Positions 1 to 64,000 of a stretch of DNA of 64,000 nucleotides are shown piece after piece. Below the pieces are notes generated by a model. The model had not been told where the DNA came from, ran no database searches, and saw nothing but the letters and a program-made list of their open reading frames with translations. Position 1 is the stretch's first letter. Every line of letters starts with the position of its first letter. The translations under genes were made by a program, and so were the position numbers. The stretch is from Octopus bimaculoides (Eukaryota). The stretch spans positions 64,037,624 through 64,101,623 of the forward strand of contig NC_068984.1 of assembly GCF_001194135.2 (NCBI RefSeq). Direction: 5' to 3'.

Positions 1-42
<42 letters not shown>

Positions 43-43
<1 letters not shown>

Positions 44-172
44 TCTTTTTTACTTTTTTACTCTTTTACTTGTTTCAGTCATTTGACTGCGGCCATGCTG
101 GAGCACCGCCTTTAGTCGAGCAAATCGACCCCAGGACTTATTCTTTGTAAGCCTAGTACTTATTCTATCGGT
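43..172 (-). mobile_element. tRNA-derived Octopus-type (OR-like) SINE, 3' fragment
   Basis: tcagtcatttgactgcggccatgctggagcaccgcctttagtcgagcaaatcgacccc matches the reverse complement of the 3' end of the SINE at 2978-3349. Confidence 0.85.
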
Positions 173-448
173 ACCATAATAAACACATTTTTACCGAACG
201 CGAGGAAGTGCAAGTCTGAAAGCTAGCCCCTTAAAACAGACTGAATTATAGATCATTATTTCGTAGTTATTGTAGTATTATACAACTTCTACTCGTCACT
301 ATAATATGGTCAATATACATAGACATAAACAGAAAATCAACATACCAAACGAACACCGTGTATCCAGTATAGTACACACACACACACANNNNNNNNNNNN
401 NNNNNNNNNNNNNNNNNNNNNNNNNNNNNNNNNNNNNNNNNNNNNNNN

Positions 449-483
<35 letters not shown>

Positions 484-543
484 TATATATATATTTACAT
501 TATTTAGTTTCGACGGATATTTGTCCTCATCTTGTTTATTGTT

Positions 544-589
544 AACACAACGTTTCGGCTGATATACCCTCCAGCCTTCTTCAGGTGCC
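544..589 (-). ncRNA. Minimal type I hammerhead ribozyme motif in a Penelope-like LTR
   Basis: Minus strand GGCAC-CUGAAGA-A-GGCUG(gagggtatat)CAGCC-GAAA-CGUU/GUGUU: stem I GGCAC/GUGUU, stem II GGCUG/CAGCC, loop-less palindromic stem III ACGU. Confidence 0.7.
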
Positions 590-667
590 TTGAGGAAATT
601 TCCAACCTGGGTTCTCATTCCTAAGGTATTGTTCGATGTTATTATTATTAGTATTATTATTATTGCT

Positions 668-742
668 CAGGTCACTGCTTGGAATCGAACTCGGAATCTT
701 GGGGTTAGTAGCCCGGACCCTTAACCACTCCGCCATATGCAC
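668..742 (-). promoter_or_regulatory. tRNA-like segment with Pol III A and B boxes
   Basis: A box TGGCGGAGTGG (735-725), B box GAGTTCGATTCC (692-681), anticodon-like loop CT-ACT-AA; followed by (AAT)n and the hammerhead-bearing tail. Confidence 0.7.
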
Positions 743-769
743 GTGTGTATATGACGTAGTGGTTATTTT

Positions 770-1475
770 GGCATGAATTAGACCATAAATTAAGTTTAAG
801 TTTTTTCTTTAAAAAAGGAATGTACTTAATAAAATTTTTGCTAAGTATACCAATATCAGAGCTGGAGCGACAGATGATACGGAGAGTTGGGTTATTGAAG
901 ACGTTAGGTTTGTGGTCCTTTAAAATAAAATGGTGTTGCCCTGGATTTAAAGGTTCAGTCCTCATTTGTAAGTTCCCTATAATTTTCTTAGCTTCCAATT
1001 TGGCTTTTCTTATAGCATTTCTACCAGTAGTCATATGTAATTTTTGTATTTTTTTCCTGAATAATTATAGGTAATAACCCATGATTAGGCGATAAAGGTT
1101 GCCGGTTTTATCTGATTGAACAAGTAGAACTTCCATGTTGTTAATGTCCCTGGTAATATTATGTAGATATCTCAGAAGTTCATTCATTTACGGGGAACGA
1201 TGGAATTTAACGTTCTTAGCAATATGCCAGAGGTCGGGTTCAAACGGTTTTAATCTTGGATTGGGAGGAGGATTATTTTTAGATTTGAATAGTTTACTGA
1301 ATTAAGAAATTGGATCAGTGGAAGACGGTTTAATATCCTTATTGTTGAAGAAGAAAACTTGCCATCTGACGCGATTAATGAAAGAGTTGGTCTTATTAAT
1401 GAGTTGTTTAAGGAGTTCCTCTGTTAGGGGAATAGCTATATCCTTAAGAGAGGCGTTTATATTAAAGATCTCCAT
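770..1475 (-). pseudogene. Penelope-like element RT ORF, N-terminal part, disrupted by stops and truncated
   Basis: MEIFNINASLKDIAIPLTEELLKQLINKTNSFINRVRWQVFFF, LKPFEPDLWHIAKNVKF and FILKDHKPNVFNNPTLRII...SDIGILSK resemble Penelope-like RT N-terminal motifs. Confidence 0.8.
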
Positions 1476-1555
1476 TTGCAGTAATTATTTAAGTTGCAAG
1501 TTTTAATAATGAAAATCCTGGTATATATATATATATATATATATATACGTCATAT

Positions 1556-2287
1556 ATACTATAGGTATTATAATTGCTCTCAACACAAGTACACAGGTTT
1601 CATACTGATCAATTCTCTTAGTCCGGGATGTATATATATATATATGTTTACTCTTCAAGGAAAGATCCCTAGAAATAGTTATATATGTATGTGTGTGTGT
1701 GTGTGTGTGTGTGTGAGAGTGTGTGTGTGTGTTTGTGTGCGTGTTTGTTTGTGTGTGTCTGTGTGTGTGTACGTGTCAGTATTCACAAGGTTACCGACTC
1801 TGATGTTAAAATCATCTGATCTGTGGAAACGTACGTAGTGATGTATTAAATATTTATAAATTTCATCCTGATATTATTGTTATTATTATATTTCTCCTAC
1901 ATTATATTGTGATAACTATGATACTACCCCGAACATCTGACTCACTAGTCAGTATTATTTGACGGTAGACGGCATAATGAAATAAGAGCCTTATTTAAAT
2001 ACTCTTAACGATGCCTGAACGAATTTAATATACATATATATATATATATATATAATATAAATAATATATAAATATATGCATATATACATACATATATGTA
2101 CATACCTACATACATATATATATATACATGCACATATGGGTACGTGACATCAAAAAGACGTCAAGAAAAATGAGAAAGGAGAAGGCAACATAAAGAACAT
2201 TCCTTTCATCAGTTGTCCCTTGCCCTGTTTTAGCTACTCCGCGTTAAGAAGGTAGAGACAATATAGATACGTATATATATATATATA

Positions 2288-2327
<40 letters not shown>

Positions 2328-2429
2328 TAATTTTCGTGTTCTTCCTTCTTGCTCATACTATAGGTATTATAATTGCTCTCAACACAAGTACACAGGTTTC
2401 ATACTGATCAATTCTCTTAGTCCGGGATG
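1556..2429 (+). repeat. 75-bp exact direct repeat (1556-1630 and 2355-2429)
   Basis: atactataggtattataattgctctcaacacaagtacacaggtttcatactgatcaattctcttagtccgggatg occurs twice, each next to microsatellites. Confidence 0.9.
2135..2260. mobile_element. Fragment of a probable Penelope-like LTR repeat
   Basis: gggtacgtgacatcaaaaagacg...ctttcatcagttgtccc contains CTGATGA on the minus strand; non-microsatellite island between (TA)n tracts. Confidence 0.35.
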
Positions 2430-2935
2430 ATTTTTGTTTATCTGGTTAGGATTTCGTTTTAGTATATTTTCGTTGTGAATATTCCTGCCTAAGTGATCAT
2501 AAACAGAGAGGACTGGTCATTTCGTTTTACGTGATATCGATAGAATGTCTCAGCGAAGTTGCGACATGCAGTCTCGATAGCACTATCAACAGTGGCATAC
2601 GATAAAAAGTTAGAATTCATTTAAAATAAATGCTTATGTTTTATTCAGTTTCAATGATTTTGACCAACAGTGTCATGTGAAGATAGAATAGCTAGATAGA
2701 ATTAAGATGCATTCAGAAAGAAGAGATTAGAGAAAGTTCTGTTTCCATATTTATATGGTTCCAATCTTTTCCTTTTCCCTTGTGTCTGATACTATCGTAG
2801 ATTGCGGCAAACAAGCAATGCATGCACATACACATGCACCTAAAATACGCACACACAAACTCATACATAATCGGTATTTTCCGGTATTCTTCCAAGAAGA
2901 TTAGATTCACATACAAATATGATACTGAGCCTGAG

Positions 2936-2975
<40 letters not shown>

Positions 2976-2977
2976 TA

Positions 2978-3349
2978 GGCGCAGGAGCGGCTGTGTGGTA
3001 AGTAGCTTGCTTACCAACCACATCGTTCCAGCAAGTGTCTTCTAGTATAGCCTCGGGCCGACCACAGCCTTGTGAGTGGATTTGGTAGACGGAAACTGAA
3101 CGAAGCCCATCGTATATATGTATATATAGATATATATATGTGTGTGTGCGTGTGTCTGTATTTGTCCCCCTAGCATTGCATGACAACCGATGCTGGTGTG
3201 TTTATGTCCCCGTCATATAGCGGTTCGTCAAAAGAGACCGATAGAATAAGTACTAGGCTTACAAAGAATAAGTCCCAGGCTCGATTTGCTCGACTAACGG
3301 CGGTGCTCCAGCATGGCTGCAGTCAAATGACTGAAACAAGTAAAAGAGA
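2978..3349 (+). mobile_element. tRNA-derived OR-like SINE, near full length, B-box region deleted
   Basis: GGCGCAGGAGCGGCTGTGTGGTAAG head, internal (TA)/(TG) tract, 3' end ...GTCAAATGACTGAAACAAGTAAAAGAG; compared with 57768-58288 the GGTTC.AGTCCC segment is missing. Confidence 0.9.
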
Positions 3350-3725
3350 AAAAATAAAAGATATATATGTATGTATATGTATANNNNNNNNNNNNNNNNN
3401 NNNNNNNNNNNNNNNNNNNNNNNNNNNNNNNNNNNNNNNNNNNNNNNNNNNNNNNNNNNNNNNNNNNNNNNNNNNNNNNNNNNNNNNNNNNNNNNNNNNN
3501 NNNNNNNNNNNNNNNNNNNNNNNNNNNNNNNNNNNNNNNNNNNNNNNNNNNATATATATATATATACTAATATTTAACTGAAGTAACAGACTGACTCAAG
3601 ATCTGGGAGTTTCTGCGTTGGCACAGAATCCCTCGGATTTTGAGTCACTGCTACTTCTACTATACCCATATTTTGAGCTCCATTTTTCCTGTTTACACCA
3701 ACTTACCTGCCTGTGTATGTATATA

Positions 3726-3885
3726 TACGACGGGCTTCTTTTGGCTTTCCTCTACAAAATCCACTCACATGGGTTTGGTCGGACCGAGGCTATAGTAGAA
3801 GTCAGTTGCTTCAGGTGCCACGCAGTAGGACTCAACCCAAAACCATGTGGTTAGCAAACAAGCTTCCTACCACACAGCCACGCCT
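3726..3885 (-). mobile_element. OR-like SINE, 5' half
   Basis: Reverse complement of SINE head: acgacgggcttc...ccacacagccacgcct. Confidence 0.85.
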
Positions 3886-5749
3886 ATAGGTCATTGTAGA
3901 TTTGTATATTACCAAAAATTTCAGCTCGGAAGAATAAGGTGATGGGAAGTAGCTCTTTCATAGAAAAGAAGAAAAAGTATTTAGTTACCTTTCTAAATAC
4001 CTATTTCTTGACAATTGTCCCTTATACAGAGCACCAGCGTTGTGATTATGTAACGGAGACTATAAACAGTGTTAGAGCAGTAACCTTAAACCATTCTACA
4101 GCTTTGCTGAAGGTTCAGCCCGTACATATTTGGGTGTGTGGGTATGGGGGTGTTGTGTTTGTATGTGTGTCTATGTGTGTGTGTATCTATTAACCAAATG
4201 TGGTGAGGACATTATAGACTTAAAGACAGGATCTGTAATTACATTTCTAATGATATCTTCTACAAATAGAATTGTCTGACAGCACATCTAAATTTTAAAA
4301 AAAAATACTTGCTGGAACGGGAAGTAGTTATGTAGTATTAATTCAACAATTAAATTTTAATCCCTTTCTCAAAAAAATATTGCACTATCCACACGATAAA
4401 TCATGTAATTATATATTTAATTTATGTTTGGGCGACAATACACCTTTGTATTTGACAGTTGGTACTTTCTAATATAAGGATGTTACAGATATGTAAGCCG
4501 AAATAATTAAAAGATCGGGATCAGGTTTTATGATTAACCCGAACTTGAAAACAACAGTTGCTTGAAATCGGCAGTAGAAGTAACAATACTATATATATAT
4601 AACCATATGGAAGGAGCAATTAATGTTAACTTGTAAGACAGCAGTTATTCCATAATAAATGAACATTTTCTCATATGTTATAATATAGATGCTAAACAGT
4701 AGATAGGCGTAAGCTTCTTATAAGTACCTGATTCTTGCATGTACACATGCGACATTTGGTTTTGTATTACTTCTAAACGTAAACTACTCAGAACATACCA
4801 CCATATATTCTGCGATCATATATACCACCATATATACCACCATATATTTCATATATACCACCATAGATTCTGTGAAGTGATGAAGTGATTCCTTATAAAA
4901 TGCAATTTTCAGTAGATTTCCACCTCAATATTAATTTTATTGACCCTAATTTATCGACAAGGACGTCTGAAAAGCAAATCCAGTGTCAGGAAATACCACA
5001 AAGATGTCTGCTGCCCTTAAGAACAAACTCTCAAGTAGAAAATTATTATGTATTTTATAATATTGAATTTGAAATGAACTGGCAAACTGGTTTGTAGTGT
5101 GATCGGTTTAATGCTTCACCAGTATGAAGACTAAGTACGCAAGAGACAAATATAATCATCAACTGGAGCATACTGCGCTGCAACAATATATATATAATGT
5201 ACTTTGAACTTACTAGGAGCATACTGCATCGTTGAATGCTTTGCGTTCATTGATATATTATTAATGCTCATAGTCATAAATAATAACTGCTCTTAATAGT
5301 AAGTGACAGAGTATTCCACAGACAGGTGTACAGTTAACTTAATGTTTGGGGAGAATCAGCATGACTGTGAATGACATGTCTGGCCTTTTGAATTGCTGCT
5401 ATATTCACTATTGTTAATTCAAAAAAGAGTCGAAACTTAATTATCAAGTATGAAATGTCTTCCCAATTTAAATATTGGAGAAATGATAGTGTGAGTATTT
5501 ATACGGGGAAACAATAATTACATTCTTGATAAATGTGTTTTATAAATAAGTTTGAATATTTGTTTTAATAACATACATCTAGATCATATCATACTTCAAC
5601 ACATAAATATGCTGTTGAAAGCTGATAAAATACTAGGCCGTTTGAGGATGAGCTTGACTTCAAGATGTAACTTAAGCAGTTATTCTTTAATTTCTTGAAT
5701 ATGTTGCAAGAAAACTAGTTGTATCTGCCATACCATCACGGAAAACGAT

Positions 5750-5850
5750 GGTATAGCAGAACCGGTAGGGGTCAAGACAAAATAGCTTATGGGATTCTTT
5801 CACTTTCTGAGTTCAAATTTGCTGGAGTTAAATTTGTTTGCGGTACATAA
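5750..5850 (+). mobile_element. Degenerate second-family (OK-like) SINE fragment
   Basis: B-box-like ttctgagttcaaatttgctggag shared with copies at 53785-53970 and 60085-60257. Confidence 0.45.
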
Positions 5851-7136
5851 AGAGCTAGTTAAATACTAGAATTGTTTTAATCCGTTACATCATTATTTCA
5901 AAATGTAATCCCCTATGCTTATAATATAAAACATTATTTTAATACTTAATATACATTAACAACAGAAAAATGTATACTTATGCTGTTATTAATATCAAGA
6001 TGTTGCCATCCAATGCTCACGACCAAATTCACACTGGTGTACTCATGTAAGAAAGCCTATTATATCATCCTGGGAACATTGCAGTACATAAAAAATATTC
6101 CACAATACACGTGATCGAGAGTAGCTTTCAATTATTACGTGATGTTTGTTCATTTCAATTACTTATTGACAGGAAAGTGCATCTTTTACTTTACCGTACG
6201 CATTGATATATTCACCTTGCGCCAAGTCACCCAATCGGATAAGTTATGCTTTTTCTTGTAAGAATGAAGAGATCCCTTTTATAAAGAAACACTAGAATAT
6301 TTTATTCCATTCCATTATAAATTCCTTAATTCAAATATCACCACAAATGAATTTGCCTTTCATCTCACCGGGTAGGAGAGATAAATTAACTATTCCACGT
6401 GAAAAATTTAATCCTATGGGTAGAAATCGATATTCTATTAGGTTACAGCAGAATAGTGTCCATTATAATAGATAAAATAACATACACGATACTACCTATG
6501 TAATAACTGCGCAGACTTATTTTCTTCTTCATGGAAGGTTTTCATGTCAACAATAGAGATAAATTGTTGTGGGAAAACGCTTTTAAATGATACTGTTAAT
6601 GCTAAGTTCCTGGTTAATGTTTTGATATCTAAGTAAAATTTATAACACAAGCTTAAATTGATTACAATAAAAAGGCTCTATCTCGAGTTAAAATCTCTCT
6701 CTTAATTTCTCTCCCCCTCTCTCTCTCCCCCTCTCTCTCTCCCAATGCCCNNNNNNNNNNGCTTAAATTGATTACAATAAAAAGGCTCTATCTCGAGTTA
6801 AAATCTCTCTCTTAATTTCTCTCCCCCTCTCTCTCTCTCAATGCCCCATTATCACACTCGAACATTGCAGTGATATGTATATGCGCACGCACGTGTCCGC
6901 GCGCGTGCGCACGTGTATACCTACATACATACATGTATATGCATATATGTGTGTGTGTGTGTGCGTGTGCATGTATATATATATATATATAAAATTATAA
7001 TACAGGGTATCTAAGAGATACCGTCACGCTGAAAAATAGCAGTCAAAACCTGACTCTAAAACCTCAATAAATAAATGTCCACATAGCACAAGGAGCGAAG
7101 ACGAAGACAAAATAAACCAGTAAAAATAACAAGATA

Positions 7137-7195
7137 ATTCCAGATCCCGGATTTCTGGCTTTGCATAAATAATGCTTTGCCTTCATCGGTGGAAT
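7137..7195 (-). ncRNA. Type I hammerhead-like motif with U4C core variant
   Basis: AUUCCA-CCGAUGA-A-GGC-aaa-GCAU(uauuu)AUGC-aaa-GCC-A-GAAA-UCCGGGA-UC/UGGAAU: perfect 6-bp stem I, bipartite stem II, near-palindromic stem III. Confidence 0.6.
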
Positions 7196-7366
7196 ATACT
7201 CAAGCACATAACTACAAATATATGTATATAAACAGTATACTTACATATACGGACGTATACACACATATATATGCACGTATGTACACGACTAGCTTAAATA
7301 GCCCGCTTGAGTATATTCCACCGATGAAGGGAAAGTATTATTTATGCAAAGCCAGAAATCCGGGAT
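7144..7366. repeat. Inverted repeat, 62-bp arms (7144-7205 and 7305-7366), 2 mismatches
   Basis: atcccggatttctggctttgcataaataatgctttgccttcatcggtggaatatactcaagc versus gcttgagtatattccaccgatgaagggaaagtattatttatgcaaagccagaaatccgggat; right arm cut by an N gap. Confidence 0.9.
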
Positions 7367-7762
7367 NNNNNNNNNNNNNNNNNNNNNNNNNNNNNNNNNN
7401 NNNNNNNNNNNNNNNNNNNNNNNNNNNNNNNNNNNNNNNNNNNNNNNNNNNNNNNNNNNNNNNNNNNNNNNNNNNNNNNNNNNNNNNNNNNNNNNNNNNN
7501 NNNNNNNNNNNNNNNNNNNNNNNNNNNNNNNNNNNNNNNNNNNNNNNNNNNNNNNNNNNNNNNNNNNNNNNNNNNNNNNNNNNNNNNNNNNNNNNNNNNN
7601 NNNNNNNNNNNNNNNNNNNNNNNNNNNNNNNNNNNNNNNNNNNNNNNNNNNNNNNNNNNNNNNNNNNNNNNNNNNNNNNNNNNNNNNNNNNNNNNNNNNN
7701 NNNNNNNNNNNNNNNNNNNNNNNNNNNNNNNNNNNNNNNNNNNNNNNNNNNNNNNNNNNNNN

Positions 7763-7798
<36 letters not shown>

Positions 7799-8254
7799 AC
7801 TGGTGTACGCGATAATTGTCGGGAGTAAAGATGTTCTATTGGAACGCCTTATTACTCTGATATAAGAAGGCAATGTCGTTATACCTGACACAAAAGGTGT
7901 ATTTTCCGTCAGGAAAAATTAAAATAAACTGTCAGCTGGAGGAGGGGGAAATTGTTGGAGGTTGGCGAGAGAGGTTTCGGAGGTTGGTGAAAAAGATAGT
8001 TGGAGGTTGTCTAGAGAGATTGTCGGAGGTGGTCGAGAGAGGTTGTCGTTCACAGAAAATCTATTGTTTCACCGTGAGGAAAGCGCTTTTGAAGTGTTAA
8101 ATGAAATTTGGCAATCGAGGATCGAATCCACACTCTGCCTGCATGTCGAAAAAATAATTATCTACTGTCATGGAGAAAGTGTAACTGTAAAAATGCAAAG
8201 ACGTATGTAGGCATAGATATGTATGAATGAAGAGATTCAAATTAAGGAAGTACA

Positions 8255-8313
8255 ATAATAATATTTAGCAGTTAAAATAATGTTTAGCAGTTAAAATAAT
8301 GTTTAGCAGTTCA
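8255..8313 (+). repeat. 19-bp tandem repeat, about 3 copies
   Basis: Unit aataatgtttagcagttaa. Confidence 0.8.
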
Positions 8314-9176
8314 AATATTGACCGCATCGCTAAAAACTGCAGGCAGATGATATTGGTTATTTCCCTTGGGTTGTTTAGATAAAATATTGGTAATATGTAG
8401 TTGATAGTAGGATCAATTGGATGGGCCCTATTATCGATTTTTTTCAACAATCTAAGTATGACACGTTGTTTCCAGACATGAGATCTACTCACGTGACAAA
8501 TAAAGTAAAAAAAAGTATTATACTCTGCAAAACTTAGAAATTGGATACACAAAAAAAAAAATCAATATTCAAAGTAATCGAACATAAACAATGAAACCTG
8601 TAAAATATTTCTAAATTCGATGGCACAATTTGTTTCATGAAAATGTTGTATGAACTGTAAATAAGTAATAAATACGATTTGTAAAATAATTATACAGGGT
8701 GCCCAAAGTGAATGTGGTTTGGAGATTTGGTTTCATTTTATAAGAATTTTAGGCATTCAAAGTATGAACTCATCGTATTGGGACACAATTATTAAATACC
8801 TTCTAGAATCAAAGATTTATGTAATGTCATCGAAGAATTTTAACTGGAAACATGCAGAATTATCGGATTTATGGGGATTGAAAGTGTACATGCATCAAGA
8901 AAGTGGAATAATAAGGTTTAGCATTTCAAAGCTGTGGGTAGTGAAATGCAGAATTAGGTTCGCTGATCGTGAGAATCAAATATTTATCACTTCGCTAAAA
9001 ACTAACAACTGTTAGTGCAGGTGCTAACGGTTATTTCCCTTGAGTGCTTAAAAAAATATTGTGCAGGTGGTATGGGCTATTTCTCTTGGGTGTTTAAAAA
9101 ATTAGTTATATGTGATAGATATAAATATCCCTTCCAGTGACCGTTATCGATTTTTTCAACAATCTAAGTATGTATA

Positions 9177-9223
<47 letters not shown>

Positions 9224-9988
9224 NNNNNNNNNNNNNNNNNNNNNNNNNNNNNNNNNNNNNNNNNNNNNNNNNNNNNNNNNNNNNNNNNNNNNNNNNNNNN
9301 NNNNNNNNNNNNNNNNNNNNNNNNNNNNNNNNNNNNNNNNNNNNNNNNNNNNNNNNNNNNNNNNNNNNNNNNNNNNNNNNNNNNNNNNNNNNNNNNNNNN
9401 NNNNNNNNNNNNNNNNNNNNNNNNNNNNNNNNNNNNNNNNNNNNNNNNNNNNNNNNNNNNNNNNNNNNNNNNNNNNNNNNNNNNNNNNNNNNNNNNNNNN
9501 NNNNNNNNNNNNNNNNNNNNNNNNNNNNNNNNNNNNNNNNNNNNNNNNNNNNNNNNNNNNNNNNNNNNNNNNNNNNNNNNNNNNNNNNNNNNNNNNNNNN
9601 NNNNNNNNNNNNNNNNNNNNNNNNNNNNNNNNNNNNNNNNNNNNNNNNNNNNNNNNNNNNNNNNNNNNNNNNNNNNNNNNNNNNNNNNNNNNNNNNNNNN
9701 NNNNNNNNNNNNNNNNNNNNNNNNNNNNNNNNNNNNNNNNNNNNNNNNNNNNNNNNNNNNNNNNNNNNNNNNNNNNNNNNNNNNNNNNNNNNNNNNNNNN
9801 NNNNNNNNNNNNNNNNNNNNNNNNNNNNNNNNNNNNNNNNNNTATATAAACATATATATTTACTAATCAGATATATGTTTGTGCATATATACATACATGG
9901 GCGTCAAACTAATATATTTAATGTGTACGTCCTTTTGACATTCATTCTTTCATCATTTGTTATATTTAATTTTCGATTTGCCTATATA

Positions 9989-10826
9989 TTGGGTCATCGC
10001 ATTAATAATGCAGTTTTTTTCAATTGCATGAAATAAAAGTCGGAGGGGAACGGCATAAACTACCTGCATCAGCTTAAAAGTAGGTAGTATTTTATCTTGT
10101 CCTTAGTGTAAGTCTTGAACGGTGCAATTCGATTTTAAGAGTTATTTTTTTAAAGCTAGAATGGAAGTGACGAAGGAGCATGTTCGGAATATTTTGCTTT
10201 ATGAGTTCAACTGAAGCAAAAGCGCAACAGCAGCATATGGGAATCAGACAATAAGCGTAAGCTAATGTCAATGATGATTCCAGGAATTCTGAGCCAGACA
10301 CTACAGCCTAGAAGATGAGCCACGTCTTGAAAGATCTACAGAACTAAACGAAAGCATCCTGCAAACCCTGGTGTAACAAATTCCTATCGTAACTGTTGAA
10401 GAACTTGCAGAGAACCTTGGATTTCGTTATTCAACCATTCATCGACACCTGTGTGCCATCGGAAAAGTCAGCATATGGGTTGCTCACAAACTTTACGTGT
10501 CTAATCTCGTGCAGAGAGTGAATGTGTGCTCTTCCTTGCGTCATGTCTAACGAATGACTCTTACTTGCACCGAAGTTACTGGTGACGAACGATGGGTTCT
10601 CTATAAAAATGTCAAGCATAGAAGACAGTGGCTAGGGAAAGGAGAAACACCGGAACTTAGGCTAAAGAAGGTCTTCAACCATGTAAAGTGTTCTTAACTG
10701 TTTGGTGGGATATGAAATGTTTAGCCCACTCAGAACTTTTAAACCCCAAACCAAACGTAACAAAGGAGATCTACTGCGGGCAGCTTGAGCGGCTTAAGTC
10801 AATGTTAGAAGAAAAACGACGGTCTA
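9989..10826 (+). mobile_element. Mariner (DD34D-type) transposon remnant with 5' TIR and disrupted transposase, 3' truncated
   Basis: TA then TTGGGTCATC TIR-like start; MEVTKEHVRNILLYEFN (ATG 10161), LEDEPR, TIHRHL...WVAHKL, VTGDERWVLYKNVK, KVFLTVWWDMK...IYCGQLERL; stops and frameshifts; no second D or YSPDL motif. Confidence 0.9.
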
Positions 10827-11159
10827 GTCTCAGGATTTTCGAGTCAACATGGGGCGGTTGGCTCCCCTGTCAGTATATATCTGAGCTTTTACTAAAGCTT
10901 CGGGTGTATTTCAACTATTAATTCTAGCAGCCTTAGTCACACTTAGTAACGATTAAATTGTTCCTTTATTCTATCACATTGTGCTTAACTATTTATATTG
11001 ATTTTATATATAAATATATATCGTTTTAAAAATTGTATTATAAAGATATCAACATCCTTTCAGAGACAAAACAAAACATTACGGCTCTGCTCAGTTCTTG
11101 GTCTACTATAAGCTTATGTAACCATTAGTGTCTGCAAGCTCACCTATATTAGCAGTATT

Positions 11160-11551
11160 TTTTTCTTTGCTTGTTTCAGTCATTATACTGCAGCCATTTT
11201 CGAAGACTGCCTTGAAGACTTCGTTTTCCTTTTTTTTTTTTTTTTTTTGATTCAAATGAACCGACCATAGTACATATTGTTTTAAAGCTCAGTAGTTATT
11301 CTATCGCTTTCTTGTGTCAAAGCGCTACGTTACGGGAATGTAAAAAAAAAACAAAAAAAAACACTGGTTGTCAAGTAGTTGTGGAGGACAAACACAGACA
11401 CAACTATGAACACCAAATCTACCAAATCTACTCAAAAGGCTGTGGTTTACCTGAGACTACAGTAAAAGACAATTGTCCAAAGTATCATGCAGTAGGACTG
11501 AACTCAGAAACATGTGGTTGGAAAGCAAAATTTTTGCCACACACCCACGCC
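11160..11551 (-). mobile_element. Degenerate OR-like SINE
   Basis: ttgtttcagtcattatactgcagcc ... ggactgaactcagaaacatgtggttgg. Confidence 0.8.
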
Positions 11552-11721
11552 GTAGTGCATTGCTGGTATATGCGAGATTTCATTACTGCTATATAGAAAA
11601 CCTTTGTACGAGGATTCGCCACTGACTCTAAGCCTATGAACTTGATATTTGTATACTCTATTGTTAATGCCATTTCTGTTCATTCGCATTGTTCCCTGCA
11701 CTCATCCTTACTGTATCTTAC

Positions 11722-11823
11722 CTTGTATATTGTAATCTAAAGTACTCAAGTAACATATCCTCATCAGAATTGTCATTATCTAGATGTAACTTCGTGCTTC
11801 AAGCAATTATTATCCTAGATATG
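11722..11823 (-). other. Candidate exon (non-coding, or UTR plus start codon)
   Basis: ttttaatctacag acceptor and CAAG/GTAAGAT donor; all frames contain a stop; a late ATG gives MLLEYFRLQYT. Confidence 0.2.
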
Positions 11824-13788
11824 CTGTAGATTAAAATTTATCTGACAGTCAAAATTATTAATATTATATTTCTTCTATATCCCAGGAAACTATTTCTAGA
11901 AGTATCCGTCAGTCCTGTTATTCTATCGGAGCATTGGTTCTGCTTCAAGCAATGCTTGAAGGTTTGTGTTACATCAGTCCACCTCGAGTTATATGTATAA
12001 TGAACAAATTTATTTTTAATTCTGCAACGGTGACGTTTATATTATATGAAATATATAATATAACAAAGAAATTCACGAATAAAAATAAGTTGAAAATATT
12101 AAGTTAAATGAAAGAAAAATTCTGATATATTTTCAGAGGTAGTAGCAGTTATTAGTAAAATATTCTATAGGTTGAAAACAAGCGTACTGTTGTGGTGGGG
12201 GTGGGGGTAGTTGGAGTGGAGGATGGTGGTGGTGATGGTGGTGGTTGTGGTAGTGGTGGTGGTGGTGTTGTTGATGGTTATTGAATGCTGTATATCATGA
12301 CTTATATAACACAATGAAACGTACTTTCAAGAAATACCGTACTATACTATTACTTGGTTCTCAATATATATTTCAGCAGAATTAAATTGTTTATGACATA
12401 AAGTGAACAAGATCAATAATAGCAGCTGCATAGAAAGTGATCTTCCACGACCTTTCTTTTTTTTTTAACCAAAATATTGAAAAGAATGACTCCATATGGA
12501 AGATTCGAACATGTCTGTAAAGGCTACAATAAAAAAAGTTTTAAAAATTAAGTTACCTTACGTATAATACTGTCATCGTAGAAATACTATCCCTTCATCT
12601 TTGGTTAATAAAGTTGGATTATTATTGATGATTCCATAGCAACTTATTGAATATAGAGAACTTTGAGATCATTTTTTCCTTCGAATTTTATAATACTTGA
12701 AGAGTTATTTCCATATGACGGGGGAAATATATTCATGTTATTCCATGATATATGCAAAGAAAAGTATTTCTGTTAAAGAAACTTATTTCTTTCTCAAACT
12801 TCTCAAGTTCTCAAATTTTTAAACTATAGAGGAATAGTGATAACTTCCTTTCCGCATCATTTACTACAGTTCAAATGTTAGTTAATGGTGGGTGACAAAA
12901 TCGACACGAGAACGAGAGGCTAATGATCATTCTTGTATGTATATCGTATCTGATTATTTTCGCCCATAGCAAAAGCATTAAACTCTCAACCATTTCAGCG
13001 CCCGGTCAATAGGAACAATCTAAAGATACAATGCACTGCTGAAAAGAAAAGTAACATCCTTTTGTGATAATAGAACAGATTGTTAGCTTGCACAAGTGAT
13101 TTTAATTGATACTGCTTGTGACCGTAGCAGATTATTTATTAAAGTTGAATATTTTCCACTATTGTACGCAACGATTATATTCACTATTGCTTAATATGGA
13201 CACATTTTTTTAGATATATTTGATTTTATATCATGTATATAAAATCATTCTTTAGAATTGGAATTACAGTTCATTAGTGGTTATATTGAATACAGCTGAT
13301 ATCTATATTTTTTATGATTCCAAAATACATTGTTAGATACATGAATGGATATTTTTTAAAGATAATAGAAGTTAATCCATCATTAACAACAGCGTAGGTA
13401 GATGAACAAAAGTGCATTGAATTTGTTGCTTTCGTCCATATCGTCACTCAACATTTGCTACAAAACAAAATTTAGAGCACTGTGAAAGTAAAACAGCAAT
13501 CAAAGACGGCTTTGTAATATGGTCCACTAAATCTGCCACTTTCAATAAAAGGACACGAATGAGATATTTCGTATTATAAATTGAAAGTAACATAATTTCC
13601 AAAAAGATGTTATTGCTAATGGATATATATGAAGATGTGAAGTGTCAACTTAGAATAATATTTTGATTTACATTTATATGTAATACGGTTTGCTTTTCTG
13701 AGACATTTACTGTAACCTTATTGTATAGGCTTGAAAACAGTGGGAAAGATACATAGTAGACAGACAGACAAACCGATACAGACAGATT

Positions 13789-13792
<4 letters not shown>

Positions 13793-13845
<53 letters not shown>

Positions 13846-13935
13846 GGAGAGAGATAGAGGTATACAGGTAGATAGATATATATATAGAGAGAGATTGATA
13901 GATAGATGGATAGAGAGATAGTTGGGAGAGAGAGA
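13793..13935. repeat. (GA)n / (GATA)n microsatellite
   Basis: Direct reading. Confidence 0.95.
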
Positions 13936-14828
13936 CACATCTTAAAATTGATTGAAATCTCTGAAGAGAAGCTAATATTTCAATTATTGTAATTCACATC
14001 ATTTTAATTGCTTATATATGTTTTCACCGACTCGAACAAAAATAGTCTCTATTGATTCAAATATCCGTAGCTATTCAGTCGTAAAAATTGTTAATGGTAT
14101 TTATCTTCATAAAGAAACAATAAGATTCAATTAAGAGCCATTTCCTATTTGTCAGGTACTTGCATGACCAGTTTTATCAAAAACAAAAGCGTTAATTAGA
14201 TATCAGAATCGGATAAATGTAAAGATTTATTAGATAATATCATGACTGCGGTAGTCTGTTCAAATGTGCAACATATTTACGTAGATACAGCCTTATCTTG
14301 CAGTACATCAGGCTGTAAAATGAATCAACATTACATTTTGAATGTTCTAGGTGTGTCGTTGCCATTTTATCTATTACTTCTAATTTCTTACACAAACTAA
14401 CAGAAACTGTTTATTTATGACATATAAACTGCATTATAGATGTCAAATATCTCTACAAAATGTTACTTATCATTCTGTAATAAGTATAGTAGAATATTGA
14501 ACAACATTGATAAAAGTAGTAGTACAAGTATAGTGATTTAATGTCTATCTATCGCTTTTAGATGAATTCACATTGGCTGAAATAAATTCGAGATTAAGTA
14601 GGTGATCGAAGGGACTAGATGTTTCAAGTTACCACATTTGCTTCTTGTATTTTGAACAGACTTCTTATTTCTCATCATTAACAGTATTTTATCACAATGA
14701 AATATCAAGGATGGAAACTTGCTGGTTTGGCAGAAAATGTAGTTTAATTTTTGATATTTTCTTTAACCCAAGCGAGTATCAAAACTATAATTGCTTGACA
14801 TTCGATAATTTTATTTATATCCCCCTAG

Positions 14829-14878
14829 CTTGTTAGCAGCAATGACATCGGATATAGGACAGTGCAACTCTCATATTG
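14829..14878 (+). other. Candidate 50-nt exon
   Basis: ttatatccccctag acceptor and TTG/GTAAGT donor; two open frames (LLAAMTSDIGQCNSHI or LVSSNDIGYRTVQLSY); no homolog recognised. Confidence 0.25.
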
Positions 14879-15183
14879 GTAAGTATACTTCGAGTATTAG
14901 TGACGTAAAATAAATGAATTTTGCACAAATTTATGTATTATGTGCTTGCACAAATTTCTGCATTTGGTGGTAGTAATGTAGTTTTTGTGCATTCATTGAT
15001 GTTGTTAGTTCTAATTCTATGTAAAATCATATAGGCACATTCCGTAATTTTAACAATTAAAACTGTTTGTTCGGACATTTCCCGTCAAGTATTGCTATTA
15101 TTTATGCTATAGATTCCAGTTTCACAGCAACGGATTCGTTTGTGGCCAATTGCTACTTTCCTACTGTATTCAGCCCAACTCAC

Positions 15184-15265
15184 CACTGTAGCGGTCGGAA
15201 CAACAATATTATTTCTTAACATCCATGCATTACTGATTTTTCTAGCACTTATATTTGTAAATTCT
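15184..15265 (-). other. Candidate 82-nt exon
   Basis: ttttttaag acceptor and GTG/GTGAGT donor; open frame EFTNISARKISNAWMLRNNIVVPTATV; no homolog recognised. Confidence 0.2.
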
Positions 15266-15889
15266 CTTAAAAAATTGAACTTTTTTACGTGATTCGAAGA
15301 CCAAATTTTCCTATTCGTTCCTTCCTAGTTTATTTAAACTTGTAGATCATAAATAGAACAAGAATAGTTAGATTGAATAATTGTTGATCGAGGTTTTTAT
15401 TAAAACAATAAATAATAATCGATGTCATATGAGACGATGGGTACAATATGTACAAACATTTTAAAATCCTTTTATTTATCGAAAACGTACTCCAAATTAC
15501 GACGCAGTATCGAGTGAGCTATATATATTCTGGACATATCATAAATAGTTTCTATTTTCATATCGTGATTTATTTTCAGTTGGTTGTCATATATATGTTT
15601 TGCAACACTGTTTTATGACTTAAAATATTGTATGTACACTTAAGGTAAAGTACATTTTGTATAGTAATTTCAATATGAGAGTGACGAATAATGATGATTT
15701 TCCAAATAAGCATATACTCACTTACACGTAACATCAATCATAGAATAGGCTTCGTTGCATGTCTTGAACGTATTTATCAGCCCTGAAAGGACGAAGGTAA
15801 ATGTCAACACTTTTCATACGCTAGCAAACATTTACGTAAATCGTAGAACACACGTTTTTAATATGATTTGCTCAAAAGAATTACGTATT

Positions 15890-16606
15890 ATTTTACTTGT
15901 TTCAGTCATTTGACTGTATCCATGCTGGAGAAGCGCTTTTTAGTCGAGGAAATCGATCACTTGACGTATTCTTTATAAACTTCGTGCTTATACTATTGTC
16001 AGACCGCTAAGTAACGAGGACGTAAAGGAATCAACATCGAACGAGGGAGAGGGACAAGCAGGCACAAACACACACATAAATAAATGAATATATAAATATA
16101 TATATATATATATANNNNNNNNNNNNNNNNNNNNNNNNNNNNNNNNNNNNNNNNNNNNNNNNNNNNNNNNNNNNNNNNNNNNNNNNNNNNNNNNNNNNNN
16201 NNNNNNNNNNNNNNNNNNNNNNNNNNNNNNNNNNNNNNNNNNNNNNNNNNNNNNNNNNNNNNNNNNNNNNNNNNNNNNNNNNNNNNNNNNNNNNNNNNNN
16301 NNNNNNNNNNNNNNNNNNNNNNNNNNNNNNNNNNNNNNNNNNNNNNNNNNNNNNNNNNNNNNNNNNNNNNNNNNNNNNNNNNNNNNNNNNNNNNNNNNNN
16401 NNNNNNNNNNNNNNNNNNNNNNNNNNNNNNNNNNNNNNNNNNNNNNNNNNNNNNNNNNNNNNNNNNNNNNNNNNNNNNATATATATATATATACGACGGG
16501 ATTATTTCCGTTTCTCGCTACCAAATCCAGTCATAAGGCTTCGGTTAGTAGAACTGAACGCGGAACCTTGTGGTTGGGAAGCAAGCTTCTTGCTACACAA
16601 CCACGT
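15890..16606 (-). mobile_element. Degenerate OR-like SINE spanning an N gap
   Basis: ttttacttgtttcagtcatttgactgtatccatgctggag ... gaactgaacgcggaaccttgtggttgggaagcaagc. Confidence 0.8.
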
Positions 16607-16831
16607 GCTATATGTATTTATAGTATCATATTCATTGATCACTTCCCACTTGTTAATATGATTGTGCTGCTCTAAACCAGCCACAGTTGTGTAGAATAAA
16701 GTCAGAAGTATTCCAAGTGTAAGTAGCACTCCTTTCTAAGAAGAGCGCATCTAGTACAAAATACTTATATATTTTTCATGTGTTACGTGATTAGAATTTG
16801 GGTGCTAGTTCTAGAAAAAATAGAGCAAAGA

Positions 16832-16952
16832 TAGGGCAACTGCGTAGTGTTTGCATATTCAGGGCAACTGCGTAGTGTTTGCATATTTAGGGCAACTGCG
16901 TAGTGTTTGCATATTTAGGGCAACTGCTTAGTGTTTGCATATTTAGGTCAAC
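16832..16952 (+). repeat. 28-bp minisatellite, about 4.3 copies
   Basis: Unit tagggcaactgcgtagtgtttgcatatt, head-to-tail, no spacers. Confidence 0.95.
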
Positions 16953-19099
16953 ATCGAGACAAGAGGAAAGTATGGCAACGATGACCATAAAACAATGAAC
17001 TGTAAAATATTTAACTCCAATAACTACTTAATCCAATAACCAAGGATGATATAAAGAACCACTGTTCTTTATACATTCTTCAAATACTCATATTGCACAT
17101 TGTGCTGTTAAGTTGCTATAATTAATTGAATGGGCGTCTTTACAAGAAGCAGTCAATCGCGGTGGTATTTGAAAATATAATATAGTTGGTTGAAGCAAAA
17201 GATTGTGTCAGTTAGGTTTATGTTCAAGTATATAAAAGTATGCTAATATTGGTATATAAGGTAGCTATGAATTTTCCTTTGATGCAAGACTGTACATATA
17301 CCGACGGACGTTAAGTAATGAGCTTAATGTTCTTTAATTTTTGTTTTGTACGGAATAATCTCGTATTATATTAACCATGATGGTGTTTGAACTATGTGTG
17401 TAAAGGTAATTGAATAAGTATTTTTTGACAGTTAGGTCTAAACTTTATTTTTCTGTTAGTACACTGCACTAATAAAAGGTAGTATATTGACATCTCGTAA
17501 CTATGCAAAGTCAGCAAGCTGTGAACGAATGGTGAAATCGATTGAATCTACCAGACAATGGATACTTGTTAATATCTGTCCCCATTTGACGGACGTCAAT
17601 AAATTTTCATCACCTTGCTCACTGCATCAGCAACTATGTTCCCTTTTGGCAGTCTCGCATTTTTCTTATATGTAAATATTAACAATTTGATTTAATGGAT
17701 ACGAAATTTCAAGATGAGGAAATGTGTATAGATATGCAGTGCTGGAGAGTATTTCTGTATTATTTAGATATTAGGCGCAATGTGAGTTAAAATGTATGAT
17801 GATATCTTAACTTATTCTTTCAATTTTCTTCAATTTTTTTTTAAGAGTGGTTAGTACATAATACTATGAATGAGATGCAAATTTAAAGAGCTAAGTAATG
17901 CTGGCATGTATCAGTACATTCATATTGGTATTACGAATATCACACCTCTGCGAAATATCACCTTGACTAGAAATCGTGTGTGAAAAGGAAAAGTAGTAAA
18001 GTGGAAGTTTTGTCTTCGAAATAGCGCTCTAAAATCATCTATCTGCAATTACTTTATATAACAGTGATGTGTTAATTTAATTATATTGTAGCATGAAACG
18101 TCGATATAAACAACACACACACACACATACACGCATGCTAAGCAACACGCATACAAAACACGCGCACTCAACCATTGCAATACACAGACACAGAGAAATT
18201 ATTTGTGTGTGTGCATGTTTGTATATATACATGCACAGACACACACACACATACATATATATAGATACACAATATACAATCCGAGTAGAAGCCTAAACTA
18301 TACATATATATATATATATATGTATACATACATATATGTATGTATATCTATATATGTATATCAATATGTATATATGTATAAATATATATCTGTGTGTGTT
18401 TGTGTGTGTAAGTGTGAGTGTGTATACGTACATACATACCTACATACAGTTTATATCTACATAAATATGCATATATGCGTATAAATATATGCAAGTGTAT
18501 AGACATATGCATAATACAGAGGGTCACATACATAATGCATGTACGTAGCATCCATGTATATATATATATATATATATATTTATTTATTTATTTATTTGTG
18601 TGGTGGAATGAGTGTGTGAGCATGGGTGTATGTGTGAGCGTGCGTCTGTGTGTGTGTCCGTGTGTGTGTGTGTGTATGTGTGTGTGTGTGTGTGCGTGTG
18701 TGTGTGTGTCTGTGTGTGTATTTATGTAATGTAAATGTGAAGCATTCTGCAAATTATTTCAGATCAATTAATGGATATCGAATTTACGTGTTGATCAACT
18801 AGCGTTTGTTGACCTACTTGCAATTATATAAGCAAATGTGCCTGGAGATATATTCAATCTAGCTTCTGTAGGAAAATAGTTCAATGCCCTTGTAATTCCG
18901 AGATAATATTATTTGCATTTATCCCCCGAAATCATTTTCAATCATCCAAATACTAGAGTCATCAAAAATAATGCTCTTCTTTATGATTAATTAGTTAAAC
19001 TTTGCATGAATTTTATTGAAAAATTGAATATATACATATTTCTTTTTTTTTTTGCTTATATGTATCTGCGTCTGAACGTATCCCTTTAATTTCTTCAAT

Positions 19100-19270
19100 T
19101 ATGGTAAAGTTCTACACGGTTAAGCTGGCTGAATCCTTTTCGTGTGGGACAAAAATGAATTTTAGCATTAATTTTGGTTGTTTACGTCCCGAGTTTAAAA
19201 TTCCATCGGTGTCAAATTAATATGTTATCCTTTGGAGGACCATAAAATAGTATTAGTTGACCAAATAGTT
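19100..19270 (+). mobile_element. Degenerate OK-like SINE
   Basis: gagctggc-like head, gtcccgagtttaaaattcc B-box-like segment, tcctttggaggaccataaaatag body. Confidence 0.5.
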
Positions 19271-21330
19271 GAGTTAATCGGCTATCCACTCTGTTAAAAT
19301 TGCTGTTCTCTGGCCAAAAACTGAAACCGTTATTATAACATCTATTAGATCATTCCTAAAAATATGAACACATCTACTTGTATCATAATTATTTTCTTTA
19401 TGTTTCTCGGATGAGAAAGTGTACAATGGATGATCGCCTTAAAATAACAAATACTTATTAGAAAAGATATATAAATGAGTCAGATGTCTAAAATATGTTC
19501 AATAAAAAAAAAATCTTTGTTTAAGATGTGTTCACTGTTGACCAAATGTTAATTTGTTAATCTTAGTTATTAAGAGTTATAATTAATGTGGACAAAAACA
19601 AAACTGAATATGAATATTATAATTTTTCAATATTTTTCTTTTATTGTGTGCTTTCAGGACACCAAATGAAGTCAGTGCGAGTTTTAAATGAGTACATTAC
19701 GTAATAAATGTACAGAGTTCAGTAAAGCTCTTTTACGTAGTTATGCATATTTGTAATTCGTTGTGGTTTCGTTATTTGTTTCTCTGTATATTTTTAATCA
19801 TAACATAAAAAATGCCTATTATTATACGAAGTGTTTGCTTCTAGTCCTCACATTCTGGTCATCTTTATTTTCATATTTATGTACACAGACACGCACACAC
19901 ATAATATATATATATATATATANNNNNNNNNNNNNNNNNNNNNNNNNNNNNNNNATATATATTAAAGGTGAACATGCCGTGCGGCCAGATAATGAAATTG
20001 AAAGGGAAAATATTAAGGTGCATTAATGTTTCTTCAACCTTTTGTATTTTATTTAATTTTGATATAAGACCACTTTCCTATTGGTTACAATTATAGAGAT
20101 ATATTTAGTAACATTAGTACTAAAGTCAGTTATTAACTTGAAACACATTTGCATCTGCAACCAGCGAACACTTCATCCAAGTGCGTAATCAACCCCCACC
20201 CTAATAGGCAATATATTTTGCGAGAACCATCATTTGGTTTCAAAGATCAACGCCGCTAATCCCTGCACCCGTTCAAATTAAGATTCACGCAGCACCAATA
20301 TATTTCAAACCGTCAACCAGATGAATAGACAGATTTTACTGACTAAAATTGGACAAGCTAAATTCTGGAAGTTTAATAATAAATAGTATAACGTTGACTC
20401 TACTAAACAGACATTTTAAGGTAGATATACTTGCAAAATTGTATTTCTGAAATATATCAATATTATCTTTTATTGCCATACCATAAATTAATTGAAATTC
20501 AGGGATGTTCTTTCTGCAATCATAAACTACAAATATTGCAGCTGAACCATCAGTTACCTAGCGATTACATAATATTTCAATCCGAGTAGAAGCCTAAAAT
20601 TATGCAGCTCTGTTTACTTTGCATTGAATAATAATTTCGCATATCTCATTCAGCCAGAGTCAAATAAACGCCGACGATATGTTCAGCGTTTACATAACAT
20701 TTTTCAGTTTGAAGACATACATATACATCCATATTAATACCAAGAGAGGGGAAGGGGAGAAAGAGATATCGTTCTTCCAAATAACTTTTAATAGTGTTAC
20801 TCTCTTAGCAAATTCGCATTTTTAATTTTAATCTTCATTACGTTCATGCTATATGCGTATCATTCAATTCTGTAACTACCGAATAATTAAATATTAAATG
20901 TTTTGCGACCATATATAAACCATAAAATAGTCATTAATNNNNNNNNNNATATATTTGAAAAGATTTGTAAAAGTACCACACGAGTAAGTAGATGTTGAAT
21001 GTGAATAAAAATGAAAATGCCACTTTTTAAAAACATTTTTTGGGTGTTTAATTAATTTACATATTTCGGTTTTTTTTTTTTAAACCTTATCAAAAATGAA
21101 TATAATATATGTGAGAAGAGAAAAGGGCTATTTATAAGATAAAATTGAAACTAAAATTAAGAATGACACTCATAGTTTACTGTTATTTCTTGCATGCGCA
21201 CGTGGTCCTTTCATTGAGTTCTGAAAACATGGTAATTCCTACTTGTTGTGCGAGAAGATTACTACTATCTGTTTTAGTAAATTAAATAGTATCAAGAATT
21301 CTAGGAGTGGTTGTAGATGTCGAATAACTA

Positions 21331-21352
21331 GCATCAATAATGATAATAATAA

Positions 21353-21409
<57 letters not shown>

Positions 21410-21928
21410 GCGTCGTCGTGGTGAAGTTGTTCCCCCTATGGTTTTAATAGAAATCGGGTTCTTCGATCCCCTTTGTTTATTTTTTATGAATAACTTGCAA
21501 ATCCACGTATAAATATATTAAAATATATATGAAAGTCTCAGTGTTGCTAGTTTAGAGAATTTAGACATGGTGGGTATTTTCTTATAAAAAATATTTCCTT
21601 GCTAATGCATTCATTTTGGCTAGCATTTTCTTTGAATTTGTATAGTGGAAACGTTGTGAACTTGGGAAATTTGTTGTAAGCACATTCGTCGATGTAGTGG
21701 CTGAGAGCATTAGCAAGGAAATATTTCTTATAAGAAAATACCGACTAAGTCTAAATTCTCTAAACTAGCAACACTTTGACTTTCATATATATTTTAATAT
21801 ATTTATACGTGGATTTGCAAGTTATTCATAAGAAATAAACAAAGGGGATCGAAGAACCCGATTTCTATTAAAACCATAGGGGGAACAACTTCACCACGAC
21901 GACTCCCACCACTACTACTACTACTACA

Positions 21929-21983
<55 letters not shown>

Positions 21984-22003
21984 TTGTTATTATCATTACT
22001 GCT
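21331..22003. repeat. Long inverted repeat (fold-back): arms 21331-21608 and 21707-22003, 98-nt loop
   Basis: About 200 bp of non-microsatellite arm core aligns to its reverse complement with about 8 mismatches; (TAG)n/(CTA)n tracts extend the stem. Confidence 0.97.
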
Positions 22004-23271
22004 GTTATTATATTACTGCCATATAGTCTTAAGGATTTCTAATGTTTTACAATATTACTGTATACGACTTTTCAGTTCGTGTTTACGTGTAAGCGCAAAG
22101 GAACAATCCATTTAATGTTATGATTTCACAAGGGAAATTATTGATTGAAACTGTAATTTTATCTGAATCAAGTAACGACATGGGCATGAGTAATCCAAAT
22201 AAATGGCCTTAAACACTGGAAACAACGGTCGTTGTAGGAGTACGTTAGCATGCTGAACAGCTGTCATATAATTGGCCTTAAGAAGTTGTGAACTTTCTGA
22301 AACCGGATTGAATTAGCTTCGAATGCTGGAATACCATATGTGAATTGTCAGGGGATTATTGATATGAAAGAAATTACACATGGGCTGTGGTAAAAAAACC
22401 CGCTCAAGTACTGGTGTAAGCTTGTTCATTGTTTCGATGTGACAATATTTTGGTACGTTCTACTGCAATGGATTCGTGTTAACTAATGATCTTTCACACT
22501 TTGTATACTTTGACGTAGAAAGGCCTCATATTATGAATTTTCAAATACAAACGACCATCGAAGCAATTTATTGAAGTGATACGATCTCAAAATAAAGGAC
22601 TTTGTACTGATATTAACGTGCCTTTAATGCATATAATTTTCATATTCACTTAAAAAGTTACGTTCATCCTTGTTTACACGCATATCTGCATGCATACATA
22701 TAAAAATAAATGCATAAATATATGTACGTGTATATGTGTGTGTCTGTTTGAATGCATACGCGTATGCTTTTATATATATGTTTGTGTGTATCTGTATGTT
22801 TGTCTGTGTGTTTCTGTATCTGTGTGTGTATGCGTGTGTCTGTGTGTTTATGTATATATGTATGTATGTATTTTTCGGTGTATAAATATATATATCTATA
22901 TTAAATAACATAGAAAACGGAGACTTGGCACATTTAAATAAACTTTTCTTGAAGTGGAAATAAACTGACTTCTAGTGAAGATTGAAACTGAATTTAACTG
23001 CAAAGGAGAGATAATTGTAGGATCGTTAATATAATATCAGTCATATTTTTTCTAAAGAAAATGGGACTTCCTGGGGCGTATCCCCGCCTTATAACCGTCG
23101 TTAAGTTATGCTACCTTTGCTCCAGCAGATATAATTCATAGACATATTATTTACATGCATAAGGAATTGCATGAAAGAACGATCCCGACACGAACTGAGA
23201 GGAAATACAATCAACGAGTGGTAACTGATGAACTTCGTTACGGGAAAAAATTATACTAACTTGTCACAACA

Positions 23272-23735
23272 TTCTCAGTGGATACAGGAATGGAGTTCAG
23301 GCAAAATAAATGCTCATACATGATTATCAACCACAATAAGTTTGTCAAACAGTCAGAGAGCCTTAACATCAGTGGCGTGTGTCTACCTGCCCTGTTCCTA
23401 ATGATAAACACTAAAAGTATTATGGAATTGATAAAAATGTTGCATATGTTAGTGCTATGAGTAAAATCAGAGAAACGAAAGGATGATGTATTAGACAGAG
23501 CTGTCTTCTATTAAAGCTATTGTAGCACCAGGGCTTGTACCAACATTTGGTATATTAGAATGAAGATCTCATGAGATCCGCTGTCTAGACATCAAAATTA
23601 CAAACATATTGACCACCACTGGCAACATCAAAATTAACGAAGACACTGATAGAATATAAGGTCACTCCAAACGGCCTTTGAGTGTTGTATTCTATCATTC
23701 AGACAACAACTACTGGAGACTAACGAACGTAAATT

Positions 23736-23766
<31 letters not shown>

Positions 23767-24810
23767 AAAAGAAAGTACATTACCTAAGTACTCAAAAGTT
23801 AGAGCAACAACGTCTTCAGAGTAGGGGAAGAACTCCTGAGCATATTTATCTTAGTGTACAACAGTTCCACGTGACCTATACGAAACTGGATTGACCAATC
23901 TAAACAGAAACTTAAAGGGAAATCAATTACAAATCAAGGTACAAATCTTGCATGTAGGAGAATAACTGCAACATTGTCAGAAAGAGTACATTTTCTGGAT
24001 CTTCGATATATATATCACATCCGAACTAGAAGGACAGGCCTTCGTTATCCACGTACAGGAGACAGTTTCTAAATACCAGATAAACAAGAGAGACAACAAG
24101 GCCACCAAACCTCTGGGGTGTAATAGAAAATGGAAGTTATAGTATACCAGTATGGAAGATATCATCTACAATATCAGTAGCTGCTCCAAAATGTCTACAA
24201 GATATTACAAACCCTTCAGACATGATATAGTTACAAACATACATTTACAGTGCTATCCGAAGGAAGGATTGCCCTGATGGATACATCAAAAGCATGTCAG
24301 AGCAAGATTATAATTACATCTTTAAAAACAAGTAATATTGGCGAAATAATCCAGTAAAAACACCATGTGCAACAACTATAATTATTGTAGAGGAATTGAA
24401 ATGATTCGTTGATGTCAATCACAGCATTCAAAGTTGCTAAATCCGATGAATATATATTTTCTTGTTAACTACTTTTAAAAAATATATATTTTCTATATTG
24501 TTGTGTTAGAAGATGGTCATATTTTCCCAATTAAACAAACATACAGTATATATTTGGTCAGCTTTATTATTATTGTATTAGTATCTTAGTCAAAGATCTT
24601 CCATCACACGTTCTGGCGAAATAATCCAATAAAAACAGTAATCATGAGTAAAACAAAATAGACCTAAGATTGTTCTTTGAATCAGGTATCATTGTCGAGG
24701 TCAGCTGTCTAGCGGATGTGAACGCACCATCAAAAGTTCAGGAAAAGGAGTACATTAAACTACGGATTTCCACAAAGACTTGGAAATGCTGGGATTTGCT
24801 AAGAAAAGGC
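23272..24810 (+). mobile_element. Decayed R4/Dong-clade non-LTR retrotransposon (RT C-terminus, Zn-knuckle, restriction-like endonuclease)
   Basis: FSVDTGMEFRQNKCS (cf. FSxDIGMEFGLDKC), KYYGID, DIIYNISSCSKMSTRYYKPFRHDIVT (cf. HIISGCPKLAxxEYKxRHD), NRPKIVL...IIVEVSCLADVNAPSKVQEKE (PD..D RLE region); collinear, many stops. Confidence 0.75.
24339..24637. mobile_element. ~250-bp insert flanked by a 24-bp direct repeat inside the R4-like LINE
   Basis: tggcgaaataatcca(g/a)taaaaaca at 24339-24362 and 24614-24637. Confidence 0.65.
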
Positions 24811-25444
24811 AATAGAAACTGACTCGCATTTCCAATTTTAATCTAAAGAAGGAAGAGTGAAAATTTGCAAAATATTTCAAGCATTCTTCATCTGATAATC
24901 CTTATATACATATTTGCACAATTTTGTTTTGTGCTTCTGCGGAGACACATAGGTAAAAGTAGTAATAATGCACATGCACACATACAGTAACGCACAAACA
25001 CAGATATGCACAAAGACCTGAGCACTACAGAGACATCTTCACACAGAACATAAGTGAAGGAACGTACACCTACATAATGCACACACTAGCTCGAACATAT
25101 ATTTACAAGCCGAAACTGTTTTAATTCAAAAAGACTTTGCACATCGTTAGCGTCTGTGTTGAACTACATTAAGAAGTTAAAGAAATCTCAAAGAATAACA
25201 TATACATAATTGTTACTTTGCTTAAGACAGGAATACCTCCAAGCGTTTGTAGTGATCTTGACGCCCAGAACCTGGAGTAATTATATATTCAATGTAATTT
25301 AATTTCAGCAGCTACATATATTTAACTATGTTTTACTGCTTAAAATATTATATCAAACATATCTGTGTGTGTGTGTGAATATATATATGTATATGTGTGT
25401 GAGTGTGTGTGTGTGTGTGTGTATGTGTGTGTGCATATGTGTCC

Positions 25445-25498
<54 letters not shown>

Positions 25499-25751
25499 AT
25501 TATATATATATATATATTTGTATTATATATATGTGTGTGTATGTACGCTTACATACTTTCAAACATATGCACACATACACACATACACACACACATACAT
25601 ATATATATTTAAGTTCATTTAGAATGAACGCTTTTTTAAGTACATACGAAGAAGTTATTTTATCATGTAAGCTACAGCCTATTGATACCAACTAGCAGCA
25701 GCAGTTTACTGGGGTTGTACGTAGATGTGCCAATTTTCATTTATTCTTTTA

Positions 25752-26564
25752 GTTTTTATTTGTTTCAGTGATTTGACTGCTGCCATGCAGGAGCAGCACA
25801 TTGAATAGTTTTTAATCGAAATAAATTTACACCGTGACTTATTTTCTAAAGCCTAGTACTTATTCTATCGGTCTCAGTACCAAACCGTAAAATTACGAAG
25901 ACGTAAACACCAAAACTATTCGTCGATCGATGATGGAAGGGGGGGGGGGGCAAATACAGACACAAAGACACACACACACACATATACGAGGTCTGATCAA
26001 TAAATGTCAGGACCGTTGCCATAGTGACGAAGCTAAAGCGTGCAGGGTAAATTCGCTAGGCGCAAACTGACCTTGAACTTGTTGTGCATACGCACTAATT
26101 TAAAAGTTATAACTCACTTCTGCTATTTACAGCAGTATTTGAAAAGAAGGTGTGTAGCGTGTGAAAATCGCATTGTCCATGACAGAGAAAGTTGTCATGG
26201 CGATACCTGCTCAGACGCCTATGCAAAGTTGCAGAAAATGTATGGAATGGAATGTATCAGCTGCACACAGTGTGTGAGTGCTTCAGATGTTTTCACGATG
26301 GCGTGTCTGTAACGTTTGTGCCAAAATTGCTTTCAGTTGAAACTCGGGTTTCAGTTGCATGAGATCTCCTTGATTGTCTCGAAAACAATGTAAACTTTTT
26401 GAAAACTTTGCGTAAGCCCCTGAGCAGGTATCGCAAAGCTTTTCGCAAAATTTGATGCAAATTCTCTGCCTAACTTTCTCTGTCATGATCAAAGTGACGA
26501 TCACATGCTACACACTTCCTTCGTTACTTTTGCAACAGTCGGGATACTTATTGATCAGACCGCG

Positions 26565-26644
<80 letters not shown>

Positions 26645-26862
26645 NNNNNNNNNNNNNNNNNNNNNNNNNNNNNNNNNNNNNNNNNNNNNNNNATATATAT
26701 ATATATATATATACGACGCGCTTCTTCCAGTTCCCGTCTAACAAATCCGCTCACAATACTTTGGATATTAGAAGACACTTGACCAAGGTACCACCTGTGG
26801 GACTGAACTCAGATCGATGTGGTTGGGAAGCTAGCTTCTTACCACACAGCCAGGCCAACACC
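25752..26862 (-). mobile_element. OR-like SINE interrupted by a mariner-derived element
   Basis: 3' SINE half at 25752-25985, 5' half at 26712-26862. Confidence 0.85.
25987..26564. mobile_element. Non-autonomous mariner derivative built from two inverted 5' ends, TA TSD
   Basis: TIRs CG(A/C)GGTCTGATCAATAA, about 46 bp imperfect; TA at 25985-86 and 26565-66; minus strand MTEKVRQRICIKFCEKLCDTCSGAYAK, plus strand GDTCSDAYAKLQKMYG. Confidence 0.85.
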
Positions 26863-26872
26863 TGTATACATG

Positions 26873-26995
26873 CAGGGTGCAGTGAATTAACTGTCTTCAA
26901 ATTACGCAAAAATAAAAATAACTTTGATATCTCACTTTAGCAGATATATTTACCAACATTACATGAAAATATCTTGGAATACTAAAGAGTAATAA
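26873..26995 (+). mobile_element. Solo long TIR of the maT-like family at 47070-47649
   Basis: cagggtgcag...aaaataac...atctcactttagcagatatatttac...aaaatat...aatactaaa resembles the reverse complement of 47530-47649. Confidence 0.65.
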
Positions 26996-27378
26996 CACTG
27001 TTAATAACATTGTTTACAAGATTCTATGCTTAGAATGACCAAATATAAACACCATTGGAACTTGCACACAAGATACAGGAAACTTATATATACACATATA
27101 TAGACCATTCTGGTTAAATAATGGAACTGCAAATATAATATCCTTATGTATCTCACTTCTATTTTCATTCCTTCAGTTCCCTCTGTATTTCATATCTTCT
27201 CTACAATAATTATTATTTAAACATTTTCTCGCACCGTCTCTAATATGTATATGGTAAATGAAAGACCGAAGATGGAATACACGAGAATTTTTATTAGACA
27301 TGACAGTTGTTCCGACGTATCTAGCATCGATCCCTCACGAGTAAGACGCTTAGCAACTTGTTCAAGTGTATCCAGCGG

Positions 27379-27970
27379 TACAGATGTGTGTCATTAGAGG
27401 GTAAGTATCTATCTATTTAGTTATTTATTTATGTGTGTATATATATATAAATATATCTATATATATATATATANNNNNNNNNNNNNNNNNNNNNNNNNNN
27501 NNNNNNNNNNNNNNNNNNNNNNNNNNNNNNNNNNNNNNNNNNNNNNNNNNNNNNNNNNNNNNNNNNNNNNNNNNNNNNNNNNNNNNNNNNNNNNNNNNNN
27601 NNNNNNNNNNNNNNNNNNNNNNNNNNNNNNNNNNNNNNNNNNNNNNNNNNNNNNNNNNNNNNNNNNNNNNNNNNNNNNNNNNNNNNNNNNNNNNNNNNNN
27701 NNNNNNNNNNNNNNNNNNNNNNNNNNNNNNNNNNNNNNNNNNNNNNNNNNNNNNNNNNNNNNNNNNNNNNNNNNNNNNNNNNNNNNNNNNNNNNNNNNNN
27801 NNNNNNNNNNNNNNNNNNNNNNNNNNNNNNNNNNNNNNNNNNNNNNNNNNNNNNNNNNNNNNNNNNNNNNNNNNNNNNNNNNNNNNNNNNNNNNNNNNNN
27901 NNNNNNNNNNNNNNNNNNNNNNNNNNNNNNNNNNNNNNNNNNNNNNNNNNNNNNNNNNNNNNNNNNNNNN

Positions 27971-28006
<36 letters not shown>

Positions 28007-28106
28007 AATATTTATATTTATATATATTACATATATTTATATATATACACACATAAATAAATAACTAAATAGATAGATACTTACCCTCTAATGACACACA
28101 TCTGTA
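27379..28106. repeat. ~65-bp perfect inverted repeat flanking (TA)n and an N gap
   Basis: tacagatgtgtgtcattagagggtaagtatctatctatttagttatttatttatgtgtg at 27379 and its reverse complement ending at 28106. Confidence 0.85.
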
Positions 28107-30411
28107 TATGAGCAATCTATGCTTTGAATACATGTTTGTGAATCGTGTGTGTTTCTGTTACTGAGCACGTGTGTATATGCAGGCACATGCGTAAGCGCGC
28201 GTGTGCTTCTCTGCATACATATACTGCTGTCGTAATCTAACGTTTTAATAATACATACATGTGACAGTTATTTTCTTTTAGTAACAAAACAGGAAGTTAA
28301 CAGTTTAACAACTTTCATTCATGTTTTTGCCGCTGCTTTTTGTTTCTTGCTTTTTGTGTTTCAAACGATCTGTATCTGCTGTATCTCAACATTGATATTT
28401 GGTTGGGATTCAACTAGTTATAATTATGTAAAACATACCTAACATTTTTGTTGTTTGAAGGAAATGTGTTAAAATAAATGGACTTCTTAAAATAGATATT
28501 TACTGCCTCTTTCATATTTCCGAAAGCTTATAAATTCCAAATTCAGACATCATTGAAGGACAATTCGAAATTATATAACTACAAGAAAATTATTTTAATG
28601 AATCCGACACCAAAATATCAGTAAATATTATACTGTTTTATTACATATACAGCTGTATATATATCTCAATGAAAAATTGCATAAAATAGAATATCTTATC
28701 ATCTATGCATAAATGAATATAAGTAAGATGAATTTTGCATGCGTAGGCAGCAGACAAAATAATTTACAGTAAAGTCTGCTAATAAATTCATTACACCATT
28801 TTACATAAACTTTCTGCAGTCTTTTTTTTTTATTAAAATCTATCCTTTCTTACCGTACGTATAATATTATGTGAAGAATCTATTAATAACTTAGAGCACC
28901 AGTATATCAATGAGTACGGACCTAATTACAAATCAATAGTGAATCGATCAGAATAAATTAAGTTTCTTTTCTTTACACTGTAAGTAATATTTCCCTAATG
29001 TATATATTATTAGTTCTCACCATTTCCAAAACTTTGGAATATATTATTCATTAAGTTGGAATTCATATTTAAACATGTCTACACATATTCAATTATATTG
29101 GTTTCTACAAATGTCTCTGTCTGAAAATTAGCTACCTTATATTATTTAGCTTCGTTCTTCTTCTGATGTGATAAAATCCGCTACAAACGTGGTTCATTGT
29201 TGTTGTTTTTCATAAAAGTAGTGGTTTATTATAAATACCTCTCGAATGTGAAGCAATAGGTTACTCATCAACAAACCAATCAACTTCCGGTTATGGGCCG
29301 TACTCTGCCTCTCCTCTACAGTCCACTATATTGGGCTTTGTATCACAAGGTTGATTTACTTCATGTCATCGACATTCATCCCACCGACTCAAGTGCCTCT
29401 AATCATGCAAGCCTTGCACCAAGCACATTTTTCAATTTTCCCTACCCAAAGAGAAAGTCTTCTAGAATTCTCTACCTACTCATGTTTTTCTTCAGTCATC
29501 GACTTCAATACAAACATGAACTACTTTGACCATACAAGTCTCAGAGGCATTATTAATGCCACATTGTCAATCCACACGAGGAACTAAACTATAAAGAGAC
29601 TAATACAACCTGAGGTCTATCTATTGGCTTTACTTCTCCAATACACATTTGCTGCGTAGAATTAATGAAACAATTCTTCATTATAGTAGATATGTACAAT
29701 AATGATTCTCCATTTCTATTATCTTTTACTTTACTATGAGCGATAACAAACGTAATCCACTTCAAACTTTTCTTTAATTCATTTCAGTCACGTAGGACAA
29801 AATACAAAGTTTGTCTTCTATCAGATTATAACCGAGTTACAAACCAGCCTCGTGAACTTTTAATTGGCGAATGTAAGACTTCGGTAAACAGTAAAATGAA
29901 AATCGCTTACCGAAAACAAATTACTTTCGGATAAGAATGTTAAGCCAAGAGTAATGCAAATCTAACATATTTCTAATGTTAGTGTTTAATGAAGAATGTA
30001 AAGCCTTAGGTATTCGAATATCTACATAACTTGCGAAATAGATGAAGCCACAAATGGGTTATTGCACCTGACAATATTTATACCCATCCAATAGGATTAA
30101 GAGTTGAAATCAATTCAGTAATATTATTGTAAATTCCCCCTATATTAAATAATTTTGGTGTTGACAATAGCCCTTAACGCTAACTTTGTGTTGACATTAA
30201 GCCTTAACAGTAGTCTTTTATAGCACAAACTAAATTCAGAAAAATACTCCAATTTTCTCAGCAGTAACAGGGTGCAAATATATGGACAGATCTATAGTGA
30301 TGAATTAATACATAAACTACATCTACAGCTGTCCCTCGCAAGCAGATATGACTTCGTAGTATGCACACCACTTGTTTTAGGTGTTTATGTAGTCTACGAT
30401 ATGCCAGCGAG

Positions 30412-30417
30412 CGAGCG

Positions 30418-30498
<81 letters not shown>
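30412..30498. repeat. (GAGC)n(GA)n microsatellite
   Basis: Direct reading. Confidence 0.95.
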
Positions 30499-30504
<6 letters not shown>

Positions 30505-30699
30505 TGCTCCAGTATAGGGATTGTACGTTAATCGTTATTTTCGAAAGTATGAAAGGCAAAATAGACCTCGGAGGGATTTTAACTCAATGCACAAAGAGAC
30601 AGAAAGATTAAAGTAATGCATGCTGTCTGTTGTTCCAATGGATTTCACCTGCAAAAGCATCTAAAAATAATTGTTTCTGATTAAGCCGCAAAGCCAGAA

Positions 30700-30830
30700 A
30701 TTCTGAGGAGAGTGGGTTAAATGATGCCGACGATCCCATTACTTGACTGGTATTATATTTATCCACCGCAGAGAGACAAAAATCAAATTTGACATCGAAC
30801 ACCGTGAAATAATAAGTACCAGCAACATCA
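30700..30830 (-). mobile_element. Degenerate OK-like SINE
   Basis: gactggtattatatttatccaccgcagagag... resembles the reverse complement of the OK-like body. Confidence 0.4.
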
Positions 30831-32697
30831 GAATGTAAATAGCACAATTATTTGCGACAAACTAATTAAAAATATTATAAATTAATGAAGGTCGCTACCT
30901 ATCTTGGTTCAGCAATGCCCAAGCATATTTATGACACTTAAGAAGCCCTCGTACTCTGAATTTGATCCGCAACTCCAGCGACTCTGATATATTATTCTTC
31001 AAGATGACTCAATATTTGATGAATAGTTTAGTTAGATTCCAAAGTTATCTAAATCGGAACCTAAGTTCAATATCCATTTGAAGCAATTTTTGCCCCACAT
31101 GTACTATTTTATTGCTGTATGGAAATCATGTTTTACCTCCATTAGCAATTGTAACCTCAGCACGATCACTCGCTCAATCTAGCAGAAGTAGTAAGCCAAT
31201 CTCCTCAAACTGGTTAGTTTGTAGCATCTTACAAAATGAAGGATGTGATAGAAACTATTAATCCATTTATAAATATGATAGGATGATCGTGGTCAGGACC
31301 CATTAGATGAGCGATAACAGGCAAACCACTTCAAACTGTTTGATCGAGTTTGATCTGAAACTAAATGGCAACAGCCATAGTATGGAAAAACGAAAACGAT
31401 CGTAATTTGTAACTCAGATTGGTAGTTACAGCAACAAAGTTTCACTTAAATTGCATACTACTTTCATGAAAATACAAAAGTTACATTAGATAATATAGTC
31501 ATAGGTTCTCCAAAATTATAAAGAACGACTGGATACTCATGACTGCAATTCTTTTAAACACAAGTCTGTACTACTATGGTTTGACTTAGAAGATAATCAG
31601 AAAGAAATATTTCTACGATTAGAAATATATTTGGAGGTAAACATTTAAAAATATTTTTGTTTTATTTACATCAATCAACTATTTTATTTGTTTAATATTG
31701 TTTTATTTAAACCTTCGTTCAATGTTGCTCGAAAGTATTTGATTGCTGCAGTGGATATTAACAGGCGCTCTTTACAACAGTCGGAAAATGTACTTCTGTC
31801 GTATCCTGGTGTAGAAGCCTGTATTAAGGAGAGATAGTTTCAATTCTTATTAGAACCTAATTTCACATTCTCTTTGATGCTTAAACAATACGTATTTCTT
31901 TTTACATACATTTAAATTTGGTCGAATTTATTCATTCCTACAAAGTGTCGTGTAATCTGAAAATTTTGCCAGTTATTTATTGTCCTGTTCGCACTAATAT
32001 CTCTGTAATTCCATGTGTTAAATTTAAAAGTACATTATTTCAAGTTTACTAGTACATATAAAATTAGCATAATATATAAAGACGAGACAGTTCGATTAAG
32101 TACGAACTATCATTTAGGTTTTTAGAAAAATAAAATTCTTTATTATAATGATTCAAATATATATAAGGACATTGGACGAGATAAGATTCAAGGTTTCAAG
32201 CGAAACGTAAAGGGTCGATGATGGTATTACCTATAGCTCGTATTTAAAAACAATTTATTTATTTTCAATGGGCTGCATATTTGATAAGATACAAATTGTT
32301 TTTTTTCTTACTGTTTCCACTGTTTCCAAAATTGCTCTTACTTTGTTGCAGACATAGTCGTCTAAGTAATTGTCAGAAAATTATTATCCGCATATGGTAT
32401 AGAAGTTTTATAATAGCCATTATAAAATTATCCCTCAGGTAATAATTTTCAAATATCTGAATATATATTCATCTAAATTGTTATATAAATTGTAAATTGA
32501 ATGATAGACAAATTATTTTTTTTTATTATTCAGTATATTATATGTAAAATGCTTTAGTCAAAAAAGTTTACGAAGACGTTGTTTATTACCTGTTCATAAG
32601 ATTTCATTAACACTTCTCTATTTTGAGGGAACTTTCGGGGAAGCTCTGACAGCGAAATAGATTTAATCCCAAGCAAATGTTATGTCAGTTTAATGAA

Positions 32698-32728
<31 letters not shown>

Positions 32729-34149
32729 ATTTCTCTCTCTCACGCACGCTCTCTCGCTCACACACACATGCGTACACACACTCCTCTCTCTCTTCTACTT
32801 GCTCTCTCTCAGCACAGGAATAGATGTGCAATTCATTATGTTCTAACCTAAATCCTGGTATCAATATTGGAAAACATATTTTAAACGTACTTCAAACTAA
32901 TTCATAATGCTGATTCCCAGCTGTATTTACACAATATTAAATTTTTAAGTAAGGGCTGTTATATTTAATCTAGTGAACTATAATCCACGCTCACTCACTT
33001 CAAATTACACTCATAAGAAAAAAAGATTAATCCTTAGCGTTGATGATAATTATAGGCATGAGAAGCAAGTGAGCCAAAATTGAAAACCAAGGGGCATATT
33101 AGTCTACGAAATTAATATGTAACACCTATATTTGTCTAGGCAAAATTAGTTTTGTTTTGATCACCTTTGGCTAGAAAACTGAAATTGGATTTTGGAATGC
33201 ACCATTAATAACGTCGAACTAGCAAAGGAACCGTTTCGTGGTCACTTTATCAGACAGAAATAGCATATAAATAACAGTGAAATCACTATAAGGTATCTGT
33301 ACAAAAAGAAAATAAACGGAAGAATCCATGGGATAATTTTTACTATGCAAAATGGGGAGGTAGCCATGGTTTGAAGCGATATTAGTCTGATCGATCAGCT
33401 ATGACCAGGGTTAGGCTTCAACAAAGACAATCACGGTATTAATTACGGAAGTAAATTGAAATATCTTCCATCATGTGCAAAATCCAGTCTATGGATCGAC
33501 AAAATAGACCCTGTGTGGTCGCTAGACATGACAGCATCAGTAGCTGAATCAATGTCTAAACATTATATCCTATCGCCTTGAAAGGGAGTATTACAAGGAA
33601 TAATGTAAATCTAGACGCTATGTGTCTAAACATAAGACACACTTACTAAGGCAAAGAACTGCTTAAACAGTACCGACTGGATCTTAACAACAATAACAAT
33701 CTGATTAATTATTTCTAATTCTTAGCTTGAGCAAAGTAATTCAAAGTGAGATAAACATTTCTACGTAAGCATATTACATTTAAACAAAATTAAAACTGAC
33801 TTCACTATTTCTTTTTTTTGTTTTTGCTATTATATTCCCTAATATAAAAATGATTCAGTGTTTATATTAGGGAATATATTCATAATTGTTTTGAAACTCT
33901 GCCAGATTATTTTGCAATGCTATAGCCATAAGTATCTATACTTAACATACAATATTCCCTGCAAGATACTGGTGCTCCCCATCCACATGGAGAATGGAAA
34001 TGACGTTAAAAGTAGTGAGCAGATAGCAAATACGGAGGTTCAGAGGCAGTAGCTAATCCATCGCATGGTGTTCTTTTATATGCGAGTTAGGTTTTTTTTA
34101 GAGCTTTTTTATATAACAGTAATGCAATCATGCATATATTAGCAATACT

Positions 34150-34510
34150 CCAAGGTGTGAGTGTAAAATTATTGCTTGCCAACCACACGGTTCTGGTTTC
34201 AGTCCCACTGAGAGGCACATTAGGCAAGTGTCTCCTGTTATAGTCTATAGCCCCTGGCCGACCAAGGTTTGTGAGTGCTTTTGGCTGACGAAAAATGAAA
34301 TAAGCCCGTCAATTGTGTGTGTCTGTATTTGTTTGTGAGTGTCATTGTGTGTTTGTCCACCAACCACTGCTTCATAACCGGCGGTGGTGTGTATATATCC
34401 CCGCAACTTAGTGGTTCGAACAAAGAAATCGATGGGATAAATTACAGGCTAAAATAAAAATAAGTACTGGTGGAGTCGATGATATTGACTAAAGCTCCAC
34501 AAGGCAATGC
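34150..34510 (+). mobile_element. Degenerate OR-like SINE
   Basis: ttgccaaccacacggttctggtttcagtcccactg...ggcaagtgtc...gaaataagcccgtc...cttagtggttcg. Confidence 0.8.
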
Positions 34511-36789
34511 TTTTTTTGATGGGGGAGGGGCTCCAATGATGAAAAGGTAATATTTACTGGGCAAATTTATATAGTGTAGAAGTGATATTAGGTATTTTTT
34601 ACGTTTATTTCTGTTAAAAATCAGCATTCTTTATGTTAATAGTACTCTGAAATCCGTATTGTCCCTTTGAAATAGATAGTTCGAGGTTTGAAATTATTAA
34701 TCTCACTTTAAAGCGGCAAATTTCTCATTTAGAAGTAAAATCTGGACCCATAGAATTCTAATACACTGCCTTTTCTGAATTTCATGCGATTTGGCTCTTA
34801 CTCTAAAACGTTCAACAAAAGCATTGGAAGTACTTGGGTGATAAATAAGTTGTTTAAGGGCTAGTAACACTGAAACACGCATTTCTCAAAAACAGTATAC
34901 AAGAGTTGTTAACATCTCATTTATCTAGTGAAGTTCAGTAGATAATTTAACGCAAGTAGTATTATTGCTAAATGCATTGCTCATCTTTACAGTAGCGATT
35001 ATTTTTTTTAATCTGTAACACATAATTTAAGATATTGGACAAAGTCATTTAAGAGATATGTGTGATAATCTCCTGGAATTTGTATGGTTCAACTTATATC
35101 CCATGCCACAAACCTATGATGATATACAATCTAGTTGTCCCCATCCGATCATTATGACATTTATAGTTTAACTAGGACTGTATATTTTTCTAATGTGTTT
35201 TTATTTTTCATTTTGCTAAAAAAATAGAGTATGATTTTACGTAGAATAGTTTTCTAATTTTTGCAGATCGAGTAAACAGCCAAGTTACAAACCGCCAGAT
35301 ATTTGACCCGTTACCCAGTACTTTATCCGTTTACACTTCAAAGCAACCTAATGATTGAATAGATGTAGTATAAACTATCTTTAGACGATATTTTTTGCTT
35401 TATAGTAAGAATGCCTAAGACCGAAAAAAAGTATAATGATATTTCTAAGGGTTCAATATAGACCTAACACAAATTTGAAACCTATTTTATTGCATAAAAC
35501 TGGTGGAAACTGCAAGTTTGATCCACATTTAATGGACTGAAGAAAAGGCTAATTTGCTTTCTTAAAAGAAAGTTGTTGCTTGTGCTTAGGTTAGCCTAAT
35601 TGAGATCATTCTATTGTATAAGCGCAAGGCGTCTTGTATAAATGATCAAAAACATTATAGGTGCAATTATCCGCTCTGTTTACCTTCAATTATAGTGCAC
35701 ATGATATTATACCATATTATGTGTCCTTCTTTCGTTTATCACTTGTGATTTGAGAGAGATTTGGTCCTCATTTCCGAGCAGGTCTATCATAAAGTCATTT
35801 TTTACTGGCTCGTAAAACGTGGAAAGGTTCAGCGGTTATACAACAATCCTTTAATGTATGATTAATATTTCATATGTATTTTTATATTTCTTATACAATG
35901 TACTTTCCCTGATATTTTTTAGTAAAACTTTTTAAGACTATTGAAATGTATTGCTCTTTTACAAAATAATAGAAAACTATTATTGAACTTGATTTTCGTT
36001 TATACTTATTTGTTCTGGCGCTGTTCCAAATTTCTTACAGTCCCAGGAATAAATTGGAGAATAAATTAATGATAATCATTTCTCTTTGAGACAGTGATTA
36101 TATGAAACACATCTTCCAAATGCCATGAATATTTAATATTTCATTTCGTATATTTCTAAAGCATAACGGAATTTCCTGCAGCATAGGCACTAATACGCTG
36201 CTTGATATAATAGTAACTCTTGAATTGTATAGTAATTGCTGTTTTCATGAAGATATATTAAGGAATGATTAGTTATATTCCATCTTCTGAGTATAGTAAA
36301 TGGTATACAGAAATGTTCACTAAGATTTAGACAAAACCGTTATTCTGCTTTCAAAGAAATCTCTATTGGCTAATCGGAAACATTTTCCATGTAAATTGAA
36401 TATTTACCAAAAATTGTGCGCAGGAGATATGTAACTTTAAATTAATTCAATTAATGAAATAATTATAAAATTAGTAATTTTGATTTTCAGACGTTATAAT
36501 TACAATCAACATAATAGATATATTAAATTGATTTAGATTTCGTGAAATATTTAAGGGTAAGCTTACATATAAATACATATGTATGTGCGCGTATGTAGTG
36601 CGCACGTATGTATATTTATATATATGAGTGTGTGTATACGTACATACATACATACATGCATACATACATATGCATGAATATTTGTACGCGCATAATGTTG
36701 CATGCCACACATATTCGCAACCAAATGTATTGGTAAAACAGATGACTGTTCAGGAAACGCACGCCAACACACAGGTACACACACACACA

Positions 36790-36847
<58 letters not shown>

Positions 36848-37243
36848 TGTGTGTGTGTTTGTGCGTATCTATATATATATGTATATATAGAGTGTGAGGG
36901 AGAGAGGGACGGAGAGATCGGGAGAGCGAGGTAGAGAGAGATGGAAGGCATGGGGAGCGGGATGAAAGAGAAAGGAAGTACTTAATGTGTATTATTATAT
37001 CTTTATGAAGGTGGCAGCGCATATATTCCAAAACCTGTGCACATAATTGAGTGAAACCGTAAGTGTGTCTCTACATGCATTTAAGAATATTAATATATTC
37101 ATATTAACTTATTGACTTAAATACATTCATTTGTAAACAACATTATAAATATTATAAATAACAGAGATTACTGTTTAACTTGCCAGATTAGCCGAAACAT
37201 AGGGAGATCAGTCAATTGGAAATATTTGGGATAAATACCAATG

Positions 37244-38767
37244 TAAATAATTAGTTTCCTGAAATTCAGTAATTAAGATGTAAAGAAATATGTAATTAAG
37301 ACGAAAGGAAACAAATACAAATACTTACATGTTCTGAACATGATTAATGTTGTTATATGTATGCATGGAATAGAAATCTATTCAACTATGTCTTTGAAAA
37401 TAAAGCTCGACGAGAAAATAAAGACATTCAGAAGTCGAATTTATTTTGAATGGAATAAATTTAATAGCTTAAAGAGGCGAACACAACAACCAGAATGGAT
37501 AAGCATTCATGTATATATGCACACAACAGTTTATGCTAGAAGAATAGGGAGAAAATTGAGATGTAGGTTATTTATGTTTCCATGTGTTTGCTAAAAATGG
37601 GTAAATATGTATTTGTGTATGAATATGTTGTATAAATATCATATTCTCTCACACAAGCTAATGCATAATTACACAACCATATGCCCACTCGTAAATTCAT
37701 ATAAATGATATTCAATATATGTGTTAAGATGCTTGAGTAAGTATGTATATATGCGCAAAATGTTTGATATATAAATATATATGCGTATATGAACACTATT
37801 GTATTCCGTGGAACGTATACAAGTTAATTTATAAAATATCCCGTTTGTTTGTTTGTTTGTTTGTTTGTTTTGCAAACTATGGTTAATTTGTGAACTTATA
37901 AACCTCACCTAGGGATGTTAATAAAATGGTTTCTAGTCTAATAAATATTCCACAGAACATGTTGCATTTTGGGGTCATAGCGTAAGCGTAATATAAACAG
38001 AGATCAGAAAATGTATTAACGAAATGAAGTCTGTACAGCGCAAATGAATTAATGATGTAATAAGCATCAGATATCAAAAAATGCTATTAGCAAGCAAAAT
38101 CTAGATAAAACATCACATTATTTTAGTCTTTTCTGTATTGCTGCAATCTGAATTTTAAGGTCTTTTGTATTCCAATATTCCGTAATCAATTTTATTTCTT
38201 TTTTCTTAATACAAAACTTTTCATGGTTTGACACTTCCTCTTATACATGCTCTTGCATATCTTTTTCCCAAATCTAGAAGATTTTTGCATTCATGTAGTG
38301 ATGTGTGAGATGTCTTTTGATATCAGATTCTCCTCCAAAGCTAATGAAGGTTTCCGGTACACGGTAAAATTGTTTTAATACACTTTATCTTGTAGTCAAA
38401 CGACATTATTCAGTCTGAACATATATGGTGTTGTCCAAAATACTGAGAACCTCTCCGCACTAATTTATACGCTCAATGGGAATCAGAAATGAAGAATCAG
38501 ATACCAATATTGGAAATTTCTTGAAAGATATTTTCTCCGCTTCATAGGCTATAATACAAAATATTGACACCTTGATACCTTGTCGATTATTGGGGACACT
38601 TTACATTTAATCCGCTATCTATATATTAGTTTTCTGAAATTAAATAATTAGTTTCCTGAAATTCAGTAATTAAGATGTAAAGAAATATGTAATTAAGACG
38701 AAAGGAAACAAATGCAAATACTTACATATTTTGAACATGATTAATGTTGTTATATGTATGCATGGAA
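37244..38767. repeat. 127-bp direct duplication (37244-37370 and 38641-38767), 3 mismatches
   Basis: taaataattagtttcctgaaattcag...tatatgtatgcatggaa occurs twice about 1.4 kb apart. Confidence 0.95.
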
Positions 38768-40491
38768 ATGTTACTTTGATGTGGATAATAGATGATAGGT
38801 TTGTGAAGATGATTTTATTATAGATCCACTTCTAAAATTTTACACACAATGCCATGTACACGCACATACATATTGGCACACAACTCAAACACATCCACAT
38901 ATCTTTGTATATATGTATATATGCTGAAAACCAAGATATTCTCGACAAACGCAAGGTTTGAAACCAAAATACTTTTGTAAAGACAGTAGTAACATGTTAT
39001 ATTGCAGGGAATTCTTGATTTTTACAGTAATTTTTCTTCTCTGGATCTTGTCATTCTTCCCGATTTCATCTCTGGAAGCACTATTCTAGCGTACCGTAAA
39101 GGTCCTAGCTAAGCTGAGATTTCTTGATCTCCCTTTCCTTTCTCCGCTTCCCATGCTTTCTGTTCTTCTAAGTCTACACAGATCTAATTTGCACGGCTGC
39201 AGTTATTTTATATTGCTTATTGAGATTTTAATTTTCACTAAATGAATGAATTACTCTTTCACTTCAGTTAGTTGCTTAGAGTTTTTGGTGTAACCCGCTT
39301 TCTCGCTATTCTTTGGTTTCTATCCAGTTGAGCCTAGTTTATCCTGTTGAGTGTCATCTCATCTTGTCCATTTGACTTATTCTCTTGTTGAGAACGCTGG
39401 GACATTCGTGGTTTCTTAGTGCGTTTCTCCTAAAGATTTAAGGGGGTGCTGGTAATGAGAGTATTCTCTCTCTTTTATTCTAAGAGTTCTCCAGCGTATT
39501 ACCTAGAGCTTCCGCTGTGCACTGCATCTGTTATCTCTCGTCTCCAGAATCATTCCCTAGCATTTTTTTTGGTTCTTTACAAACACCTTTTCATTGACAT
39601 TTACAATACCTCTTCAGTGAATGATGTTTCAGGGAACCATTATCATCAGTAAACGTCTACACTCGGTTTTGTGAGACATTCACCCACCACCTCTTGGGAC
39701 ACTCTGGAGACAGTGCTCACTCTTGAGTTTGGTAATTTGGACAGTGATCCCTTGCCTGTTTTTTTTATATACGATAGCTGTCTTATACACATGCACCAGT
39801 CTTATATAGTGGTCATCTCTCTTTCCAGGGTCACTAAACATCCATCGCTGCTTTCAACTTTTCTAGAAGTACAAACGTTACCCAGAAATTCATGAAAGTA
39901 GTTACTTCTTGTTTATTCAACTTTGAAGAATGTAGCTTTGACCAGGTGTTGATACCATTGGACAGTATCATTCCATAATTGTGTTTTAATCAAAAACAGT
40001 AAAATATTTTTGTTAACAGGTCGGAAATAATAGCCAAAATCACAGCCCATGTACTGCTTCTAGCGTCTGCTTTAGCGTCTCACACTCCAGAGCCAACAAG
40101 TGGAATTTTGTTTATATTTTGCTGATTCTATCACGCTATGAGTATCTACTTTATCTCCTTTCCTCTTATCGCAATAACTGTAAGAATTCTCCATTTGCAC
40201 AAGATATATTTCGTATTTCGTATTTGCATGACATGCAAGCATTAATAATGTCGAAATGATGATGTAAACGTGGAAAACTATACAATAGGAAAATTCCAAG
40301 TGACAAAGGTTGGAAAAACAATATCAATCGTTGATATTTCCTAAAATATAGTCCTCTTTTAAACATACACACACATAACCACAAGTATATATATATATAT
40401 ATGTGTGTGTGTATAGATAGATACATACATACACATATATATGTATATATATACATATATACACACATACATGTATACACACATTCGTGTG

Positions 40492-40527
<36 letters not shown>

Positions 40528-40549
40528 CACACAAATGTGTGTATACATG

Positions 40550-40580
<31 letters not shown>

Positions 40581-41099
40581 GTACATATCCATATCTGCAC
40601 ATACATATGCTCACATATATCCGTACGTTGGAATACGTTGGAGTAAGGTGTACATGCATCTTTGAACGGGGTTAAGGTTTCATCCGGTCTATCAATCATT
40701 TTCACAGACAGATTTATATCTCAACATAAGTAACATCATATTAACAGTCAGTTAACATATAGTAAATTACATACAGGTCTTAAACTATACATATACGATG
40801 TCTCGCAATCATGCAATACTGCACTTTGTCTCAATGAAAGTGCAATTAAACTTGAGAAAATCATTTATGTATATACTCAGTCAGTTTTAGAATCAAATAA
40901 ATAATCATGTTAATGTAAAGTATTCATGAAGTGGTCGAAAAAGTACATAACAATACTGCACAGTTAGACTTTATAGCCTTGCGAAATTCAACGAGTAGAT
41001 GTCACGGAATTCACCCTTGGAGATATTCCTGGGACTGCAGATTATTTCAGACGCTTCAACATCAAATCATATTGCTTGATTGTAACACAGTAAAATACA

Positions 41100-41290
41100 A
41101 TAATACTTGATACAAAATGTATTACACTAGTAAATAGAAAATTAGCAGAATTCTTAGCGAGTTCGGTAGAATGTTTGCATTATTTCATCTGGCTGTGATT
41201 CAAAATGCTGCCGAAGTAAATTTTGCATTTAAACCTTTTGGCATCAAAAACCTATAAACAACCCAGAGTAGTGGATTGGTGGGGCCGTAA
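41100..41290 (+). mobile_element. Degenerate OK-like SINE
   Basis: agcagaattcttagcgagttcgg...gattcaaaatgctgccgaagtaaattttgcattt. Confidence 0.5.
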
Positions 41291-43194
41291 AAGTGTAAGA
41301 CTAAGTGTAAAGTAGTTTCTGTTTTGACCCGTGCATTCATTCAGTCACCAGCTCTTACATTGATGCTAGGCATGTTTATTTGGTCAAACATTGATGGCCT
41401 ATCCGTAAGGCAACGTAGAATTCGTGGAGGAAACAGAGTTGCAAAATATACTACAATATTTGTATTGAATATGATACAATAATAGGCTATACACCATGTT
41501 GCGCAATTTCAAGTGTATGTAATACAAAATATAATAGCATATTATATTCAAGAATACATTAAACATATATCACATTAATGTGTATAATTTACAGTGTATA
41601 TATATATTTAATGTATATAATTTACAGTGTATTGTGTATAATTTACAGTGATAAATCATACACAATAAAATATGACTAGTTGCATTACTTGGAGAGTGTC
41701 TTGTTCAATAATACCTAAAACAAATACATTATCTGCTTGCCATATATGCTCAACACATTTTTCGATCCTCGTTAATATTTTCCCATGTTCCTCTTTTTAC
41801 GCATTTAAGGATGTCCTAGCGTTACTTTTATGACGTTGTCAAATGCCATGGTTTGTATAAAAGTATTTCTTCTGTTCCAGCCACTCAACGTGAAAATGAA
41901 ATTGCATAAGAATCAGCGGAGTGCATGTTACTTTGGTACAATTGGTGGAGATTCCTTTAACTTGTTGAACTAAGTTTGTTTTCATGTATTTCGTGTATAT
42001 TATGTTTTATGTATACAAATACTCCAGTGAAGATCTCTTTTGACAGATTCAATATGCATTTGATAATTCCTATCTTAGCACAATACACACGGTGTGATAT
42101 GTAGATGAAGTAGAACCCAAAGCCAATTGTGTTTCGATACACTGATGTTCTGACATCTGCATCTCTACCAGTACATGAAGGAATTTTTAGATATTTCTTT
42201 TCATCTACAAGATACTTGATGCTTCCAGTGAGTTGCTAGAGTACAATGTCATCCAAATATTTCGACTAAATTGTATGTGTTAGAGTTGTACTCTACAGAA
42301 GTAAGATTCCGAAGTTTCAATAACATAGGTGTTTGCCATTATTTTTTGAGATGGTAATCTAAACACCATCCTTTCGTGTGTTTGGATATTTGGACATTTG
42401 GACATTTTTGCGTAATCTAGACTATTTATTCATCGCACCCTGTATATACATATATAAACATACATACAAACACACACACACATATATATATACATACATA
42501 TATTTTGATGTTTTGATTTGCGTTAAAATACTTGTCATTATGTAAACGATATTTGATGCACAACACCATTACTCAAATGTACTGCACTATATTATGCTTT
42601 ACTTACTAATTATATACAGGATTACATGAAGTATGTTAGATGTCGTATGTTAGACTACTTCCCTTATATCTAAATATACTCAGTTACATTATTTAGTTTC
42701 ACTCAAATTACATCTCTTTCTATGACCAGTTGAATCTTAGTCAAAAACTGGAAATCTAACATGGTCTGACCTGCTAGATATAAGAATCAAACCTTGCTCA
42801 TTTTAAATCATCACGTTTGAAACAAGGAAAACTTCAAGTGTGACGAGAATGGTATTCACCTAAAAGTTCTCAAGAGACTTGCGCAAAATATCCATAGCCC
42901 ATTCCTGTAAGTAAGAAATTTTAAAAAAACGATAAATAATGCACGCGTGTCAGAAACTAATCTAACTGTTGTCTCCACAATTATGAAACAAAAGCATCTG
43001 ACACCTTTTTGTATTTCTTTTATTCTAAGAATATATCGGTGCAATATTTTTTTATATGAAATACTGTAGCTATATTATTATTATTCATTTAGAGTACCTA
43101 CATATTAATACGATCCAATGGTAGACTATAACCTACTCCGTTTCTACCCATTGTCTGCAGCTGAAATTCTTAGTTCATTTTATTTAATTTTTAG

Positions 43195-43229
43195 CAAGTA
43201 TATACTGTTTCTTTTGTTCTTGGTGACAG
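43195..43229 (+). other. Candidate 35-nt exon, possibly signal-peptide-like
   Basis: ttttatttaatttttag acceptor and ACAG/GTAAGA donor; frame KYILFLLFLVT ends in phase 1. Confidence 0.25.
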
Positions 43230-43369
43230 GTAAGAATTCCTTCACGAAATACTTCATTTCTAAATATTTGTCCTTCATCAGTAAATATCCATTACAAATA
43301 AGGTATCATTTAGTGTTACTATTTATTTTTTGGGACAAATAGAAGCTATATATGTAATATTGGTTACAA

Positions 43370-43575
43370 ATTTTGGCAAAAACGTCAGCAATTTCGGGGA
43401 AGGTAGAAATCGGTTATATCGACTTAGTGCTGAACTGGTACTTATTTTATTGTCCTTGAAAGGATAAAAAGCAATGTCGACCTTGGCAGCATTTGATTTC
43501 AGGGGATAAAAACAGAAGAAATGTCGCTGATGTTTTTGTTCGACGTGACAATGATTGTGTTAGTTCGCCGCCCAT
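43370..43575 (-). mobile_element. OK-like SINE
   Basis: gaactggtacttattttattgtccttgaaaggataaaaagcaatgtcgaccttggcagcatttga. Confidence 0.7.
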
Positions 43576-44644
43576 CATGCATGTTATATGTTTCAATACA
43601 ACATTGAAGGCACGGATATTCAGTTTTCTCACGTAAGACATATCACATCGATGAATACTATGCTGTAAATGTCTTCAAAAGGAGATATTTCACTTCAATG
43701 AAATAAAAAATTATGATAATATTCTCTATGTAACATTATACAATATTTTACCTTGCTTTCAAAGTGAAAATCAGTCACTGTAAGAAATAAAGATATCACT
43801 AATACTTTATATACCACACAATTTGCTACAGAATTTTTTATTTTAATCTGAAAAGTACGTTTTATTCAACTTATTTACAAATCTGAAATGACATACCATT
43901 CAAATAAATAATTAGCATTTTATTAAAACATTAAAGGACATGATTATATGCTGAGCTAACGATATTCATAAACTTGTACGCTTTGAACGAAATATATTCA
44001 AAACAGATTATTTGCACGGGAAAAAAACACAAAATTCGTGAAATTTTAAAAAGTGCTTTCGCTTTTGATGAATTTTAATTTATTCGGATTGCATGAAACT
44101 TTTTGTCCATAAATTTGATATAAATTGTGAGACAGAATTTGCATAATATATTTATAATACTTTGACTCTTGGACCTATTCATGCAAATATTATATAGATT
44201 TCAATTTATATTTGTCATATAATGATCTAATTAAAAATTTATAGCAATACTTATTTTAAAATATATACAGTTAAAAAAGTGTAGGGAAGAATATACACCG
44301 TATATGTTTATGATTATTGATATATATATATATANNNNNNNNNNNNNNNNNNNNNNNNNNNNNNNNNNNNNNNNNNNNNNNNNNNNNNNNNNNNNNNNNN
44401 NNNNNNNNNNNNNNNNNNNNNNNNNNNNNNNNNNNNNNNNNNNNNNNNNNNNNNNNNNNNNNNNNNNNNNNNNNNNNNNNNNNNNNNNNNNNNNNNNNNN
44501 NNNNNNNNNNNNNNNNNNNNNNNNNNNNNNNNNNNNNNNNNNNNNNNNNNNNNNNNNNNNNNNNNNNNNNNNNNNNNNNNNNNNNNNNNNNNNNNNNNNN
44601 NNNNNNNNNNNNNNNNNNNNNNNNNNNNNNNNNNNNNNNNNNNN

Positions 44645-44675
<31 letters not shown>

Positions 44676-44679
44676 GTTA

Positions 44680-44750
44680 GTGTTTGTGTGCGTCCCCGTA
44701 ATCTAGCGATTCGGCAGAAGTGTCTAATAGAATAAGTACTTTGCTGACCT
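44680..44750 (+). mobile_element. OR-like SINE fragment
   Basis: gtgcgtccccgtaatctagcgattcggcagaagtgtctaatagaataagtact. Confidence 0.65.
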
Positions 44751-44894
44751 GAAAGTTTTACGATTACTTGTAAAGATGACATGGACGGTTTAAGTCACGT
44801 TGTCTCCTGCCATGCTGCACATCTCCCCACTGTCCTATATGTGTGACTTTTATACATACATCTATATTTTGCAAAGCTGGTTATAGGCATATGT

Positions 44895-45135
44895 TCTTTT
44901 ACTAGATTCTATCAATTGACTGCAGACATGCTGGAGCACCGCCTTTTACTAAAATAAATCGACCCCAGAACATATTCTTTGTAAGCCTGGCACTTATTTT
45001 ATCGATCTCTTTGCCGAACCACTAATTTACGGGAACTAAACACACCAGTATCGGTTGTGGGGGAGCCAAACGCAGACACAAAGATACGCACACATGAACA
45101 TATATGCATACACACACACACAAACACACACACAC
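44895..45135 (-). mobile_element. OR-like SINE, 3' half
   Basis: ttgactgcagacatgctggagcaccgcc...ccagtatcggttgtggggg. Confidence 0.85.
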
Positions 45136-46139
45136 GCATATATATAATATTTTACATGATGTTTGGTATGAGTGAATCTGTGTTGTAATAATTACGGTTT
45201 TGATTTCTAAGGATCGTCTTGCACATAAAAGCACACATTATTTTAGGTCATTTAAAAAAATTAACTGTGCCAATCCCAATCATTGATCAGCCTTAATATG
45301 GGATATAATAACCGATATAAATGTTTGAGTATTGTTTCGTGAATTTCCAGTCACACTATACGTTCTACAAAGAGAATTACTAAAGGAAAAATATGGAGAG
45401 AGGTAACATAAAATAGTGAATGATGTGTACCATTACTAAGCTTGGTGGCAGACAAAACACAAGGTAAGAGAGAAAAAATCATAGAGGTAGAGTAAAAGCA
45501 GGAGACGGAGTAAGTGACAGGGTATTTATGGGAAGGGCTATACAAGCAGACACTTTTTTAAATTTTATTTGATATCTAGGTACCGAATACGTTTCTTTTA
45601 AAAAAGTGCATATTCAATTCATTAGTTTATATAGGCACCAATAAATTTAAAACTTCAATTATAATGTTGGCATGTATACCGTATTTTATTATATCACTCA
45701 GCGTAGCAAAAGTGTACTTCCAAAGTTACTCGTCACACGACGAGTATCGCTCAAGTTGCGTCAATAATGGTAGACCTTCACTAGCGTATTTATCTTGATT
45801 TAACGACCATCTTACGAACGATACTATGTGAATGTTTAGGTACGTCTGCCTGTGTACGCATGTATATATGAACATATATTTGTTAAGTTATATATGCATG
45901 TTTGTACAGTTATATATATATGTATCTTTAAATACGTAGCATGGTTTAATATACATAATCTGTGATTATCAGTGATCCTCAGTGGATGGGAATCTCCTTT
46001 AAAGTACAAGAATGAAAAATTGCATATTTGACTTCGTACAAATGGGGTGGGGCTATTTGTAACACAGCACGATTTTCTTGAAATTGATATCGATCAATGC
46101 AATTTGAATTTGACCGTTTTATTTACTACTTCACAAATT

Positions 46140-46690
46140 TCAAAGAGGCAGCCATATAATTCCATTTTGCTCCACCACACAGCCATCGGTATGACGTTAT
46201 CCCCTTCTACTCCAAACCCTGGCTCGGACATCTGCTACAGAAATGCAATATTGACGTTGGTCAGAGAAGACTATAGTATTCCACTGCTGATATCACCAGG
46301 ATATCTGCGAGGATGGGAACCATAGCCGGACGTGGACAAGACAGATTGAAAGATCTCAGCCGGCGCCGAACTGTCTTTGCATGAATGGGTCTGTGGTGAG
46401 TTCCTATGGTCTGCCTAGTTGATTCTGTTGCCCTCCGGAATCAGTCTTGCAAGTACTGTCAGTGCAAGTGGAGCTATTGACGTTCCCTTGTAACTCTCTA
46501 TCGGTCACTGCCTGGATCATTATGCGTACTATTTGTGGCGTTGTATCGTTCCCTCAACCGCTCAAATGTCTGAATACTGCAGTATTAATAATTATCCGTG
46601 GACGTTGAGCAGCATGGAGAATTCCGATGGCGTGTTCCATCTAATTTCGTCTCGGTCTTCGCGTACTTGTTGCATTCGGGGAAACGAATG
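46140..46690 (-). pseudogene. Tc1-family transposase remnant (paired HTH to first catalytic D)
   Basis: EHAIGILHA, RLRERYNATNSTHNDPGSDR*RVT, IHAKTVRRRLRSFNL, IVFSDQRQYCISVADVRARVWSRRG*RHTDGCVVE; frameshifted. Confidence 0.8.
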
Positions 46691-47069
46691 ACAGGCCGGT
46701 AAATAAGGATTCCTATTACACCCAATGAGTCAACGTTTTGCACGTGCATCATGAGTTTCATAAAGATGCGTTCGCGAGCATTACCATGTTCTCGAAAGGT
46801 GAGCGAGTTTAAAACCTACATGCAATCATTCAGATTGCAAAAGAGGGAGGTGTTATCGATTGTGGTCAAATTACATGGAAATGTGATACAATCCATATAA
46901 TTTCAATATCGTGTATGAAACAAATAATCTTTTACAATGCGATTTTTCTTGGAAACCACATGCTGTATTGTTTGGCATTCGCACCAGAAGCTTCAATACG
47001 AACATTTCAGAGAGGGTGACTGTCAATCCGAGGACAGTGCAACATGAGGACATGTATCGAGAGTGATAA

Positions 47070-47649
47070 AAATCAAACATGCAGTCAACATCATGGTGTT
47101 TAGAGTGATCACTAGTGACGACGATGTTAAGCTTCCATTCATATTCCTACACGGCCTCCGACTCAACCCGGATGCCTAATTCAAGTGCCTTACCGAGGCA
47201 GTGTTGCCCTTGGTCAAAGGGTGGCTGCTGGAAGACCCTATGTCTGGCAACAGAACTCTGCACTATGCCACACAAGCAGGCGGACAATTTCTGCGACCAC
47301 ATCGCGCTTAATATCTGGCCACATAACTCCCCAGGCATCAACCCCCTTGATTATTATGTCTGGGGTGCAGTTGAGCGAGAGACCAACAAAACTCCTTGTA
47401 ACACTAAAGATGAACTCTTGGCAGGGATTATGGCACCATTCACCAACTTAAACAAGGAGACCGTCCAGAAGAGCTGCAACAGATTCTGAAGTCATCTGGA
47501 AGCCGTGGTTGAAGCCAATGGCAATTTTATTTAATAAATTCACTATTTAGTATTTCAAAATATTTTTATGTAATTTTAGTAAATATATCTGTTAAAATGA
47601 GATGTTAGTGTTATTTTCATTTAGAGGAGAGTTTACCCACTGCACCTTG
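47070..47649 (+). mobile_element. maT-like (DD37D) Tc1/mariner 3' half with TIR and TA
   Basis: KHAVNIMVFRVITSD, RPYVWQQNSALCHTS, IWPHNSPGINPLDYYVWGAVERET...LEAVVEANG; ends ...ccactgcaccttg followed by TA. Confidence 0.9.
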
Positions 47650-47683
47650 TATACATATATCTACTATGTAATACATATATGCA

Positions 47684-47726
<43 letters not shown>

Positions 47727-48985
47727 CATGGGGACCTACATATGTATTTATGAACTGTAACATCTCTTTTTCGACTCCAGCATAGAAACTTCAGTACCAA
47801 TTCAGATAAAGCTACATTAAAATTTCTTAGCAAATCTGAAATGAAGCACATGAGGTGTAAATTTCTAGAATGTTACATTTTAGAAGTTATATCACTCTAA
47901 ATCTATGTATATTCAGATTATTTGAAGCATGGCTCATAACAATTTGTCATGTTAACGGAGTAGATTTTGCAGCATGCGTTTGGCAGTCCTATTGTCTTAT
48001 GCTATCGTTTCTTATTGAAATACAGCTTGTAGAATGTGGATAGCATTTAAACATGACGTGACTGAGGTTATTTTCATGAATAATGTATTTTATTATTAGA
48101 AAGCATTGTTCATTCACACATGAGTCATCTGCCATACACGCATATACTCACGCTGTGAAATTCACAGATCTCTGGAAAATAAATAAGCATTTTCTTTGTA
48201 ATCAAATGAAAGAAAATATAGACTTTTCAACTGTTCATGGATTTGTCCATTTCTGAATATTTGTGTCAACTTCGAGAGAATTTGACATTGTGCATTTTTT
48301 TCTCTAAATACATGATACTTGCCAGTTTTCTTGTGAGGCCTAAAAATACAAAATTGTATGCTACTGAGCATGCGCAATGATCAGCTGATCTAGATTTTGT
48401 AAACAATTCCCACAAGAAAAAAGAAAAATGAAAAACTCTTCAGTGCTACACTTCATATTCATGCTAACCATTAAATGTGGATCAGCTCAAAAATTTACAT
48501 TTATTATCACGTACCAAAGTTTTTAAAATAGTTTCATACTACAGTTGCTATCATTTAAACCCACGTATATATTTCTTTATAATTCTGTATATATTTCTTT
48601 ATAATTCATCTGTTTTACCAAATTAAAAATAAAGAACATACTTTTGCATCTAAACCGTCCAGACATATTATTAGAGAACTTAATGTTTCTGTATAATGAC
48701 GAAAATGCAAATAGAAGCATGTCGGAATAATTAATTGGGAACTACCTGTGTCTAATGTAATGAGAGTAAGAGTTACTATTGAAAATATTTCAAGATAGTT
48801 TCACTTTTTATAGCTGTTCGTCCTTCTGTATATCTTAATCGTTTAAGATGAAGATGTTGATCTAATTGCACAGAACATCTTATCGTTCATGTCCTTCATA
48901 TTTTTCTTGATGCTGTTTTGTTCTCATAAGTGGTATTTCATGAACTCACTCTCTATACCCGCAGACGCATTGGAATTCTTTAAGT

Positions 48986-49551
48986 CAGTGGTTCCAAAAG
49001 TATGAGTTGCGACCCACTGATGGGTCACGAACGGAATCCTAGTGGGTCGCTAAAAGTTATAAAATTACGCATTAGCTTTGATTAACTGCTGTCTATCGAT
49101 ATAGTTCAAGACTCACGTTACAGTTTCAATACAAGACTGGTTGCCTTATCAAGCAGTAGGCTTTTTTCACGAACTTAACAAATCAGAGGTGGTCATTTTC
49201 TCAAGTTATCTATTCGTACGTAATCGTAAAAAGGAAAAGTCTGTTTTTAACCTAATTATAGAGAACTTTAACTAGGCACAGTACAACACTGATAGAGCCG
49301 ATGACAGTTACTGCTTCGAAGTTTTGTATTAGAGTTAATACCTGAAACTATCACGCATTGAACCTGGTGTTAATTCTATTATTGAGCGTAGCAAGAAACA
49401 GGCTCATCCTTCTCACAGGCCTCAATGAAAATGTAATCTGAAATAAATTTGTTTCTTTCATTAATGTTTTTACTCAGTAGAGTTAAGTGGGTCGCCATAA
49501 ACGGGTGTCATAAATAGTGGGTCACGTCTCTAAAAAGTTGGGGAACCACTG
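48986..49551 (+). mobile_element. hAT (Charlie-like) MITE, 566 bp, perfect 8-bp TSD
   Basis: TIRs CAGTGGTTCC; CTTTAAGT at 48978-85 and 49552-59; subterminal GTGGGTC(G/A)C repeats; internal LKLSRIEPGVNSIIERSKKQAHPSH (49342-49416) like a Charlie transposase C-terminus. Confidence 0.92.
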
Positions 49552-49699
49552 CTTTAAGTCAATACGTTATGCCATATGGGCAAGCAACATCAGTTTGCCT
49601 TCAAGACCAATACATTTTTTCTCTTACAGTGATATCCAATCCTTTCGCACTTATATCATATTCTTACCGATTCCTTAATTCTTTTATCCCTCTGCCTCT

Positions 49700-50106
49700 A
49701 CCCCTCTCTCTCTCTTCTCTTCCCACGTGACCGGTGTTCGGCCAAGCCTGATCTTTCTTTCTTGACCAGCCCTTGTGCGTACAACACCGATATTCCTCCC
49801 TGTGTCTGTGAAATCTTGTATCCCTGCCAGCTTAATTTAATTCGTTTTAAGTCGAAAGACACTTGTTACGTCCTGTTATTAATTTTATTGTATTTGTGTA
49901 ACAGTGTTCTTTTATTTCCGTCCTCATTTTTGTATACATTCGCTGCTTTCTTCCAAGGAATCTAATGTCCTTAGCTTAGTTTTTCCTTGGGGATGGCCAG
50001 ATTGGAACAATAGCGAGAATAACCAGCCGAAATTGCAAAGATAATCTGGGTCTCGACTGAGGAAAGAAAACTCCGAATGACTTGTCCTTGTTTTCTTTGT
50101 ATCGTC
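49700..50106 (+). mobile_element. Probable Penelope-like LTR fragment
   Basis: GC-richer island with a degenerate CTGAGGA...CCGAAT...GTC motif at 50057-50086. Confidence 0.35.
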
Positions 50107-50116
50107 NNNNNNNNNN

Positions 50117-50175
<59 letters not shown>

Positions 50176-53100
50176 TATATATATATTAATATATATATAT
50201 TATGTATGTTTGTATGTATGAATGTATCTTTCTATGTGCGTATGTATGTATGCATGTATGTATGTACGATTGTCTGTATGTATATTTCTTTAATCAAGAT
50301 GTCATATTGGGTGACTTACGCATTTGCCAATCTTACAGTATACTGAACACAAGGGGTTTTTTGTTACCTTTCTTGCAGTGTGTAGTGCATTTTAAAGGCC
50401 TGTCTTCACGTTTTTCTATTTAATTTTGTGTGATATATTTTAGCCATGCTCTTCGTATCCTAACATTTTGCAGTTTTGTAAGTTATGCATTTGTTCTTCG
50501 TTTCTTATAACACGGATAAAGCTATTCTTGCTTGCTTCTCACTGTAGCTACTTTGTAATCATTTGGAGGGTCCTTTCTGTGAGGAAGGGGATTCATACGT
50601 ATTCAACCTTTTGTAACTAGCCTTCAGCTTTGTTCCTTCAGCTTTGTTCAGAAATTTATACTATTTTGGTTACGTACTTTAACCAGATATTTTTGGTTTG
50701 CGCAAATTACTTGAATATCCACAAATTATTCATTATCATGTTTGTAGTGTCATTGTGTTTTTGCTTTCACATTCCCTTTCCACACCATTGAATTTTTCTC
50801 TTTCTTAATCCATTATGCATCTTTATTGTGATGAATATTTCTGTTCTCTATGCATTACGAATGTGATTGGATTTTTTTTATTATCATTAGTGTGTTTTCC
50901 AATGAGAAACTTTTTCCTTGATGTATATCAAAGAGTCTTATAAAGCATGTATTTGTCAGATTGAGAGCCGTTTTACTTTCCTTACAATTTCTGAAGATCT
51001 TGCCTTTTTGTAGTATTATATTTTTAAATAGATTTAGTTTGTTCTTTTTCATATTTATATCTCGCTATGTAAGCACATGTCTTTTCTCATTTTGACAATC
51101 TTCTATTGTGTGTTTTCTTGTCACTCTTAAGGGACTGAAAAAAAAATAATGTAAGATAGTCAAGTTTGCTTTTCGAGGAAACAATTTCTTGACAAATCTA
51201 GTATCTCAGAATTATTAACGAATGATGTTTGTTTATTTTATCTGTAGCTTCGGGAAACATTCCGTTGGTGTATGTTGATTGATTTTATTATAGTCAAGTC
51301 TTTTCTTATTTTGTTTGCAGTTAATATTTGATTTTCCCCATGGTTGCGTCTGTTTATTCTATTGCGGTCATTGTTATTCTGTTTTCGTTATGCTAACGTA
51401 GAGTTTTCCTCGTGCTACATATTAGAAAGTGTATTTGTTTGGATTTTTCTGGTCATGAGCCACCTATTGTTCTGTTTGTTTTAACGTGTATTTTTTGTTC
51501 TAAGCATGTTTTGGTGGAGGGGCTCTCTATTTTATGCATGTGCATGTGTGTAAGTTTGAAACGCGTATGTGAGATTTATCTTTGCTTAACTCTAAATCAA
51601 CTTTGATTGAAGATACCTATGATTGAAGGCGCTGGATTCCAAAACAGCCAGTATTTTTGACTGAATACATCAAAGATTACATTATTATATATGTTCTTCC
51701 TCCTTTAAGCCGATAATAAGAAAGTTGAGTGGCATTTGGCTGTTATATCTTGCAGCTTAAAAGATACTTTCTCATTCATTTATGAATATTTTATCTCCTA
51801 TATCACCTTCTTTGAAATTGTCTTCATAACATCATTTCTTTGTCATTTTCTGTTTTTGTGTTTGGTGAGTTATATTTCATTGTTTTCTTCGTTTCTTAAT
51901 GTCTATCATTTATAATTGTGTCAATACCGTTGGTTTATTTTCTGCGAGTTGCCAGTGCATGAGTCGATCTATGTTTGGTTTTTAAATATTATAAATATAC
52001 CTACATTTCTTAAGGTATTTAAGTTTTGGCTTTCGATTTTCATTGAGAGTATACTTCGACCTTAGTACTCACATATCGTTTCTTCACAATATTGGGGCAT
52101 AAGAAAGTTGAATAGATTCATTTGCACTGAGGAAGAATAGAAATTTGCTTCGATCAGAAACTTACATTTGTACTCACTATTTGCATATGCAGACGGTCAC
52201 TAGTTTTCTAGGATTCCAGTGCTGTGCTGTGTTGCGAATAGTATAGCTATGTGGTAGGTATACACGCAAGACTCTACATATTTTTATTTGGTTCATCGAT
52301 CCTTTGAAGTGTTCGTTTTAGTAGCATGGACACTAACACTTAAGAGAACGGCACGTTTGACATTGATGTTATACGGGATTTAATGTATGATTTCATTAAG
52401 CTCAAACAACGGTGTCCCTTTACGTCTTTCATCAATGGGTATATATAATTTTCACTCTTTGTATTGTTATTCATGGTTCATCTGATCTGCAAAGTTGCGT
52501 TGTTTTTGTTTTTAAGTTAATACGCATGACTTACTTTTCTATCTCACCTTAAAATTTTGTATTCTATCTAACCTTAAAATTTACATTGACACTTTCTTTT
52601 CTGCATAAGGTAAGCAAAGTATATAACACATCAGATTTCATGTAATATTACAAATTAATTACTTGTTTTTGTTTTTCTTGAAATTTCTTGTCTGAGGTTT
52701 AGTATCACTTTGTTTACAGATATCTTATATCATTCTTCTTTCACCTATTTATATGTCGTGTCGTTTCACCTAATTATTTGTCGTATCGTTAGCATCGTTG
52801 TTGCTTATAATTGTTATTACGATTATAGGCAACATAATCATCAGAATCAACATAGCCAAAATCGTCATTTGATCAAATAATTAACACGCTGGAAAAATGC
52901 ATTGAAATATTTGTTTGAGTGGTTTACACTTCGAGCTCAAATTATACAGAAGTTAACTTTGCCTTTCACCTCAACTGGCGTCGATTACCTAAAGTAAATA
53001 GACTCAAATACTGAGTTTATTTAATCGACTAACACCCTCCCAAAATTTCGACATTTTACTGAGCATGTCACATAGAGTAATTTCATATTCATACATACAC

Positions 53101-53529
53101 CTATGCTACAAACAATGATAAAATGTAACTTACTAGCCACATGTTATTTGAAAATAAGCATTGCAATATCTGGAATGCGAATATAGAAATAAATAATAGT
53201 TTCAAATTTGGACTCAAAACCTCCAATTCATTGATTAAAACGACCCTAGTGATCAACCAAAAGAAATGTCACTGAGCATTTTGTCCGCTGCGGTAACGTT
53301 TGACATTTCGTCGCCTTCATGTAGTTATAAAATAATATATCATAATACATCGAGTAAAAACAGATTCGACCAAAAAATGCAATGAGCTATAAGTAAAACT
53401 CGAACTACGGATAAAGTGTACACAAGACCTTTGTGTTAACCTTATACTAAGACTTCTAAAACTAAAGCATCTAATTTATGCAGTTTAAAGCAGCATATCT
53501 TTCAGGTTGCATGCTGTCATTACATCGAA

Positions 53530-53680
53530 GCAGTATTTAACTGTTACTTTATTTCTATTGTTTCCGGAACGATGAAAGGTAAATTAGTCCTCAGAAAATT
53601 TAATCTCAGAACGTAGAGTCAGAAAAAATGCCGCTAAGTATTTCGGACAGCGGACAGGCTATTCTGCCACCTCGCAATAT
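53530..53680 (-). mobile_element. OK-like SINE
   Basis: gatgaaaggtaaattagtcctcagaaaatttaatctcagaacgtagag. Confidence 0.65.
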
Positions 53681-53784
53681 ATTTTGATCTAACAATTGTG
53701 GCTACATTTACATAAGAGATTCCTCGACAAAGAGATTCTGCTTGCTCACCGCTTAGTTTGGTTTAGTACTGTTCTTTTTATTAA

Positions 53785-53970
53785 AGCAGTGAGCTGGTAC
53801 AACCATTAGTACTCCGGCAATTCGCCTGTCTTTACATTCTGAGTTCAAATTCCGCCGATATCGACTTTATATTTTATCCTTTCAGGGTAGATGAAATAAG
53901 TACCAGTTGATCACTGCGGTCGATTTAAACTACTTACCATTATTTCATGGCCTTGTGCTAAAATTTGAAA
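53785..53970 (+). mobile_element. OK-like SINE
   Basis: gcagtgagctggtacaaccattag...ctgagttcaaattccgccgatatcgacttt...gaaataagtaccagttg. Confidence 0.8.
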
Positions 53971-55369
53971 CCTGATTTTTTTTCCTTTCAAATGTTAATA
54001 CGAGGCCATCAATTTCTTCTAACTCTACACAATTTGAACTTAATATTTCCTATTTTCGTTATTTTCGTTACATTTTTTCGCCGGGCAAACGTGTCCAGCT
54101 ATGTGCATCTTGGATAGTTGATACGCGTTGTGTGTGTGTATGAATGTGAAATTATTCCATTTGGCTTATGCTCAGTTCCAAGACTATTATTTAATGTGCG
54201 CTATATATAATGATAAATCCTTGGATGTTGTTATGCGTTTGTTAGTGTGTTACAAATACTTCCGCAGTATATTTGTTTTAAAGCCCCACATTCTAGTTTT
54301 CCCTGTTTCTGGATGTTTATACGTGGATTGCTTTCTCATTTCTTTCAGAGTTATATATTGTTGTCTGCTGGAATTGATACGTTGAATCGTAAACATTTCT
54401 TTATATAATAGTTTTAAACAAAAGTATGCGGTCAATTTTTATATCATTCCCAATGTCTGCATGAGTTACCAATCCCGAGATAAGTCATTTTGAAGAGTTC
54501 GCTGATATATGTTTACACTGTTTCTTTCTCGGTATTTCATGTTTCTGACGTAATTTACTGTCTATGAAGCGTTCATAACTGTCAATCCTGTACGTCTGTA
54601 AGAACTTACCAGTTGCACAATACGAACTGTTATCTCACATTAATTTCTGTGTCAGATGGTGTAAATTGTATCTATGTGCAGCATTTCTTTCTTATTCTAT
54701 TTTGTCTTGCCAATTCAGTTGACGTTCAATCGAGATTATTAATATAACTTACAATTATAACTACTAGAATATGGTGCCTATTATTTTACTTTTAGTATTT
54801 AACTCTGTTTTATGTATTAATTTAATGTCTATACTTTCCCTTCCTAAACTATTATTTCATTACCGTGTAGTGTTGCCGTCTAGTTTATCAATTCTGTACA
54901 AGTTAATGTAATTCTGTCTTGGTATAATACTCATAACTCGCTTTCTTTATCTAACATAATATTAGTATATTTAAATTAATTTTCCTATTTTCTATACTGT
55001 CTGGCGACGTTTTCTAATCCGAATGTCATATAAATGCGTCTCGCGTCTCTTCGCGTTGTTTATAACAGTGATTACAGTTGTTTATCATCCATAGTATACA
55101 GCCGGAAGTCATTCATAAGCAACACATGTTTGATTGATTTCCTACAATATTTCTGTCCGAGTTGGTCTAGTTGAACATGTAGTTTCACAGTCTTAAGGTC
55201 AGACATATAAGAGGCGCTAGGAACTTCCATCACATCATTAATCTAAAACTAATGAGAATTGCAATTTATAATTCTATTTTTATATTTTCAAAATTATGGG
55301 CCATGTATTTATGTCATAACTGATATACATTTTTATGGCTGTTATTCATAATACATTCTGTTATAGGTA

Positions 55370-55550
55370 CTAGGATTAGAATTTGTGCGTAGGGAGCTAG
55401 TTGAGTACATCAGCCCCAGTTCTTGATTGGTATTTATTTCATCGACCCCAAGGGGATGAATGGCAAAGTTGACATCGACGGAATTTGAACTCAGAACGCA
55501 CAACCAACAGAAATGCTGCTAAGCATCAACTCCGCCAGCTCGCCGGCTTA
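55370..55550 (-). mobile_element. OK-like SINE
   Basis: ttggtatttatttcatcgaccccaaggggatgaatggcaaagttgacatcgacggaatttgaactcagaacg. Confidence 0.8.
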
Positions 55551-56989
55551 TAATTGCTGTTAATAACAATGTTGCCGAAACGGTCTATAGCTTTCTGCAG
55601 TTTTCAATTCTGCAGTTTCTCTACGCTATGATAAAATGTTGAGCAGGATTTAATTTGTCTTTTGCATGTTTGTTACGCTTTCCAAAATCAGAATTCGTCG
55701 TCAAAGATATTAATGCAGTTAAGCATTTGTATTCTGTACGCAAACACTTTACGACCGTCTAGATTTGGAGATTATCTGTTATTTAATCTTGAGGATTCAG
55801 ATGTGCTTTCTTTTTGTTTTGTTTTTTTCTGTTGTTGAATCATTTAGGTAACGTTTGTTGTTCTTTCAATTCATCATTAAATACTATTGGTAGATATATT
55901 TATGTGTCGACGTTTAAATAATTCAACTAAACGTTGGAAATTTTATCACATCCTCTTAGGTTCTGCACTTACTGGTTAAAAGATTTTCGTCTGTGACAAT
56001 CCTTAGATGTCCATGCATCCAACAAATATTTCTGCATCTCATTCTTATAGAGCCGCTTAAATTTCCATTTTATTTTTACATAGCCCTTGAGGAAAGCATT
56101 ATCGGGCTATAGTGAAACTTTTTTGTTTGTTCACGTAATCGTTGCTTCTTTCGATAACGAGGGGACTATTAATGATTTAGTGAGGATATCTCCAGGCTTT
56201 CTTTGATTTCATTTTATTCTACATCATTGTAGCCTGTGTATCTTCAACTATTTCCATTTGTATATTTACGCTATTGATTTCATTAGAGATTCAGATATCT
56301 CTTCTTTCATTTTTATGTTTCCATGCATGATTATCACAATGCTAGTGTGCTTTCAAACATTCTCGTATAAATAGCTCTGAGGAACTCTCTTCATATCTTT
56401 GTAACTACGATGGTTGCTACACAGATTATTTGATACATCCTGGTGGTACTTATATTAGCATCAGTTTTCCTAAACTCTACTTCAGCTAGTTTTTAGGCTT
56501 TCTTTTTCATTGCCGTTGGTATTTTATTATTAAATTCTAACCTTAAATGTGTGTGTCAATTATAATATTTTTATATTTATTTCTCACTTAAAACTATTTT
56601 GATACAATCCTATCTTGTTTTCGATTGTTTCTCATATTTCATTTTAATTATATCTCTGTTTCAGATTTTTGCTAAGTTTTCTCTCTGTTTTTCTTATTCT
56701 TTTAGACTAGTTTGTTTCGTTCAACATTTATTTAATTATTGTGCAATGGACTACATGCAACANNNNNNNNNNTCCCTCCGCTAGCAATATATATTGTATA
56801 TAAAGGGTACACCTTCGCACCGATAACCAGCGCAAGATCTGCCTGAGGTTAAACAGTGGTAACAAGAAACAGTAACTTTGATGTGATGAATGACTTTTCT
56901 TGTTGCTTTAGTTACTACTCTGATAATGAAACACATCAAGAAGTGTCAATTCCTGAACTTCAAGAAACCAGCCATTAACAATAGGATAG

Positions 56990-57160
56990 AACTACGCGAA
57001 GCAGGCTGGTTGCTGTAGCTACGACCGTCTACACATGCCACCTTCCTCCTTCCTCTCTTCTCTCTTTTCACCACGAATACGCTTCTGGGCAACAAACGTT
57101 TTCCAACTTCCGCATTTCCGAATGGCCAGATGAAACGGTATTTAACCCGAAATGTAGAAA
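56990..57160. promoter_or_regulatory. CpG-enriched, promoter-like patch with tandem ETS-type motifs
   Basis: About 11 CpGs in 170 bp; ACTTCCG (57106-12) and ATTTCCG (57114-20) beside a polypyrimidine tract; no similarity noticed to the window's repeats. Confidence 0.3.
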
Positions 57161-57767
57161 TACAAGTTAAAATTGCAACTTTTTGTTATGTTTTCAATTT
57201 CTAGTTTAGTTTGTAACTTCTTGCAATGTTCCGACTTTACAGAAATGTTTAATATTTAATTTCATATATATTTGTATGTGTGTGTATGTGCGTGTGTGTG
57301 TGTATGTGTGTGTGTGTGTGTGCGTGTGTGTGTGTGTGTGTGTGTATACGTGTGTGTATGCGTGCGTATGTATCAGAGAGTAAGAGTGAATGCTTGAGAG
57401 ATGAGGTGCGAATGAAAGAGAGAGAATGATAGTCCCCATGACTTTAGAAAAAAGTTATAACAATCATTATTTGTTCGGTGGCCTCGATATTTCTAACTTC
57501 AACAATTTTATTTTTCTGGTTTGAATTTGTCTATTTTGTTTCCGTATGTTGTTTATATTTCAGTTACTTATTTTAAACACTTTAATATGTAAAAATTAAT
57601 TAATTGTGACAGAAGCAGTATTAATACCAAACGGTAATATTCATCCCCACTTAAAAGAAGATGATATGATATAACAGAATAATTACGATAGTTGCCATGA
57701 CAGGTTTTCTCATGAGTAGAATAGGATAAATACTAGCTTTACTATATCTTTTATTTCCTGTGGCTAA

Positions 57768-58288
57768 CTCTTTACTTCTTACAGTCATTTGATTGTGGCC
57801 ATGCTGGAGCACCGCCTTTAGTCGAGGAAATCGACCCCAGGAATTATTCTTTGTAGGCCTAGTACTTATTCTATCGGTCTCTTTTGCCGAACCGCTAAGT
57901 TACGGGGACGTAAACATACCAGCATCGGTTGTCAAGCGATGTTGGGGGGACACACACAGACACACAAACACAGACACACACACACACACACACACACANN
58001 NNNNNNNNNNNNNNNNNNNNNNNNNNNNNNNNNNNNNNNNNNNNNNNNNNNNNNNNNNNNNNNNNNNNNNNNNNNNNNNNNNNNNNNNATATATATATAT
58101 ATACATATATATACACATATATACGACGGGTTTCTTTTCAGTTTCCGTCTACCAAATCCACTCACAAGACTTTGGTCGGCCCGAGGCTATAGTAGAAGAC
58201 GAATGCCCAAGGTGCCACGCAGTGGGATTGAACTCGGAACCATGTCGTTAGTAAGCAAACTACTTACCACACAGCCACTCCTACGCCT
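57768..58288 (-). mobile_element. OR-like SINE, most complete copy (internal N gap)
   Basis: Head AGGCGTAGGAGTGGCTGTGTGGTAAG, B box GGTTCCGAGTTCAATCCC, full 3' tail. Confidence 0.92.
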
Positions 58289-59049
58289 AACTGTTTTTTT
58301 ATTTTCACACATTGCCCGTTTGTTTTGATATTCCCATTTTGTTTCTGTAACTAATATTTTGTTGTTTCGAAAAAGAAATTAAAGCTTCTTTGGTCTTCAG
58401 ATGTTATATGTGCCTCTTGTAATAGACATAATTGTGGGATATCTTAGAGCTGACTCTTTATTTAGATTGTCTTCAATTCATGGGTATCGATTTATATTTC
58501 TCTCTGGAGATAGAGACTTTTGCAAACAGATATTTTTCTTTTGCTCCCTAGGCCTCAAATGTAAAATATTTCATTTTCATACTGGACCGATTGGTACAGA
58601 TATCATTTGTATTTTTGTCATACATTTGACCAAGTAATTCATGGTTGTGTATTAACTTGAGTAACATGAGTGTATTTACTCTTGGAGGTTAATCGACTGT
58701 CAGTTCATAATATATTTAGAAGATATGACAAAGTAACTAAATGGCGATAGTGCTTACTTTCTTAATGTTTCACGCTTCCAGATATGATTTAGTAAATGTC
58801 TCATTATTCTCAATGGCGTTTTATATCGTTTCAGTCAGGTTAATTGTTATTTTCCGAAACCATGAAGCGGCCATGAATATTGTACTTCATCCGCTGTGAT
58901 ACTGTTATTTTTTCTTATATAAAGATTATGTCCTTCTTAGAATAAAAACATTCTCCTGGATTCCACAGTACACAGTTCTTTCTGAAACACGAAAATGAAA
59001 TAATAGTGTGATTATCAGAATCTTTATTTTAAACCAATTTTGCACAGAA

Positions 59050-59420
59050 TGTATGTAAATACTCGGTTAGTGGCTTTGGATTTTGGATACAGGATTAACA
59101 GGGATATTTTAAATTCGCTTTGTTTCTCTTGTAAATTCATGTAAGAATTGCTGTTTTCTAGACTTTCTTCCTTGACGATTACTTGGCTATCAGTACACTT
59201 CTTCCACAGATTTACAACAATAGAAACAAACGCGTTATCATTACTATAATTTCTTTTCATTTGTGTATGCAATAGTCTGGATTTGCAAACATTTGCCAAC
59301 TTCTCCTTATAAGCTTGTATACGGCTATGGATCACGCACATAGACGATTTATGGATGTTGACCACTTTGTCTTTTAATGTTGCATTAGGCTAGGTATCAT
59401 ATTGCTCATTCTCTCTTTCT
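59050..59420 (-). mobile_element. CR1/L2-like LINE, 3' ORF2 remnant
   Basis: SNMIPSL (cf. ATKMIPSL) and CKSRLLH...NAFVSIVVNLWKK (cf. FFSNRVVNxWNxL). Confidence 0.55.
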
Positions 59421-60084
59421 CTCCCTTTGTACATCAGCAGGTTGTATTTACTTTCCGCTGCCCTTTCTATTCTGTTATCATACCAATTTTAAATTCTTGT
59501 TGTTTAATATTACAAATTTGTTCCATAAAGGTCGTTCACTTTTATATTCTGTCTAGTGATAGTTTTCTGATGGCTTAGGCAGAGGTGGAAAGTAGGTTTT
59601 ACGATACATCTTACGATTAGTAAGATTGGTCAAAGAAATAGATGGAGTTAAACTCCGACCATTGGCACAACCCGAATGATTGCAAGGGATTATATTCCGT
59701 CAAATAAACTCAAAGACCAGCTGATGACTATTATGTAGATGGCCGTTGTAAATTCCTCTCTGGAGGTGATTCTCAGCTGGTCTTGCAGAAATATATTTTA
59801 TGCCATACTTGATTCACAACACTCTGGTTGAATTGAGACCTTAGTAATGAAGAGAAACACATATGCCCAATTCCCCATGCAGTGACATCAGACGTATTCA
59901 CATAAAGAGTTCCATTTTCTATACAATCAGTAATAAACTGCAGTATATCATGTGCATGTCTGTGAACATTTTAAACATGAATTATTGGATACTATTGGGT
60001 TCATGAGCACCCACTTTTCATATTTTCTGAAGCATCATCATTATTATTATTGTTCTTATTGTTTTTGTTGTCGTCGTTGTTTCA

Positions 60085-60257
60085 GGTTTGGTCTTATTAG
60101 GAGCATTTCATCCGTCTTAAAGTTCTGAGTTCAAATTCCGCGGAAGCCGACTTTGCCTTTCATCTTTTCGGTGTCTATAAAATAATTACTAGTTGAACAC
60201 TCGGGTCGATGCACCCTCTTTTACAATTGCTGGCCTTCTGCCACAATTTGTAATCAT
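60085..60257 (+). mobile_element. OK-like SINE
   Basis: gttctgagttcaaattccgcggaagccgactttgcctttcatc...ctggccttctgccacaatttgta. Confidence 0.8.
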
Positions 60258-60289
60258 TATTATAATTATTGTCATCATCACTAGCCGTA

Positions 60290-60316
60290 GAAGCAGCAGC
60301 AGCAGTAGTAGTAGTG

Positions 60317-60390
<74 letters not shown>

Positions 60391-60580
60391 CGTGGTGGTG
60401 GTGGTGGTCGTGGTGGTCGTGGTGGTGGTCGTGGGGCGGTAGAGGGTGGTGGTGGTGGTGGTAACAGCAGCAACAAAAGCAGCAGTAGCAGTGTCAGTAA
60501 CAGCGGCAGCAGCACCAGTAGTAGTAGTAGTAGTAATAGTAGTAGTAGTAGTAGTAGCAGTAGCAGCAGCAGTAGTAGTA
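60290..60580. repeat. Compound trinucleotide microsatellite (AGT)n-(GGT/CGT)n-(AGC)n-(AGT)n
   Basis: Direct reading. Confidence 0.95.
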
Positions 60581-60599
60581 AGTCAATTCTTGGTAGCAC

Positions 60600-60953
60600 A
60601 CCGTTTTAGTTGATCCGATCAACGGAACGGCTTGCTCGAGAAATTAACGTGCAAGTGGCTGAGCACTCCACAGACACATGTACCCTTAATGTAGTTCTCG
60701 GGGAGATTCAGCATGACACAGAGTGTGACAAGGCTGGCCCTTTGAAATACAGGTACAGCAGAAATAGGAAGAAAGAGTGAGAGAAAGTTGTGATAAAAGA
60801 GTACCGCAGGGTTCGTTACTATCCCCTGTCGGGGCCTCATGAAGCTTTAGGTGTTTTCGGTCAATAAACACTCACAAAACCCGGTCTGGGAATCGAAACC
60901 ACGATCCTACGATCACGATTCCGCTGCCCTAACAACTGGACCATTGCGCCTCC
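60600..60953 (-). mobile_element. Third tRNA-derived SINE family
   Basis: Minus-strand head GGAGGCGCAATGGTCCAGTTGTTAGGGCAGCGG...GGTTTCGATTCCC (A and B boxes) followed by a unique body. Confidence 0.8.
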
Positions 60954-62204
60954 AATAGTCATTTCGTACACGCCTCATAAACCCATAAATTTCTATCTCT
61001 TCAGATAACCAAATAGAATATTCATTTTCTGCAATGGCAAAAATTATCATATTGTGATTAAAACTACTGGACAAATGTAAACTATATATGAGAATGTATT
61101 GTCGCAGTAAATCCAGAGAAATTGTAGCTTAAATATGCTGAAAACTTTGGCATATAATCAAAAGCAAGAAGCAGGTTAAGATTAATTCAAAGTAAATGAC
61201 ATTTTTCCGATGCTGAGTTGAATGGATAAACTGGCAAAGTTCCTATCATGGAGATGTGATGCGAAGCCAACTAGGATTGGTATGATATTCCTGCCCTGAC
61301 AGCAATAGTTAACATTGTAAACATCATTGATTTGTAAGCGTCGCATAGACAGCATATTCGAGATGTACGGCAACATTTTAAGATAATTTTACTTAAAGCA
61401 ATTGTTGGGAATATTCTGCAAAATCTAAAAACATCTCAATTTAACTTCGATCATTTTCAAAGCAATTTATTTTTAGGAAATAAGAATTAAATTCCTTAAT
61501 TTACAAATACGTTTGGCCTTGATTGATTTCTTTATTAACATTCTGGCAGATACAGATTGGAACATGCAAGGGCATGGCAAAATCAATTTAATAAAAAATG
61601 TTTTAGTAGAAAATAATTGTGCTGCAACTGTTATTCCTATAACCAAAATTTGTTATTGAATATGTGAGGCATATTATTAGTAAATGCTATTTAAGGGCTT
61701 CTTTATGTTACTATATCTAATATAATTTCCATTTCTAGTAGTAGTCATTATATTTCTCTTTATCGAACAGGATTTGAGAATTTTATGAGGACAGGACATG
61801 CAGTATAAATGTATGTGCTTGCAACTATGTAGCTATATATAATGCATATCACTAATTAATTAGTTGCACACAAAATATGAATAATTTCAGCAGTAAAAGT
61901 AGAAATTTATTCAGAGCATGTAACGCAGAAACGCACGCGTGCACACACGCGCACACAGACAGACAAACACATGTACACTCAAAGGCCAACACAAATGCAT
62001 ACAGACAAGTAGTTGTCGATTCGTAAACGAGGATGATCATCATTGACAAATTACCTTATCCTAAATGTTAAAGACAATGACTGTCAGCGATTCCTATACA
62101 GAAACTTAGAGTGAATAACAACTTACACAAACATACACACACACACACACACACATCACATACACACANNNNNNNNNNNNNNACACACACACACACACAC
62201 ACAT

Positions 62205-62245
<41 letters not shown>

Positions 62246-63072
62246 ATCGCCTCATGCATGAAAGGCGTGAGGCAAAAATATTAAACATTTAAATATCTGC
62301 CGACCTATGAAGAATTTAATCAAATGAATAACTAAATGTTAAACTTAGGAAAATCATGCCACCTAGTCACAATATTACTGGTTGGTCACTTATGAAACTA
62401 TCTTGCTTTACGAGTATAATACAATAATCCATCCCTAATTTATAGTTAGCAGAATAATGTATTCAAAATGATCATCAAACTGCAAATTCCAACCATTGAA
62501 AAAGTGGAAAAAAATTGTACTCATGTCTTTAGCAAGAGTTTCATACACTCGTTTAAAGTACATTATTAAAAGAGTTCTAGAATTTAAATAAGTTTGCACC
62601 AGAAGTGATCAATGGTTTTTATGACAACATTTTTTTGAAAATCCCTTTTTATGTATCGCTGTTTTTTGTTCGTAGAACTGATTATAACTATAGTATATTA
62701 TTATCAATTCAATACACGAATGCAGTCAATGTCATTCAAGAGTTCTATATTGAAAAGGTATATGCAAAATGGTATCCTAACACACCTTGATTGCTTGAAA
62801 TATCATAAAGCTATGCATACATAATATNNNNNNNNNNNNNNNNNNNNNNNNNNNNNNNNNNNNNNNNNNNNNNNNNNNNNNNNNNNNNNNNNNNNNNNNN
62901 NNNNNNNNNNNNNNNNNNNNNNNNNNNNNNNNNNNNNNNNNNNNNNNNNNNNNNNNNNNNNNNNNNNNNNNNNNNNNNNNNNNNNNNNNNNNNNNNNNNN
63001 NNNNNNNNNNNNNNNNNNNNNNNNNNNNNNNNNNNNNNNNNNNNNNNNNNNNNNNNNNNNNNNNNNNNNNNN

Positions 63073-63110
<38 letters not shown>

Positions 63111-64000
63111 ACAAACATTATGGCATTTCAATCTCAAAGAAAATTATAACAATGTTGCCAGAGGAAATTTTATATAACATCGTATATCTTTAGTATAGAA
63201 CAAAATAACCCAATTATGTTTCTGTCTATGTTGTTTAGGAGCAATATATTGCTTGTTTGTCAATGATGTTTGATGTTTATGCAAAAAGTTTTAAAAAATA
63301 TAGAGCTTATCTTGGTCAAGGATATTTGGAGAATATAGATTATTCTAAGCTCTCCTTTTCATCACAGATTCAAATAAAAATGAAGCTGAAAGAATTTGCT
63401 TGGAGCAAATATTAATGGATATCGTTAAAGCTGTAAAATATTGGAGTTCCATCCACTAACGATAAAATATATTGTTTGCGTGTAAGGAGAATAGAAGGGA
63501 TCCGATAATTTTATAGAAAATATACAATTACTAAACAAATAAAAGAGAAAATAAAGTTAAGAGTGAAGGTAAAAACAATTAGTAGTGATAATATTTGCTA
63601 TGTACTCATAAAGAATTCCAAATATAAATATGAAATGTTATTGAAATCCATTTTAAAACTCCATAAGACTCATATTTCTTTGATAGAATTTCAAAAAGAA
63701 AGATCGCATAAACTTATATTTCAGATTTTTAAGCAAACGGTTTCCAGAAAACAGCGTACTGCTCATATATAAATTGTTGACATGTAGTAAAAGAATTATA
63801 GCAAAATACAGAAAATATTGAATGATTTTGACAATAAGCGCGTTGAATAATTTCATCTCCCTCTTGGACTCGAGTTAAATGTCTTCCTCTCTCCCAATTT
63901 TGTGTTAATGAGAAGAGATTCGTACGAAAAAGTGTACACACACACACTCACACACACAAACATACACACATACACAAATATACACATATGCATATATATA

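What the first reader, a model, noticed from the sequence alone, without database searches (positions are those of the whole stretch)
21331..22003. Near-perfect 670-bp fold-back with non-repeat-looking arms: hairpin-RNA or ADAR-substrate candidate
Seen: arms 21331-21608 and 21707-22003 pair around a 98-nt loop. The ~200-bp core has about 8 mismatches, with perfect runs of about 70 and 55 bp and most mismatches near the loop. (TAG)n/(CTA)n tracts extend the stem. The arms resemble no SINE or TIR elsewhere in the window and no TSD is apparent. Known: long intramolecular dsRNA feeds Dicer (hpRNA, endo-siRNA) and ADAR, and coleoids show extensive A-to-I editing and many novel miRNAs. Inference: a lineage-specific hairpin-RNA locus, an intronic editing hub, or a palindrome kept homogeneous by arm-to-arm conversion.
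Basis: partly seen in the sequence, partly recalled or inferred. Interest (0 to 1): 0.72.

Follow-up and report, generated by a model that had tools for sequence, protein, structure and literature searches.

The report
Ordinary octopus fold-back inverted repeat
This is a real, roughly 690-bp inverted duplication in non-coding octopus DNA that would fold into a long RNA hairpin if transcribed, but such structures are already known to be abundant in octopus genomes and nothing here shows that this one has a dedicated function.

Summary
Two arms (about 21324-21608 and 21707-22011) pair around a 98-nt spacer. The complex core (204 nt per arm) has 9 substitutions and no indels, with perfect runs of 71 and 54 bp. 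(TAG)18 and (CTA)24 tracts plus degenerate AT-rich triplets extend the arms. It lies in an ungapped stretch of the assembly, and the arms differ too much to be an assembly echo.

The arm, spacer and flanks are single-copy in the window. No target-site duplication, coding potential, Rfam family or tRNA-like part was found.

The window is from Octopus or a close relative: its SINE-like repeat is 82-95% identical to copies in O. vulgaris.

Published work puts this in context. About 0.44% of O. bimaculoides sites have a near-perfect inverted partner within 2 kb, and such dsRNAs are the main ADAR hyper-editing targets. Molluscs show no dedicated endo-siRNA pathway. The window also holds a second, unrelated fold-back.

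The best reading is a young, neutrally decaying inverted duplication. Whether it arose in place or as a palindromic MITE is unresolved. If transcribed, it would be a passive ADAR substrate. Copy number, orthology, transcription and editing could not be tested here. Interest is low.

The parts
21324..21352 (.). Left arm, outermost part: degenerate AT-rich triplets (ATAAC TAG CAT CAA TAA TGA TAA TAA TAA). Homology to the right end fades out here.
   Evidence: Gapped local alignment 21324-21356 versus 21980-22011
21353..21407 (.). Left arm microsatellite, (TAG)18.3, perfect
   Evidence: TRF; regex count
21408..21608 (.). Left arm complex core. It begins with GTN-type triplets (GTG GGC GTC GTC GTG GTG), followed by about 185 nt of AT-rich unique sequence. 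There are stops in all frames.
   Evidence: Ungapped arm alignment: 9 mismatches in 204 nt, no indels; BLAST 96.06% over 203 nt; stop-free stretches of 37 aa or less within the core
21609..21706 (.). Unique 98-nt spacer (the loop), 37% GC, with no residual palindromy
   Evidence: Local self-reverse-complement score of 12, against a shuffle mean of 15.7; unique in the window
21707..21910 (.). Right arm complex core, the reverse complement of 21405-21608
21911..21983 (.). Right arm microsatellite, (ACT/CTA)24.3 with one interruption. It is inverted relative to the left array and 6 units longer.
   Evidence: TRF; the alignment shows the interruption at about 21928
21984..22011 (.). Right arm, outermost degenerate triplets (TAT TGT TAT TAT CAT TAC TGC TGT TAT TAT), the inverted counterpart of 21324-21352

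Best explanation
This is a genuine, evolutionarily young, non-coding inverted duplication (a DNA fold-back) in an Octopus genome, with no dedicated function.

Origin (inferred): about 300 bp was copied once, in reverse orientation, 98 bp away from the original. The copied segment was a compound trinucleotide microsatellite of a type normal for this genome plus about 185-200 bp of unique AT-rich sequence. The likely cause is a replication or repair template switch (fold-back priming).

Since then (shown): the two arms have drifted apart neutrally, with 4.4% substitutions and a 6-unit difference in microsatellite length.

Consequence (inferred from literature): if the region is transcribed, in either direction, the RNA will snap into a nearly perfect duplex of about 200-270 bp. 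It would then be hyper-edited and unwound by ADAR, like thousands of similar loci in octopus. That makes it a passive substrate, not a gene.

Shown here: the structure, its uniqueness in the window, the absence of coding, TSD and RNA-family signals, the divergence pattern, and the taxon.

Inferred: the one-step origin in place, neutrality, and the fate of any transcript.
For: It is real and not due to chance: E=2e-93, fold z=-52, continuous sequence, and arms that differ by 9 substitutions and 6 microsatellite units.

Against a mobile element:
- There is no TSD of 4 bp or more.
- The outer ends fade into degenerate period-3 sequence instead of ending in defined termini.
- The same compound order, (ATN) then (AGC/AGT)n then (GGT/CGT)n, occurs independently at 60230-60590, and long compound triplet tracts occur in O. 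vulgaris L001. The outer arm therefore looks like host microsatellite that was copied along with the rest.
- The two arrays are inverted relative to each other, which rules out insertion into a pre-existing microsatellite.
- There is no other copy in 61 kb of window or 20 kb of O. vulgaris, and no similarity to the mariner/Tc1 remnants in the window.

For neutrality:
- Four transitions and 5 transversions.
- Wobble-compatible changes are split 2:2 between the strands.
- There are stops in all frames and no protein or Pfam hit.

It is an ordinary class of structure:
- The published genome-wide rate in O. bimaculoides is 4.4e-3 of 50-bp sites with a near-perfect inverted partner within 2 kb (PMC5625713).
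- The same kind of metric gives 1.06% for this window and 0.84% for L001.
- A second, unrelated fold-back sits 6 kb away.

Fate of a transcript: hyper-editing concentrates on long, nearly perfect dsRNA from young inverted repeats, and octopus has the strongest signal (PMC5625713, PMC9989829).
Against: - Genome-wide copy number could not be measured. None of the searchable DNA collections contains octopus DNA: the window's own high-copy SINE 22-mer is absent from them. The window plus L001 could only exclude families of tens of thousands of copies.
- Size, AT-richness, a sharp inner boundary and an almost fully palindromic layout are also exactly what palindromic MITEs look like.
- Short TSDs (TA, TTA/TAA) cannot be recognised in these AT-rich period-3 flanks.
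- No outgroup or empty site was available, so an origin in place is inferred and not shown.
- The mismatch excess near the loop (P=0.05) is unexplained.
- Transcription is unknown.
Confidence: 0.4

Rival explanations
1. It is one copy of a palindromic, non-autonomous DNA transposon (a MITE or fold-back element) whose arms make up nearly the whole element. It inserted here and has since decayed. If transcribed, its RNA is a self-folding ADAR substrate, like the palindromic Harbinger-derived repeat of Xenopus.
For: - At about 690 bp it is non-coding and AT-rich (core 33% GC), with long inverted arms, a short unique centre and a sharp inner boundary.
- The genome neighbourhood is rich in class II elements: a mariner Transposase_1 remnant at 10661-10918 and a weak, below-cut-off Tc3-type HTH match at 46264-46440.
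- A second fold-back with TA|CAG termini lies at 27379-28106.
- Structure-based finders report MITEs in O. vulgaris (PMC13282606).
- Palindromic repeats that fold on themselves are documented hyper-editing targets (PMC5625713).
Against: - No TSD of 4 bp or more, and no defined termini. The outer 30-100 bp of each arm is microsatellite or degenerate triplets of a type seen elsewhere as ordinary host sequence.
- No second copy, full or partial, in 61 kb plus 20 kb. This is weak evidence, since it only excludes roughly 30,000 copies or more.
- No similarity to TIRs of the transposase-bearing remnants in the window.
Confidence: 0.35
2. It is a dedicated hairpin-RNA gene. A transcript folds and is diced into endo-siRNAs or miRNA-like small RNAs that silence a target.
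For: The stem length (more than 200 bp) and tightness resemble Drosophila hpRNA loci, and both strands fold with extreme z-scores. The sub-threshold Rfam matches are to long-hairpin plant miRNA models.
Against: - Molluscs, including O. bimaculoides libraries, show no evidence of a dedicated endo-siRNA pathway (PMC12479628).
- The arms match no protein-coding sequence in any frame among 5.8 billion proteins, including the annotated O. vulgaris proteome.
- The Rfam hits reach about 60 bits against gathering scores of 144 and 211. The MIR2630 model matches both strands almost equally, so this is generic stem matching and not homology.
- The stem is far longer than a Drosha/Dicer miRNA precursor.
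- Mismatches show no strand-specific wobble bias.
Confidence: 0.05
3. It is a selected cis-acting ADAR recruitment element (an 'editing hub') inside a gene. It is kept because it boosts or regulates editing of neighbouring exons.
For: Coleoids edit extensively, and long duplexes recruit ADAR and can raise editing nearby (general knowledge; PMC5625713 notes that surrounding regions of palindromic repeats are also edited).
Against: - No exon or annotated gene could be found in the window or within 10 kb either side.
- The arms are diverging at a rate and with a pattern consistent with neutrality.
- There are thousands of equivalent structures in the genome, so the prior for any one being selected is low.
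Confidence: 0.05
4. It is an assembly artefact: a spurious inverted join in a gapped short-read draft, or two dispersed copies of a repeat joined through a shared perfect 71-mer.
For: The window is a draft with 16 N-gaps (2,883 N). The perfect runs of 71 and 54 bp exceed typical k-mer sizes, and a 10-N gap lies 380 bp to the left.
Against: - The fold-back is inside continuous sequence.
- Artefactual palindromes retrace the same k-mers and so have identical arms. Here the arms differ at 9 core positions, in microsatellite length (18 versus 24 units), by an interruption, and in the outer triplets.
- 4.4% is far above plausible allelic divergence.
Confidence: 0.05
5. It is a palindrome whose arms are kept alike by ongoing arm-to-arm gene conversion, or alternatively two independent head-to-head insertions of the same retroposon.
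For: The arms are more alike (96%) than most SINE copies in the window are to each other or to O. vulgaris copies (82-95%). Outward-pointing triplet arrays resemble retroposon tails.
Against: - Conversion-maintained palindromes are over 99.9% identical and kilobases long. Here there is 4.4% divergence with a scattered pattern.
- Two independent insertions would not share exactly the same inner end point (21608/21707).
- The arm has no tRNA-like or Rfam-recognisable head and no other copy in the window.
Confidence: 0.05

Closest known systems
Self-folding palindromic DNA-transposon derivatives, for example the ~200-bp palindromic Harbinger-class repeat of Xenopus tropicalis (the most hyper-edited repeat in that genome; PMC5625713). 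From my own knowledge: C. elegans PAL-type MITEs, human MADE1, zebrafish Angel.
   Same: A short (under 1 kb), non-coding, AT-rich unit that is almost entirely two inverted arms around a short centre. It forms a tight intramolecular duplex without needing a neighbouring inverted copy, and would be a default ADAR target.
   Different: No TSD, no defined termini and no second copy were found. The arm ends are long (TAG)n microsatellites plus degenerate triplets. At about 690 bp with roughly 285-305-bp arms, it is at the large end for such elements.
Neighbouring inverted repeat pairs that form ADAR hyper-editing substrates (inverted Alu pairs in primates; inverted SINE pairs across Metazoa, including octopus; PMC5625713, PMC9989829)
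   Same: Two young, similar, oppositely oriented sequences within 2 kb that would pair in one transcript. The 96% identity fits the published criterion of over 95% identity across at least 40 bp. It is the same genomic class that makes up about 0.44% of O. bimaculoides sites.
   Different: Here the two arms are not recognisable copies of a dispersed repeat family (none elsewhere in the window). They share identical inner end points, which points to one duplication event and not two insertions.
Drosophila hairpin-RNA (hpRNA) loci, which produce Dicer-2/AGO2 endo-siRNAs
   Same: A long, nearly perfect inverted repeat with a short loop, and lineage-specific.
   Different: hpRNAs derive from, and target, protein-coding genes, whereas these arms match no protein. 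The pathway that reads them has not been found in molluscs (PMC12479628). No expression or small-RNA data are available here.
Template-switch or fold-back-priming inverted duplications (replication-based events that create hairpin-forming sequence in one step; own knowledge of the literature on short template switches and de novo hairpins)
   Same: A single event gives two arms with identical end points, a unique spacer and no TSD. Afterwards the arms diverge independently.
   Different: Documented germline template switches are mostly tens of bp. This one would be about 300 bp. No junction microhomology could be identified because the outer junctions lie in microsatellite.
Drosophila Foldback (FB) elements
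   Same: Long inverted arms whose outer parts are built of tandem repeats.
   Different: FB arms consist of 10-31-bp subrepeats over kilobases and belong to a multi-copy family with TSDs. Here there are simple trinucleotide arrays and no evidence of a family.

Membership tests
MITE / palindromic non-autonomous DNA transposon | Terminal inverted repeats | tested here: met
   Arms of about 285 and 305 nt; 94-96% complementary
MITE / palindromic non-autonomous DNA transposon | Target-site duplication flanking defined termini | tested here: not met
   No direct repeat of 4 bp or more at any boundary combination within 21318-21345 / 21998-22025. TSDs of 2-3 bp cannot be assessed in AT-rich triplet flanks. 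The homology fades out with no sharp end.
MITE / palindromic non-autonomous DNA transposon | Multi-copy dispersed family | not testable with these tools
   No other copy in 61 kb of window or 20 kb of O. vulgaris. This only excludes tens of thousands of copies. The DNA collections hold no octopus DNA.
MITE / palindromic non-autonomous DNA transposon | Small (under ~800 bp), non-coding, AT-rich | tested here: met
   About 690 bp; core 33% GC; stops in all frames; no Pfam or protein hits
hpRNA / endo-siRNA locus (Drosophila type) | Long intramolecular duplex in a transcript | tested here: inconclusive
   The duplex is predicted on both strands. Transcription cannot be tested here.
hpRNA / endo-siRNA locus (Drosophila type) | Arms homologous to a target gene | tested here: not met
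   A six-frame composite probe of arms and loop gave 0 hits at E<=0.1 among 5.8 billion proteins, a set that includes O. vulgaris proteins. UTR-derived arms are not excluded.
hpRNA / endo-siRNA locus (Drosophila type) | Dicer-dependent ~21-nt duplex small RNAs loaded into an siRNA Argonaute | not testable with these tools
   No small-RNA data. The literature reports no dedicated endo-siRNA pathway in molluscs (PMC12479628).
Canonical animal miRNA precursor | Hairpin of ~60-80 nt with a ~33-35-bp stem; match to a known family | tested here: not met
   The stem is over 200 bp. Rfam gathering search gave 0 hits. Only sub-threshold, structure-only hits to plant long-hairpin models.
ADAR hyper-editing substrate (inverted-repeat dsRNA) | Near-perfect reverse-oriented partner within 2 kb (>95% identity over >=40 bp; criterion of PMC5625713) | tested here: met
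   423 nt of the fold-back meet an equivalent criterion of at least 39 matches in 40
ADAR hyper-editing substrate (inverted-repeat dsRNA) | Both arms in one transcript; clustered A-to-G RNA-DNA differences | not testable with these tools
   No RNA-seq access; no gene model in the window
Conversion-homogenised palindrome (sex-chromosome type) | Arm identity over 99.9% maintained by gene conversion; kilobase-scale arms | tested here: not met
   95.6% identity over 204 nt; microsatellite arrays of 18 versus 24 units; arms about 0.3 kb

The most novel reading that the evidence does not exclude
The fold-back is a transcribed, lineage-specific long-hairpin locus with a real job in an octopus. It could be a source of Dicer-dependent small RNAs in a phylum thought to lack endo-siRNAs, or a cis element retained because it recruits ADAR to a surrounding neural gene. 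The evidence here does not exclude this, because transcription, small RNAs, editing and conservation could not be examined.
Probability: 0.05. Interest if true: 0.7.

Novelty: new member of a known kind. Interest (0 to 1): 0.2.

Why it matters
As it stands, this matters little. It is one more example of the long, near-perfect inverted repeats that published work already shows to be unusually abundant in octopus genomes and to be the bulk substrate for ADAR hyper-editing.

It has modest value as a clean, datable specimen: 4.4% arm divergence, no indels and a unique spacer. It could help answer how such structures arise in cephalopods, by in-place template switching or by palindromic MITEs.

It would become interesting only if expression data showed phased small RNAs, which would contradict the reported absence of endo-siRNAs in molluscs, or if it were conserved with compensatory changes.

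Tried and rejected
1. Exact-product look-ups of ORFs crossing the loop, the arm, and a Tc1-like remnant: none on record. The collection does not index spurious ORFs of this assembly.

2. A composite six-frame peptide probe of arms and loop against 5.8 billion proteins: 0 hits. This is useful only for excluding an origin in a coding exon.

3. An arm 22-mer in metagenome and viral contig collections: 0 hits. Calibration with the window's own high-copy SINE 22-mer was also 0, so these collections say nothing about copy number.

4. Pfam on arm and loop ORFs: nothing.

5. Rfam:
- Gathering threshold on the whole window: 0 hits.
- E-value mode: only sub-threshold hits to the plant models MIR2630 (both strands) and MIR8562. 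I rejected these as generic long-stem matches.

6. ARAGORN for a tRNA-like SINE head: 0. The GGTTCTTCGATCC plus T-run motif, which looked like a B box and terminator, was not supported.

7. Empty-site or nested-insertion test using flanks: the flanks are unique in the window.

8. Residual palindromy in the spacer: none.

9. Route to the orthologous locus:
- Tc1 remnant to the O. vulgaris locus L001: only TE/SINE matches, not orthologous.
- GC-based and Pfam exon hunt: only transposase remnants.
- A 4,549-aa composite of the +/-10-kb flanks: 0 hits.

10. ENA assembly ERZ21867824 contigs (L002-L004) lack the octopus SINE and were discarded as belonging to another organism.

11. Insertion into a pre-existing microsatellite was rejected because the two arrays are inverted, not direct.

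Full report
**Observation**

- The repeat finder reports arms 21344-21613 and 21702-21971: 270 nt, 94% complementary, 88 nt apart.
- In the single ungapped register (i+j=43315), clean homology stops at 21608/21707, leaving the 98-nt spacer 21609-21706.
- The complex core 21405-21608 versus 21707-21910 has 9 substitutions in 204 nt and no indel. The perfect runs are 71 and 54 nt. BLAST gives 96.06% over 203 nt, E=2e-93 in the window.
- Outside the core lie (TAG)18.3 at 21353-21407 and (CTA/ACT)24.3 at 21911-21983.
- Beyond these lie degenerate AT-rich triplets that still align in inverted orientation, out to about 21324 and 22011.
- The RNA fold of the whole unit gives -462.6 kcal/mol, against -148 +/- 6 for shuffles. 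The opposite strand folds equally well.
- Six of the nine mismatches fall in the inner third of the core, which is only borderline (P=0.052).

**Is it an artefact?**

The window is a gapped draft with 16 N-runs and 2,883 N. The fold-back sits inside continuous sequence between the gaps at 20939-20948 and 26645-26692.

Spurious palindromes retrace the same k-mers and so have identical arms. These arms differ at nine core positions, by six microsatellite units, by an interruption in the right array and in the outer triplets. I put artefact at about 5%.

**Context and organism**

The window is 32% GC and repeat-rich. I found no detectable host exon.
- GC-enriched, non-repetitive stop-free stretches are transposase remnants: mariner Transposase_1 at 10661-10918 (E=3e-12) and a weak, below-cut-off match to a Tc3-type HTH at 46264-46440.
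- A 4,549-aa composite of all clean stop-free stretches within about 10 kb of the fold-back hits nothing in 5.8 billion proteins.
- A Tc1-like remnant at 47109-47486 has an Octopus vulgaris protein as its only named relative.
- The 20 kb of O. vulgaris chromosome around that protein (L001) carries 7-8 copies of the window's SINE-like repeat at 82-95% identity.

So the window is from Octopus or a close relative.

**What the element is not**
- Not coding: there are stops in all frames. No Pfam hit and no protein hit for a six-frame composite of arms and loop.
- Not a known RNA family: Rfam at gathering thresholds finds nothing in the whole window. In permissive mode, only plant long-hairpin miRNA models score, at about 60 bits against cut-offs of 144 and 211. 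MIR2630 matches both strands almost equally, so this is a generic response to any long stem.
- No tRNA-like part.
- The arm, spacer and both flanks are single-copy in the window.
- No target-site duplication of 4 bp or more.
- The two microsatellites are inverted relative to each other, so the element did not simply land in an existing array. The arrays are part of the duplicated arms.

**What could not be tested**

Genome-wide copy number, the orthologous site, transcription, small RNAs and editing were all out of reach.
- The DNA collections contain no octopus DNA. The window's own high-copy repeat 22-mer is absent from them, so the absence of the arm 22-mer means nothing.
- The window plus L001 (about 81 kb) can only exclude families of tens of thousands of copies.

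**Base rate**

Porath et al. (PMC5625713) measured the fraction of random 50-bp sites that have a reverse-oriented partner of over 95% identity and at least 40 bp within 2 kb.
- O. bimaculoides scores 4.4e-3. With Xenopus this is exceptionally high among 19 species, and octopus shows the strongest hyper-editing signal.
- An equivalent metric gives 1.06% for this window (649 of 61,117 nt, of which 423 nt come from this fold-back) and 0.84% for the O. vulgaris sample.
- Roughly one such structure per 64 kb is therefore what this genome is expected to contain.
- The scan also exposed a second, unrelated fold-back only 6 kb away: arms 27379-27473 and 28013-28106, 98% identical, with TA|CAG outer ends and its centre lost in a (TA)n/N gap.

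**Mechanism**

The arms share exact inner end points, a unique spacer and no indels. This argues for one event that made both arms, not two independent insertions. There are two candidates.

(a) An in-place inverted duplication by replication or repair template switching. Points in favour:
- There is no TSD or defined terminus.
- The outer 100 nt of each arm is compound period-3 microsatellite, (ATN), then (AGT)n, then (GTG/GTC). The same kind and order appears as ordinary host sequence at 60230-60590, and similar tracts occur in O. vulgaris.

(b) A palindromic MITE. Points in favour:
- Its size, AT-richness and layout fit.
- The neighbourhood is rich in class II elements.
- The second fold-back has classical termini.
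- MITEs are reported in O. vulgaris (PMC13282606).

I favour (a) at about 0.40 over (b) at about 0.35. The choice rests on negative evidence and would be settled by a single BLAST against the genome.

Arm divergence of 4.4%, about 2% per arm, is younger than the TE expansion waves at Jukes-Cantor 0.09 and 0.2 that PMC13282606 cites for O. bimaculoides.

**Function**

The substitution pattern looks neutral: 4 transitions, 5 transversions, and wobble-compatible changes split 2:2 between the strands.
- The hpRNA/siRNA reading is disfavoured. A 32-species mollusc survey that included O. bimaculoides small-RNA libraries found no evidence of a dedicated endo-siRNA pathway (PMC12479628), and there is no homology to a target gene.
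- The conversion-homogenised palindrome reading fails on the 4.4% divergence.
- The ADAR reading survives only in its generic form. If either strand is transcribed, a duplex this long and tight would be hyper-edited and unwound by default. This is shown for young inverted repeats across Metazoa and for self-folding palindromic repeats in frog (PMC5625713, PMC9989829).
- Nothing indicates a selected 'hub'.

**Verdict**

This is a confirmed, clean but ordinary structure: a new member of a known kind. Interest is about 0.2. The residual novel reading, a functional long hairpin in a mollusc, is about 5% likely.

Noticed in passing
window 27379-28106: A second, unrelated fold-back. Its arms are 27379-27473 and 28013-28106, with 91 of 93 positions identical. 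The outer ends read TA|CAGATGTGTGTCATTAGAGGG, like Tc1/mariner termini. The inner ends run into (TA)n and a 497-N assembly gap, so the centre is unassembled. It is likely a MITE or an internally deleted Tc1/mariner element.
   Followed up: partly
window 60230-60590: A ~360-bp compound trinucleotide tract running (ATT/ATC), then (AGC)n, (AGT)21, (GGT/CGT)n, then mixed AGC/AGT. It lies between SINE-like sequences. The order of triplet types matches the outer ends of the fold-back arms, which suggests a recurrent microsatellite 'gradient' in this genome.
   Followed up: partly
window ~60-260, 3031-3370 (rc), 25740-25910, 44880-45122, 57765-57998, 60608-60954: Copies of a SINE-like interspersed repeat with the core CAGTCATTTGACTGCGGCCATGCTGGAGCACCGCC. 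The same family occurs 7-8 times in 20 kb of O. vulgaris chromosome OX597814.1 at 82-95% identity. Neither Rfam nor ARAGORN recognises a tRNA-like part in any copy.
   Followed up: partly
window 10377-10918, 26037-26507, 46032-47486: Decayed Tc1/mariner-type transposase remnants: Pfam Transposase_1 at 10661-10918; a weak, below-cut-off match to a Tc3-type HTH at 46264-46440; and, by eye only, a mariner N-terminal-like ORF at 26286-26507 on the minus strand, which gave no Pfam hit. The 47109-47486 fragment is 79% identical over its matched part to an O. vulgaris 'hypothetical predicted protein'.
   Followed up: partly
window 50001-60000: A sustained negative AT skew (-0.13 to -0.27 in 2-kb bins), meaning T excess on the + strand over about 10 kb. 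This is unlike the rest of the window. The cause was not examined (T-rich repeats, or a transcription-associated bias).
   Followed up: no
L002-L004 (ENA ERZ21867824 contigs): Long contigs (0.28-0.49 Mb) from an ENA 'metagenome' assembly carry Tc1-like remnants 60-72% identical to the window's, but lack the octopus SINE. They appear to be animal host DNA with prokaryote-style ORF calls. The organism was not identified.
   Followed up: no
window 7861-8207: A GC-enriched (43%) stretch with internally repeated peptide-like motifs (…GGWRERFRRLVKKIVGGCLERLSEVVERG…). It has no Pfam match and may be a short tandem repeat.
   Followed up: no
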